Below, one piece after another: positions 1 through 64,000 of a stretch of DNA of 64,000 nucleotides; position 1 is the stretch's first letter, and each line of letters begins with the position of its first letter. The notes under the pieces are model-generated. The model saw only the letters and a program-made list of their open reading frames with translations, did no database searches and was not told the DNA's origin. Source of the DNA: Schmidtea nova (Eukaryota); assembly GCA_044892505.1 (NCBI GenBank), contig CM097882.1, positions 16,678,001-16,742,000 on the forward strand, given 5' to 3'. Both the position numbers and the translations under genes were made by a program.

Positions 1-498
1 TTTATTTGAGGATCACCACAACTTACAATTTATCCAAACTTGTTTTAATCAATATGATGTACACTCGTCAATTCGCACTTTCTTTCTTAATCGGATTTGA
101 TCCTCTCGTTAGGACGGTTACAAAGATATCTTTCTCACTTTGTTTATTGTCTTTTTTTGAATTTCGCAATGTTCTTCCTTCTTTCTCTTGGTAAATTTCA
201 ATAACTTTCTGTCCGTTAATCTTTCGGTTTTTAGGCCCCGTCCTTTAGTTTGCACTGCCTTTTATACATATCGCAAATGGCAATTAAATTTTATCAACAA
301 CCAAAAAGTTACCCAATCTCAGGCTTTATTGGTCCATCAACAAACTATTATGTTTGCGCTCGGGTTTGCCCTGCGCAATCTCCCACCTTTGATCTTACAA
401 GTTTCTACTGCGTTCGCGTTTCCTATTCATTTAAAATCTTTGATATATTTATAATTTTTTGCACTTTTATTTATTTCGATATTTCTTTGCTTTTACTA

Positions 499-1779
499 CA
501 GGGTTATTCATAATTATATGCAAAATTATTATTATTTATATTCAAAATTATTATAATTATATGCAAAATTATTCAAAGTTATATTCACAAATATTAAAAA
601 TTATATGCAAAATTATTACAATTTATATTCACAAATATTACAAATTATATGCAAAAAATCACAAGATAAAATATAAAAAGATACAATGATAATTTTGTTT
701 GTTTTTTTATTCAGATATATATATATATATAATGGTTGTTTTTATTATTCTTACATATAATTAAATTATGTTCTACTCTATGGATGACCAACAAGAACCT
801 CATAACGATGAAAACAATGATGACACTCGACGAAAAAGAACTATTATAACACAAAAGACGTTGTGAAATATAAATAATATGATGTTAAATGGCAAAACTG
901 CTGCTGAAATTGCGTTAAATCTGGACTTATCGAAGAGAACAGTTTATGAAAAGCTGAGTGATTTCATGAATGATAATGAAGATCTGAGTTCATTATTGCA
1001 CCGACCAGGGCCAAAACCAACGGAGATCACAGAAAAAGAAGTGGCAATAGCTGAAGCAGTTCAAAATGACCCAAGTTTGACGCAGAAAGGAATGGTCAAC
1101 ATTTTGGAGGGCAGAGTCATGGTTATAAGCCAACCAACTATTTCTCGAACTTTAAGAAAACTTGAACTTACTAGGAAAGGATAGTCGACAGAAAGAATTC
1201 TAGTCCAGTAATTAATACTAGGAAAGATTTTGCCATTAGGTATCGGCTCAAATCTGATAGTAATTTAATCTATCTTGACGAAACGGGATTGATTCTACCC
1301 TCAACAAGAAACTATGGGTATAGCCCGAAAAATACACCGGCGAGAGTGACATTGCCTACATCGAGAGGGAGGAATGTTTCGACATTGGCAATCATTTCTA
1401 ATACCGAGACTTTACACTGGAAATCTATACAAGGACCTTATAATTCGGCACTATTAGTCGAATTTCTAACAGAATATTTAACGAAACAAATTTTTAGGAA
1501 AAATATTATTGTTTTGATGGACAATGTGAGGTTCCATAAAACGGATATCGTAAGCAACTTTTTTTCGGAAAATAGCATTTTGTTAGATTTTTTACCACCC
1601 AGAGTTGAACTCTATTGAGGAGGTTTTCGGCACAAAATGAAAGCAAGATTTTATGAAAAATGACCAAAGGCAGTATGTGGAAGATGTTTTTATCGATATG
1701 AATTCAAATATTAACTTTGGTGAATTTTATGCGAACATGCGCGCTTACTTGGTGAAGGCGTTTAATGGTATACCGTTTT
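499..1779 (+). mobile_element. Tc1/IS630-family DNA transposon, 5' part (3' part resumes at 16958 after a 15.2-kb insertion)
   Basis: TA|CAGGGTTATTCATAATT start at 497-515; subterminal repeat block ~504-605 reappears reverse-complemented at ~17080-17182; encloses a DDE transposase remnant. Confidence 0.75.
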
Positions 1780-1782
1780 AGT
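780..1782 (+). pseudogene. DD34E Tc1/IS630-type transposase pseudogene
   Basis: HTH region (AAEIALNLDLSKRTVY; ISQPTISRTLRKL), LIYLDETG, IVLMDNVRFHK and a degenerate LPP..ELN.IEEVF; in-frame stops and frameshifts; ends ...KAFNGIPF*. Confidence 0.85.
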
Positions 1783-2376
1783 AGATAGTTATGAGGAGCA
1801 TGACTCATCGAAATTACGTCATCATTACGTAATATTTAATGACCCCCCCGATTTTTTTTGATGGCGTAATCGATGACGTAATTTCAAATTCAAATTTTAA
1901 ATTTAAATTTCCAAAGGTCAAATAAGGTCAAACCTTCAAACAATGGTATCATTCGAAAGGTCTTGGAGAGGTCTATCCAATGGTCATACCCTCGAAGGTT
2001 TATGGAGGGTCATTGACCTTCAAAGGGTCAAAAACCTTCAACTTTTTTCAAACCTTATAATATACATATCAAACAAAAGGTAATTGAGAGGTAAGTATGA
2101 TGGTCATACTTTCAAAGGTGTATGGAGTGTCCTGAACCTTGAAAGGGTCAAAAACCTTCAACCTTTTTTAATTCTTATAATATGTACATCAAACAAAAGG
2201 TAATTGAAGGGTGAGTATAATGGTCATACTATCTACTAACTAACTAATTTTTTGTACAGAGATAACTTGTGTGTGTGTTTAAGAAAAATTACTGTACTCA
2301 TTGAACGCGCGTTTCACGCGCGTTCTTCTTCCTTGTTGTATAAGACAAATCACAGTACGCATTGAACGCGCGTTCT
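1780..2376 (+). repeat. Left terminal region of the palindromic element (TIR-like)
   Basis: Reverse complement of 16339-16951 with few differences; clusters of TGACGT/TTACGT, TGACTCA and AAGGTCAA motifs; internal ~120-bp duplication. Confidence 0.85.
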
Positions 2377-2589
2377 NNNNNNNNNNNNNNNNNNNNNNNN
2401 NNNNNNNNNNNNNNNNNNNNNNNNNNNNNNNNNNNNNNNNNNNNNNNNNNNNNNNNNNNNNNNNNNNNNNNNNNNNNNNNNNNNNNNNNNNNNNNNNNNN
2501 NNNNNNNNNNNNNNNNNNNNNNNNNNNNNNNNNNNNNNNNNNNNNNNNNNNNNNNNNNNNNNNNNNNNNNNNNNNNNNNNNNNNNNNNC

Positions 2590-4365
2590 TCAACACAAAA
2601 TTCTTTCACTTCAAACATAAAGAAAATTAAGAATTCCAAAGACTTCACAATTCTTCCATCAGATAAAACAAATCGACTAATTGCTCTTGACACAGAACAA
2701 TACAATACTCTATTTGAAGAACATCTCTCGAACTATGAACCGATAAACAAAATAATCTTACCTGCATCGACTCAGATTTTATACAATAAGAAACTTTCAA
2801 CACTTGCAAATAAACAAATTAACCTTCAAATCAAAGATTTACTTTTAAAATGCAACTGCAGTGAGCCTTTACCTAGTAATATGACTATGTTACCTAAAGA
2901 TCACAAAAGTCCTTTAAAAGGTAGACCTCTTGTATCTGCAGTTGACACTCCTTCCACAACACTTTCTAAAGTTCTTTCAGAAATTCTAAAAACACTTTTG
3001 CCTTTGGTTCCTTCTCATCTTAAAAACACAACTGAATTCGTCTCCGAAATTACAAATACGTCTCTTCCGTTAAACTCAGGACAACAGTACTTCTGGGGAT
3101 CTCTTGACGTTTCCAATCTTTACGGATCTATTCCTCTTCACGGAGAGAATAACATTTTCGATATCGCAGCTTCTTTCTTTGAAACTCATAAAGCCAATAC
3201 TGACCTCGCAGACTTAACTAAACAAGACTTTATAGAACTTCTAAAATTAGCAATAAATTCAGATACTGTCATAATTAAAGAAAAACCATTTAAACAAATT
3301 CATGGATTAGCCATGGGTAATAACCTTTCTCCCATCTTAGCCATCTTCTACATGAACTTTATAGAATCTAAGATCATATCTTTTTTTGGGGACAAAATAC
3401 TTTTCTGGAAACGATACATCGACGACATCTTCATAGTCTCCACAATCCCTCTCAATCAAATCCTATCACACGCAAATTCTACTAACACCAACATACAATT
3501 TACTTTTGAAACACCGAACACAGAAGGTAAAATACCGTTTTTAGATACCATGGTAAGTTTCACAAAAGGCCAAGATACACTAAATGCAAACACCGAGCTA
3601 TATTCTAAAGGTTTACATAGCGGTCATATCCTCCCATGGAAAAGCCACGTTCCACTTCAACGCAAAATCGCATTACTAATAGGAGAAAGAAAAAGAGCCA
3701 TAAGAAACTGTTCAGACGCAAACAAAATACAAGAAACATTAGAAAACTTCAAAATACGATTCCTCCAAAATGGATACCCTGAAGACTTTGTAAAGAAACA
3801 CTTCCTTAACGAACCATACCACAATAAACGCAACAATAGAAAACGCCAGAAACACAATAACAATAACAAACACACAACATATCTAAGATTACCTTTCCTA
3901 AATGACACTACAGCCAACAAAATCACCAACATTTTTAATCAAACAGATTTGCCTATCCACATCCGTCCAACGTTCATAACCTCCGCACCGTTAAAATCAC
4001 AACTCCGAAAGCCACCAATTTCCAACATCTCCAAACATAAATGTCTTTGTCGTTCCACAACCCGATGCTTTTGCTTTTCCAAAAATATAGTATATAAACT
4101 TTCTTGTCAAAAATGTGACGCTACTTACATAGGAGAAACACATAGAACTTTTCGCACCCGACTTAATGAACATACTAAAATCAAAACCAGTAATTATTAC
4201 GAACACTGGGAAAAAGTACATAAAACAACTCCATCTATAGAAGAAACAAAATGCCAGATCCTACAAGAGGGATTCAAAAATTCATTACAAAGATTAGCTT
4301 CCGAGACTTTTTTCATAAAAAAATACAAACCGTCCATCAACATTCAATTCGCACAAAAAAATTAA
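2590..4365 (+). CDS. Penelope-like element polyprotein (reverse transcriptase + GIY-YIG endonuclease); 5' end masked or truncated
   Basis: Open for ~590 codons; RT motifs SDKTNR, LDVSNLYGSIP, GLAMGNNLSP, RYIDDIF; endonuclease NIVYKLSCQKCDATYIGETHRTFRTRLNEH. Confidence 0.93.
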   Translation, partial: STQNSFTSNIKKIKNSKDFTILPSDKTNRLIALDTEQYNTLFEEHLSNYEPINKIILPASTQILYNKKLSTLANKQINLQIKDLLLKCNCSEPLPSNMTMLPKDHKSPLKGRPLVSAVDTPSTTLSKVLSEILKTLLPLVPSHLKNTTEFVSEITNTSLPLNSGQQYFWGSLDVSNLYGSIPLHGENNIFDIAASFFETHKANTDLADLTKQDFIELLKLAINSDTVIIKEKPFKQIHGLAMGNNLSPILAIFYMNFIESKIISFFGDKILFWKRYIDDIFIVSTIPLNQILSHANSTNTNIQFTFETPNTEGKIPFLDTMVSFTKGQDTLNANTELYSKGLHSGHILPWKSHVPLQRKIALLIGERKRAIRNCSDANKIQETLENFKIRFLQNGYPEDFVKKHFLNEPYHNKRNNRKRQKHNNNNKHTTYLRLPFLNDTTANKITNIFNQTDLPIHIRPTFITSAPLKSQLRKPPISNISKHKCLCRSTTRCFCFSKNIVYKLSCQKCDATYIGETHRTFRTRLNEHTKIKTSNYYEHWEKVHKTTPSIEETKCQILQEGFKNSLQRLASETFFIKKYKPSINIQFAQKN

Positions 4366-4458
4366 AATAAAATAAATTTTTTCATCCAATAAAATCATTA
4401 TAAAATATTAAAAAAATAATTAAGGCTACTATTTAGGATTAAGTAAATATAACGATAG

Positions 4459-4501
4459 AAATACACACTTGATAAAGGCTGTGCCGAAATATTGTGTTAT
4501 T
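4459..4501 (+). ncRNA. Minimal type I hammerhead ribozyme, U3-A8 variant, in the PLE 3' region
   Basis: ACAC-TTGATAA-A-GGC(TGT)GCC-GAAA-TA-TT-GTGT: stem I ACAC/GTGT, compensated U3-A8 core, stem II, GAAA, palindromic ATAT stem III; 94 bp after the PLE stop codon. Confidence 0.72.
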
Positions 4502-6739
4502 GTTTATAAAAAAAAAATTTTGATCTATAGTCATTATGAGAATTATTGATAATAATAATAAAAAAAGATCAAANNNNNNNNNNNNNNNNNNNNNNNNNNN
4601 NNNNNNNNNNNNNNNNNNNNNNNNNNNNNNNNNNNNNNNNNNNNNNNNNNNNNNNNNNNNNNNNNNNNNNNNNNNNNNNNNNNNNNNNNNNNNNNNNNNN
4701 NNNNNNNNNNNNNNNNNNNNNNNNNNNNNNNNNNNNNNNNNNNNNNNNNNNNNNNNNNNNNNNNNNNNNNNNNNNNNNNNNNNNNNNNNTTTTAATAATT
4801 AATTTTTATTAATTTATTTTTATTAATTTTTATTAATTTATATTAATTATTAATTTTAATTAATTTATTTTTATTTATTTTTATTAATTTTTGTAAAGGA
4901 TTTTTACTCTGGTTATTTTGAATAGGAATTTCTACTCCGAGATTTTCTAGAGCAAAAAAGGGACTCTGGGGTTTTTGTACAGGAATTTTTGATCTGGATT
5001 TTTGTATAAGACTTTTAGTCCTATTATTTTGTATAGGATTTTCAACTCCGAGATTTTCTCGGGCAAAAAGGGACTCTGGTAATTTGAATATGATTTTTGA
5101 TCTTGATTTTGATTTTGAAATAATATTTTGGTCGAGGAAAATTAAAAATTGGTCAGAATCAAATAATTTTTATACCAATCTACTGAGAATCGAATGACGA
5201 ACAAAAAAGGTTCAAAAAGTAAAAACATGAAAATTTTGACTTTTCCGACCCAATTTTTACACGTAAAAAGGGTCAACTCGGGGAAATTCAAAAAAATTAA
5301 AAAGTTGTCAGAATTCAATAATTTTTATACCAATCTACTGAGAATTGAAAGGCAAACAATAATGGTCAAAAAATTAAAATCATGAAAAAATCAAAATTTT
5401 ATACGTAAAATTACAGTCTCAGTAAAAAAGGGTAAAATACATAAAAACGTGGAAATATTTAAAATAAAAATTTTTAAACTAAATAATTAAATCTAAATAA
5501 ATTTATGATAATTAAATAAAAAAGTAAATAAATTCTATACGAATTTCAAAACTCAATAAATAATTCACTCATTATTTTGTATTTAATTTATCAAGTAAAA
5601 TGGTACATTAAATAAAAAAGTAAATAAATTCTATACGAATTTCAAAACTCAGTAAATAATTCACTCATTATTTTGTATTGAATTTATCAAGTAAAATGAT
5701 ACATTAAATAAAAGCATGGAAATAATAAGTAAATTAAACTTAGAATTTAAAAATAATTTGTACTGGATTTATGAAAAATATCAAAGTAAATAAATTAAAG
5801 ATAGAATTTTAAAAATAATTATGAATTTAATGATAAATAGAAATATAAGTAAATTAAGAATAAAAAAGTAAATTAAGAAAGACGTGAGTTTTAATGTCAT
5901 AATTTAAAAAAGAATTGCTTTTAAAGGAACTTTTTAAGGTAATATTTGAAAAATGTGAGAATAATTAATTATTTTTTAAAGTAAAATTTATTAACAATAA
6001 GGTCAATGTAGAATTTTTTAGCAATAAAATCAATGAAAATTTTTTTAATTAATATTTTTCATAAGTAAAATTTTTTAACTAATAAATACAAATCTAATTG
6101 TTTTTTTTTCAATATGATGTTTTTTAAGGAAATGATCAAATGTAGTAAATAAAACACATGTAAATATTGAATTTATTTAGAATAAAAATAGTTATTAAAC
6201 AAGATTTTTTATAATTTTGTATACTAAGTTAAAAAATATCAATTAATGACATAAATTTTTAAAAATAAACGTAATAATTNNNNNNNNNNNNNNNNNNNNN
6301 NNNNNNNNNNNNNNNNNNNNNNNNNNNNNNNNNNNNNNNNNNNNNNNNNNNNNNNNNNNNNNNNNNNNNNNNNNNNNNNNNNNNNNNNNNNNNNNNNNNN
6401 NNNNNNNNNNNNNNNNNNNNNNNNNNNNNNNNNNNNNNNNNNNNNNNNNNNNNNNNNNNNNNNNNNNNNNCTAAGTACCAGCAATAAACCGATCAACTAA
6501 CTAATAATCTCATTACACACACAAATAAACCACTGACTAGTAACTGATCAAATGCCAACTGACTCTATCCACAAATCAACAATCGATTAGTTACTTACAA
6601 GTTACCAACTGACTCTATATATTAACCAACTAGGAAATTTTTCCATGTGTCAATCACTTCCTATTGCCTATATATCAAATATTCCAATCCCCTTAGTTAA
6701 AAATAGTACAATTCCTTACTTACTAACTTTATCTATACT

Positions 6740-7636
6740 AACCAACTAACTAACTATACATACTAACCCAAAACCACTTCCTTACTAACCAACTAGTTCT
6801 ATACATCAACCAACTAACTCTTCACATTAACCAAGTAACTAACTAACTAACTAACCAGCAACCAATACATTACTAACCAACTAGTTCTATACATTAACCA
6901 ACTAACTTTATTCACATTAACCAAGTAACTAACTAACTGACTAACTATACATACTAACCAGCAACCACTTCCTTACTAACCAACTAGTTCTATACATCAA
7001 CCAACTAACTCTTCACATTAACCAACCAACTAACTAACTAACCAGCAACCACTTCCTTACTAACCAACTAGTTCTATACATCAACCAACTAACTCTTCAC
7101 ATTAACCAACCAACTAACTAACTAACCAAAAACCACTTCCTTACTAACCAACTAGTTCTATACATCAACCAACTAACTCTTCACATTAACCAAGTAACTA
7201 ACTAACTAACCAGCAACCAATACATTACTAACCAACTAGTTCTATACATTAACCAACTTACTTTATTCACATTAACCAAGTAACTAAATAACTGACTAAC
7301 TATACATACTAACCAGCAACCACTTCCTTACTAACCAACTAGTTCTATACATCAACCAACTAACTCTTCACATTAACCAACCAACTAACTAACTAACCAG
7401 CAACCACTTCCTTACTAACCAACTAGTTCTATACATCAACCAACTAACTCTTCACATTAACCAAGTAACTAACTAACTAACTAACCAGCAATCAATTCAT
7501 TACTAACCAACTAGTTCTATACATCAACCAACTAACTTTTCACATTAACCAAGTAACTAACTAACTAACTAACCAGCAATCAATTCATTACTAACCAACT
7601 AGTTCTATGCATCAACCAACTAACTCTTCACATTAA
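6740..7636 (+). repeat. A/C-rich minisatellite, ~10 units of ~84-105 bp built on TAAC/CAAC microrepeats
   Basis: AACTAGTTCTATACATCAACCAACTAACTCTTCACATTAACC recurs regularly; mirrored at ~13100-13995. Confidence 0.9.
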
Positions 7637-8170
7637 CTAGATATGATATTTAAAACTAACTGATTCTAAATATCGTGTAATAAAATTAAATTTATTACTT
7701 TGAATAATAGAATTAATCTTTAGTTGATTATCAGTTTTCAAAAAGGTATACTAATATCTACGTACTTAAAATAAAATTTTTAAAGTTATTAAAATTTTGA
7801 ATATATTTAAAATGCAAATGACTTTTAATTCAAAGCTCTTTTGAAATCATTGTTCATCTATTTCTTCACTTGATAACTAACATGTATAATTAATTTAAAA
7901 ATCATTATAAAAACTATGTTACCTAGGTAAACATATTAAAAGGATAAGTAAGCAACTAATGAAATATTTTTTGATACTTCTTATTACATGTCCAATTTAA
8001 TTCTTCACTCCGATAATTTAAATGATTAAATAAATAAATATTCAATTATTTCTAAAAATAATAAAAATTAATTCAAAATTTCAATACAAATATTTATTTA
8101 TTAAACATTTTTATTATCAAACATGTGTATTTTATCAGGTTTCACATAAACTGCAATCATGAAAATATAA

Positions 8171-8757
8171 TTTGAATCTTTTACAGGTAAAAACCATCAC
8201 AAAAGAGGTTCTGCTACCAAAGGTTATGTTAGAAAGGTTCTGCTACGTGATAAATCTAATGAAAATGTATCGATAATGGTATATAAGTGAATATACAATA
8301 TGAATCTTTTACAGGTAAAAACCATCACAAAAGAGGTTCTGCTACCAAAGGTTATGTTAGAAAGGTTCTGCTACGTGATAAATCTAATGAAAATGTATCG
8401 ATAATGGTATATAAGTGAATATACAATATGAATCTTTTACAGGTAAAAACCATCACAAAAGAGGTTCTGCTACCAAAGGTTCTGTTAGAAAGGTTCTGCT
8501 ACGTGATAAATCTAATGAAAATGTATCGATAATGGTATATAAGTGAATATACAATATGAATCTTTTACAGGTAAAAACCATCACAAAAGAGGTTCTGCTA
8601 CCAAAGGTTCTGTTAGAAAGGTTCTGCTACGTGATAAATCTAATGAAAATGTATCGATAATGGTATATAAGTGAATATACAATATGAATCTTTTACAGGT
8701 AAAAACCATCACAAAAGAGGTTCTGCTACCAAAGGTTCTGTTAGAAAGGTTCTGATA
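8171..8757 (+). repeat. 128-bp tandem repeat (5 unit starts: 8187, 8315, 8443, 8571, 8699)
   Basis: Exact 128-bp period of TTTTACAG|GTAAAAACCATCACAAAAGAGGTTCTGCTACC... Confidence 0.95.
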
Positions 8758-9270
8758 CTGAATATAATTGTTAATAATAAATTTTACCAAAATATTTATT
8801 GATTTTTAATTTTAATTATTTTCAGTGAATTATTAATATTAATATTTTTATTATTACCACGTAATAATTTTGTAACATTAAATCTGTTTCGAATGTTCTT
8901 TATGAAATTTATAAAAGTTGATATAATAAGAAAAACTAATCAATTTATTCACAAAGGGCAAATTATGTATGTGATGCAGCTACCTGTTTGGGTATAGTAA
9001 CTTTTCATTGAATTGCGAGAGTTTTTATCATAATTCGATGCATTACAATATTTTTTGATATAATCTGTCTATTAAAAGATTTTGCATAAATAATCATTTA
9101 TCATATATTTTGCATAAATAATTTATTATCATATTAAAATAAAGTGTGTATCTGCACACAAAAATATCAATAAATAAAAAATTAATAAAAATGTTAAACG
9201 AAATCTGATTGGTCAATTTAAATTATGAAAACATATATAAATTGATTAAAAATTACAGATTTCATTAAAA

Positions 9271-9822
9271 ATGTATCAACTTAAAAGTAGGTTTAATTAA
9301 TTTTAAATGATTATTTTTAATATTTTTAATATTTTATTCTAGAATCTTCGAACAAAAATATGTTGAAACAAGAAGTAATGAAAATTATTCTTGAAGAAAA
9401 TTCTATTTCGGCATCAAATTTGGTTAGGAATCCTGCAGTTCAATTTCTACAATACTCGATGGAATATTTAAAATTTCCAATCATTTATTCATTTAAAGTA
9501 TATATTTTTATTTAATTAAAATAAATTTCTAATAATTATTTTATAGGAACCTGTTACATTGAAACAATGCATGTATAATCTTCAAGTGGGGAAAATTGGA
9601 GATATTGATAGACGAAATATTTCAGAAATTTTGTTAGCAATCAACAAAGAAATACAATTTAATGAAGCTTTTACGTATATGAATTGCATTAAAGATTGTA
9701 ATTTGAAAAATCCCGATGAAAATTCAATATATCAAATTAAAATAATGATTCAAGGCTTCAAAGAATCTAATGATGTTGTCAAACCTGTTTGGAAAATTAT
9801 AGAAACAAATATATGTGAATAA
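9271..9822 (+). CDS. Three-exon orphan gene, 148 aa (exons 9271-9286, 9343-9497, 9547-9822), left-arm copy
   Basis: GT-AG introns of 56 and 49 nt with compatible phases give an uninterrupted 447-nt CDS (MYQLKKSSNKNMLKQEVMKIILEE...KPVWKIIETNICE*); inverted CCAAT box (CTGATTGGTCAA) ~60 bp upstream. An AG at 9257-9258 means a further upstream exon is possible. Confidence 0.75.
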
Positions 9823-10249
9823 AATTTATTTATCAAATCTTATCTTTTCATTTCAATTTATTTTATTTTATTTTATTTTTTGATTTGGTTAATTTAAATT
9901 TTTAATAACAATTATTTTTTGTGTTAAATTTATTACCAAATATTAAAAATCGAATAGTTTTTTATTAAATAAAAATAATTAATTTTATTATCATAATTAT
10001 TCTAAATTGATTTTGTTTTAATAATTGATTATACGTTTAAAATTAAAATTCAAATTAATTTTCTTTAATATTTCCCGGCAACAATAATTAATTCGGAATT
10101 TGATATATATTCGAATATATATATATATATCAAATTCCGAATTAATTATTGTTGCCGGGAAATATTAAAGAAAATTAATTTGAATTTTAATTTTAAACGT
10201 ATAATCAATTATTAAAACAAAATCAATTTAGAATAATTATGATAATAAA

Positions 10250-10985
10250 ATTAATTATTTTTATTTAATAAAAAACTATTCGATTTTTAATATTTGGTAA
10301 TAAATTTAACACAAAAAATAATTGTTATTAAAAATTTAAATTAACCAAAACAAAAAATAAAATAAAATATTAATTATTTTTATTTTAATAAAAAACTAAT
10401 CGATTTTTAATATTTGGTAATAAATTTAACACAAAAAATAATTGATATTAAAAATTTAAATTAATTATTTTTATTTTAATAAAAAACTATTCGACTTTAA
10501 ATATTTGGTAATAAATTTAACACAAAAAATAATTGTTATTAAAAATTTAAATTAACCAAAACAAAAAATAAAATAAAATATTAATTATTTTTATTTTAAT
10601 AAAAAACTAATCGATTTTTAATATTTGGTAATAAATTTAACACAAAAAATAATTGATATTAAAAATTTAAATTAATTATTTTTATTTTAATAAAAAACTA
10701 TTCGACTTTAAATATTTGGTAATAAATTTAACACAAAAAATAATTGTTATTAAAAATTTAAATTAACCAAAACAAAAAATAAAATAAAATATTAATTATT
10801 TTTATTTTAATAAAAAACTAATCGATTTTTAATATTTGGTAATAAATTTAACACAAAAAATAATTGATATTAAAAATTTAAATTAATTATTTTTATTTTA
10901 ATAAAAAACTATTCGACTTTAAATATTTGGTAATAAATTTAACACAAAAAATAATTGTTATTAAAAATTTAAATTAACCAAATCA
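10250..10985 (+). repeat. AT-rich tandem expansion (~90/120-bp alternating units) present only in the right arm
   Basis: TAATAAAAAACTA(A/T)TCGA...GGTAATAAATTTAACACAAAAAATAATTG repeated ~7 times; single copy at ~9860-9985 in the left arm. Confidence 0.85.
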
Positions 10986-11043
10986 AAAAATAAAATAAAA
11001 TAAAATAAATTGAAATGAAAAGATAAGATTTGATAAATAAATT

Positions 11044-11595
11044 TTATTCACATATATTTGTTTCTATAATTTTCCAAACAGGTTTGACAACATCATTAGA
11101 TTCTTTGAAGCCTTGAATCATTATTTTAATTTGATATATTGAATTTTCATCGGGATTTTTCAAATTACAATCTTTAATGCAATTCATATACGTAAAAGCT
11201 TCATTAAATTGTATTTCTTTGTTGATTGCTAACAAAATTTCTGAAATATTTCGTCTATCAATATCTCCAATTTTCCCCACTTGAAGATTATACATGCATT
11301 GTTTCAATGTAACAGGTTCCTATAAAATAATTATTAGAAATTTATTTTAATTAAATAAAAATATATACTTTAAATGAATAAATGATTGGAAATTTTAAAT
11401 ATTCCATCGAGTATTGTAGAAATTGAACTGCAGGATTCCTAACCAAATTTGATGCCGAAATAGAATTTTCTTCAAGAATAATTTTCATTACTTCTTGTTT
11501 CAACATATTTTTGTTCGAAGATTCTAGAATAAAATATTAAAAATATTAAAAATAATCATTTAAAATTAATTAAACCTACTTTTAAGTTGATACAT
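11044..11595 (-). CDS. Three-exon orphan gene, identical right-arm copy (exons 11595-11580, 11523-11369, 11319-11044)
   Basis: Exact mirror of 9271-9822 (coordinates sum to 20866). Confidence 0.75.
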
Positions 11596-12109
11596 TTTTA
11601 ATGAAATCTGTAATTTTTAATCAATTTATATATGTTTTCATAATTTAAATTGACCAATCAGATTTCGTTTAACATTTTTATTAATTTTTTATTTATTGAT
11701 ATTTTTGTGTGCAGATACACACTTTATTTTAATATGATAATAAATTATTTATGCAAAATATATGATAAATGATTATTTATGCAAAATCTTTTAATAGACA
11801 GATTATATCAAAAAATATTGTAATGCATCGAATTATGATAAAAACTCTCGCAATTCAATGAAAAGTTACTATACCCAAACAGGTAGCTGCATCACATACA
11901 TAATTTGCCCTTTGTGAATAAATTGATTAGTTTTTCTTATTATATCAACTTTTATAAATTTCATAAAGAACATTCGAAACAGATTTAATGTTACAAAATT
12001 ATTACGTGGTAATAATAAAAATATTAATATTAATAATTCACTGAAAATAATTAAAATGAAAAATCAATAAATATTTTGGTAAAATTTATTATTAACAATT
12101 ATATTCAGT

Positions 12110-12570
12110 ATCAGAACCTTTCTAACAGAACCTTTGGTAGCAGAACCTCTTTTGTGATGGTTTTTACCTGTAAAAGATTCATATTGTATATTCACTTATA
12201 TACCATTATCGATACATTTTCATTAGATTTATCACGTAGCAGAACCTTTCTAACAGAACCTTTGGTAGCAGAACCTCTTTTGTGATGGTTTTTACCTGTA
12301 AAAGATTCATATTGTATATTCACTTATATACCATTATCGATACATTTTCATTAGATTTATCACGTAGCAGAACCTTTCTAACAGAACCTTTGGTAGCAGA
12401 ACCTCTTTTTTGATGGTTTTTACCTGTAAAAGATTCATATTGTATATTCACTTATATACCATTATCGATACATTTTCATTAGATTTATCACGTAGCAGAA
12501 CCTTTCTAACATAACCTTTGGTAGCAGAACCTCTTTTGTGATGGTTTTTACCTGTAAAAGATTCAAATTA
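12110..12570 (-). repeat. Mirror 128-bp tandem repeat with one unit fewer
   Basis: Four GGTTTTTACCTG unit boundaries versus five in the left arm. Confidence 0.9.
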
Positions 12571-13099
12571 TATTTTCATGATTGCAGTTTATGTGAAACC
12601 CGATAAAATACACATCTTTGATAATAAAAATGTTTAATAAATAAATATTTGTATTTAAATTTTGAATTAATTTTTATTATTTTTAGAAATAATTGAATAT
12701 TTATTTATTTAATCATTTAAATTATCGGAGTGAAGAATTAAATTGGACATGTAATAAGAAGTATCAAAAAATATTTCATTAGTTGCTTACTTATCCTTTT
12801 AATATGTTTACCTAGGTAACAGAGTTTTTATAATGATTTTTAAATTAATTATACATGTTAGTTATCAAGTGAAGAAATAGATGAACAATGATTTCAATAG
12901 AGCTTTGAATTAAAAGTCATTTGCATTTTAAATATATTCAAAATTTTAATAACTTTAAAAATTTTATTTTAAGTACGTAGATATTAGTATACCTTTTTGA
13001 AAACTGATAATCAACTAAAGATTAATTCTATTATTCAAAGTAATAAATTTAATTTTATTACACGATATTTAGAATCAGTTAGTTTTAAATATCATATCT

Positions 13100-13995
13100 A
13101 GTTAATGTGAAGAGTTAGTTGGTTGATGCATAGAACTAGTTGGTTAGTAATGAATTGATTGCTGGTTAGTTAGTTAGTTAGTTACTTGGTTAATGTGAAA
13201 AGTTAGTTGGTTGATGTATAGAACTAGTTGGTTAGTAATGAATTGATTGCTGGTTAGTTAGTTAGTTAGTTACTTGGTTAATGTGAAGAGTTAGTTGGTT
13301 GATGTATAGAACTAGTTGGTTAGTAAGGAAGTGGTTGCTGGTTAGTTAGTTAGTTGGTTGGTTAATGTGAAGAGTTAGTTGGTTGATGTATAGAACTAGT
13401 TGGTTAGTAAGGAAGTGGTTGCTGGTTAGTATGTATAGTTAGTCAGTTAGTTAGTTACTTGGTTAATGTGAATAAAGTTAGTTGGTTAATGTATAGAACT
13501 AGTTGGTTAGTAATGTATTGGTTGCTGGTTAGTTAGTTAGTTACTTGGTTAATGTGAAGAGTTAGTTGGTTGATGTATAGAACTAGTTGGTTAGTAAGGA
13601 AGTGGTTTTTGGTTAGTTAGTTAGTTGGTTGGTTAATGTGAAGAGTTAGTTGGTTGATGTATAGAACTAGTTGGTTAGTAAGGAAGTGGTTGCTGGTTAG
13701 TTAGTTAGTTGGTTGGTTAATGTGAAGAGTTAGTTGGTTGATGTATAGAACTAGTTGGTTAGTAAGGAAGTGGTTGCTGGTTAGTATGTATAGTTAGTCA
13801 GTTAGTTAGTTACTTGGTTAATGTGAATAAAGTTAGTTGGTTAATGTATAGAACTAGTTGGTTAGTAATGTATTGGTTGCTGGTTAGTTAGTTAGTTAGT
13901 TACTTGGTTAATGTGAAGAGTTAGTTGGTTGATGTATAGAACTAGTTGGTTAGTAAGGAAGTGGTTTTGGGTTAGTATGTATAGTTAGTTAGTTG
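13100..13995 (-). repeat. Mirror copy of the A/C-rich minisatellite
   Basis: Reverse complement of 6740-7636. Confidence 0.9.
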
Positions 13996-16338
13996 GTTAG
14001 TATAGATAAAGTTAGTAAGTAAGGAATTGTACTATTTTTAACTAAGGGGATTGGAATATCTGATATATAGGCAATAGGAAGTGATTGACACATGGAAAAA
14101 TTTCCTAGTTGGTTAATATATAGAGTCAGTTGGTAACTTGTAAGTAACTAATCGATTGTTGATTTGTGGATAGAGTCAGTTGGCATTTGATCAGTTACTA
14201 GTCAGTGGTTTATTTGTGTGTGTAATGAGATTATTAGTTTATTGATCGGTTTATTGCTGGTACTTAGNNNNNNNNNNNNNNNNNNNNNNNNNNNNNNNNN
14301 NNNNNNNNNNNNNNNNNNNNNNNNNNNNNNNNNNNNNNNNNNNNNNNNNNNNNNNNNNNNNNNNNNNNNNNNNNNNNNNNNNNNNNNNNNNNNNNNNNNN
14401 NNNNNNNNNNNNNNNNNNNNNNNNNNNNNNNNNNNNNNNNNNNNNNNNNNNNAATTATTACGTTTATTTTTAAAAATTTATGTCATTAATTGATATTTTT
14501 TAACTTAGTATACAAAATTATAAAAAATCTTGTTTAATAACTATTTTTATTCTAAATAAATTCAATATTTACATGTGTTTTATTTACTACATTTGATCAT
14601 TTCCTTAAAAAACATCATATTGAAAAAAAAAACAATTAGATTTGTATTTATTAGTTAAAAAATTTTACTTATGAAAAATATTAATTAAAAAAATTTTCAT
14701 TGATTTTATTGCTAAAAAATTCTACATTGACCTTATTGTTAATAAATTTTACTTTAAAAAATAATTAATTATTCTCACATTTTTCAAATATTACCTTAAA
14801 AAGTTCCTTTAAAAGCAATTCTTTTTTAAATTATGACATTAAAACTCACGTCTTTCTTAATTTACTTTTTTATTCTTAATTTACTTATATTTCTATTTAT
14901 CATTAAATTCATAATTATTTTTAAAATTCTATCTTTAATTTATTTACTTTGATATTTTTCATAAATCCAGTACAAATTATTTTTAAATTCTAAGTTTAAT
15001 TTACTTATTATTTCCATGCTTTTATTTAATGTATCATTTTACTTGATAAATTCAATACAAAATAATGAGTGAATTATTTACTGAGTTTTGAAATTCGTAT
15101 AGAATTTATTTACTTTTTTATTTAATGTACCATTTTACTTGATAAATTAAATACAAAATAATGAGTGAATTATTTATTGAGTTTTGAAATTCGTATAGAA
15201 TTTATTTACTTTTTTATTTAATTATCATAAATTTATTTAGATTTAATTATTTAGTTTAAAAATTTTTATTTTAAATATTTCCACGTTTTTAAGTATTTTA
15301 CCCTTTTTTACTGAGACTGTAATTTTACGTATAAAATTTTGATTTTTTCATGATTTTAATTTTTTGACCATTATTGTTTGCCTTTCAATTCTCAGTAGAT
15401 TGGTATAAAAATTATTGAATTCTGACAACTTTTTAATTTTTTTGAATTTCCCCGAGTTGACCCTTTTTACGTGTAAAAATTGGGTCGGAAAAGTCAAAAT
15501 TTTCATGTTTTTACTTTTTGAACCTTTTTTGTTCGTCATTCGATTCTCAGTAGATTGGTATAAAAATTATTTGATTCTGACCAATTTTTAATTTTCCTCG
15601 ACCAAAATATTATTTCAAAATCAAAATCAAGATCAAAAATCATATTCAAATTACCAGAGTCCCTTTTTGCCCGAGAAAATCTCGGAGTTGAAAATCCTAT
15701 ACAAAATAATAGGACTAAAAGTCTTATACAAAAATCCAGATCAAAAATTCCTGTACAAAAACCCCAGAGTCCCTTTTTTGCTCTAGAAAATCTCGGAGTA
15801 GAAATCCCTATTCAAAATAACCAGAGTAAAAATCCTTTACAAAAATTAATAAAAATAAATAAAAATAAATTAATTAAAATTAATAATTAATATAAATTAA
15901 TAAAAATTAATAAAAATAAATTAATAAAAATTAATTATTAAAANNNNNNNNNNNNNNNNNNNNNNNNNNNNNNNNNNNNNNNNNNNNNNNNNNNNNNNNN
16001 NNNNNNNNNNNNNNNNNNNNNNNNNNNNNNNNNNNNNNNNNNNNNNNNNNNNNNNNNNNNNNNNNNNNNNNNNNNNNNNNNNNNNNNNNNNNNNNNNNNN
16101 NNNNNNNNNNNNNNNNNNNNNNNNNNNNNNNNNNNNNNNNNNNNNNNNNNNNNNNNNNNNNNNNNNNNNNNNNNNNNNNNNNNNNNNNNNNNNNNNNNNN
16201 NNNNNNNNNNNNNNNNNNNNNNNNNNNNNNNNNNNNNNNNNNNNNNNNNNNNNNNNNNNNNNNNNNNNNNNNNNNNNNNNNNNNNNNNNNNNNNNNNNNN
16301 NNNNNNNNNNNNNNNNNNNNNNNNNNNNNNNNNNNNNN

Positions 16339-16951
16339 AGAACGCGCGTGAAACGCGCGTTCAATGCGTACTGTGATTTGTCTTATACAACAAGGAAGAA
16401 GAACGCGCGTTTCACGCGCGTTCAATGAGTACAGTAATTTTTCTTAAACACACACACAAGTTATCTCTGTACAAAAAATTAGTTAGTTAGTAGATAGTAT
16501 GACCATTATACTCACCCTTCAATTACCTTTTGTTTGATGTACATATTATAAGAATTAAAAAAGGTTGAAGGTTTTTGACCCTTTCAAGGTTCAGGACACT
16601 CCATACACCTTTGAAAGTATGACCATCATACTTACCTCTCAATTACCTTTTGTTTGATATGTATATTATAAGGTTTGAAAAAAGTGGAAGGTTTTTGACC
16701 CTTTGAAGGTCAATGACCCTCCATAAACCTTCGAGGGTATGACCATTGGATAGAACTCTCCAAGACCTTTCGAATGATACCATTGTTTGAAGGTTTGACC
16801 TTATTTGACCTTTGGAAATTTAAATATAAAATTTGAATTTGAAATTACGTCATCGATTACGCCATCAAAAAAATCGGGGGAGGGGGGGTCACGAAATATT
16901 ACGTAATTATGACGTAATTTCGATGAGTCATGCTCCTCATAACTATCAACT
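16339..16951 (-). repeat. Right terminal region of the palindromic element (TIR-like)
   Basis: Mirror of 1780-2376. Confidence 0.85.
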
Positions 16952-16957
16952 CGTTTT

Positions 16958-17182
16958 AAATAAAAAATTGAATTTGCTTGTCGCTATAGTAAATATAAAC
17001 TTTTTCTGTATTGAGTTTTTACACTATACTTCTATAATATATAAATCGTCGTATATATTAAAATCTCATTTAATAACGGTGAATATAATTTTTAATATTT
17101 GTGAATGTAACTTTGAATAATTTTGCATATAATTATAATAATTTTGAATATAAATAATAATAATTTTGCATATAATTATGAA
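16958..17182 (+). mobile_element. 3' end of the interrupted Tc1/IS630 element
   Basis: Removing the insertion and one TSD gives CCG TTT TAA followed by an overlapping AATAAA; the block ends in the inverted copy of the 504-605 subterminal repeats. Confidence 0.7.
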
Positions 17183-18244
17183 CACATTATTTATTTTTAT
17201 TTTTGTGATTTTTATTTTAACCCTAACATTTTTCATTTAAATTTAACCCATTAATAAGATTTATGACAAATTAATTTGACTCGTTAATGAAAATATAAGA
17301 GACAATTTGGTATTTATACAGACAAAGACATCGCAGTTGATGTTCAATTCAAGTGCATGGCTAGGATAGGTTAACAAAGATTATATTGATTGAAATAAGT
17401 AAAAATTAAATAATCATGTTCAATATTTTGACAAATCTATAAAAACAAATTTAAATGATCAGCTCAATCTAATTTTGGATGAAATTAGAAATCTAAATAG
17501 GAGTCTTCAGTCAAATTTGGTAAAACAAAAATCTGCAAATAAATCATCGATAATGAAATTCACATAATTTATTTAGAACTATTTTCTAAGTCTTTATTTC
17601 AATAATGATGAGTCATAGACCTTTTTAACATGGCCACTTTAAACCTCTGCAGAACAAAAACTACGAGTCATACCAAGAAGTATTACGTATCATCTTGTAG
17701 CTTGACTCATCCTTTGTCGAATCAATGACTCGTCATGATAACTAATGTCTTCAAGAATGAGTAGTTCATTTGTGAGCCAAAGAGCACACGTTTTACAACT
17801 ATAATACATTTTATTTGATACTTTTATTTGAGTTTTAAAAATAATAATTAATTAATAAGTAAGAATTTCATTTTAAAATCAAACATACAACAATAATAGT
17901 TTAATATAATTAATTAAAAACCCGCACGGACTTTTACTTAGTTTAACTTACAAATTTATATGACATTCTGTTCAAACAGATCAATTTTGACATTTTTGAA
18001 ATATTTCATTTATAGTTGTAATTTAAGAAATATTCAAACAATTTTCTTGACTTTCAAGAACATTTTATTTTTAGTCTCAATTGATCATTTTCAAATTCAA
18101 TATATCTTTTAGACAATAAATCCGTCTAGAATATAACCAGATTAATTCAATAGTAAAAGCTCGCAATTACACCAAACGGCATAAATTAAGGGCCAGACAG
18201 GCAACAGCTAATGTATCTATAATAATAAATTATTTTACATATAG

Positions 18245-18288
<44 letters not shown>

Positions 18289-18480
18289 ACTGCAGATTAG
18301 GACAAAGAAAAAAAGCACAGTCTTAAATTACGGGTCTATACTATAGAAAATAAGAAAAATAAATTACGTAAAAAACACACTTACACAACACACAAAAAAC
18401 CTATAATGAAAATTACAAACTTATGGACATAATTTAAGTGACAATCTTTAATTAAGGGATTTTCAAATTTTAAAAAAATC

Positions 18481-19007
18481 ATGATTTATGAAGATATTTC
18501 AAAAGTTCGTCTGAATCAAACATGCCAATTATTAGAGAGTATCAAGCAGAAATGTAAATATACAATTATATTAAAAAATTTAATAAAAAATATTTTTAGA
18601 AATGCAGAAAATGAACCTATAATGCCTGAAACGGCCGAAACTGTAGAAAGAAAACATCGAAAAAGTAAAACTAATTTCAATTTTTAATTTTTTACTAAAC
18701 ATTTTATAGATATACAGAACATGACAAGATATTGCTAATAGAAGTAATGAAACGGGTTGAAAATTATGAAGAATTTGGCCGGCAAATTGGTTTTGAACCT
18801 AATATTCTTTGCAATTTATCCACAAAAACAATATCTAGATTTTGAAAAGATAAGCTGATTATAAAATTCATATGGAATTAGTCAAAAGATTTGTGGAGGA
18901 AGAATTAGAAAAGGATCATATTTTCATTTGAAAAATTATTATGATCATATTAAAAGGTTCTTCCCAAAGTCTTTATTCAAAAAGGAAATCTTGGCGACAT
19001 GTAAATA
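18481..19007 (+). pseudogene. Decayed spliced gene with a death-domain-like segment
   Basis: Short AT-rich intron-like spacers separate coding-like blocks; one block reads LLIEVMKRVENYEEFGRQIGFEPNIL, then frameshifted MELVKRFVEEE...; family assignment is by eye only. Confidence 0.35.
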
Positions 19008-20791
19008 AGCAAATGTAATTATATAATAACTTACCTTTTCAATAATTCATAAATATCTAAAAAGTATATTTATAAAATAAATAGATACTTAACTTTAAAT
19101 ATGTAATTAAATTAAAATATGTTAAAACAGCTTTAAAATATGATTTAAAAAACATAATAAACAAGAATTACTCACCAATTGCCTGTAATAAGTGTCTTTG
19201 TGGCCCTTAATTACAGACTATTGGTGTACTTATTTGCTTTTAAAATATTAAGATATTAAGGTAGCAGAATAAAGTAGATCAACAAAAACACACAACGATT
19301 GCATGTCTTCTCAAAAGACATTTTCTATAAATAAAAATAGATGCATTGCAGACAATCAATGAAAGAACTCTCAAAATAAATAAATAAAAAATAATAATAA
19401 ATTAAAAAAGACAATGATAATAATTGCCAATCAACTATGAGTAAGGTTCCTTATCATTAATATCAAAAATAACACTAAAATAGTCTTCAAATGAAATAAT
19501 TAAAAAACGCAAAAAAATATTAGCGGACGAATGGTTTCTCGATCTGAAGAATATTGCATGTACATTAACAATAGGCTGTAATTATTATTTAACTAAAATA
19601 ATTAAAGATAGAGTAAAAATGTATAAAATATATAATAGCGGCAACCGTATTATATTCAGTATTTCAGGAATACTGTCGAACTCTGTAAAAATACAAACAA
19701 GGAGGACTCGACATTTTTTACACGTAATGTGAAATTTATTTTCAATCCAATATTTTCTAATTTCAAGAAACCAGAATTACTGTATAATAAAGTTTTAATA
19801 ATTTTTTTATAAAATATTTAATTACAGTACTTAAGAACCAGGGGGGTTGATTTCATTGTGCGTATTAGAAATCCAAAATCACGAAATTCTTTTTTGCTTG
19901 CACGCGTAAAAATTAAAATTTCCAAAATTAAATCTTCCTTTTTGTATATTTATCAAAAGAAAATGAAAAAGCAATTATTGTAATTAAAAAGTAACTAATT
20001 AAAACAAATATTAAATAATTATTTGACTTCGTCGAATTTGGTTAAAGTATTTGAAAATCTTTAAGTTTCATATCTTTGATTTCCAAGAAAAAGTCTCTAA
20101 TTAATTTCCTGGAAAAGAGTAAAATATCAAATATTATAACCGACGCTACCTTTTTATCTTTTGATCAGAGCTTCAGTTTAGACAAGATCGGAATTGGGAT
20201 AACTTATATTTTATTGCATCTTTCCACGACACGAATATTCTATCTGATTGATCTTAGCACGAATGTTTATATATAAAAAAACCGACTAAAAACATGTTAA
20301 AAATCCTCATGAATAAATGATTTATTTTGGTTTTGGGAGATTCAAAAGGAACGAATCGGATTTGCAGTAGGAAGAAATTGCTTATTTGACATTTTTAGAT
20401 AAACTAGAAAAAGCAATCAATTATTTTTTTTATTTTGGAATTTTCCTAAGTATTTTATACTTTTTTATTAATTGGAGATGTTGTTTTGATTTTCTTTTTA
20501 CAAAACCTTTAACGAAAAATGAATTTAATTAATAATTAAATTAATTAAATAATTAATTTTTTTTATTAAAGAAAAACACTATATAGACAACTGAGATATC
20601 ATCTTAGTAATTTTAATAACATAGATTAGGGGTAGTGGTGGTAAGTTTAGTATAACACTTGATGAAGGAGCAAGCGCACAGAAACATCTTTTGCGCTTTC
20701 ATGTACTTTAAATATCGTGTTAGCAACAGTAACAAATTATTTAGACTCGTTTAATTTGTTATTCACAAAATATATTGTTTATATCTTAAAT

Positions 20792-21047
20792 CAGCGTTTT
20801 ACAAACTAGGAGACGCGCCTTCCTAGGGAAGCGTGGACTAGTCTAAGGGGAGGATCGAATATCAGACAGGATTGACAAAAAAGGTGCACGTGCAGCTAAT
20901 AAAATACGTAACATATAGGTACATATTAACTACATATTTAGTACTAAAATGTTTTGTGTTTGTAGTATTTTATAAAATGGAAGAGAGACACTATATGATC
21001 AAATATTTTTAAAGGAGCCGTTGTAAAATAAAGTTTGGAAACCACTG
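20792..21047. mobile_element. hAT-type MITE
   Basis: Ends CAGCGTTTTACAAACT / AGTTTGGAAACCACTG; 8-bp flanks TCTTAAAT / CCTTAAAT (7/8 match). Confidence 0.75.
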
Positions 21048-21139
21048 CCTTAAATGATAGTACACGTCTAATGGTCAGATTTGGGATAGATTGACCTTCT
21101 GAATCACATTTGGTGGTGGTTATAAAGTTTTATATAAAG

Positions 21140-21450
21140 AAAAATAATGAATTGGAGGATGATGACAGGATAACGACCACTAAGAAGGTGATGATCAATT
21201 CCAAGAATATGGGTATGAAACACAGTTTTTCGACGATTCTAATAAACTGAAGGAATTTGTGAGACGGATAGACAAAAACAATTGAAGAACGCACGGATTT
21301 TGATTTAAACTTTTTAAAATTGACTGAGAGGTATTTAATTTTACTAAAGAAAATTATCGACGAATTTTGGCGGAAACTCCAACTTGAGCCTGTGCTAGAA
21401 AAGCTAGTCAAAAGGTATTCAGAAGATATTCAAAAGACTTTTTGTTTATA
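21140..21450 (+). pseudogene. Frameshifted coding-like remnant (KLKEFVRRID...; IIDEFWRKLQLEP)
   Basis: Raised GC, two overlapping open frames, motifs resembling death-domain helix 2 and the 18.7-kb and 47.1-kb fragments. Confidence 0.3.
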
Positions 21451-22656
21451 AATTTCAATATTTTATTTGCAAAAAAATAATTCATATATGTACCGCTATT
21501 TTACGTAATGCAAAATCTTATCAAGTAGCCTAAATTCTTTTATAAATAAAAAATTGAAAACTTTTTAAAATCAACCGGCACTACTAAACTTGTAAATGTA
21601 AAACTTTTATATTACAATAAAAGAATTCAGCAATTTAATAATTTAATATGAAATAAATAAATAATTTTTCAGTAATAAAATTAGCCAAGCTCGCGGTACC
21701 CTTTTATATATCTGCAGCGCACTATGGCGCCGTGGCGTCCGCTGAGTGCCACTGCTCTAAATGTTTTAGTTTTTCCAAAATAGTTTTTTTTTAAAAGTTT
21801 ACATAAAAATGAAAATAAAATGTTTTAATTGAAAATTGTTGCAGATTTTTTATTTTAATCTTTTGCCTTTTTTTTCAAAACAATACCTATTCATACGGTT
21901 AGCGGCGGCTGCTGAAGAATAGAAACTCGTAATAAAATGAAAAATAAAAATAAACTTTTTTATTAGTAAATGCAAAAGGAAAATAAATTCAATTTAGAAA
22001 TAATCGGGAGGTCAATATTTTGGTTATTCATTTGGATCGAAGGGTTCTGTTCTCAAAAAGTAGATTGAGGCTTTATAAGCCTTTTAGAGATATTTGCTTG
22101 GTAATTTTTGGACTGTCCAAAATCCGAAAAAAATCGCTTTTGGAAATAATTCCTAGAATAATTTAAAAAAAATTACCATTTCCTCGCATCCTTCAATAAT
22201 TCCTGTAATCCCAGTTAAAAATTTCATTTCCAAAATGCTTTTACCAACTATATTTCATTAAAATATAAATTAATATAATTTCATTTCATTTTAAACAAAC
22301 AAGCTAAATTCCTCCATAAATTGTCAATTGTCTATGAATTACAATTATCTTGACACCATCATAATGCGGGTTAAGTAACAGAATATTTCCCCGTTTTTTT
22401 TTCTGTCAAAATTTTATTAAATTTGAATAGTCTCAAAACGCTTGATATTGTCAGGATATTTTTTTAATATTTCTTTTTTAATTCTCTGGTGAAAAAAAAA
22501 TCCATTTAATTTTCTTGTGTCATTAATATTATTTCATGATCGATTAAAACAAAATTTATTGGTTAAATAAATTTTTATTAAATTTAGAATTAGCTGGATA
22601 ATTCTCACAGAATCAGAAATGTTGAAAAAATAGAGATCGAAATTACAAAAAAAAAA

Positions 22657-22978
22657 CTATCGGATCATATCTGACGTGATAATCGCGTTGGTAGTGAGGT
22701 TGTCGTCGTTAATGTTCGTTTGGGAATTGATTAGAGGTAACAGTTGATGGTGAACAGGACACTGGAGCAGTGCGAGAATATTCACTGCACATTCGGATTC
22801 GGCGTATTGATTGACGAATTGATTATAACAATTGCAGATCTCTGATTCGCTGTCATTGGTTAATTTGTTCGCTCTGTTGGAGTTCGCATAAAAATAGGAG
22901 TTGCTCTCTTCTTCCATTAATGGAGGGAAAATATAATTCGACAGTTGTTGAGATGGTAGTTTTTCCGGTTTCATTGCT
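22657..22978 (-). CDS. Probable exon of an unidentified host gene (105-aa open frame MKPEKLPSQQ...TSDMIR*)
   Basis: GC-enriched island, polypyrimidine TTTCCAG acceptor at 22979, AG|GTAAGA donor upstream near 23091; reading frame ambiguous. Confidence 0.4.
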
Positions 22979-23426
22979 GGAAATCAAAATGAGAAAATTA
23001 TATAATTTATTAAATATAGTTGTTTGGTTTAAATATTCTATCATTAATTTTAATTAAAAAAATTAATTTTAATTATAAATTTGAATATCTTACCTTTTCA
23101 CTGCTTTAAGTATATTATAAAATAATCAATATTTAATTTATTAAAAAAACATTAAAATAAATTATTTTTTTATGTATAAAATTAATACGTTTTTAAGTTG
23201 GACTCAACAACACAAGAAACTAACTGAAAGATTTTTTATTATTTTTATACATATTATCATTTATTTTAAGTAAATGATANNNNNNNNNNNNNNNNNNNNN
23301 NNNNNNNNNNNNNNNNNNNNNNNNNNNNNNNNNNNNNNNNNNNNNNNNNNNNNNNNNNNNNNNNNNNNNNNNNNNNNNNNNNNNNNNNNNNNNNNNNNNN
23401 NNNNNNNNNNNNNNNNNNNNNNNNNT

Positions 23427-23640
23427 GATCTTTTTTTATTATTTTTATCAATAATTCTCATAATAATGACTATAGATCAAAAATTTTTTTTAAACAATAC
23501 CACAATATTTCGGCACAGCCTTTATCAAGTGTGTATTTCGAAATACACACTTGATAAAGGCTGTGCCGAAATATTGTGGTATTATTTAAAAAAAGATTTT
23601 TGATCTATAGTCATTATGAGAATTATTGATAATAATAATA
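23427..23640. mobile_element. Head-to-head palindromic pair of the U3-A8 hammerhead unit
   Basis: CACAATATTTCGGCACAGCCTTTATCAAGTGTGTATTTC|GAAATACACACTTGATAAAGGCTGTGCCGAAATATTGTG; centre at 23539/23540. Confidence 0.85.
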
Positions 23641-23664
23641 ATAATTATTATTATTATTTAACCA

Positions 23665-24065
23665 TAAAATTCTCAAACATGTTGACAAGGATCAATTTAG
23701 GATTGTTTCCACGTCTTTCAAAGTTAGCAGTTTGTTCACTAATAAATGTCCAACGCCATTTGGTTTGTGTTCTGAGCTCGTGTATCAATTTTCATGTAAT
23801 GGGTGTAATGCCACATACATTGGAGAGACTGCCCGTCATCTCTGCACCCGAGTTCTTGAGCATTGCCGACAAAAAAGACTGACTAATATTAGTGATCATT
23901 TTAGGAAATGTGTCAGTAAAAAAATAGGTATCTCTGATTTTAAAATTATTTCAAAAGGTTTATGTAATTATTGGGAACGAGTAACTTGTTGATTAGATAT
24001 TTAAATCCAAAATGAAATGATCAAGTTGCCCGTTCCACGGATATTTTGAATGTGTTTAAGTAATT
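23665..24065 (+). pseudogene. PLE GIY-YIG endonuclease fragment (second family)
   Basis: CSELVYQFSCNGCNATYIGETARHLCTRVLEHC; premature stop; related copies at 33.5, 38.2 and 57.8 kb. Confidence 0.85.
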
Positions 24066-24532
24066 AAAGGATATGTTTGTTTTTGTGAACATTTTAATTT
24101 TTTTTAACAATTTGTAAATTTTTTGTTGAATTTAAAAATTTTATGTAATAAAAATTAAATTTTTTTAAAAAAAATGTATGTTGTATATTATATAACTTAC
24201 ACTCAAATTATTCCGATACCTCTTCATTCATGGGCTGAACAAATTCTTCCATCAATAAAACGGTATATTTACAAATACTTATAGCGAAAANNNNNNNNNN
24301 NNNNNNNNNNNNNNNNNNNNNNNNNNNNNNNNNNNNNNNNNNNNNNNNNNNNNNNNNNNNNNNNNNNNNNNNNNNNNNNNNNNNNNNNNNNNNNNNNNNN
24401 NNNNNNNNNNNNNNNNNNNNNNNNNNNNNNNNNNNNNNNNNNNNNNNNNNNNNNNNNNNNNNNNNNNNNNNNNNNNNNNNNNNNNNNNNNNNNNNNNNNN
24501 NNNNNNNNNNNNNNNNNNNNNNTTTCAAAGCG

Positions 24533-25370
24533 TGTTTTATTTGATCCACAAAATAACAATTCTCACCCAATATAAACCTTTATTGATTATCACAGGTAAT
24601 TACACGAATTATAATAACAAGATTTATTCAACACTCAAGTAGGCAATTATACGGAGATTATTACAACACTTCGTGAGGAATAGCTCTATGAGTATAGTAA
24701 CAAAATACTCTAACAATCACTAGCCACTGATTGACTCAACAATTGGGTAAATTGTTTTCAATTGTCCTTAGCTTTGACTTGACTTTATCAACTATGTTCT
24801 GACTCTTATTCAATCAAAATGTTTTATTCTATTAAATTAAATTATCTCGAAATCGGTTCTCCACAATACAATTTAAATCTTCTATCGTTTCCAATTTTCG
24901 CGCAACTCACTTTTCTTCTCAATTACAACTCGAATTCTCCACACTTTTCTTCTCCAACTTCGCTTCTTCTTTAGTTCAGATTACTCGCTCTTTATAGTTT
25001 GCCATCGTCCGGCACTCATTGCACTACGCCTTTCTCACTCCTGTCTCTGGCATTTTCCATTTCTGCTTCTGGCATTTCTCATACTTTTTTTAGAGCTTCC
25101 ACGTTATCATTGACAGCTGTCAAGATACCGGTTTTTATTTCGTGTTTTGTTTTTGTTTTCCAATTTCTGAATTCCTTTCTTTTTTCTTGCATTTATTAAT
25201 TATAAGTGACCTTTCTCCGCTTTGTTGTTGAATTTCTTTTCTTTTGTTATTCTTTCCTCATTTCCCATTTTTTGCTTTTTCTTCTCCGAACTCCAAGCTA
25301 CCATACTTGTTTTCCTACAAAGATTTTCAAATTGTCTATTATATTATTTGTTATTTAGGTATCCTAAACA
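24533..25370 (-). mobile_element. LTR-like segment (Ty3/gypsy-type solo LTR candidate)
   Basis: Minus strand starts TGTTTAGGATACCTAAATAA and shares internal blocks (GGAGTTCGGAGAAGAA; ATCTTGACAGCTGTCAA; CTATAAAG) with the TSD-flanked solo LTR at 61864; no TSD found. Confidence 0.55.
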
Positions 25371-25471
25371 ATTATAATAAAATTATTATTATTTTTTTAT
25401 CAAGAAACAAAACACAAATTAATTTTTAAAAATGATTAATTATTTAAAATTTATAAAATATTTAATATACA

Positions 25472-25507
<36 letters not shown>

Positions 25508-25519
25508 CATAATTATCTT

Positions 25520-25654
25520 TTTTCACCTTTGATCTTTTTTTATTATTATTATCAATAATTCTCATAATGACTATAGATCAAAAAATTTTTTTTATAAACA
25601 TGTTATTGTTTATAAAAAAAAATTTTTGATCTATAGTCATTATGAGAATTATTG

Positions 25655-25660
<6 letters not shown>
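25520..25660. repeat. Palindrome of the hammerhead-unit tail with the ribozyme core deleted
   Basis: ...CTCATAATGACTATAGATCAAAAA...TATAAACA TGTTAT TGTTTATA...TTTTTGATCTATAGTCATTATGAG... Confidence 0.75.
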
Positions 25661-25719
<59 letters not shown>

Positions 25720-27039
25720 TTTATTTATTAAATTTTTAACCCAAAACTAATTTAATTTAAATTTTTAATTTAATTTCATCATTCATTTTAATACAACAAA
25801 TCGCACAAACTATTTAAAAACATTCAAAATACACTTGTTCACAGCATTTAAAAATTTTTTAAAAATTTATTAAATAAAATTATTTTTAAATATATATATA
25901 TATATATATATAATAAATTTAAAATAATNNNNNNNNNNNNNNNNNNNNNNNNNNNNNNNNNNNNNNNNNNNNNNNNNNNNNNNNNNNNNNNNNNNNNNNN
26001 NNNNNNNNNNNNNNNNNNNNNNNNNNNNNNNNNNNNNNNNNNNNNNNNNNNNNNNNNNNNNNNNNNNNNNNNNNNNNNNNNNNNNNNNNNNNNNNNNNNN
26101 NNNNNNNNNNNNNNNNNNNNNNNNNNNNNNNNNNNNNNNNNNNNNNNNNNNNNNNNGCAAATAATCATTGAAACAAATTAATTATGATAAAATTTCTGAC
26201 GTTCAAATCAAAAATTAGAAAATATCATAGATATTTCAAAATAAACACAATTATAAACCCAGTAGATATAAACAAACTGTAACGAAATAGCAACACTAGA
26301 ACTGAATTACCAGAAAATTCAGGTGCTTTTAACAATTCCAGCACGTGTATGATTATATTTCTTGTTTAAACGAACTGGAAATTTCAGATGATTCTTTTAC
26401 ATTCAATAGTAAAACTACGCATATCGTCATTTCCAGTGAGGCTGATGTCAACCACTTTGAAAATCCGGGAAATTGTTTTTCTTAAATTTCAAGCTATGAA
26501 AATAATTTTCACTTTTAATTTTTGAAAAAAAACTAATTAATTTGTTTTTATTAATATGGTGCATTATAATAATAGTAGAACCATTTTATTTAATAATTAA
26601 ATATTATTTTTTTCCCTTTAGAAGAACACTTTTATTTTTAACTTTGAACCGATAAATTTTTATAACTTTTAAATTTTTATAAATTTTTAAATAAATATTG
26701 TTACTTGCAATGATACGATACTCGGATAAGTATGAAGTCTTGACTAAATTTACAATTAATATGTATTTCAATAATACTAATTATATTTTCTTTAAAATAT
26801 TGGAAAATTAAAACAAAACTAGATTTAAAAAAAAACATTTTACAAAAATTTTTACTTTGAAATTTAAAATTGCATTCTTTCGTTGGATTTTTAAATAAAA
26901 TTTTCACTCATTGACAATTTTCACACGGCTTTCATATTGTAGTTATAAATTTTTAATTCTTATATAATTAAATAAGTTAAAATATTTTTTAAATAAATTT
27001 CCTTCACAACAAAAAAAAGAATAAAGAATTTATTAGTAT

Positions 27040-27828
27040 TGTTTGGGTTGCCTGAACAGGCATGAAATAGAAATAAAAAGCACAAATTTATGTACATATC
27101 AATGAAAAAAACAAAATCTAAAAATGATAATTAAAGTACAAAAATTAATTAAAAATTTTTAAATTTTAAAAATTAAGATTTAATGGGAGAAATTGGTATG
27201 GGAGAATGCCAAATGATGAGACAAATTCAAATGTGGTTATATAAAATTGAAAAGGGGCCCCAGAAAGAAATTTTAAGATAATAACCATTAATTAAAATAA
27301 TTAATTGCCTAATAGAAAACCCGAGTTAATGCGAAACCCGAGCGATGTAGGAAACTCGGGGCATCAAAAAAATCAATTAAATATCCAAATAAATTGGATG
27401 ACGATGCCCCGAGGAAAAGTCCGTAATTTATTCAAATTAAATTATGGAGCTGCAAAATCAATTTAATTATTTTGTTTTGACAGATAAAATTAAGGTGACA
27501 GGATGAAAGGAAAAAGATACTATATAAACTGAGGACAATTTGCCAATGCCACCAGTTTGGTCGAAGCAAAATCTGTGATGAAAAAGTAGAAACGGCAGGA
27601 AAAAATGAAAGAGATAGCTAATGGCTATAATCCAGAAATAGAAAGAGAGATTTCTCATCGGGACACCTACCCTAACGCAAGAGTGCAGAAAACAGTTGTA
27701 ACTTTGTAAAGTTAAAGATTTTTTGATCCATTTGAAAAAAAAGATTATTGTGTTGGGTTTAATTTATTGTTGTTTGAGAAAGAACACAGGAGTCAGATAC
27801 TAACTGACTATTTGTTAATACCCCAACA
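27040..27828 (+). mobile_element. Solo LTR candidate
   Basis: TGTTTGGG...CCCCAACA ends (imperfect terminal IR), flanks GTAT/GTTT, shared GAGTGCAGAAAACA block with the 61864 LTR. Confidence 0.5.
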
Positions 27829-29984
27829 GTTTAATAAAAATATTTAAGATAATAAATGTTTTACAGACAAATCCTTTATCAATAATTTACAATACGTAAA
27901 AATTTGTAGTCTAACAAGTTTTAAAATTTTACCCAGATAACTTTTAAAAAATTTGATTAGTTAAGGAAGAAGGTTTGACATAGTTTCCCCATTTAGTTAA
28001 TTTTTTACACTGTAGAGTCTACACACTAGTTTTAGTTTCTTAACTTATACAATGAAAATAATTCTGAAAATTAATTGTTATTTTAGAAAGAAATATAATT
28101 ACGTTAAAACTTTTAATTAGCTTTCCAATTAAACTTAATTAAAGGAAATAGTTCAGACTTTGAGAAATAAAATTTTAAATAAAATACTAGTTAGTTTTGT
28201 GGACTCCATAATTACGTGTTCGATGAGTCATAGCCAATAAAAGTCGAGCAACATCTCCATAAAGTTCTTTTTGCATGTCCTATAAAAAATTTATAATATT
28301 TTTAATCATATTATTTCTATTACGTATTCGACGGAATCATAATAATTTTATTTTGTACTCGATGACTTCATATTATTTTTGATGGTGTAAATGTTAAATT
28401 ATTTTAAGGTCAAAAGCCAAAGTCATTTTAAGGTGAAATCTTTTAAAAAATTAAAAAAATTTAATATCGATAACTTGAATCACACATTTAGTTATTAAGT
28501 TATTAGAATGATCTTTAAACTCAAATTGAAGTGACCAAAAAAATGATTGACTTCATTAACCTTTTCACTCGCAGAAATTACCCTTTTTGTTCTATTATGA
28601 TTTTTATTAAAGCCAAGTGCCGAACTAAGAAAAACAAGCAAAGCTAAGGTGCTTAATAACAAGAAACATTACATTGCTTACATTGAAAGTTCGAAACACG
28701 TGTAAATAATATATTTGTTGCACCGGACAACAAAGTACGGCTTGGAATTAGCCGGCCTCCATCGCCTCTTTAATTTAACCTAATGATACCGACCATTTTA
28801 TTGTATTATTGTATTATAGTTTTTATCAAATAAAAATGTTAAGAAAATGTTTTGTTTTCGGGTATTGTAATAATAATAGCATTATAAATGAGATTTTGGT
28901 CTAGGAATAAAGTCCAGAATTTCTAAGTAAGTAACCGAAAACTGTATTATTCACAAAAGATCTTCTATTTAAAAGAAATTTAGCTGAAATTATAATGGAA
29001 AAGAAAGAATATTTGATGACCGTTTTATAGATTACGATGAAATAGGACTTACTTGTAGGAATGTAAAGGTTGCTGGTCTTATAAAATAAAAGATGACATC
29101 AAGTTGATTAAAACAAATTCTTTAGAAAAATCTTTCTTCATACTAATGAATATTTTAATTGTCATTGTCAATCAATTTAATGGACTGATTTATAAAATAT
29201 GCTTATGTTTTATTGGCGGCGATAAGGAAAGGCCGAATGATAAACGAACCATTAACAGTTTAAATCGCTATTTGAACAGTCGAAAATTATTTTTCTAAAA
29301 GATTTTCCTGATATTTGTTAATTATGGAAATGTATATTAAAGGGAAAGGTAAAAAATCCTTTCCTGGTGACTTTTAGCAATATTGGATAAATGAAATTCA
29401 TCGGAATCAAAAATAGAAAGATTTCGAATTTAGATAAATTTATGAGGTCATAAAATTCCGCCAAAATTGTCTAAATTTTAGACTCTAAATTACAACTGAA
29501 AAATAAATAAATTCTTTTTATGTACTTCAATAATATATTTTAATAAAGAGATTTGTCCTTAATTTTAATATTTTTAATTTTAGCTTGAAGAGTTTTTAAA
29601 TTGAATTTTAAATAAAATAAATTATTATTATATTAATATAATATTACTATTATTGTATATTTTTTATTAATATTATTATTATATTAAAACTAGCTGTAAC
29701 CCTTTAAAAGCGCTTGCGATACCGATACAATTTAAATTATATTTCTCACAGATCAGGAATTATATATTAATTATATCTTTAAAATACTACTTCACCGAAA
29801 ACAATAAAATTTTTTTTTTATTTATTTTAAATAATAACAAAATTTATTTATATTACTTTAAATTTTGAGTAATAAAAAATCACTTAAAAATTTAAAATAA
29901 AAGTCCAAAGGTAAAGTACAGACTTATGAATGTACAGCGGTAATTATACAATTTTATTATATTATTTTTATTATAATTATTACT

Positions 29985-29985
29985 G

Positions 29986-30075
<90 letters not shown>
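29985..30075. repeat. (ATT)n microsatellite
   Basis: Direct reading. Confidence 0.95.
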
Positions 30076-30869
30076 GTAAAATCATCAAATGAACGGCCAA
30101 ATAATAATTTTTATTCCTAGCAACCAATTTTTCCTTCATAACAGCATCAATGTCAATCATCAAATGAAAGGCAAAATAAGCAACCAATAGGCCTCCAAAT
30201 GTTTCATTTATTTGCCAATAAGTGAGCAACTCGAGTTTGTTACCATCAGGCTGCGGCCTGCAATGAACACCACGAAAAAGAATAGAGAAAGGCTCTCTGT
30301 GATTTGTTCGGCTATTGATTTGACCAAGAAAACCAGCGCGCTTCAGGGATTTGTATAACGTTGTCGGGTTGTTTATTTGCATCGTGAATAAATGTGATCA
30401 CACAAGGCACAGTAAAACCTTTTACGCAGTCATAATCTCTTTTAATCGCTTTTGCGGTGCACATCTTGGAAATTGTGATCAATGATTTAGCTAAATCCCT
30501 CAAAGACACCTCTGAATCGTTGCAAATTAATATTAGAGCATTCAATAATGCTGATGAAATGTTGCTGCTGTTTTCTGAATATTATCGGCTCTGAATATAC
30601 ATCATGGCTTTTTGAAACGCTTGTTTACGATAGAAAAAATCTTCATTTTGAACTGCACTTTTCATTAATAAAAATCTATGTATCTCAAATTTCCAGCCCA
30701 GAAAATTCTTAAAATCCAAAATTGGATTAAATAAACAACGTAAATTCCAACTCAATCTGAGAATTAAAAATTCCAATCGATATTGGAGAATTTCCAATAC
30801 ATTCAAAAAACCATGCGCACACAGACGCATATTGGATAACATAATAAGGCGCACACAGACGCGAAACAT
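30071..30869 (-). pseudogene. Decayed ~260-codon ORF of unknown family, probably transposon-borne
   Basis: Three consecutive ORF-track pieces join with one stop and one frameshift; preceded by three GCGTCTGTGTGCGC repeats (30815-30946). Confidence 0.45.
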
Positions 30870-32224
30870 TAAATAAAAATATCAACGCACACAAAGTGGA
30901 CTGCGAGAGCAGAATATAAGAAAACATGAAATGCGCACACAGACGCAAACTACTANNNNNNNNNNNNNNNNNNNNNNNNNNNNNNNNNNNNNNNNNNNNN
31001 NNNNNNNNNNNNNNNNNNNNNNNNNNNNNNNNNNNNNNNNNNNNNNNNNNNNNNNNNNNNNNNNNNNNNNNNNNNNNNNNNNNNNNNNNNNNNNNNNNNN
31101 NNNNNNNNNNNNNNNNNNNNNNNNNNNNNNNNNNNNNNNNNNNNNNNNNNNNNNNNNNNNNNNNNNNNNAATCTATATTTACAGACTCTTAGAGTATTAT
31201 CATCTGTTAAATGATGTTCTGAAATAATAATGAAGAGAACGTGTATAATCACGAACGTTCAAACCAAAACGTAGAAAATTAAATTTTGTGACAGATGGCA
31301 ACTTTACATTTCAATTATTTAAAAAGTTCCAGTTTTACGCCATCATTAAACACTTCCAATAGAAAATGAAACTTTTTTTTAAAAAAGTTTTTTAAATTTC
31401 TAAAATGAATTGTTAGCTCAAAATCTGATTTTGATGCATAAAATTGGTTTGAGAGAAATATGTAGTTTTGTTTTTTTTAATACTTAAATTATTTTGGAAG
31501 GAAGAATTTCATCAGCGACATTTAGATGATTTTCATCAATATGATTGGACGTCTGAAGCGAAGTGTCTAGTTAAATGGAAATAAAATATGAAAGGTACCC
31601 AAAAATAAAGAATTATAATATAGATAGACAAAGTCGACTTCTTCAAATTTTTTCTTTTATACATTTTAATTTGGATATTTAATTTTCAACTTTTTAACGA
31701 CATTTGCGATTTGATTCAAATCATCTTTTAAATGTAAAACACAATAAACAAATAAAAATAAGATAATTTAAAAAATAGCGGTAAAGAAAGGTTTTATTAT
31801 GAGGCACCAACCTCCATTGGCATACTATTGTTGTATATCGGCGAATTGTAAAATTATCAAATAACATGTCTAATTGTTTTATTAAAATTTTTCCCCTCGA
31901 AAAATATTTAAAAAAACAAAGTATCCATAGTAAATATGAAAATAAATTTAATTCAGAAATAAAAAATCAATCGAAAAATAACTATTTATTATAAAATAAT
32001 TTTTAATATTCAATTAATAATACCCAAAAAGGCAAGAATATAATAAATATAATTACCCAAGTTGTACTAAGAAAGATTGAGATGAGCTTGACAAATTTTT
32101 ATAAGCATACTACATATGTCTCCGACTATATTATTATGAAACTTAATGAGAAAACACTTAATTCATTGTATTGGGTTGTTACGTTTGTCGGTGAATATGT
32201 GAAATAAAAACTTATTAATATAAA

Positions 32225-32455
32225 TATTAATAATTCCCATAATGGATGACTATAGGTCAAAATTCTTTTTAAACAAGTACACAATATTTCGACACAGCCT
32301 TTATCAAGTGTGTATTTCAAAGATACACACTTGATCAAGGCAGTACCGAAATATTGTGTACTTGTTTAAAAAGGATTTTGATCTATAGTCATCCATTATG
32401 GGAATTATTGATATTAATAGTAAAAAAGATCAAAGGTGAAACAAAAAGATAATTA
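32225..32455. mobile_element. Older head-to-head palindrome of the hammerhead unit
   Basis: Arms share the private variant CCCATAATGGAT/ATCCATTATGGG but carry arm-specific mutations in the ribozyme cores. Confidence 0.8.
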
Positions 32456-32492
32456 TGATAATTATTAATATTATTACCAAGTCTACTTTATT

Positions 32493-33059
32493 TGTTAACA
32501 ACAATTACGAATTACAAACAGAATAAACTTTCATTGATTATCACAAATGGTTACCACAAATTACAACGACACCAATGATTCAATTTTACCATCAGTTGTA
32601 GGTAGTGCTTTTGAAGACCTTTACTAGCACTAAGAGGAAACAATATAAATTTACGACCACTTACTACTACCTTTAATTTATTAATTGGCAAATCAACCAT
32701 GATGCGCTCGTACCTTGATTTGAATAACTTTAATACTCAGGATTTCCGAGTTCGCATAACTTTAATCGGTTTCATGACATGTAATAACGCAGTAGTTAAA
32801 CACCGACAGTTGATCGCAAGACACTCGGGTGAGCTGTCGAGATATCCCGAGCCTTGATTTTATTTTGTTGTCGGTTTTGGAATTGTTTTTATTGACTAGT
32901 ACTTGTTAATTATCAATGACCTTGTTTTGTTTCATTGTTTAATTTCATTGATTTTTTTCTCCTTTTCCAATTTCTTCTTTTCACACCTGCCTCTCAAAAT
33001 CCTAGGACAACAAACCATTTATTTTATCATTTAATTTTATTATTAAGGTATCTTCAACA
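32493..33059 (-). mobile_element. LTR-like segment related to 24533-25370 and 61864-62414
   Basis: Minus strand starts TGTTGAAGATACCTTAATAA; similar poly(A)-signal region; no TSD found. Confidence 0.5.
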
Positions 33060-33118
33060 ATATTATACAATGCATTTTAAAGTTATAGAAAAACGCCAAC
33101 TCAGTAAATTCAACATAA

Positions 33119-33160
33119 ACGCGATATATTTCGATTGTATAACAATCTTCGTCAGGCAGC
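33119..33160 (-). ncRNA. Minimal type I hammerhead ribozyme, canonical C3-G8 core
   Basis: Minus strand TGC-CTGACGA-A-GATTG(TTATA)CAATC-GAAA-TATA-TC-GCG; same strand as, and 3' of, the PLE fragment at 33470-33820. Confidence 0.75.
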
Positions 33161-33469
33161 AATCAGGATAATCAATAATAAAATAGAAAATATGCCAAAT
33201 TTAAACAAATTAATTAATAATAATCATCATCTCCATACTATATCAAAATTTTAATTTAAAAAGTTTAATTTATTTTATTTTATTACATAAAAATTTTTAA
33301 AAATTAATTTAAAAAAAACATTTTACATAGAACAACATACATATTATTTTAAAAATAAAATAAAATTTAATAAAATTTTAACATTCAACATAAAATATAC
33401 AAATTAAAAAAAAATTAAAATGTTTACAAAAAACAAACATAATTATACCACAAACACAATTCTCAACAT

Positions 33470-33950
33470 TCAACCTTCAGTTACTTAAACACATTCAAAA
33501 TATCCGTGGAATGGGCAACTTGATCATTTATTTTTAGATTTAAATATCTAATCATCAATGCCTCACAAGTTACTCGTTCTCAATAATTACTTAAACCTTT
33601 TGAAACAATTTTAAAATCAGAGATACCTATTTTTTTAATGACACATTTCCTAAAATGATCACTAATATTAGACAATCCTTTTTGTCGGCAATGCTCAAGA
33701 ACTCGGGTGCAGAGATGACGGGCAGTCTCTCCAATGGATGTGGCATTACATCTATTACATGACAATTGATACTCGAGCTCAGAACACAAACCAATTGGCG
33801 TTTGACATTTACTAGTGAACACATTACAATTTTCATGTAATGGGTGTAATGCCACATACATTGGAGAGACTCCCCGTCATCTCTGCACCCGAGTTCTTGA
33901 GCATTGCCTACAAAAAGGACTGACTAATATTAGTGATTTTTTTAAGATTT
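33470..33950. pseudogene. PLE GIY-YIG fragment with an internal inversion (minus 33470-33820, plus 33820-33950)
   Basis: The same ATYIGETARHL block is read on both strands; junction falls in the hairpin CATTAC-AATTTTCAT-GTAATG. Confidence 0.8.
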
Positions 33951-34358
33951 GCACTGGGNNNNNNNNNNNNNNNNNNNNNNNNNNNNNNNNNNNNNNNNNN
34001 NNNNNNNNNNNNNNNNNNNNNNNNNNNNNNNNNNNNNNNNNNNNNNNNNNNNNNNNNNNNNNNNNNNNNNNNNNNNNNNNNNNNNNNNNNNNNNNNNNNN
34101 NNNNNNNNNNNNNNNNNNNNNNNNNNNNNNNNNNNNNNNNNNNNNNNNNNNNNNNNNNNNNNNNNNNNNNNNNNNNNNNNNNNNNNNTAAAATAATAAAT
34201 AAATAATATAATTAATATAATATTAGTACAAACTTGGATCTAAAATTAAGTTTTGTAAGGTCAAAATGAAAAGAAAACAAGAATTAATGTAAAATCAAAA
34301 AACATAAAGTAAGCTGACCATAGATACAATACATGCGGCCTTTTTGTTACTGGTCAAG

Positions 34359-34366
34359 TATAAAAG
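34359..34366 (+). promoter_or_regulatory. TATA box of the secreted peptide gene
   Basis: TATAAAAG about 30 bp upstream of the ATG at 34391. Confidence 0.6.
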
Positions 34367-34390
34367 CAGCAGCAAATTTGTTATAATTTA

Positions 34391-34697
34391 ATGATGAAAC
34401 TGTTTCTACTTATTCTCGGCCTAGTTGCGATTAGTGAGGTTTTCGGTGCTCCGCTGCTGGAGGATAATGATCTGAAAACAATTAACGTCGAAAGTACCTT
34501 TTGGTTCTCTGTTTAATATTATTATTATTTTCATTAGATTTGGAAGAAAAATTTACCGAGGAAGAAAGTATGAAAACTTAAAATTGTATAATAATAGTTC
34601 AAAATTATCACTAGATGAACAAGAATATGAAAAGAAGAGGAGATGCTTCAGAATTTGCTATAAGAACAAAGTCTGTGTCATACGTTGCGTAGGATAA
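34391..34697 (+). CDS. Three-exon secreted precursor (71 aa) of a putative tachyplesin/gomesin-like beta-hairpin antimicrobial peptide
   Basis: Exons 34391-34493, 34538-34567, 34615-34697; phase-1 GT-AG introns of 44 and 47 nt; MMKLFLLILGLVAISEVFG-APLLEDNDLKTINVENLEEKFTEEENEQEYE-KKRR-CFRICYKNKVCVIRCVG*; AATAAA at 34706. Confidence 0.85.
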
Positions 34698-35064
34698 TTT
34701 GATTAAATAAAATTTGTAATTTGCTTCATTTTTTTATTAGAAACATTTTTAAGAGAAATAAAATAATTATTTATACAAATAATATTATAATTACAAAACT
34801 TAAATACTATCATTATTGCTTTGATATGCAGTCCAATGATTAAAATAGCAATTCGGAAATTTGAAGGAAAAATTTGTGAAAATTTGTATAAAATTTTTAC
34901 TGACATTTAAGAAATTTCTATTTTGAAAAAAATTAAATGAAATTTGTTGAAATCTTATTTTTGGTCATTGGATTAAAAAATGTTTGTTTGAATAATAATT
35001 AAAAGAAGTGAAGAAAATTTAAAAATTCATTGTAGTTAAATAAAAATTGAATTAAAGAAAACTT

Positions 35065-36690
35065 ATGACTTTTCATTTCCCGAATGGTACGATTGATACT
35101 TTCGTTGCGGCTAACATAGCGACCACGTCTTCAGAAATCTTTCTTGGACAATTGATACCGAAAAAGTTCAGAAAAGGAGATGATGTCGACAAATTTATTG
35201 AAGAATGCGAAACGTTTTTCAGTTTGCGACTTTTACAGGTTTCAAACAATAAATAATAGTAAGTTCCCTGTTAGATGATGACCTCAGAAAGAAATATAAA
35301 AGCATCGACCCAAAAATCAAATGCTACAAAGAGAGAATGAGGACGGCATTTAAAACGGAAACAAAAGTATTACAAGATATCAAAGCAGCACTGGCATACA
35401 AGCAAACAAACGAACAACCCGAAAGGTATTTCGAGATAATAGACAGGATGGTTAATAAAATCTTTGAACGAGAATGGATAAAAGAAGATCTGAAGGAGAA
35501 ACTCTTAATAGAATGCTCAGATGTGAGAGAGTTAAAAATGAATAGACCAGATAAAAGAGAAAATCACAAGGTTACACGAGATTCATAAGATGACAGAGGA
35601 AATTATGGCCATAGAAAGAAGTAGACGAGAATCAGGAAATGTAAGAAGTTACAGAGATGCAGCCAGAACGAAGAACAATTTTACACAGAGACCATATATG
35701 TAAACAAGGCAATACTTTAAACCGAAAGTAAGAAGAGATTATGAGAATCAACAAAACAAGAGAGAGATGGAATGTTGGACTTTTCACCAAGTAGGTCATT
35801 TAAGCCGAGACTGCCCAAAGAAGTTGATTGCATGCTTCGGTTGCGGAAAATAGGGACATTTCAGAAGAGAATGCCCAAATATAAGATGCAGATGCAATAG
35901 AAATTGATAGAAAGAAGCTCAGTGTTACACAAATTTAAACCGAAAAGAAACAAGAAGATTAAATTCGAATGAACAGAATCAAAGAAATGAAGGATATCAA
36001 GGAAAAAGTTGATATCAGAAATATGTAGAACAAGGAGGAATGAAAAGAGAATCAAGGGGAACCAGAGAATGATTTGTAGCAAATATCGAGGATAAGTTTT
36101 CAGAAAATGGAGAATTTGAAAATCGAAGATACCCAAACGAGAATGCTCTAACAGAAGAGGAGATAGTCGGAGCGATATATTAGATAATTGGAAAAACTCC
36201 CACATTTTGAATTATTATAGTATAAGTAGTATATTACCTATTATATAGAACACAGTAGAGAGTGAGCTAACAAATGAGGAAACGGTATGCACAGCAAATA
36301 AAGTAAACATATTTTTGAAGAAGGATTGGAGAATCGGTAAAAGTAAAGGGAATATGACTGATGAAAGAATAGATATTATGGCTTTAGTTGAACAGAAACA
36401 GAATATAATAAGATATGACAGAATGCATGGCCGACAAAGTGTAACAATCGAGATCAATGGATAAGTCATGGAAAGTTTATTGAATACCGGAGCAAGTATT
36501 AATATTATGAGCTGGAAATAATGTCAGAGATTACGAGGGATTGAGTTGACAAGGACAGCAATAACACTTCGGTGTGCAAACGATGGAAAATTAGAAATAA
36601 AAGGCAGTGCAGAAATGAAAGTCAATTTGAATGGTATGGAGAGAGAAATACAGTTCACAATAGTAGAACAACTACCACAAGTTAAATACA
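35065..36690 (+). pseudogene. Ty3/gypsy gag-protease remnant
   Basis: Capsid-like KGDDVDKFIEECETFF; two decayed CCHC knuckles (C....Q.GHLSRDCP, CFGCGK.GHFRRECP); protease LLNTGASINIM; many stops. Confidence 0.85.
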
Positions 36691-37730
36691 CTTATCCTTC
36701 TAGTTGCTGACTGTTAAAAAATGCGATATGATATTAATTGAAAATTTTAATGGAAGATTAGTGCGGAGGGGGTGCATAAATAATTTAGCCTTTGCCATAA
36801 TTTAACCTTTTTTGTCAATAAAAAACATTAAATAAATTATTCTAAAAGGGACATTGGATTCATTATACTAAAAGATCCAATCAAAATCTTTGATTATAAT
36901 TTCGCGAATTCCAAATTCATCAACCAAGTGTTTCAAAAAATTGGGATAGTAATTCAAACTTCTTAAAGATTTACATATTTATATTTCGTTTTCTTAAAAA
37001 CTGATTTGAATCTACACGTTGATGAATGACGCCGCTAGAAGGAGTCTGTACCTCCTGAAAACGAATCCCTGTCTTCGTCACTGACTTTGATTATTTTTTC
37101 AAGTCATTTTTCTTGATTTTATCCAAAATGCAATAACTAAATTATTAATTAATGCAAAAGCTAAATTATTGCAAGGGTAAATTATTTCAGTAACCCGTGT
37201 AGAGTTTATTCAGCTTCAATCGGTGCCATAAGTTGATAAATCGTTCGAAATTAAAAGGAAAAAGTGCTGATTTACACATAAACTCCTTAGTTACACGAAA
37301 ACCAAAACGCACTTCTAAAGTTCAAAAATAAATATTGTTTAAATGTTGTTATGACAATTATAATTATTATAAAAATTGAGTTAGAAAGGCAATGCTCATT
37401 TCACATTATCCATTTTAACAATTATTTAACTAGATTTCGTTGATAATAAATGATGACAACATTACTTTTAATTTTGAAATATATTTAAATATTTTGTTTA
37501 AATAAATTATTTATCAAATAANNNNNNNNNNNNNNNNNNNNNNNNNNNNNNNNNNNNNNNNNNNNNNNNNNNNNNNNNNNNNNNNNNNNNNNNNNNNNNN
37601 NNNNNNNNNNNNNNNNNNNNNNNNNNNNNNNNNNNNNNNNNNNNNNNNNNNNNNNNNNNNNNNNNNNNNNNNNNNNNNNNNNNNNNNNNNNNNNNNNNNN
37701 NNNNNNNNNNNNNNNNNNNNTATTTAACAC

Positions 37731-37773
37731 ATCGTTATATATTTCGACCAAATATCAGTCTTCTTCAGACTAG
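37731..37773 (-). ncRNA. Minimal hammerhead ribozyme, canonical core, decayed stem I
   Basis: Minus strand GT-CTGAAGA-A-GAC(TGATATTTG)GTC-GAAA-TATA-TA-AC; 3' of the minus-strand PLE fragment at 38040-38430. Confidence 0.65.
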
Positions 37774-38039
37774 CAATAACGACAACAAATATAATTTAAA
37801 TATAAAAAAATATTCAAATAATAAATATCTATAATAATAATCACCAAATTATATCAATATATATTCTTTATAATTAATTATTTAAAAATAAAATTTTCCA
37901 ATAAATTTTAAATTATAAAAATTCCATTTTTAAAGAAAAGTTAAAGCAGAACTTTTTTTAAAAAATAACACAACATTCATCAAATGAAAATAATTCCCAA
38001 AAACAACATAATTATACAAAAAACACAATTCAAAACATG

Positions 38040-38430
38040 TTAAACCAAGTTACTCAAACACATTCAAAATATCAGTGAAATGAACAATTTGAGCATTAAT
38101 TTCTGAATCAAAAGATTTTATCAATAATGCCGCACAAGTTAATCGTTTCTGATAATTACTCAGACTATTTGTAATAACTTTAAAATCAGATATATCTATT
38201 TTTTACTGTCACATTTTTTAAAATGATTGTAAATATTAACCAAACCATTCAGTGGACAATGCTTAAGTACTTGGATGCAGAAATGGCTCCCTAATATTTT
38301 GTGGCCTTACATAAATTACATGAAAATTAATATTCGAGTCCTGAAGACAAATCAAATAGCGTCGAACATTAATTAGTAAGCATACCATTAACATTAAAAG
38401 ACACGGAAACAATCCTAAATAAAGTGTCTA
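38040..38430 (-). pseudogene. Highly decayed PLE GIY-YIG 3' fragment
   Basis: Aligns by eye with 23690-24065 (TTTAGGATTGTTTCC..., TCTGATTTTAAAGTTATT, GATATTTTGAATGTGTTT). Confidence 0.7.
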
Positions 38431-39044
38431 TATTTTTGAGAATGTAAAACTTAAATTCACTGAAGTCCTTAATGGCTTTTCCTTTTAAGATTTCTCTTTA
38501 TAAATGAAATTCCTCTGTTATTCTAATTTAAAACCTGAATTTACACTATTTAGAAATGGAATTCTAGATATTTAAATCAGACCTAAAATCCCATAGACCC
38601 TCCTTTTTTGGTGACCCTCGCCCTGAATTTTTAGATACCCTCTACATAGAATTACTTTTAAATTACTTAATCACAATAACAAAATTGCGTGATTTAATAA
38701 AAAATGTTTACATAATTACATAACTAACCATTTCTATTATTTAATATTTATAATGCGCAAAATTATTAAAATTCTATATAATTATGACATAACTAGGTTG
38801 TTCAAAGGCGCCCCCTTAGTCAATTTTTCACTTTTGGCAGTTTCATTTTTCAGTATTAAATAATTGAAAAAAAAATGTTTTTTTAAACTTGTTAACTTTT
38901 AACTTAGAATTTTATTCAACTTATTATGATTGGCCTAAAGAATTTCATTGTACACAATGTTTCGTGTGAATACACGATCGTCATCTAACAAATATTATTT
39001 ATAATATTAATTTAATATTAATTACAAAAAAATATTAATTATAA

Positions 39045-39075
<31 letters not shown>

Positions 39076-39390
39076 CATATCATATTTAATATATCATATT
39101 TAACTTAAAAGATATGGAATATAATAATATTAATTAGCTACTTATTAGCTACTTATTATAATAATTAGTAAACTTTGAGCGTTCCGAATCACAGATAAAT
39201 AAATAAACAGATAATGTTGGGTAACTATTATATACATTTTGAAATAACTGTATCATGTAAGAACGTATATTGGTCCACACAGTAATTATGTGATAATATT
39301 TAATAATTCATATATTTATAAAGTAACACATAATAAATTTATAATAATAATTATAATAATTATAATGATAATAATAATAATAATGATAAT

Positions 39391-39528
39391 AAATACACAC
39401 TTGATAAAGGCTGTGCCGAAATATTGTGTTATTGTTTATAAAAAAAAATTTTGATCTATAGTCATTATGAGAATTATTGATAATAATAATAAAAAAAGAT
39501 CAAAGGTGAAAAAAGATAATTATGATAA
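39391..39528 (+). mobile_element. Unmasked monomer (~140 bp) of the U3-A8 hammerhead unit inside an (AAT)n tract
   Basis: AAATACACACTTGATAAAGGCTGTGCCGAAATATTGTG...GATCTATAGTCATTATGAG...GATCAAAGGTGAAAAAAGATAATTATGAT, flanked by AAT repeats. Confidence 0.85.
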
Positions 39529-39562
39529 TGATAATAATAATAATAAAATAATAATAATAAAA

Positions 39563-39596
<34 letters not shown>

Positions 39597-39699
39597 TAAT
39601 AATAATAATATAAATTATTCATTCAATTAATATAAATTTATAAATTAGTATAGAATATCAAGAGCAAGCACTAAAACAAATCCATAGTAGTCAGTAAGA

Positions 39700-40000
39700 A
39701 AGATAATATTTGAAAAGTTTTGTGAAAATTATTAAAAGATTTTGAATTTGCAGCTTGAAAATGTGGAATCTACTGTCACTCAATGGTCCATACGTTACAA
39801 GAGCCCACCCCAGTGTTGTGGGATTATATTACAGCATTTATTTAATGAAAATATTAAAAAATATCAAGTGACTGCAAATTTTAATTTCTCTGAAATTATT
39901 TATTTATTTATAAACTATTATCTTTTTTAATTTAGCTACTACTATTCATCAGCTCAAGGATGCCATGGATCATTTGAATAATAAGAAGATTATGTTCTCA
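39700..40000 (+). pseudogene. Death-domain-like two-exon remnant
   Basis: CENY*KILNLQLENVESTVTQWSIRYKSPPQCCGIILQHLF...[intron]...ATTIHQLKDAMDHLNIRRL matches the death-domain helix pattern by eye; splice phase broken. Confidence 0.45.
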
Positions 40001-41021
40001 TTAATATACTTTCATTTAGGATAAATATTTTAAAATCTTAGATAGAGACCAGCGGTCAAGATAAGGGTTTTTTAAAAAAATATTTTTTTCTTGTTTGCGA
40101 TTCGAATGTTTTTTGGATATGTAGAGCAATGCTTCTGTTAATGAGATAACTGAAACATCGCCGTGGTTGAAAAAAAAAGAAACATTTTCAATTTTAATAC
40201 GTATGCAAATCTCGAAGAATTTAGAAATTAGGAAGAAGTACTCAAATGTAAAGTATTTCTATCAAAATAAAAAAGTTACTGGAAAATTTGTGACTGACAA
40301 CAGAAAATTTGTTTTAATGAAATAGTGACTATATACTCCTGCCTTATCTAATATATTCTAGTATTTCTACGAGAAAGCAGCACTTGTCTGGCAGAGTCAA
40401 TTTTTTGTAGAGCCCAAATTTAAAATAAGTCTTTAATGTTTTTGTGTTTTAAATTCTTTTTGGAAAATAATCTTATTTTTAGTTTTATTGAATAATTTTA
40501 TATTTTATTAAGGAGAGACACTTGCTCCTAGCCTTGTTAAGACATAAAACCTATTTTTGGGCGTAATTTTATTAATTTCAGAATATATGGAGGCAGATTA
40601 ATAAAGTTTCGACCTTAGCGAATCTTGGGAAAATCTGAACACATTATTGAGAAATATCGTGAAAATATTCAACCTGGGATATGTGAAAGCAAATTTGAAT
40701 AATTACGGAATGCAATTAAAGAATATGATCAACCATGAAATAAGTAAATTATCATCTCAAGAATCATCCATGCGATTAGTTTACAAAATTTGACGGAAAA
40801 TATCTAAAATTTCAATTTTAATTGCCGAATTATTTGCGTTATAAATTTTTGAAAAAAACTTGATTAAATAAGTAGTATTAATTTGTTTATTTATAATAAA
40901 AAATGTCGTCAATTAATTTTGGTAGCACATGTGAAAACCGGACCGGTGTAAAGCGTGGCTTGCGTGAATTACAGCGCGACTTATTAGTTTCTATCGAATT
41001 AAAATGTTCAGTATCTATTAA

Positions 41022-41260
41022 CCCCTTTACCGGTAAACCCGAGGATACTCGTCAAGCCGAAACCGGTTGATAACCGGTAGACCCGAGTTAACTCATTTTA
41101 TAGATTTAAAGATAAAAATTTATACAAAAAAACATTTTTCATGAAATCTCAGAAAATGTTTCAAACCTCAATGTAGCTGCATTACATCATCGCTATAGGC
41201 TACATCATCACAACAACTGTCATTATGCTCGATTTCAAAAAAAAGTTGACGGTAAAGGGG
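41022..41260. mobile_element. piggyBac-type MITE (239 bp)
   Basis: TTAA|CCCCTTTACCG ... CGGTAAAGGGG|TTAA. Confidence 0.9.
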
Positions 41261-41872
41261 TTAAAACTAAATTAATTATTTCAAAACAATTCAAAAATTA
41301 CTGAGATTTTAATTCCATATCATTAACACAAACATTCGATCGTTTTTAAACGTGTTTTATTTCAGCAATAAATCTAAAAATCAAAAATTTAAAAATACAA
41401 TCTAATTCAATAATGCGATAATTCTCCAATTATTTTTAAAAATATTCTTAAATTTTAAAATAAATCTGCAAATCTTTTTTTTTGATTTTCTCTTCATAAT
41501 TTTTATAAATATTATTCTAGAAATTTTTATATTTCAAAATGATATTATGCTTTTAGATTTTTAAAATTATAAATCCTCACACGGCCAAAATCGCCAGAAA
41601 ATGCAAGCATATTTGAACTAGAATTTAGTAAATAATGAAACTTTAAATCTATAAGTAAAGACGCGGCTGTTCGTTGAACTGACCAAGATATAAATTTTTC
41701 TAGCGAACGGTTTGTTGCCTCAGTTATTTGTTTTTTCGAAGGTGTGAAACTATTTTAAGATGAAATGATTGTTTCACGATTTGGTTTTAAAACATTTCTA
41801 AGTTTTGATAATTTTGATTATTTGGCACGTGATTTAAAAACATGAATAATTACAAACATAATATTAACTTTG

Positions 41873-42430
41873 TTAATAAACCATTGCACCTTCATTATTG
41901 AAAATATCAGTTCCTACTCTTAAATCGTCTGGACATTGCTGGGTAAAATCAAGAAAAATTTGTTCATGTAGGGTTTGTGTTGCATCTTGAAATACATTAA
42001 TTAAGAAATTACGATTATTAAGGTATGCTTGTCTTGTAAGGAAATCAATAACTGTGGCCTCTCTAGGATTTTTAAAAATAACTAAATATTGAACATTTAG
42101 GTTACGAGTTCGATGAGCTCCACCTCGATGAAACAGAATTTGAGTTAAAAAACTTTGACACTTTTATGACACTTTTTTCGTTAATAAATTATTAAAATCT
42201 TTTTCCTTATTTGCTTCCTGATAAAGATCATCAATAATACAACTAGATGACCAGTCTTTAGTGAAACCCTTTATTATCGTCATTTTGATTTTCAGTTATT
42301 TCATGTTCATCATCAGCTCATCTATGCCAATAAATTTTATTGAATTTTGACTTGAACATTTTAGATTGTATTAATTTACAAACAAAAAAAGTTTTTCTAC
42401 TATCTCTAAACCAACAATTTGATAAACTGT
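41873..42430 (-). pseudogene. Polinton/Maverick packaging ATPase (A32/FtsK-like) remnant
   Basis: Decayed Walker A (IVGL...KTFFV), Walker B CIIDDLY, then LTQILFHRGGAHRTRNLNVQYLVIFKNPRE...FQDAT...IFLDFTQQCPDDLRVGTDIF, matching the Polinton ATPase C-terminal pattern. Confidence 0.85.
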
Positions 42431-42889
42431 ATCGTTTCTTAATTCATTTTTTAATATTGTTGAGATTGTATTATTGTTTATATTTGTTTTAATTAATTGT
42501 TATTATAATTAAAAAATTATTTGAAAATTATTCTTTAAATTAAAAAGGAAAATGTTCAGTATCTCATATACAATTTCCAAAAGGAAAGCCGCAACAAATT
42601 GTTGATAGAAGTGGAAAATATCCGATAATATTTTTCATGACCGGTAAGTGCCGAATTATGGGATGTAAGAAACCTCATATTAATTTAGATTAATTAGCCA
42701 ATATTTTTATTTTGGATAAAAATATAGATTATTAAGATACCGTCAATCAAATTTTTAGCGAAATAAAATCGATAATTGAAGATAAAAATTTTTTAAATAT
42801 CTTATTAACCATGAACGCATAATATGTGCATTGCAAATGAACGATTATGATTGTTTGTATGAGTGTGTTTAAATAAATTAGTATAAATA

Positions 42890-43285
42890 CCGTCTTTTTC
42901 CGAAAACAAGACACTGTCTTATTTTCTTTTTTATTCCAAAATACGAGCTAGGTCTTATTTTCGGGGGAAAGACAAAATATTGTAGATTGCTGCTTTATGC
43001 TGTATTTTATAGAAAATTTTCAAGAATTTATTTTAAACGAACTGCAGATGTAAATAATTAATTTCTTTAAATATTTTGTCTTAAACTTAATTTAAATATG
43101 ACTATTGGTAAACCTTGACATATAATTTCTTATAATAGATTAATAAGCAGCATTTTCTAACAAATTCTTTCAGTAACGTTAGTTAACTAGGGCTTCTTTT
43201 CGGGGGATGTCTTATTTTACAAAACGTTAAGAAAATTAAGCTAGGGCTTATTTTCAAAGGAGGTCCTTTTTTCAGAAAAAGACGG
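42890..43285. mobile_element. Tc1/mariner (pogo/Tigger-like) MITE
   Basis: TA|CCGTCTTTTTCCGAAAACAAGAC ... GTCCTTTTTTCAGAAAAAGACGG|TA; internal CTTATTTTCGGGG repeats. Confidence 0.85.
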
Positions 43286-44859
43286 TACCAACAGCTTTTT
43301 TAGTTATTTATCAAAGAAAATGGAATTTTTTATGAAATTATATATATATATGTGTGTGTGTGAAGTAATAATACACAGACACTTGGTCAAATGGTAAATG
43401 TAGTTTATTTTATATTCTATTTTACTTTTTATTTGTTTCTATATAAATTATTGTCCATTCTCATTGGAAAGATGGAACAGTTGTACCTTATACTGATGAC
43501 GGATCTCGTTTACTGAGCACCGGAATGTTACCATTCAAGATCCGAGCAATTACTGGTACTGATATCAGTACCATGTTGATCGAGCATAATAGGATGATAG
43601 GCGAAGATCTCGCAATTGTGAATAAAGCAAGCGTTTGTACATATCGTTGTGAATGCTGTCTTTAGTGTATGAAGAAATATTATATATCTGTTCTAAGAAA
43701 GGAATTGAAAAAATTACATTACGCATCTATTGTTGATAAGTATTAATAATATATTTAATAAATATTTAGTTTGTATTCGTCTTTAGTTTTTATTATAGAA
43801 ATTTTTTTTATTCGGTGAGTGTTAATTAAAGTAAATTGTTTATTAAAGTAAATCCTTCAAACAGTGTTTTTATTATAAGAAATAAACGAAATAATCTTTT
43901 TTATAACCAGTTTTTAATAAAGAAAATAGTTTATATATATTTATAGGAAAATATTTGTACAAATGCGATACTAATGCAATACAAATGTAATAAAAATACA
44001 TGACAAATACATAAAATGAATTATGCACACACACATACAGGTCAAATATGTTATTCTCCGCACACACTCATATGTAAGTAATAAATCATGACACACACTC
44101 ATATGGATGAATTTGATCGGTTACATCTTCATATTTAACCTTATAAATACAAAGACGAAACAATACAATTTCATAATTTTTTTAAAAAATGCAATCAAAT
44201 AAATCAGTTTTTACAGCATTTCCTAATGTATTTAAAGAAACCAGCCCTATTAAGACTGAAGAAACAATTAAATCAATTAAGTAGTCTCAACTCAAAAATG
44301 ATACTGATGTCAAAGCCAATAAAATCAAGAATGACGTGAAGCCAGTTCAAATGTACCACGACTCTAAACAATATTTCTTGGTAGAAGAAATACTATTCAG
44401 ATTCTCTTATCCAGTCAAGCTATCAAAATCATTATATGCATACTTAATCGGGCATATAAATAAAGAAGATGTTATAGCAGTAAATGTTATAGCAGTAAAA
44501 ATGTATCAAAATCAATAAAAAAAATTATTCTGCAAAGAAACCATGTTTATTATCAACTGAAACACACGTTTTCATGACGCGTTCCAATCAATTGATTTCA
44601 GGGATAATGAACGATCGTTTATAAATATTTCAATTACAAAGTGGATCACAGGGATGTCATTTCACCAGTTTGGAGAATCGATAGTGCAAGAATTACTTGA
44701 GATTTTTAACTTGTGTATTTTTAATAAATGTTTAATATTATTTGGTGTTTTTATATAGTAAAGAGTGTACTATTTTGACCTGTGTAAATTATTTAAAATT
44801 TTTAACACGTGTAAATAAAAATGATAAAAATTAAAACAATATTTACATACTTCGGATAG

Positions 44860-45424
44860 TTTTCATATATGACCACTTAAACTTTAGTTTTTAAAATATA
44901 TATGACTTACTAAAATTAAATTATATATTTTTTCATATTTGACCTGCTTAATTAGTCCTTAAAATAAATTCTATATTTCTCATATATAACCTAGTTAATT
45001 TTACCTCTTACCTTAATTATATTTTTAATATATGACCTACTTTATTTAACATTATGTTTACTTTAAATTATAATATTTTAGTTTTCATATATGACCTACT
45101 TAATTTATCCTTAAAATAAATTATATTTTTCATATACGATCTAGTTAATTTAACATTTAAAATAAATTATATATATTTTAAATATATGACCTACTTTATT
45201 TGACTTTAAATTCACCTTAAATTTTAGTTTTTATATATGACCTTATTAATTTGTCCTTAAAATAAATCATATTTTTTTCATATATAACCTACTTAAAAAA
45301 ACTCTATATTTTTAATATTTGACTTTAAATTATAATATTTTAGTTTTCACATGTGACCTACATAATTTATTCTCAAAACAAATTATATATTTTTCATACA
45401 TGATTTAGTTAATTTAACCTATAA

Positions 45425-45473
<49 letters not shown>

Positions 45474-45746
45474 CTACTTTATTTGACCTTAAATTGACCT
45501 TTAATTATAATATTTTAGTATTTTTATATGACCTATTTAATCTTTCATAAATAACCTACTTCATTTGATCTTAAGTTCACCTTAGAATTACCTCATAGTG
45601 TCCTTAATTTGACCTTCACCTACTTTGTTACCTTAAATTATCTTTAAAATGACTTTAAGCAAAAAATTTGATTTGAAAGTATCCTGAAATTGACCTACAT
45701 AAAAAAGTTTCATGGGAAGGTTAATCTATATGAGGACACATCCTAC

Positions 45747-45747
<1 letters not shown>
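44860..45747 (-). repeat. Candidate Polinton terminal region (TGACCT-rich subrepeats ending ...ATCCTACT)
   Basis: Minus strand starts AGTAG; AAAGGTCAATTTAAGGTCAAA matches AAAGGTCAAATAAGGTCAAA at ~1914; lies next to the Polinton ATPase remnant. Confidence 0.5.
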
Positions 45748-45819
<72 letters not shown>

Positions 45820-46116
45820 TATGGAGTAACAATAAATAAACTCTTGGCAAAAAATAAAAATCATTAAAATTAAGTCTTTATTTTTTGAATCTTCTGCCTA
45901 TGTCTACAAAATAATCCTATTCCATATTGCTGTCTAGAACAAATAGTCGTCACCATATAATTATAATTATTACTATTCAGATCAAATGTATAACAAGCAG
46001 GCGAAATCATTATTAGTTAACATTAGCTCAAGTGGCCATTTCATGACCGAAAAATGTACAAGTTAATAAAAATTATGCTTTAAACATAAAATTTAAAATT
46101 TTGTATTCTATTTTAA

Positions 46117-46348
46117 CCCTTTCGCCCCTATTGGGACAATACGTCCCAGAAACTTTCATCATGATCCTACTGGGATATTTTCAAAGCAATTTGCGGTGTT
46201 AAAGTTTATTATTATCCCAGGACTTTCTAGGATATTCAGAAGCGCCACGATTACAAAAATGAGAATATTTCATATTTAGGTCAATATTAACAAGTTCCAA
46301 TATATAAATTTAGCATAGTGTCATTAGCGGAAAGTCGGTACGAAAGGG
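46117..46348. mobile_element. piggyBac-type MITE (232 bp)
   Basis: TTAA|CCCTTTCG ... CGAAAGGG|TTAA. Confidence 0.85.
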
Positions 46349-48962
46349 TTAATAAAGTTGCTCAAAAAATAAAAGTGATTTACATATAATTTTACAAAGT
46401 CTTTCAACATTTTACTTCAAGATAAACAAATTATTTAAATAAATTTTGTAAGTTTAGATAAATTTGTTGATTTTATCAAAATTTGATGAATGCATATTTT
46501 TCGTGATTCAACGAATCTTTTGATGTACATTTCTGTAGAATATTGTATTAAAAATAATTTCTTAAGACTTNNNNNNNNNNNNNNNNNNNNNNNNNNNNNN
46601 NNNNNNNNNNNNNNNNNNNNNNNNNNNNNNNNNNNNNNNNNNNNNNNNNNNNNNNNNNNNNNNNNNNNNNNNNNNNNNNNNNNNNNNNNNNNNNNNNNNN
46701 NNNNNNNNNNNNNNNNNNNNNNNNNNNNNNNNNNNNNNNNNNNNNNNNNNNNNNNNNNNNNNNNNNNNNNNNNNNNNNNNNNNNNNNNNNNNNNNNNNNN
46801 NNNNNNNNNNTCTTAAGACTTCTAAGTCAATCTCGTATTCTAGAACTCTTAATAATCTTCTGTAAAACTTCTTCGAAGTTTTGAAAATAAAAAAAACATA
46901 TTAAATAGATCTAGGCTTTTATTATTAAAATTATCTGAATGACGAAATTTGCTTAATAAAATTCGGTTTTATTTTAAATTGGCTACAAAAAAATTAGAAA
47001 CTAAATATTTATAAATCTAGATAATCAGTTAAATGAATTTCCCCAAAATTAAGAATGGGGTAAATGTTTCTTTCTTTTCCAAATAGTTGTCTCCAAAATT
47101 CATTAAAATCGTCATTTTCGAAATAATTAGCAAGAATTGCAATTTAAATGGTATAAAAAATGTTAGAAGATGGACGAACCGTAAAAATTTTGAAATTAAA
47201 ACATTACACAATAGGGGACAACAAATAAAGAATAAACATTAACATACAGGAATGATGCTAACAATCCAGTCTACCTATCAACAACTATTCAAAAACAATT
47301 TGCTATGTCGATTAATTGAATCACTTTAACAATTTATTTGATATCTGATAGATTTATTGATTTTATTGATTTTATTACCTTTATTTGCTTTGATTAACTT
47401 TTATGTGAAAATGACATTTTGATGGGATTTATTATAATTTATCGATTTTATTATTATTTTGTTTGTTTAGTTTTTAGTAAACACATTTTAAACATGGCAA
47501 GGATTTAATTAAAAAGAAAAACAAAATTCCGGTTCAGGACCCCCTATACAACTATATATATATATATATATATATGTTTTTTATTATTATAAAACTAAAG
47601 CCTTCAAGGGGCTAAAGATTAATTTAAAAATTGTTTTTTTTATTTTTCGACGGTGAGGCGTCAGTGAGGTGTCAAAAGCATTAAACAAAATCAGAAATTA
47701 TATACTGTGTAACAGATTATATCGGTAAACAACTACTTCATTCACAAGAAATAACTGACACGTCTACTTCGACACTAGTAAAAGTCGACTCAGTTTTTCC
47801 ATTCTTATTAAATTAAATCTTTGCTTATATTAGTGAATGAAATAATTAAAATTTTATCATCGTTATCGCCTGTTTTCAAGTAGTTTGTGAGACCATTCTC
47901 TTTTTTTGTTTATGATATTTTCAATAGGAAAAACATTTTTATCAACATTTAGTTAGAAAAATAATTTTTTCGAATAATTAATGTAACTAGTTAGATTAAT
48001 TTTATTGTTGATTAATTTAGTAAAGCTTGGTCGATTAATTGGTAACAAATTAAAAATATTACAAATCAAGATAGAATCTTAGAATTTCAAACTTACTAAA
48101 CATTAAATAAATTAAATACACATATCTAATTAATATTATTACAAAATTTCTTATTTCTACATCAATTAAAACAAAAAAATAAATAATAAAGAAACAGATA
48201 GATATAAACAATTTATTAGAAAATTAATGCTATAAATGATGTATAGGTATCAACCAGATATAGACTAATACCTTTTTTAGCCTCAGGGATGTTATCGACT
48301 ATTGAAATAATAATTTTGAACATACAAGATATCGANNNNNNNNNNNNNNNNNNNNNNNNNNNNNNNNNNNNNNNNNNNNNNNNNNNNNNNNNNNNNNNNN
48401 NNNNNNNNNNNNNNNNNNNNNNNNNNNNNNNNNNNNNNNNNNNNNNNNNNNNNNNNNNNNNNNNNNNNNNNNNGTGAATCTGTAATTAGTTTTTTATGTA
48501 ATTTGTATTTGTTATATTTGAAAAAAATCTTTTAATCAGTGTTGTCTTATTTATTTATATAAGATACCAAGTTGAGATTCTGGGAACATCAACAGAAAGA
48601 TTTTTGTAATACTTAAAACCAATTATCTCTCTAAGGCTTAGAGTCTAAGCCCAAAAAAAGTCTAATATGTGAGTTCACACACGGACACGCTCACATGCAT
48701 GCATACACCATGTAAAACTGATTAACAGCTTTCATAATACTAGTCGATGTGTATACAAATTAATTAATTATTATTTTATGTGAAATCAAATATGTAATTT
48801 TAATAATCATTTTAATATAATTTAGTAGTTATTTTAAATAATTCGATTAAATTTATTTTTACATATAAAGTAAGTAATTAACTCTAAACTAAAATTCATT
48901 TTAATTAAATACATGATCTAATATTTAACTTTTTTTAATAAAATTTTAAATAAATTATAATT

Positions 48963-48997
48963 AAATACACACTTGATAAAGGCTGTGCCGAAATATC
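48963..48997 (+). ncRNA. U3-A8 hammerhead unit with disrupted 3' stem I
   Basis: AAATACACACTTGATAAAGGCTGTGCCGAAATATC, then divergent. Confidence 0.55.
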
Positions 48998-50409
48998 GTA
49001 TACCGAACAACTAAAAAATATTTTTGATATAGTCTTACAAAAATTAATATGAAATTATTGAATTATAATTAAATTTTTATTAAACAAATTTTAAAAAATA
49101 ATTTAGCTACTATATGAATGAATAAAATAAATATATAAAAAAGTAATCAATGATTACCAATTTCTATTGATAATTCCTGTATATAATTTTGTACAAATCC
49201 GGGTACCACTACAAAAGTCTGAGTAACACACCAAACTTTGTTTTTTTATTAATTGACTTTTATTCATTGATAGAAATTAATGCATTACCAGTTTGCATGC
49301 ATTTTTACCATTATTACTGTTTTTTGTGTTTTATGATTTTTTTCTAATCTATTTACCGACCACATAATAAATATTTTATTAAATATTAGCACACCGATAT
49401 CACATTGTTAAAACACGGTGAATTTGTTTGTCTCTTATATTGTAACTTAATTTTATATTATAGTTGTTTAATTATCGTTTTATAGTGTATACGCTTCACA
49501 CAGTGAGAGATTAAGTATTTATGATTTCTTAAAAAAATATTTATTTCACTATATTATTTTAATAAACACCTAAATATATTTTCTTAGGTAGATACGTTCT
49601 TGGAATATCGTGTAAGAAAAATCGTGCAAAAAAGATACATCCTATATAATAAATGGGATACATTCCATATTATTGAAAAACTGTAAGATATAGTATAAAA
49701 AATAATTTTTTTCTAAAAATTGTAAAAAGAAATGTTGAAAACAATAAAATAAAATTACAACTTCTTTCATTTATTTTTCAATGTTAATACATGAATTGTT
49801 AAAAATGCAAATTCAATAAATTTTCTGATGCTGAAAATTTTATTTATGAATAAACTGACAGTAAATAATGAACTATCAATAATATAAGTAACCTTCATGT
49901 TACATGATTAGTTCCTTCGGTGGAATTTAAGTCTTGAAAAATGTGAGAAAACCTTTTTAACTCAAATACCGTGTAACTCGATGTATTTCGACGTATTTGG
50001 TTTCGTCATTATAAATTCATATGTAGATTCAGAGATCTTTAATTTCTACATAATAAAGTTTAATGGATCATTTAACCTATTAGAGACGGAAAGAAATCAG
50101 TAAATGGTGTTGGATTATATATACTATGTCGTTGCTTTAGTATCTCATGCATAATTAGTTGACATTGTGATAACTATGTCAAGTTATCCCCACTTATACT
50201 TTTCACTATTTTTGATTTCTTCAAACTTCCATGTACTTAACAACCGAAAAACCCAAAATAATTTGATCTTTAGTCATACAAATAAGAAAATTATTGATAT
50301 AAATAAAAAGAGATCAAAGGTGAAACCAAAAGATAATTATGATTTATTAGTTGAAAATGTATATATTTGTTTTTTATATTCAACGACCCTTCCAAGAGTG
50401 ATTCTAACC

Positions 50410-50732
50410 CAGCGTTTCCCAAAGTAGGTTCCGGGGAATCCTGGGTTCCGTGGACTGATAGCAGAGGCTCCGTGAACTTTTTGTAAATAAATGATTTATA
50501 AAAAAAGATTTATAAATAAAAATTAATAAATAATTCTCGATTTTATTCGATCGATTTTAAAATTCCTTTTCAATTCCATTGATATTGCCTTCAAAAATGT
50601 ATTTCCATTCTATTTCATATGTCCCAATTCCATTTCATTCACTATATAAAAACTAGATTTTTGTAAACAGGGTTCCGTCAAAGATTTGAAATCAAAAATG
50701 GTGCCGCGGTGAAAAAACTTTGGTAAACACTG
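50410..50732. mobile_element. hAT-type MITE (323 bp)
   Basis: CAGCGTTTCCCAAAGT ... ACTTTGGTAAACACTG with a perfect 8-bp TSD TTCTAACC. Confidence 0.9.
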
Positions 50733-52060
50733 TTCTAACCTAAAATAATGACAGATGAAAAGAAAGTTTATTTAGAAAATAGATATATACAGTATGATAA
50801 GATCAGGTGTTTTAAATTTTGTAAAAAAATATTTTGCACTCAAGTCTTCTTCATAAAGAAATTTAGAATTCTTCTTGAGTGATGATTTTACTGGTCATAT
50901 ACTTCCCTGACAAAATCCCGATAATACGAATAATGAAAAATAATATATAAGCTGTTAAAGTATATAATGAAAAGTTCCTAAATTTCCCTCTCGAGTTAAA
51001 TTTATTAATTATATGCTTTTATATTACATTATATTCCTCAATGCGAAATTTGATAAGAAATATAAAACCAAAGCTGCATGTTGCTAAAGCACTGTTTATT
51101 AACCAAATGTTTCCGTACTCCCTGGGAATATAAAGCAATGACATGAAAATATTACTTATTTTAAACAATTATTTATTATGTTACAATATTATTATTCTAA
51201 ATAACATTGAAAATTTATGCTTCTACAGAAAAAAAACTTTATAACAAATACACAGTGTAAATCTGGTCTATTACAAATTTTACAACCCCTCTAGAGGTGT
51301 ACAGAATATATCAAACATTGCGGGTTATATTTAGTATATTTTCTAGTTTGGTTTAAATTTGCGGATTTTACTTGTCAGTGGGTTATAATCAGGAAAACAC
51401 GTTATATCTTTGAAAAAATAAGGATTAACTATTTAAAATAAATGATGTCATTTGCAGAATTTCTGGACAAAGAGATAGATCTGTAAAATCCCCTATTCTA
51501 AAAATAAATAAATTTATTATAGGTCTTTTAATCGCATAAAATAATTTACCTTTTAAGGTTTGCATGCATTTTCCATTGTGTGTTGTGCTTGTGTGTATAA
51601 TTTATTTTTTCTTCTACTTTGTCTATCACATTATTAAATCTCATAAATTTTTAAAAATCAAAATTTAATACCAACGTAAGTTTTCATTTGATAAATAGAT
51701 ATTAAAATTATGATTACTTAAATATAATAAATATTTTTCATTATCTTTTTATGTAACAAATTTCCTTGTCAATTAAAACATTATATTTAACAAAAAACTG
51801 TTAAACTATCTTTTAAACTTTAAATGCATGATTTTTTAAAAATTATATTAATTGAAAATAAAATTTGACTGGATTAATCAAGTCTAAAATTATAATGTAC
51901 AAAATGTATACAGTATGTAGTCAATTGGCAATACTGCACAACAAAATCCAACTTGACTTAACGCATACTTAATGGCAGTAAGATCAGGTAGGTTTTCATA
52001 TGACAACACAATGCATTGAAGAATCAATTGAGAAAAAAAATTTAATAAAAAAAAACTTAC

Positions 52061-52151
52061 ATTTGTAATTGTAAAGCAGAATTTCCTCCTCACTTGCACC
52101 TTGACCGGAATCCGCACTGCTGCACACTTCACAGTCTGGTTTCATTGATTT
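52061..52151 (-). CDS. Downstream cytoplasmic exon of the protocadherin (KSMKPDCEVCSSADSGQGASEEEILLYNYK)
   Basis: TTTTAG acceptor, GTAAGT donor, phase 0 matching the AAG|GTGAAT donor at 53870; SSADSGQGASE resembles the delta-protocadherin DSGxGDS motif. Confidence 0.7.
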
Positions 52152-52693
52152 CTAAAATTTTCAAATAATATAAACATAAATATATATATATATATGTGTG
52201 TGTGTGTCTATATATGTATGTATAAGTATAAAAATAATTAGTTATCTGTTTTAATTTGAGCTATTGTTCTTTAAAGTCATGAGAAAAAATGACAAATCTA
52301 TTTAACTTTCATCTGTGGATTTTACAGAGGGAAATAAATATACAAAAACTCCACATATGTGTGTGTTTGTGTGTCTGTGGTTATTTAAAAATTGTTTGAA
52401 ATCTTTTCCTAAAGAAGCCACAGAAAAATCATGAAATAAGCATTCTCTTTTAGCGAACATACTTGAATCTGTCACCTAGAATATCGAGACAAAAATAGCT
52501 CGACGTCAGATTTTTTTAATTTTTATATTAAAATAAATTTTTAATGATTCATCATTAAAATGCAAGGTTTCACATTTTAATTTTAATTTTGATAATAATA
52601 ATAATAATAAATATAATAATAATAATAATATTATTATTATTTTAAACAAAAAAAGCTTGTGATTTTTTTTGTGATACCCAGTGCAAATCCCCA

Positions 52694-63945: not shown

Positions 63946-64000
63946 AAATATATAATAATAAATATTTTAATGAAGTGTGGATTCATGTAACTTTATATAA

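What the first reader, a model, noticed from the sequence alone, without database searches (positions are those of the whole stretch)
1774..16957. A 15.2-kb fully palindromic mobile element with Polinton-type ends and a 6-bp TSD
Seen: 1780-16951 is one inverted repeat with no spacer (centre ATATAT-TCGA-ATATAT at ~10112). It begins AGTAGATAG, ends CTATCAACT and is flanked by CGTTTT twice. Removing it restores a Tc1 transposase ending CCG TTT TAA plus AATAAA and rejoins that transposon's two ends, so it inserted as a unit and is not a fold-back read artefact. Established: AG...CT termini with ~6-bp TSDs characterise Polintons/Mavericks (protein-primed polymerase, retroviral-type integrase). Seen: no polymerase, integrase or capsid gene inside. 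Inference: a non-autonomous 'snap-back' Polinton derivative made by fold-back replication at a (TA)n hairpin and mobilised in trans, analogous to hairpin deletion derivatives of protein-primed linear replicons.
Basis: partly seen in the sequence, partly recalled or inferred. Interest (0 to 1): 0.9.

Follow-up and report, generated by a model that had tools for sequence, protein, structure and literature searches.

The report
Giant palindromic transposon inside a Tc1
A 15.2-kb stretch that reads almost the same on both strands sits inside a dead Tc1 transposon and carries the marks of having jumped in as one piece; it has no transposition genes of its own apart from a retroelement (Penelope-like) gene lodged in one arm, and its link to Polinton/Maverick virus-like elements rests only on its first few bases and a 6-bp duplication.

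Summary
1780-16951 (15,172 bp, 1,199 of them N) is one spacerless inverted repeat centred on (AT)4-TCGA-(AT)8 at 10103-10130. It has 23/24-identical ends (AGTAGATAGT... / ...ACTATCAACT) and CGTTTT on both sides. It lies inside a single degenerate Tc1-like element whose own inverted repeats (507-622, 17068-17182) bracket it.

It is not "fully" palindromic. The left arm is 1.5 kb longer. 2377-4789 (N + 1,985 readable bases + N) faces only a 395-N run on the right. Two tandem arrays differ in copy number.

2589-4365 is an open 591-codon Penelope-like reverse transcriptase with a C-terminal GIY-YIG nuclease, most likely a later insertion into the left arm only. No Polinton gene was found: no ORF of 50 aa or more in the readable shared arm sequence has a Pfam hit.

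The Polinton attribution is the best available fit but is unproven. It rests on the 6-bp duplication, 5'-AG...CT-3', and 5/6 and 4/6 matches to the published Maverick (AGT)2 end motif. The architecture is that of a fold-back element taken to completion.

The ends diverge five times more than the interior. That argues against a single snap-back that copied the termini too.

Verdict: a real, unusual non-autonomous element, a new variant of a known kind, with superfamily unresolved.

The parts
1774..1779 (.). Left copy of the 6-bp target-site duplication (CGTTTT)
   Evidence: Read directly from the sequence. It is identical to 16952-16957.
1780..16951 (.). The whole palindromic element: 15,172 bp, of which 1,199 are N
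   Evidence: Collinear inverted arms found by the repeat finder and blastn.
1780..2376 (+). Left terminal domain. Its mirror is 16339-16951. The two are 97.2% identical. The outermost 24 bp match 23/24.
1810..1885 (+). Subterminal inverted repeat (about 21-bp stems rich in ACGTAAT motifs) inside the terminal 105 nt. It is present at both ends.
   Evidence: DNA fold z = -4.8 (left end) and -3.3 (right end), with 0 of 200 shuffles folding as well.
1979..2230 (+). 120-bp subterminal tandem repeat (2.1 copies; mirror at 16496-16746). The terminal module is packed with GGTCA (10x) and AAGGT (14x) motifs.
   Evidence: TRF. Motif density is 17-20 times the window background.
2228..2237 (-). Internal inverted copy of the terminal 10-mer AGTAGATAGT (mirror at 16489-16498, + strand). 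It bounds a 458-bp terminal module.
   Evidence: About 0.02 exact occurrences are expected per arm (my arithmetic), but the motif is low in complexity, so this is suggestive only.
2377..2588 (.). N run (212)
   Evidence: Not filled.
2589..4365 (+). Penelope-like element gene: RT plus C-terminal GIY-YIG nuclease. 591 open codons run out of the N run, with no stop or frameshift in the readable part. The N-terminal ~300 aa of full-length relatives are not visible.
   Evidence: Pfam RVT_1 at 7e-8. Pfam GIY-YIG at 1.6e-6 on the last 129 aa. 51% identity to residues 305-877 of an 877-aa relative. 188 homologues, many carrying PF00078 and/or PF01541.
4366..4573 (+). 3' untranslated region and tail of the Penelope-like element. 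4446-4573 is a repeat that recurs six or more times in the window.
   Evidence: blastn hits at 83-98% identity at about 23.5, 25.6, 32.3, 39.4, 53.1 and 60.4 kb.
4574..4789 (.). N run (216)
4790..6279 (+). Non-coding AT-rich arm segment holding a 96-bp repeat (2.2 copies). Its mirror is 14453-15943, 99.8% identical.
6280..6470 (.). N run (191). Its mirror N run is 14268-14452 (185).
   Evidence: The edges mirror each other to the base.
6739..7637 (+). C-rich satellite with an 84-103-bp unit and a 355-bp higher-order unit. Its mirror is 13101-14001.
   Evidence: GC skew is -0.59 on the left and +0.43 on the right.
8160..8758 (+). 128-bp tandem repeat with 4.7 copies. The mirror at 12108-12578 has 3.7 copies.
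10103..10130 (.). Centre of symmetry: (AT)4-TCGA-(AT)8, with no spacer
   Evidence: The arms 9864-10110 and 10123-10369 are 100% complementary.
10248..11002 (+). 211-bp tandem repeat with 3.6 copies, found only in the right arm. The left arm has one copy.
15944..16338 (.). N run (395). It is the only counterpart of left-arm 2377-4789.
16339..16951 (-). Right terminal domain
16952..16957 (.). Right copy of the target-site duplication (CGTTTT)
504..1779 (+). Left part of the host Tc1-like element. Its terminal inverted repeat is 507-622. The transposase gene (about 781-1779) is interrupted at least three times: two frameshifts and one in-frame stop.
   Evidence: Pfam DDE_3 at 1e-12 and weak HTH hits. 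Repeats. Three-frame reading.
16958..17185 (+). Right part of the same Tc1-like element, with terminal inverted repeat 17068-17182

Best explanation
This is a real, non-autonomous DNA element of fold-back architecture taken to its limit. It has two arms of about 7-8 kb that are mirror images, with no middle domain. The arms are non-coding and full of tandem repeats.

Only the outer ends carry transposition signals: a 24-bp terminal repeat, a subterminal hairpin-forming repeat, and dense arrays of short motifs in a 458-bp terminal module.

Shown: the two ends were inserted together into a Tc1-like element, at the stop codon of its already broken transposase gene, by an enzyme that makes a 6-bp staggered cut.

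Inferred: the enzyme was supplied in trans. By TSD length and end bases it was most likely a Polinton/Maverick-type retroviral-like integrase (about 40%). The main alternative is an undescribed or unrecognised cut-and-paste transposase.

Inferred: the palindrome arose when a break next to the short natural palindrome (AT)n-TCGA-(AT)n let a 3' end fold back and prime copying of the other arm. Equivalently, the terminal repeats were elongated inward by arm-to-arm copying. The older, more diverged ~600-bp terminal repeats were left at the outside.

Inferred: a Penelope-like retrotransposon then inserted into the left arm only, into a repeat tract that is written N in both arms.
For: Palindrome, centre, ends and TSD. 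Host Tc1-like element with its own inverted repeats on both sides.

The arms are independent copies, not a duplicated read. There are 25 substitutions and almost no indels over 5.1 kb, and the tandem-repeat copy numbers differ.

The shared arm sequence shows no coding capacity. The 10 longest of the 11 ORFs of 50 aa or more lack any Pfam hit. The 87-aa ORF has no homologue.

The terminal module is 17-20 times enriched in short motifs and carries a subterminal hairpin.

The end signature matches the published Maverick features: 6-bp TSD and 5'-(AGT)2//(ACT)2-3' or (AG)3//(CT)3 end motifs (PMC8097293; PMC10045372).

[quoted passage not shown] Fold-back priming at short inverted repeats makes large palindromes (PMC7999016).

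For the Penelope-like element being a later insertion in one arm: the left N runs total 212 + 216 = 428 against 395 on the right. The N-run edges fall at matching sequence in both arms. The ORF is open. These elements favour microsatellites and are typically 5'-truncated (PMC8557442).
Against: Only one copy is visible, so there is no family and no second TSD. No autonomous partner was seen. The termini match the Maverick motif at only 5/6 and 4/6 positions.

Published Maverick TIRs span 46-1,447 bp, not 7-8 kb.

1,199 bases are N, so symmetry there is unproven. Whether the Penelope-like gene is in one arm or both is unknown.

The assembly is gap-ridden (18 N runs in 64 kb) and I have no read-level support for the centre.

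The steep rise in divergence at the ends could also reflect conversion that homogenises the interior, or end-specific mutation. It does not by itself date the events.
Confidence: 0.6

Rival explanations
1. The element is a defective 'snap-back' genome of a Polinton/Maverick. It was made in one step during protein-primed strand-displacement replication, when a strand folded back at the (TA)n hairpin. A Polinton integrase then integrated it.
For: 6-bp TSD and AG...CT ends, with AGTAG at the left tip. A spacerless centre on a self-complementary (AT)n-TCGA-(AT)n. A total length of 15.2 kb, inside the 12.7-24.6 kb range of intact vertebrate Mavericks. From my own recollection, not checked here: palindromic defective genomes are known for other protein-primed linear replicons.
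Against: There is no trace of any Polinton gene in 5.3 kb of readable shared arm, so nothing ties the interior to a Polinton. A one-step copy should leave termini and interior equally diverged, yet the ends diverge 1.7-3.6% against 0.33%. The terminal repeat motif is imperfect. No partner element was examined.
Confidence: 0.22
2. A fold-back element of a cut-and-paste superfamily that is not a Polinton. It could be an undescribed lineage or one that makes 6-bp duplications. Its long TIRs grew by elongation until they met.
For: The architecture is that of fold-back elements: a flanking domain, tandem repeats within the TIRs, an inner domain and no coding capacity (PMC4079207). Dense subterminal motif arrays are typical of transposase binding sites. 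An internal inverted copy of the terminal 10-mer bounds a MITE-like 458-bp module.
Against: Every named candidate fails a tested feature. Mutator-type fold-back elements make 8-10-bp TSDs. IS3EU/GingerRoot make 6-bp TSDs but end in TA..TA. Ginger2 ends in TGTNR. Dada lacks TIRs and targets small-RNA genes.
Confidence: 0.3
3. An ordinary element with ~600-bp TIRs inserted. The interior became palindromic afterwards, in place, by arm-to-arm copying or gene conversion spreading inward from the TIRs.
For: Divergence is high in the outer 600 bp and low inside, falling to 0% in the last 125 bp before the centre. The TSD only proves that the ends arrived together.
Against: This requires loss of all unique internal sequence at this one locus. 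There is no remnant of a middle domain. It cannot be told apart from pre-insertion formation using one copy.
Confidence: 0.2
4. The interior symmetry is an assembly artefact. For example, two haplotypes or paralogues were joined head to head at the self-complementary (TA)n. Only the ~600-bp TIRs and the junctions are real.
For: The scaffold is heavily gapped, at about one N run per 3.5 kb. The N-run edges mirror each other at matching sequence. (TA)n is its own reverse complement. Penelope-like insertions are known to break assemblies (PMC8557442).
Against: A gap-free stretch (6471-14267) crosses the centre with 3.6 kb on each side. Four contig pairs lie in exact mirror order and orientation out to a right junction that is contiguous with the Tc1 flank. 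Arm divergence is heterogeneous rather than a uniform heterozygosity level. No other large palindrome occurs in the window.
Confidence: 0.12
5. The palindrome is the inverted-copy structure that Penelope-like elements make when they insert.
For: A Penelope-like gene lies in the left arm. Such elements often carry an inverted 5'-truncated copy, forming inverted repeats (PMC8557442). Small (~230 bp) head-to-head pairs of this element's tail occur five times in the window.
Against: The orientation is wrong. The described structure joins copies at their 5' ends with the 3' ends pointing outward. Here the ORF's 3' end points inward, and the centre lies 5.7 kb beyond the stop codon, in unrelated satellite-rich DNA. 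The termini are not Penelope-like sequence. The gene has no demonstrated partner in the right arm.
Confidence: 0.03

Closest known systems
Polinton/Maverick elements and their non-autonomous derivatives
   Same: A 6-bp target-site duplication. 5'-AG...CT-3' ends, with AGTAG at the left tip resembling the (AGT)2 end motif. Terminal inverted repeats. An overall size of about 15 kb. Presence in an animal genome.
   Different: There is no protein-primed polymerase, integrase, capsid, ATPase or protease gene. The inverted repeats make up the whole element (7-8 kb arms against 46-1,447 bp). The end motif is imperfect. No autonomous partner with the same ends has been seen.
Fold-back transposons (Drosophila FB, Tetris, Galileo and relatives)
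   Same: Very long inverted repeats built from a terminal domain, internal tandem repeats and an inner domain. No coding capacity. Probably mobilised in trans. Association with satellite-like arrays.
   Different: The TSD is 6 bp, not 7-10 bp. There is no middle domain at all. The arms are several times longer than usual. The ends are unrelated to any family I could test.
Large palindromes made by fold-back priming at short inverted repeats (yeast, mammalian cells)
   Same: A spacerless centre on a short self-complementary sequence. Arms that are near-identical copies.
   Different: Those are chromosomal rearrangements with no defined outer ends. This one has transposon ends and a target-site duplication.
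Penelope-like elements with a C-terminal GIY-YIG nuclease (for the nested gene only)
   Same: RT followed by a C-terminal GIY-YIG domain. Apparent 5' truncation. A tail sequence that recurs as head-to-head inverted pairs. Insertion next to low-complexity repeats. Nearest named relatives are in cnidarians and a sponge.
   Different: No hammerhead ribozyme was detected at this copy. Best identity to any database protein is only 51%. It explains one segment of one arm, not the palindrome.

Membership tests
Polinton/Maverick | [quoted passage not shown] | tested here: not met
   The only polymerase is a Penelope-type RT. The 10 longest of the 11 ORFs of 50 aa or more in the readable shared arm give no Pfam hit. 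Sequence under the N runs was not seen.
Polinton/Maverick | Retroviral-like integrase gene | tested here: not met
   No such ORF or Pfam hit.
Polinton/Maverick | Capsid (major and minor), packaging ATPase and protease genes | tested here: not met
   None found.
Polinton/Maverick | 6-bp target-site duplication | tested here: met
   CGTTTT at 1774-1779 and at 16952-16957. The feature is taken from PMC8097293 and PMC10045372.
Polinton/Maverick | Repeated end motif 5'-(AGT)2//(ACT)2-3' or 5'-(AG)3//(CT)3-3' | tested here: inconclusive
   The ends read AGTAGA // TCAACT. AG/CT is met. The match to (AGT)2 is 5/6 on the left and 4/6 on the right. The motif was defined in vertebrates, and the host here is an unidentified AT-rich animal.
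Polinton/Maverick | Terminal inverted repeats of roughly 50-1,500 bp flanking a unique gene-bearing body | tested here: not met
   The inverted repeats are the whole element, with no unique body.
Non-autonomous Polinton derivative | Ends shared with an autonomous Polinton of the same genome | not testable with these tools
Fold-back transposons (Mutator- or P-related) | Long TIRs with internal tandem repeats and no coding capacity | tested here: met
Fold-back transposons (Mutator- or P-related) | TSD of 8-10 bp (Mutator type; Tetris 8-10 bp) | tested here: not met
   The TSD is 6 bp, or 7 at most if one ambiguous A is counted. The feature is taken from PMC4079207.
IS3EU/GingerRoot | 6-bp TSD with TA..TA (occasionally TG..CA) termini | tested here: not met
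   The TSD length fits. The termini are AG..CT.
Ginger2/TDD | TGTNR termini | tested here: not met
Dada | 6-7-bp TSD, no TIRs, insertion into small-RNA genes | tested here: not met
   The TSD length fits. The element has TIRs and sits in a Tc1-like transposase gene. No tRNA lies in 1-20000.
Penelope-like element (nested gene) | Penelope-type RT with a C-terminal GIY-YIG endonuclease in one ORF | tested here: met
   RVT_1 at 7e-8. GIY-YIG at 1.6e-6, above the cut-off. Collinear 51% match to residues 305-877 of a relative.
Penelope-like element (nested gene) | Hammerhead ribozyme motif in the pseudo-LTR | tested here: not met
   No hammerhead hit in 1-20000 at E <= 1. The pseudo-LTR may lie under the N runs.
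Penelope-like element (as an explanation of the whole palindrome) | Inverted 5'-truncated copy abutting the 5' end of a full copy, with 3' ends outward | tested here: not met
   The ORF's 3' end points to the centre, which lies 5.7 kb beyond the stop codon. The feature is taken from PMC8557442.
Tc1/mariner (host element) | DDE transposase between short terminal inverted repeats | tested here: met
   DDE_3 at 1e-12. 116-bp inverted repeats 94.8% identical. The TA duplication and the exact outer ends were not resolved.

The most novel reading that the evidence does not exclude
The element is a chromosomally integrated, palindromic defective genome of a Maverick/Polinton-type virus-like element. 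That would make it a genomic record that such protein-primed replicons shed snap-back molecules which their integrase can still insert. It would also show that a spacerless palindrome of about 15 kb can persist in an animal chromosome.
Probability: 0.2. Interest if true: 0.8.

Novelty: new variant of a known kind. Interest (0 to 1): 0.5.

Why it matters
Long spacerless palindromes are fragile and rarely survive in chromosomes. A 15-kb one with transposon ends and a target-site duplication shows that a mobile element can consist of nothing but two mirror-image arms and still be inserted as a unit.

If the ends prove to be Polinton-type, it would tie the fold-back architecture to a superfamily where it has not been described. 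[quoted passage not shown]

It would also give a sequence-level handle on how these virus-like elements replicate.

There is a practical lesson too. A reading that relies on long ORFs alone can miss a nested retroelement gene when that gene runs out of an assembly gap.

Tried and rejected
- **Hammerhead ribozymes.** I looked for them, as the hallmark of many Penelope-like elements, in 1-20000 and in the whole window. None lies at this element. The tail palindromes give only sub-threshold mir-31 hits, which I take for hairpin mimicry.
- **Pfam on interior ORFs.** I scanned 10 of the 11 interior ORFs of 50 aa or more and found nothing.
- **The 87-aa ORF.** It is present in both arms. It has no homologue in 5.8 billion proteins.
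- **tRNA genes.** None were found.
- **Other copies in the window.** I looked for other copies of the ends and for other large palindromes. There are none.
- **Identifying the organism.** I tried through the neighbouring protocadherin-like gene. The best hit is an unnamed UniParc entry at 87% identity and all others are at 30% or less, so the host stays an unidentified AT-rich animal.
- **Closed or unavailable sources.** Kapitonov and Jurka 2006 is not held, so the Polinton features are cited from later papers.
- **Penelope-made inverted repeat.** Rejected as an explanation of the palindrome on orientation and distance.
- **The 458-bp terminal module as an independent MITE insertion.** Rejected. 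No duplication flanks it, and its inner 10-mer sits in low-complexity (NCTA)n-like sequence.
- **Steps not done by rule.** I did not fill the N runs. I made no consensus of any kind.

Full report
**Setting.** The window is 26% G+C and carries 18 N runs. It comes from an animal. A single-exon protocadherin-like gene lies at 53846-56656 on the minus strand (Pfam Cadherin 1e-51). Its best database match is an unnamed UniParc entry at 87% identity and everything else is at 30% or less. I could not name the organism. It is not human-like.

- Comparing 1-20000 with its own reverse complement gives four collinear arm segments:
  - 1780-2374 with 16951-16352, 97.2%
  - 4790-6279 with 15943-14453, 99.8%
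  - 6471-8639 with 14267-12098, 99.3%
  - 8288-9985 with 12578-10880, 99.5%
- The arms meet without a spacer at TCGA (10111-10114), between (AT)4 and (AT)8.
- The outermost 24 bases are 23/24 identical as inverted repeats and occur nowhere else in the window.
- CGTTTT flanks the element on both sides. With boundaries fixed by the repeat ends, a 6/6 match has a chance of about 4e-4 at this composition.
- A 7-bp duplication is possible only if one ambiguous A is counted, which would make the ends unequal. Six is the better reading.

**The flanks.** They belong to one Tc1-like element. I compared them apart and did not join them.
- The left flank has a DDE_3 domain (1e-12) and weak helix-turn-helix hits.
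- Positions 507-622 and 17182-17068 are inverted repeats at 94.8%.
- The two pieces sum to about 1.5 kb, a normal Tc1 length.
- The insertion lies at the very end of the transposase reading frame.
- That frame is already interrupted at least three times upstream, by two frameshifts and one in-frame stop.
- A fold-back read or amplification chimera would make the two flanks mirror images too. They are not.

**The N runs, tested first.** I did not fill them, and continuity across them cannot be proven.
- All four pairs of edges fall at matching sequence in the two arms. Three are at the mirror-image base: 4790 with 15943, 6279 with 14453, 6471 with 14267. The 2376/16339 pair sits behind an 11-base indel.
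- One pair of runs is 191 against 185 N.
- N runs also follow the end of the same repeat at 4574, 23425 and 60564.
- Whatever produced the runs followed sequence content. So the symmetry probably continues through 6280-6470 and 14268-14452.

- The arms are 8,337 and 6,835 bp, so the centre is at 10112 and not at the arithmetic midpoint.
- The main cause is 2377-4789 on the left (212 N, 1,985 readable bases, 216 N), which faces a single 395-N run on the right.
  - It has a Pfam reverse-transcriptase domain (7e-8).
  - Its last 129 residues have a GIY-YIG nuclease domain above the curated cut-off (1.6e-6).
  - It aligns at 51% identity, end to end, with residues 305-877 of an 877-residue relative.
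  - Many of its 188 homologues carry the same domains, and the named ones come from cnidarians and a sponge.
- This is a canonical endonuclease-bearing Penelope-like element. The readable part has no stop or frameshift. The N-terminal ~300 residues of relatives are not visible, and the 212-N run could hold only about 70 of them. The copy is therefore either 5'-truncated, as is usual for this class (PMC8557442), or the run is underestimated.
- Its tail (4446-4573) recurs at 83-98% identity at about 23.5, 25.6, 32.3, 39.4, 53.1 and 60.4 kb, five times as head-to-head pairs. That is the inverted-copy habit described for these elements.
- The left N runs total 428 against 395 on the right, and the ORF itself is not written N on the left. 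The simplest reading is that the retroelement entered the left arm only, inside a repeat tract present in both arms. I put this at about 65%.
- Other asymmetries: the 128-bp array has 4.7 copies on the left and 3.7 on the right, and the 211-bp array has about 1 and 3.6.

**What the arms are.**
- Outside the retroelement I found no coding capacity. The 10 longest of the 11 stop-to-stop ORFs of 50 aa or more in 4790-10116 gave no Pfam hit.
- The 87-aa ORF found in both arms has no homologue.
- There is no tRNA and no Rfam family.
- The arms are AT-rich and made largely of tandem arrays with units of 96, 84-103, 128 and 211 bp.
- The terminal module (1780-2237) is different in kind:
  - the 24-bp terminal repeat;
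  - a subterminal inverted repeat at 1810-1885 that folds far better than shuffles at both ends;
  - a 120-bp tandem repeat;
  - a density of GGTCA, AAGGT and ACGTAAT motifs 17-20 times the window background;
  - an inverted copy of the terminal 10-mer at its inner edge.
- This looks like an array of protein-binding sites, as in the subterminal regions of many DNA transposons.

**A new point that bears on mechanism.** The arms are not uniformly diverged.

| Segment | Substitutions |
|---|---|
| Outer 141 bp | 3.6% |
| 1921-2376 | 1.1% |
| Three interior segments | 0.13%, 0.59%, 0.24% |
| Last 125 bp before the centre | 0% |

- Ends against interior gives 10/595 versus 15/4,531 (Fisher p = 2.6e-4).
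- The differences are clean substitutions with hardly any indels. That speaks for two real copies rather than sequencing noise.
- One fold-back event that copied a half-element, terminus included, predicts uniform divergence.
- The pattern fits better with older, imperfect terminal repeats and a younger or continually homogenised interior. That means inward elongation of the repeats by arm-to-arm copying, with the last join at the self-complementary (AT)n-TCGA-(AT)n.
- Fold-back priming at short inverted repeats is an established route to large palindromes (PMC7999016). Elongation of TIRs after loss of the transposase gene is the proposed origin of fold-back elements in several superfamilies (PMC4079207).
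- The TSD proves that the ends arrived together. It does not prove that the interior was already palindromic.

**Which family?**
- Membership in the Polinton/Maverick family as such fails. The polymerase, integrase, capsid, ATPase and protease genes were all tested and not found. The inverted repeats are the whole element rather than 46-1,447 bp.
- The claim that it is mobilised like a Polinton fares better.
  - A 6-bp TSD is the Polinton value (PMC10045372).
  - Vertebrate Mavericks carry 5'-(AGT)2//(ACT)2-3' or (AG)3//(CT)3 end motifs (PMC8097293).
  - The ends here read AGTAGA // TCAACT, which is 5/6 and 4/6.
- Other families with 6-bp duplications fail on the ends or the target:
  - IS3EU/GingerRoot ends in TA..TA.
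  - Ginger2 ends in TGTNR.
  - Dada has no TIRs and targets small-RNA genes.
  - Mutator-type fold-back elements make 8-10-bp duplications.
- So Polinton-type ends are the best fit among described families. But the evidence is six bases and one duplication, from one copy. I give it about 40%, with an unrecognised cut-and-paste lineage close behind.

**Artefact.**
- Against: a gap-free stretch (6471-14267) crosses the centre with 3.6 kb on each side. Four contig pairs lie in exact mirror order out to a right junction that is contiguous with the Tc1 flank. No other large palindrome occurs in the window.
- For: the scaffold is heavily gapped, (TA)n is its own complement, and I have no reads.
- I keep this at about 12%.

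**Limits and rules.**
- I left out a scan of the public viral and metagenome collections with the terminal pattern.
- I recalled a few short motifs from memory while reasoning.

**Verdict.** This is a real and unusual element: a spacerless 15-kb fold-back transposon with a 6-bp duplication, carrying a younger Penelope-like insertion in one arm. Its Polinton ancestry is plausible but unproven, and the one-step snap-back origin is weakened by the divergence pattern.

Noticed in passing
window 23426-23641, 25528-25668, 32212-32434, 53076-53251, 60339-60557 (pairs); 39376-39504 (single): The ~115-bp tail of the Penelope-like element recurs as ~230-bp head-to-head palindromes, often abutting N runs. 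These hairpins give sub-threshold Rfam hits to mir-31 (36-45 bits against a gathering score of 51), which I take for mimicry by a perfect hairpin.
   Followed up: partly
window 52678-52747 (-): A sequence with a complete-looking hammerhead core aligns to Hammerhead_HH9 at 24 bits (gathering score 52). It lies about 330 bp from one of the tail palindromes. It may be a retroelement-borne ribozyme of another Penelope-like family.
   Followed up: partly
window 23645-23989 (+), 33815-33958 (+), about 38050-38420: Further 5'-truncated Penelope-like copies that keep only the GIY-YIG end of the gene (weak Pfam GIY-YIG hit at 0.0026 for the first). One follows a tail palindrome directly.
   Followed up: partly
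window 53846-56656 (-): An uninterrupted 925-936-codon protocadherin-like gene (five cadherin domains, a transmembrane stretch). Its only close relative in 5.8 billion proteins is an unnamed 87%-identical entry, so the host lineage is very thinly sampled.
   Followed up: partly
window 2376/16339, 4790/15943, 6279/14453, 6471/14267: All four pairs of N-run edges in the two arms fall at matching sequence: three at the mirror-image base, and the 2376/16339 pair behind an 11-base indel. Paired runs have near-equal lengths (191 against 185; 212 + 216 against 395). The runs therefore track sequence content rather than random read coverage.
   Followed up: partly
window 2228-2237 (-) and 16489-16498 (+): An exact inverted copy of the terminal 10-mer bounds a 458-bp terminal module. 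The module could be a MITE-like unit or a second binding site. The motif sits in low-complexity (NCTA)n-like sequence, so chance is not excluded.
   Followed up: partly
window 2279-2376 and 16339-16425: A G+C-rich ~60-bp repeat with CGCGCG cores stands out in 20-30% G+C surroundings. It runs into the N run at the same point in both arms.
   Followed up: no
window 59381-60247 (+): Two adjacent ORFs (115 and 143 aa) without any Pfam hit, next to a tail palindrome. They are possibly remnants of another mobile element.
   Followed up: partly

Follow-up and report, generated by a model that had tools for sequence, protein, structure and literature searches.

Does a segment of Schmidtea nova DNA in which every exon would be short hold a gene for a secreted hairpin peptide and, if so, what kind of peptide is it? 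The segment lies on the forward strand of a 64,000-nucleotide stretch (the window; contig CM097882.1, positions 16,678,001 to 16,742,000), and the original prediction had proposed a hidden gene there, with three exons of 103, 30 and 83 nt joined by phase-1 GT–AG introns, a TATA box, start and stop codons and an AATAAA signal. Direct reading recovered each of these elements exactly where it had been placed. The TATA box (TATAAAA, 34359–34365) stands 32 nt 5′ of the ATG at 34391. Exon 1 (103 nt, 34391–34493) encodes a putative signal peptide, MMKLFLLILGLVAISEVFG (34391–34447; cleavage placed by the −3/−1 rule rather than by a predictor), and the onset of an acidic propiece, and ends in phase 1. 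Intron 1 (44 nt, GTACCT...CATTAG, 34494–34537) and intron 2 (47 nt, GTATGA...CACTAG, 34568–34614), both GT–AG and phase 1, enclose exon 2, a symmetric 30-nt micro-exon (34538–34567) that continues the propiece with LEEKFTEEE plus split codons at its flanks. Exon 3 (83 nt including TAA, 34615–34697) supplies the end of the propiece, NEQEYE, and KKRR (34615–34643, with KKRR itself at 34632–34643), then the four-cysteine mature peptide CFRICYKNKVCVIRCV (34644–34691), a C-terminal Gly that could serve as amide donor (34692–34694) directly before the stop codon (34695–34697). The AATAAA polyadenylation signal (34706–34711) starts 9 nt past the stop. Translation of the three exons, a spliced coding sequence of 216 nt, gives a 71-aa precursor, MMKLFLLILGLVAISEVFGAPLLEDNDLKTINVENLEEKFTEEENEQEYEKKRRCFRICYKNKVCVIRCVG*, with the layout that had been claimed, in which a basic cleavage site separates an acidic propiece from a cationic four-Cys peptide that forms the C terminus and has Gly as its last residue. 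ORF and gene tracks overlook the gene, as had also been argued, since none of its exons is much longer than about 100 nt.

The same three-exon model, with phase-1/phase-1 introns and canonical GT..AG borders, recurs at about 45 intact loci of the 1.25-Gb genome, which together encode 32 distinct precursors. Because the identical layout recurs at so many loci, a chance ORF is excluded; on this sequence evidence the mini-gene is a real protein-coding gene whose 71-aa product is predicted to be a secreted prepropeptide. Exon-1 homologues amount to at least 60 copies spread over all three chromosomes, and a Schmidtea mediterranea member is present in GenBank under an uninformative name, so the gene is not an isolated oddity. 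Of 29 distinct paralogous loci, 26 have TATAAA 32–35 nt 5′ of the start codon and 23 have A[AT]TAAA no more than 90 nt beyond the stop. The position of intron 1 is kept in all intact paralogues, intron 2 measures 47–52 nt across all of them, and exon 2 has a length of 24, 27, 30, 33 or 57 nt, always a multiple of 3. At the protein level, the window gene carries the family signal and propiece pattern, MK[LS]FLL..GLVA..EVFG[AST]P ... NLEE ... EQ.., and its signal cleavage motif (VFG before the cut, AP after it) is kept family-wide as [VAI]FG followed by A, S or T. A di- to tetrabasic site stands immediately before the Cys peptide in 31 of the 32 distinct precursors, and the family is marked by a C-terminal four-Cys peptide of about 15–21 aa; in the window gene, KKRR is followed by CFRICYKNKVCVIRCVG.

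The mature peptides themselves are far less uniform. In an alignment of 29 family members, the four cysteines are the only invariant columns. Most copies have the spacing C-x3-C-x4-C-x3-C (3-4-3), the C3 and C2:390 Mb arrays have 3-3-3, and translation of the window gene confirmed the C-x3-C-x5-C-x3-C (3-5-3) spacing that had been reported for it, which one further copy, L032, also shows. The loops are rich in turn formers (KNGK, RNGF, LNGN, NGRR, xRGG and [IV]P[FVR]); those of the 3-4-3 copies contain Asn-Gly, Gly or Pro. The mature peptides have a median charge of +3.5 (range 0 to +8), and the propieces a mean charge of −7.3; the two are only weakly correlated (rho −0.35, p 0.047, confounded by relatedness), and we count this as no support for charge compensation. 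The proposal of a cationic peptide stood for the window gene, whose mature peptide is amphipathic; its side chains sum to +4, and amidation would bring the charge to about +5. It did not extend to several neutral or hydrophobic relatives, such as FCVTICAPFGCFRHCF and ANCRVSCIPVCHPICN, so that the label 'cationic antimicrobial' need not fit every member of the family. Similarly, the terminal Gly proposed as amidation donor is present in the window gene, but only 7 of the 32 distinct precursors carry one. We assign the gene to a lineage-specific planarian multigene family in which, judged from the alignments, prepro region, introns and promoter are conserved and a mature region of about 15 residues is hypervariable.

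We found a single relative outside this genome, the S. mediterranea protein X1.C4.1 (GenBank AHD24730.1, UniProt V9XMQ9), for which no function is described. It is 58% identical to the window precursor (E 8e-10 against the database, 5e-23 pairwise), and the alignment passes over both predicted splice junctions, reading INVENLEE through the junction of intron 1. The deposited protein presumably derives from cDNA. X1.C4.1 shares the signal peptide (MKLFLLILGLVA..EVFGAP), an acidic propiece with INVENLEE and NEQE.YEKK, the basic site and a cationic four-Cys peptide at the C terminus (ICRRVCYSKYKCKCA), but has a Cys spacing of 3-5-1 and a longer propiece, and lacks the terminal Gly; its best exon-1 match in the S. 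nova genome is only 67–74% identical. We regard it, from this alignment, as a true homologue of the window precursor. An exhaustive phmmer search over 1.8 billion representatives and a word-indexed protein search matched, besides X1.C4.1, only the MetaClust entry P0002 (109 aa), which we discarded as a chimeric prediction because its C-terminal half matches about 1,000 transposon-like loci. A Pfam scan of three precursors at E values up to 10 gave only sub-threshold noise (DncV-like, DUF29).

The name X1.C4.1 is absent from the searchable literature, and the supplements of two eLife papers on the epidermal lineage lack both this name and the conserved coding motif. A similarly named gene, X1.C3.3, is a 'late progeny' marker of the epidermal lineage (bioRxiv 10.1101/179986), which we treat as a lead only; the 'X1.C' in the name of the S. 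mediterranea protein might point to epidermal-lineage secretory vesicles. Going by their descriptions only, the small secreted planarian prog and zpuf families differ from the present one, with proteins of about 100 aa that contain coiled coils and repeats. No flatworm family of such hairpin peptides is described in the searchable literature, including searches for gomesin or tachyplesin with flatworm terms. The statement that no such family was known in this lineage held for the searchable literature, but not for GenBank, which already contained X1.C4.1.

Arrays of the family lie at C2:263–266 Mb, C2:279.5–280.7 Mb, C2:390.17–390.28 Mb and C3:53–54 Mb. Among tandem copies, differences are 10–40 times as frequent in the 45-nt mature region as in exon 1 and intron 1 (0.18–0.21 against 0–0.005 per site); variable columns number 22/45 in the mature region against 3/122 in exon 1 and intron 1 in one comparison (p 3e-12) and 19/45 against 0/122 in another (p 5e-13). 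Within the mature region, pN/pS is only 0.8–1.55 and synonymous sites are raised too, so the hypervariability could reflect gene conversion of the flanks rather than positive selection. Between the window copy and two 96%-identical sister copies (at C1:8.25 Mb and C1:8.59 Mb), exon 3 is identical (0/83 differences) and the introns differ at 8–9 of 91 positions (about 9%), a pattern that would suggest purifying conservation of the window peptide. The window copy can be told from these sisters by 34402G, 34408A, 34417C and 34555A. It is placed between an assembly gap and high-copy repeats. Only four public sequencing runs, from one study, contain the locus, all of them Tn5-tagmented DNA-type libraries with contigs that continue through both introns and show no joint at either predicted junction, a result that speaks neither for nor against expression; many of the contigs in these runs derive from 96%-identical paralogues.

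The window copy might still be silent, an intact-looking pseudogene or decaying duplicate beside transposon debris in a family of which only other members are expressed. Many family copies are visibly broken, by stop codons in exon 2, by an intron that has taken up an inverted-repeat (MITE-like) element or an expanded microsatellite, by loss of a cysteine or by reduction to an orphan exon 3. The first donor of the window copy is GTACCT, where most paralogues have GTATTT or GTATGA, and a motif that sister subfamilies keep 5′ of the TATA box has diverged here, so this copy could be weakly expressed. Its place between an assembly gap and high-copy repeats fits a silent copy as well, and the public runs, all DNA-type, say nothing against one. 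On the other side, TATA box, reading frame, poly(A) signal and the splice sites of both introns are all intact, and exon 3 has stayed identical to that of its sisters while the introns diverged. We consider a silent window copy quite unlikely.

We next asked what shape the peptide would take. Run on the family alignment, AlphaFold2 returned two strands (residues 15–20 and 26–31; mean pLDDT 79.9, and 91 over residues 21–30) joined in the window peptide by the loop YKNKV, in line with the β-hairpin of the original prediction. The model places the cysteines in register by position (C16/C30 and C20/C26), which for very short disulfide peptides is indicative only. Foldseek gave no significant match of the 32-residue model in the PDB; capitellacin came third (53% identity, rmsd 1.5 Å). 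A helical CX3C...CX3C hairpin of the α-hairpinin or κ-hefutoxin type was rejected because a loop of 3–5 residues is too short to accommodate a helix–turn–helix and because strands are predicted.

We favour, with moderate confidence, the reading that the window gene belongs to a planarian family that evolved independently and encodes secreted hairpin peptides for defence; its cationic members would be membrane-active and antimicrobial. The signal peptide would be removed after VFG, and the acidic propiece, with a net charge of about −10, would escort the peptide along the secretory pathway. A proprotein convertase would then cut after KKRR, and the C-terminal Gly would probably be converted to an amide, giving CFRICYKNKVCVIRCV-NH2, a β-hairpin of about +5 clamped by two disulfides that presumably link C1 to C4 and C2 to C3. 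The family products would be extracellular defence peptides; the cationic ones, including that of the window gene, might disrupt membranes and kill microbes in a manner akin to tachyplesin, gomesin and capitellacin, from which they would have evolved independently.

The same gene model could instead produce toxins or deterrents directed at prey or predators, for example ion-channel or receptor ligands released in mucus or from glands. Planarians are predators that employ secretions. Multigene arrays that combine a conserved prepro region with a hypervariable mature region are the classic pattern of venom peptides, many members are hydrophobic or carry little net charge (0 to +2), and the family profile weakly touches segments of scorpion K+-channel toxins (BmTX1/2, E about 7). 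The window gene and several subfamilies, however, are strongly cationic (+4 to +8) with the alternation of basic and hydrophobic residues found in membrane-active hairpins, the best look-alikes are antimicrobial peptides rather than toxins, and the toxin preprint that we examined contains no planarian toxin of such form. On balance we think a toxin function unlikely.

Alternatively, the product may be an endogenous signal, a hormone-, neuropeptide- or cytokine-like peptide that is processed by prohormone convertases and amidated. Prohormones are typically recognised by dibasic cleavage together with a C-terminal Gly, and the neutral or hydrophobic members would fit signalling peptides or toxins as well as antimicrobials. 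AMP-like planarian peptides have also been proposed as possible long-range danger signals (PMC13563047). About 45 intact copies with hypervariable mature sequences, on the other hand, fit poorly with a ligand that has to match a receptor, and the Gly of the prohormone signature, found in those 7 precursors, is not conserved across the family. We judge a signalling role very unlikely.

Planarians are a leading model of regeneration and increasingly one of innate immunity, in which the secreted antimicrobial effectors have so far been little characterised. Flatworms go unmentioned in a 2019 review on the antimicrobial peptides of worms (PMC6780910), and a 2026 planarian paper has only 'predicted AMPs' of another type (PMC13563047). 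Some 30 natural variants on a minimal two-disulfide scaffold would supply effector candidates for RNAi and infection work and would form a natural library for studies of structure and activity in hairpin peptides, and the tandem arrays with their near-identical introns would offer a compact system in which to follow the origin of mature-peptide hypervariability. The case also illustrates that standard ORF and gene tracks miss genes built of exons of about 100 nt or less. More tentatively, and as a possibility rather than an expectation, the 45–60 genes may form a planarian hairpin superfamily that is shaped by focal diversification (targeted mutation or mosaic gene conversion) and constitutes the missing Cys-stabilised effector arm of flatworm surface immunity, perhaps stored in epidermal-lineage vesicles. 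A 45-nt mature region that diversifies 10–40 times faster than its surroundings, at synonymous sites too, would point to such a focal mechanism. The existence of a mechanism of this kind is debated for conotoxins.

Among known systems, the chelicerate peptides were the obvious reference, and the original prediction had described the window peptide as tachyplesin- or gomesin-like and nearly identical in its core motif to tachyplesin. Tachyplesin, polyphemusin and gomesin do share with the planarian family a CFR[IV]CY-like motif, a cationic hairpin and C-terminal amidation (the last two predicted on the planarian side) and, with most paralogues, the 3-4-3 framework; their C-x3-C-x4-C-x3-C spacing within 17–18 aa differs from that of the window peptide, which has a five-residue loop. 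In a PDB sequence set of chains of at least 20 aa, from which tachyplesin and gomesin themselves are absent, the best matches of the peptide and the family profile were the polyphemusin-1 entry (2b5k), capitellacin (7ald), the arenicin-3 analogue AA139 and alvinellacin, all of them non-significant (E 0.097–0.37). The only match of the window peptide itself was 2b5k (E 0.097 over 18 residues). What had been called near identity with tachyplesin amounts to a short compositional resemblance (E 0.097–0.13), not homology. What stood of the comparison is that the PDB look-alikes are two-disulfide hairpin antimicrobials.

Shared descent with the chelicerate peptides, or horizontal transfer from them, might be argued from the common CFR(I/V)CY motif and the 3-4-3 spacing of most paralogues, but the architecture of the precursors opposes it. 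In gomesin-type precursors, encoded by two-exon genes, the signal is followed by the mature peptide, the amidation site and a C-terminal acidic tail of about 40 residues (PMC11678162). The window precursor has the reverse order, with signal, acidic propiece, KKRR, mature peptide-Gly and stop, and is encoded by three exons. The tachyplesin precursor, which is said to follow the gomesin-type order, would be reversed relative to it in the same way. Together with the non-significant similarity, the five-residue loop and a phmmer search that reached no relatives beyond planarian-type sequences, this effectively refutes homology with the chelicerate peptides, for which we see only a vanishingly small chance.

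The annelid peptides capitellacin, arenicin-3 and alvinellacin, the top PDB matches of the family profile, are likewise two-disulfide cationic hairpins located C-terminally in their precursors, and capitellacin, VCIRVCRNGVCYRRC, has the 3-4-3 spacing and NG turn of many paralogues. Their precursors, however, bear a BRICHOS domain (PMC6780910), whereas the planarian precursors, at 68–77 aa, are without one (Pfam, three precursors, E up to 10), and the similarity is non-significant (E 0.13–4). In functional layout the planarian precursor resembles the protegrins, porcine cathelicidins in which a signal and an anionic pro-region precede a C-terminal two-disulfide cationic hairpin freed by proteolysis (PMC4410394); it differs in that the protegrins, which are vertebrate-specific and have another Cys spacing, carry about 100 aa of cathelin pro-domain, whereas the planarian propiece spans about 31–41 aa and contains no cathelin domain by Pfam. 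Unlike schistosome-type MEGs, whose coding sequences consist of many consecutive symmetric micro-exons of about 6–36 nt, the planarian genes have one internal symmetric exon of 24–57 nt, flanked by a first and a last exon of ordinary kind. A conserved prepro region with a hypervariable mature region is known from conotoxins and many antimicrobial-peptide families. Conotoxin-type and amphibian skin-peptide superfamilies, as generally known, combine conserved signal and pro regions with mature sequences that vary around fixed cysteines in tandem duplicates; they differ from the planarian family in sequence, fold and taxa, and the likeness is one of evolutionary mode only. The resemblance of the planarian peptides to the antimicrobial peptides of horseshoe crabs and worms is, on present comparisons, best read as independent origin; the tachyplesin-like hairpin would then have arisen separately for a fourth or fifth time, in a clean example of convergence.

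Direct reading of the window between 34100 and 34900, with the three proposed exons spliced by script, exactly reproduced the exon, intron and signal model of the original prediction. On the plus strand, a TATA box (TATAAAA, 34359-34365) precedes the start codon (ATG, 34391) of a 103-nt exon 1 (34391-34493). This is followed by a 44-nt intron 1 (34494-34537, GTACCT...TTAG), a 30-nt exon 2 (34538-34567), a 47-nt intron 2 (34568-34614, GTATGA...CTAG) and an 83-nt exon 3 that ends in TAA (34615-34697); both introns are in phase 1, and a poly(A) signal (AATAAA) lies at 34706-34711. The 216-nt coding sequence specifies a 71-aa product that starts with the signal peptide MMKLFLLILGLVAISEVFG (Val at -3, Gly at -1) and continues with an acidic propiece (net charge -10), KKRR and then CFRICYKNKVCVIRCV-G. 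As had been claimed, the gene is missing from the six-frame ORF list (30-40 kb), because its longest exon measures 103 nt. The G+C content of the window is 20-37% per 2-kb block, with most blocks below 30%.

We searched the 1.25-Gb genome to which the window belongs, assembled in three chromosome-scale contigs (612, 456 and 161 Mb), and located matches by their positions on C1, C2 and C3. A DNA search with the window gene found 27 matches, including two full-length sister copies (96% identical; C1:8.25 Mb and C1:8.59 Mb); many of the others match exon 1 only. Searching with the 34-aa exon-1 translation gave 62 loci across all three chromosomes, with tandem arrays at C1:10.08-10.11, C2:263-266, C2:279.5-280.7, C2:359-362, C2:390.17-390.28 and C3:53-54 Mb. 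When these loci were retrieved and splice models enumerated, the architecture of the window gene was found at about 45 of them, which together encode 32 distinct precursors (68-77 aa). Exon 1 has 100 or 103 nt and ends in phase 1 before a GT..AG intron, exon 2 is symmetric (24, 27, 30, 33 or 57 nt), intron 2 spans 47-52 nt (GT..AG) and exon 3 is short. Of 29 distinct loci, 26 have TATAAA 32-35 nt upstream of the ATG, and 23 have a poly(A) signal no more than 90 nt past the stop. This recurrence marks the window gene as a genuine gene and not a chance ORF; it is real and intact. Other copies are broken by exon-2 stop codons, a lost cysteine or reduction to an orphan exon 3, or have an intron that a MITE-like inverted repeat has entered or in which an ATT microsatellite has expanded, and intact and broken copies together form the usual birth-and-death pattern of a multigene family.

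Several loci were examined individually. One cysteine is lost at L036 (C2:266.40 Mb) and L067 (C2:117.42 Mb), and L070 (C2:359.97 Mb) and L012 (C1:11.59 Mb) have an in-frame stop, formed where exons 1 and 2 meet or within exon 2, the rest of each copy being apparently intact; these are instances of decay still under way in the arrays. The same short MITE-like insertion, containing ...TCATAATGACTATAGATCAAAA...CACAATATTTCGGCACAGCCTTTATCAAGTGTGT..., occurs in introns of three apparently broken copies (L004/L022, C1:9.59 Mb; L045, C3:53.10 Mb; L073, C2:362.44 Mb). A decayed orphan exon 3 (..KKTCFRICYKNKVCVTHCTGKFD*; L015:1540-1610, C1:8256936-8257058) sits 2.2 kb on the downstream side of the intact C1:8.25 Mb sister, with no recognisable exon 1 or exon 2. 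In four copies at C1:10.08-10.11 Mb (L005-L008), the promoter and exon 1 are 97% identical in nucleotide sequence to window 34351-34495, and this likeness ends at the intron-1 donor (GTGAGA, compared with GTACCT in the window). Beyond it follow an ATT-microsatellite intron (300-350 nt) and an exon 2 and exon 3 that are unrelated to those of the window gene and encode FCVTIC[AT]PFGCFRHCF, a pattern suggestive of exon-1 shuffling, or of gene conversion with the splice site as its boundary.

When 29 exon-3 translations were aligned, no column other than the four cysteines was invariant. Most members have the spacing C-x3-C-x4-C-x3-C (for example, IRCWRVCNGRRCYIRCIKT, CKRYCHHRKCYIRCKHYHKKI, CNRICMRGGCRTVCR and IPCYPVCKNGKCEVRCG), the subfamily of the window gene and one C2 copy (L032) have C-x3-C-x5-C-x3-C (CFRICYKNKVCVIRCVG), and the C3:53 Mb and C2:390 Mb arrays have C-x3-C-x3-C-x3-C (ANCRVSCIPVCHPICN). 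Many of the loops between the second and third cysteines contain classical turn formers: a central Asn-Gly, a terminal Gly, or Pro in three-residue loops. Of the 32 precursors, 31 carry a di- to tetrabasic site just before the peptide, and seven have Gly as their last residue. Net charge ranges from 0 to +8 in the mature peptides (median +3.5) and from -2 to -11 in the propieces. The two charges are weakly and inversely correlated (rho -0.35, p 0.047, with no correction for relatedness), and we did not count this as support for the proposal that the propiece neutralises the peptide. From the family alignment and the literal translation of window 34599-34694, AlphaFold2 predicted a short propiece helix and a pair of strands, at residues 15-20 and 26-31, with a YKNKV loop between them, in agreement with the proposed hairpin (mean pLDDT 79.9; 91 for residues 21-30). 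In the predicted register, Cys1 lies opposite Cys4 and Cys2 opposite Cys3.

A word-indexed search of 5.8 billion proteins returned a single relative, Schmidtea mediterranea X1.C4.1 (GenBank AHD24730.1, UniProt V9XMQ9; 76 aa, 58% identity, E 8e-10; E 5e-23 against the window precursor in pairwise BLASTP). The alignment is unbroken through junction 1 (INVE|NLEE) and reaches NEQE..YEKK past junction 2, with its sole gap within exon 2. We take X1.C4.1 to be cDNA-derived, although its GenBank record is silent on origin; if so, it independently supports both splice junctions. In exon 1 it is only 67-74% identical to sequences in this genome, which must therefore be that of a related planarian other than S. 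mediterranea. Exhaustive searching of 1.84 billion cluster representatives with phmmer yielded one further protein, P0002 (MetaClust UPI00060C6BCA, 109 aa), in which a family-type signal peptide and propiece are joined to another C-terminal segment. We rejected it as probably a gene-prediction chimera with a transposon, because about 1000 transposon-like loci in this genome, lying within long open frames of up to 3401 aa (including L084-L087), match its C-terminal half.

Four public runs from one study contain the window locus; they have Nextera adapter ends, and their contigs cross both introns and show no joints. These are DNA-type libraries, in which the lack of joints is uninformative on expression. 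Exon 3 of the window gene is identical to that of both sister copies (0/83 differences; introns, 8-9/91), which fits purifying selection on this peptide or a recent exon-3 gene conversion. That the window gene is a silent copy ranks third among our readings and seems unlikely.

Around the gene, we compared window 34325-34358 with matching upstream regions of other family loci (L002, L003, L005 and L009-L013). Diverged chromosome-1 subfamilies have kept a motif some 15-20 nt ahead of the TATA box, (G)ACCTTTC and then TAAT or ATTAG, which in the window gene has become GGCCTTTTTGTTAC; the motif is a possible cis-element of this family, and regulation of the window gene may differ. Upstream, at 33580-33958, two opposite-strand ORF fragments (33580-33861, minus; from 33815, plus) flank an N gap. 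Both encode C-N-x-C-N-A-T-[SY]-I-G-E-T-x-R-H-L-C-T-R-V-L-E-H-C, which by eye recalls the GIY-YIG nuclease motif of Penelope-like elements; Pfam gave no match for either. Just downstream, at 34803-35400, the summed depth of contigs from the four DNA-type runs rises from tens or hundreds to thousands, and a high-copy repeat therefore begins about 100 nt past the poly(A) signal. ORFs at 35065-35588 had no Pfam match.

Members of the tandem arrays are nearly identical outside the mature region. At C2:279.5-280.7 Mb (n=12), the mean pairwise difference per site is 0.000 in exon 1, 0.005 in intron 1, 0.018 in intron 2, 0.015 in the 3' flank and 0.180 in the 45-nt mature region; at C2:263-266 Mb (n=5), it is 0 in exon 1 and intron 1 and 0.209 in the mature region. 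Variable columns number 22/45 in the mature region versus 3/122 in intron 1 for the first array (p 3e-12) and 19/45 versus 0/122 for the second (p 5e-13). The identical exon 3 that the window gene shares with its two sisters is the converse of this signal and complements it. Synonymous and non-synonymous differences are both raised (pN/pS 0.8-1.55, invariant Cys codons included), so diversifying selection and mosaic gene conversion, which would keep all sequence but the mature region uniform, cannot be told apart, and either may underlie the pattern. Conotoxins and many antimicrobial-peptide families likewise combine a conserved prepro region and fixed cysteines with a hypervariable mature peptide. 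By analogy, the pattern argues for products that would be directed at external, changing targets. An antimicrobial, defensive function is the likeliest reading, which we hold with moderate confidence; toxins or deterrents come second, as a distinctly less probable use of such peptides, and a signalling role, ranked fourth, is the most doubtful.

A full-text literature search found no description of a four-Cys hairpin family in planarians or flatworms, nor of X1.C4.1, in keeping with the claim that no such family was known in this lineage. Reviews of planarian immunity and a 2026 paper describe only generic or differently built 'predicted AMPs' (100-250 aa, charged repeats), and the small secreted prog and zpuf families, linked to the planarian epidermal lineage, are described as containing coiled coils and repeats in proteins of about 100 aa. 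The similarly named X1.C3.3 serves as a 'late progeny marker' (bioRxiv 10.1101/179986), which hints that the X1.C series was named in a screen of neoblast and progeny expression and, as a lead only, that X1.C4.1 might be of the epidermal lineage. The window gene belongs to a large, planarian-specific and apparently undescribed family of secreted four-Cys hairpin peptides.

Against PDB chains of at least 20 aa, the sole match of the window peptide was the polyphemusin-1 entry 2b5k (E 0.097), and the best matches of the family profile were capitellacin (VCIRVCRNGVCYRRC, E 0.13), the arenicin-3 analogue AA139 and alvinellacin. Foldseek found nothing significant for the window model, which is very small; capitellacin ranked third (53% identity over 19 columns, rmsd 1.5 Å). 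The likeness to two-disulfide hairpin antimicrobial peptides is real in pattern and predicted fold and non-significant as homology. Tachyplesin precursors have the same order as the gomesin type. The gomesin-type gene has two exons and encodes a signal, the mature peptide, an amidation site and an acidic C-terminal tail of about 40 residues (PMC11678162); annelid hairpin peptides lie behind a BRICHOS domain (PMC6780910) and protegrins behind a cathelin domain (PMC4410394). By contrast, the 68-77-aa planarian precursor runs from signal through acidic propiece and basic site to peptide, and a Pfam search of three precursors at E up to 10 found no domain, and therefore neither BRICHOS nor cathelin. 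This organisation speaks against common descent with the known hairpin families. The original prediction stands as an observation and in part as an interpretation: the gene encodes a predicted secreted four-Cys hairpin, tachyplesin- and gomesin-like in pattern and predicted fold, and the window peptide probably works in the manner of tachyplesin- and capitellacin-type hairpins and is not a member of either family. Its likeness to tachyplesin and gomesin reflects convergence, and the planarian family is a new, independently evolved group inside the known class of two-disulfide beta-hairpin peptides.
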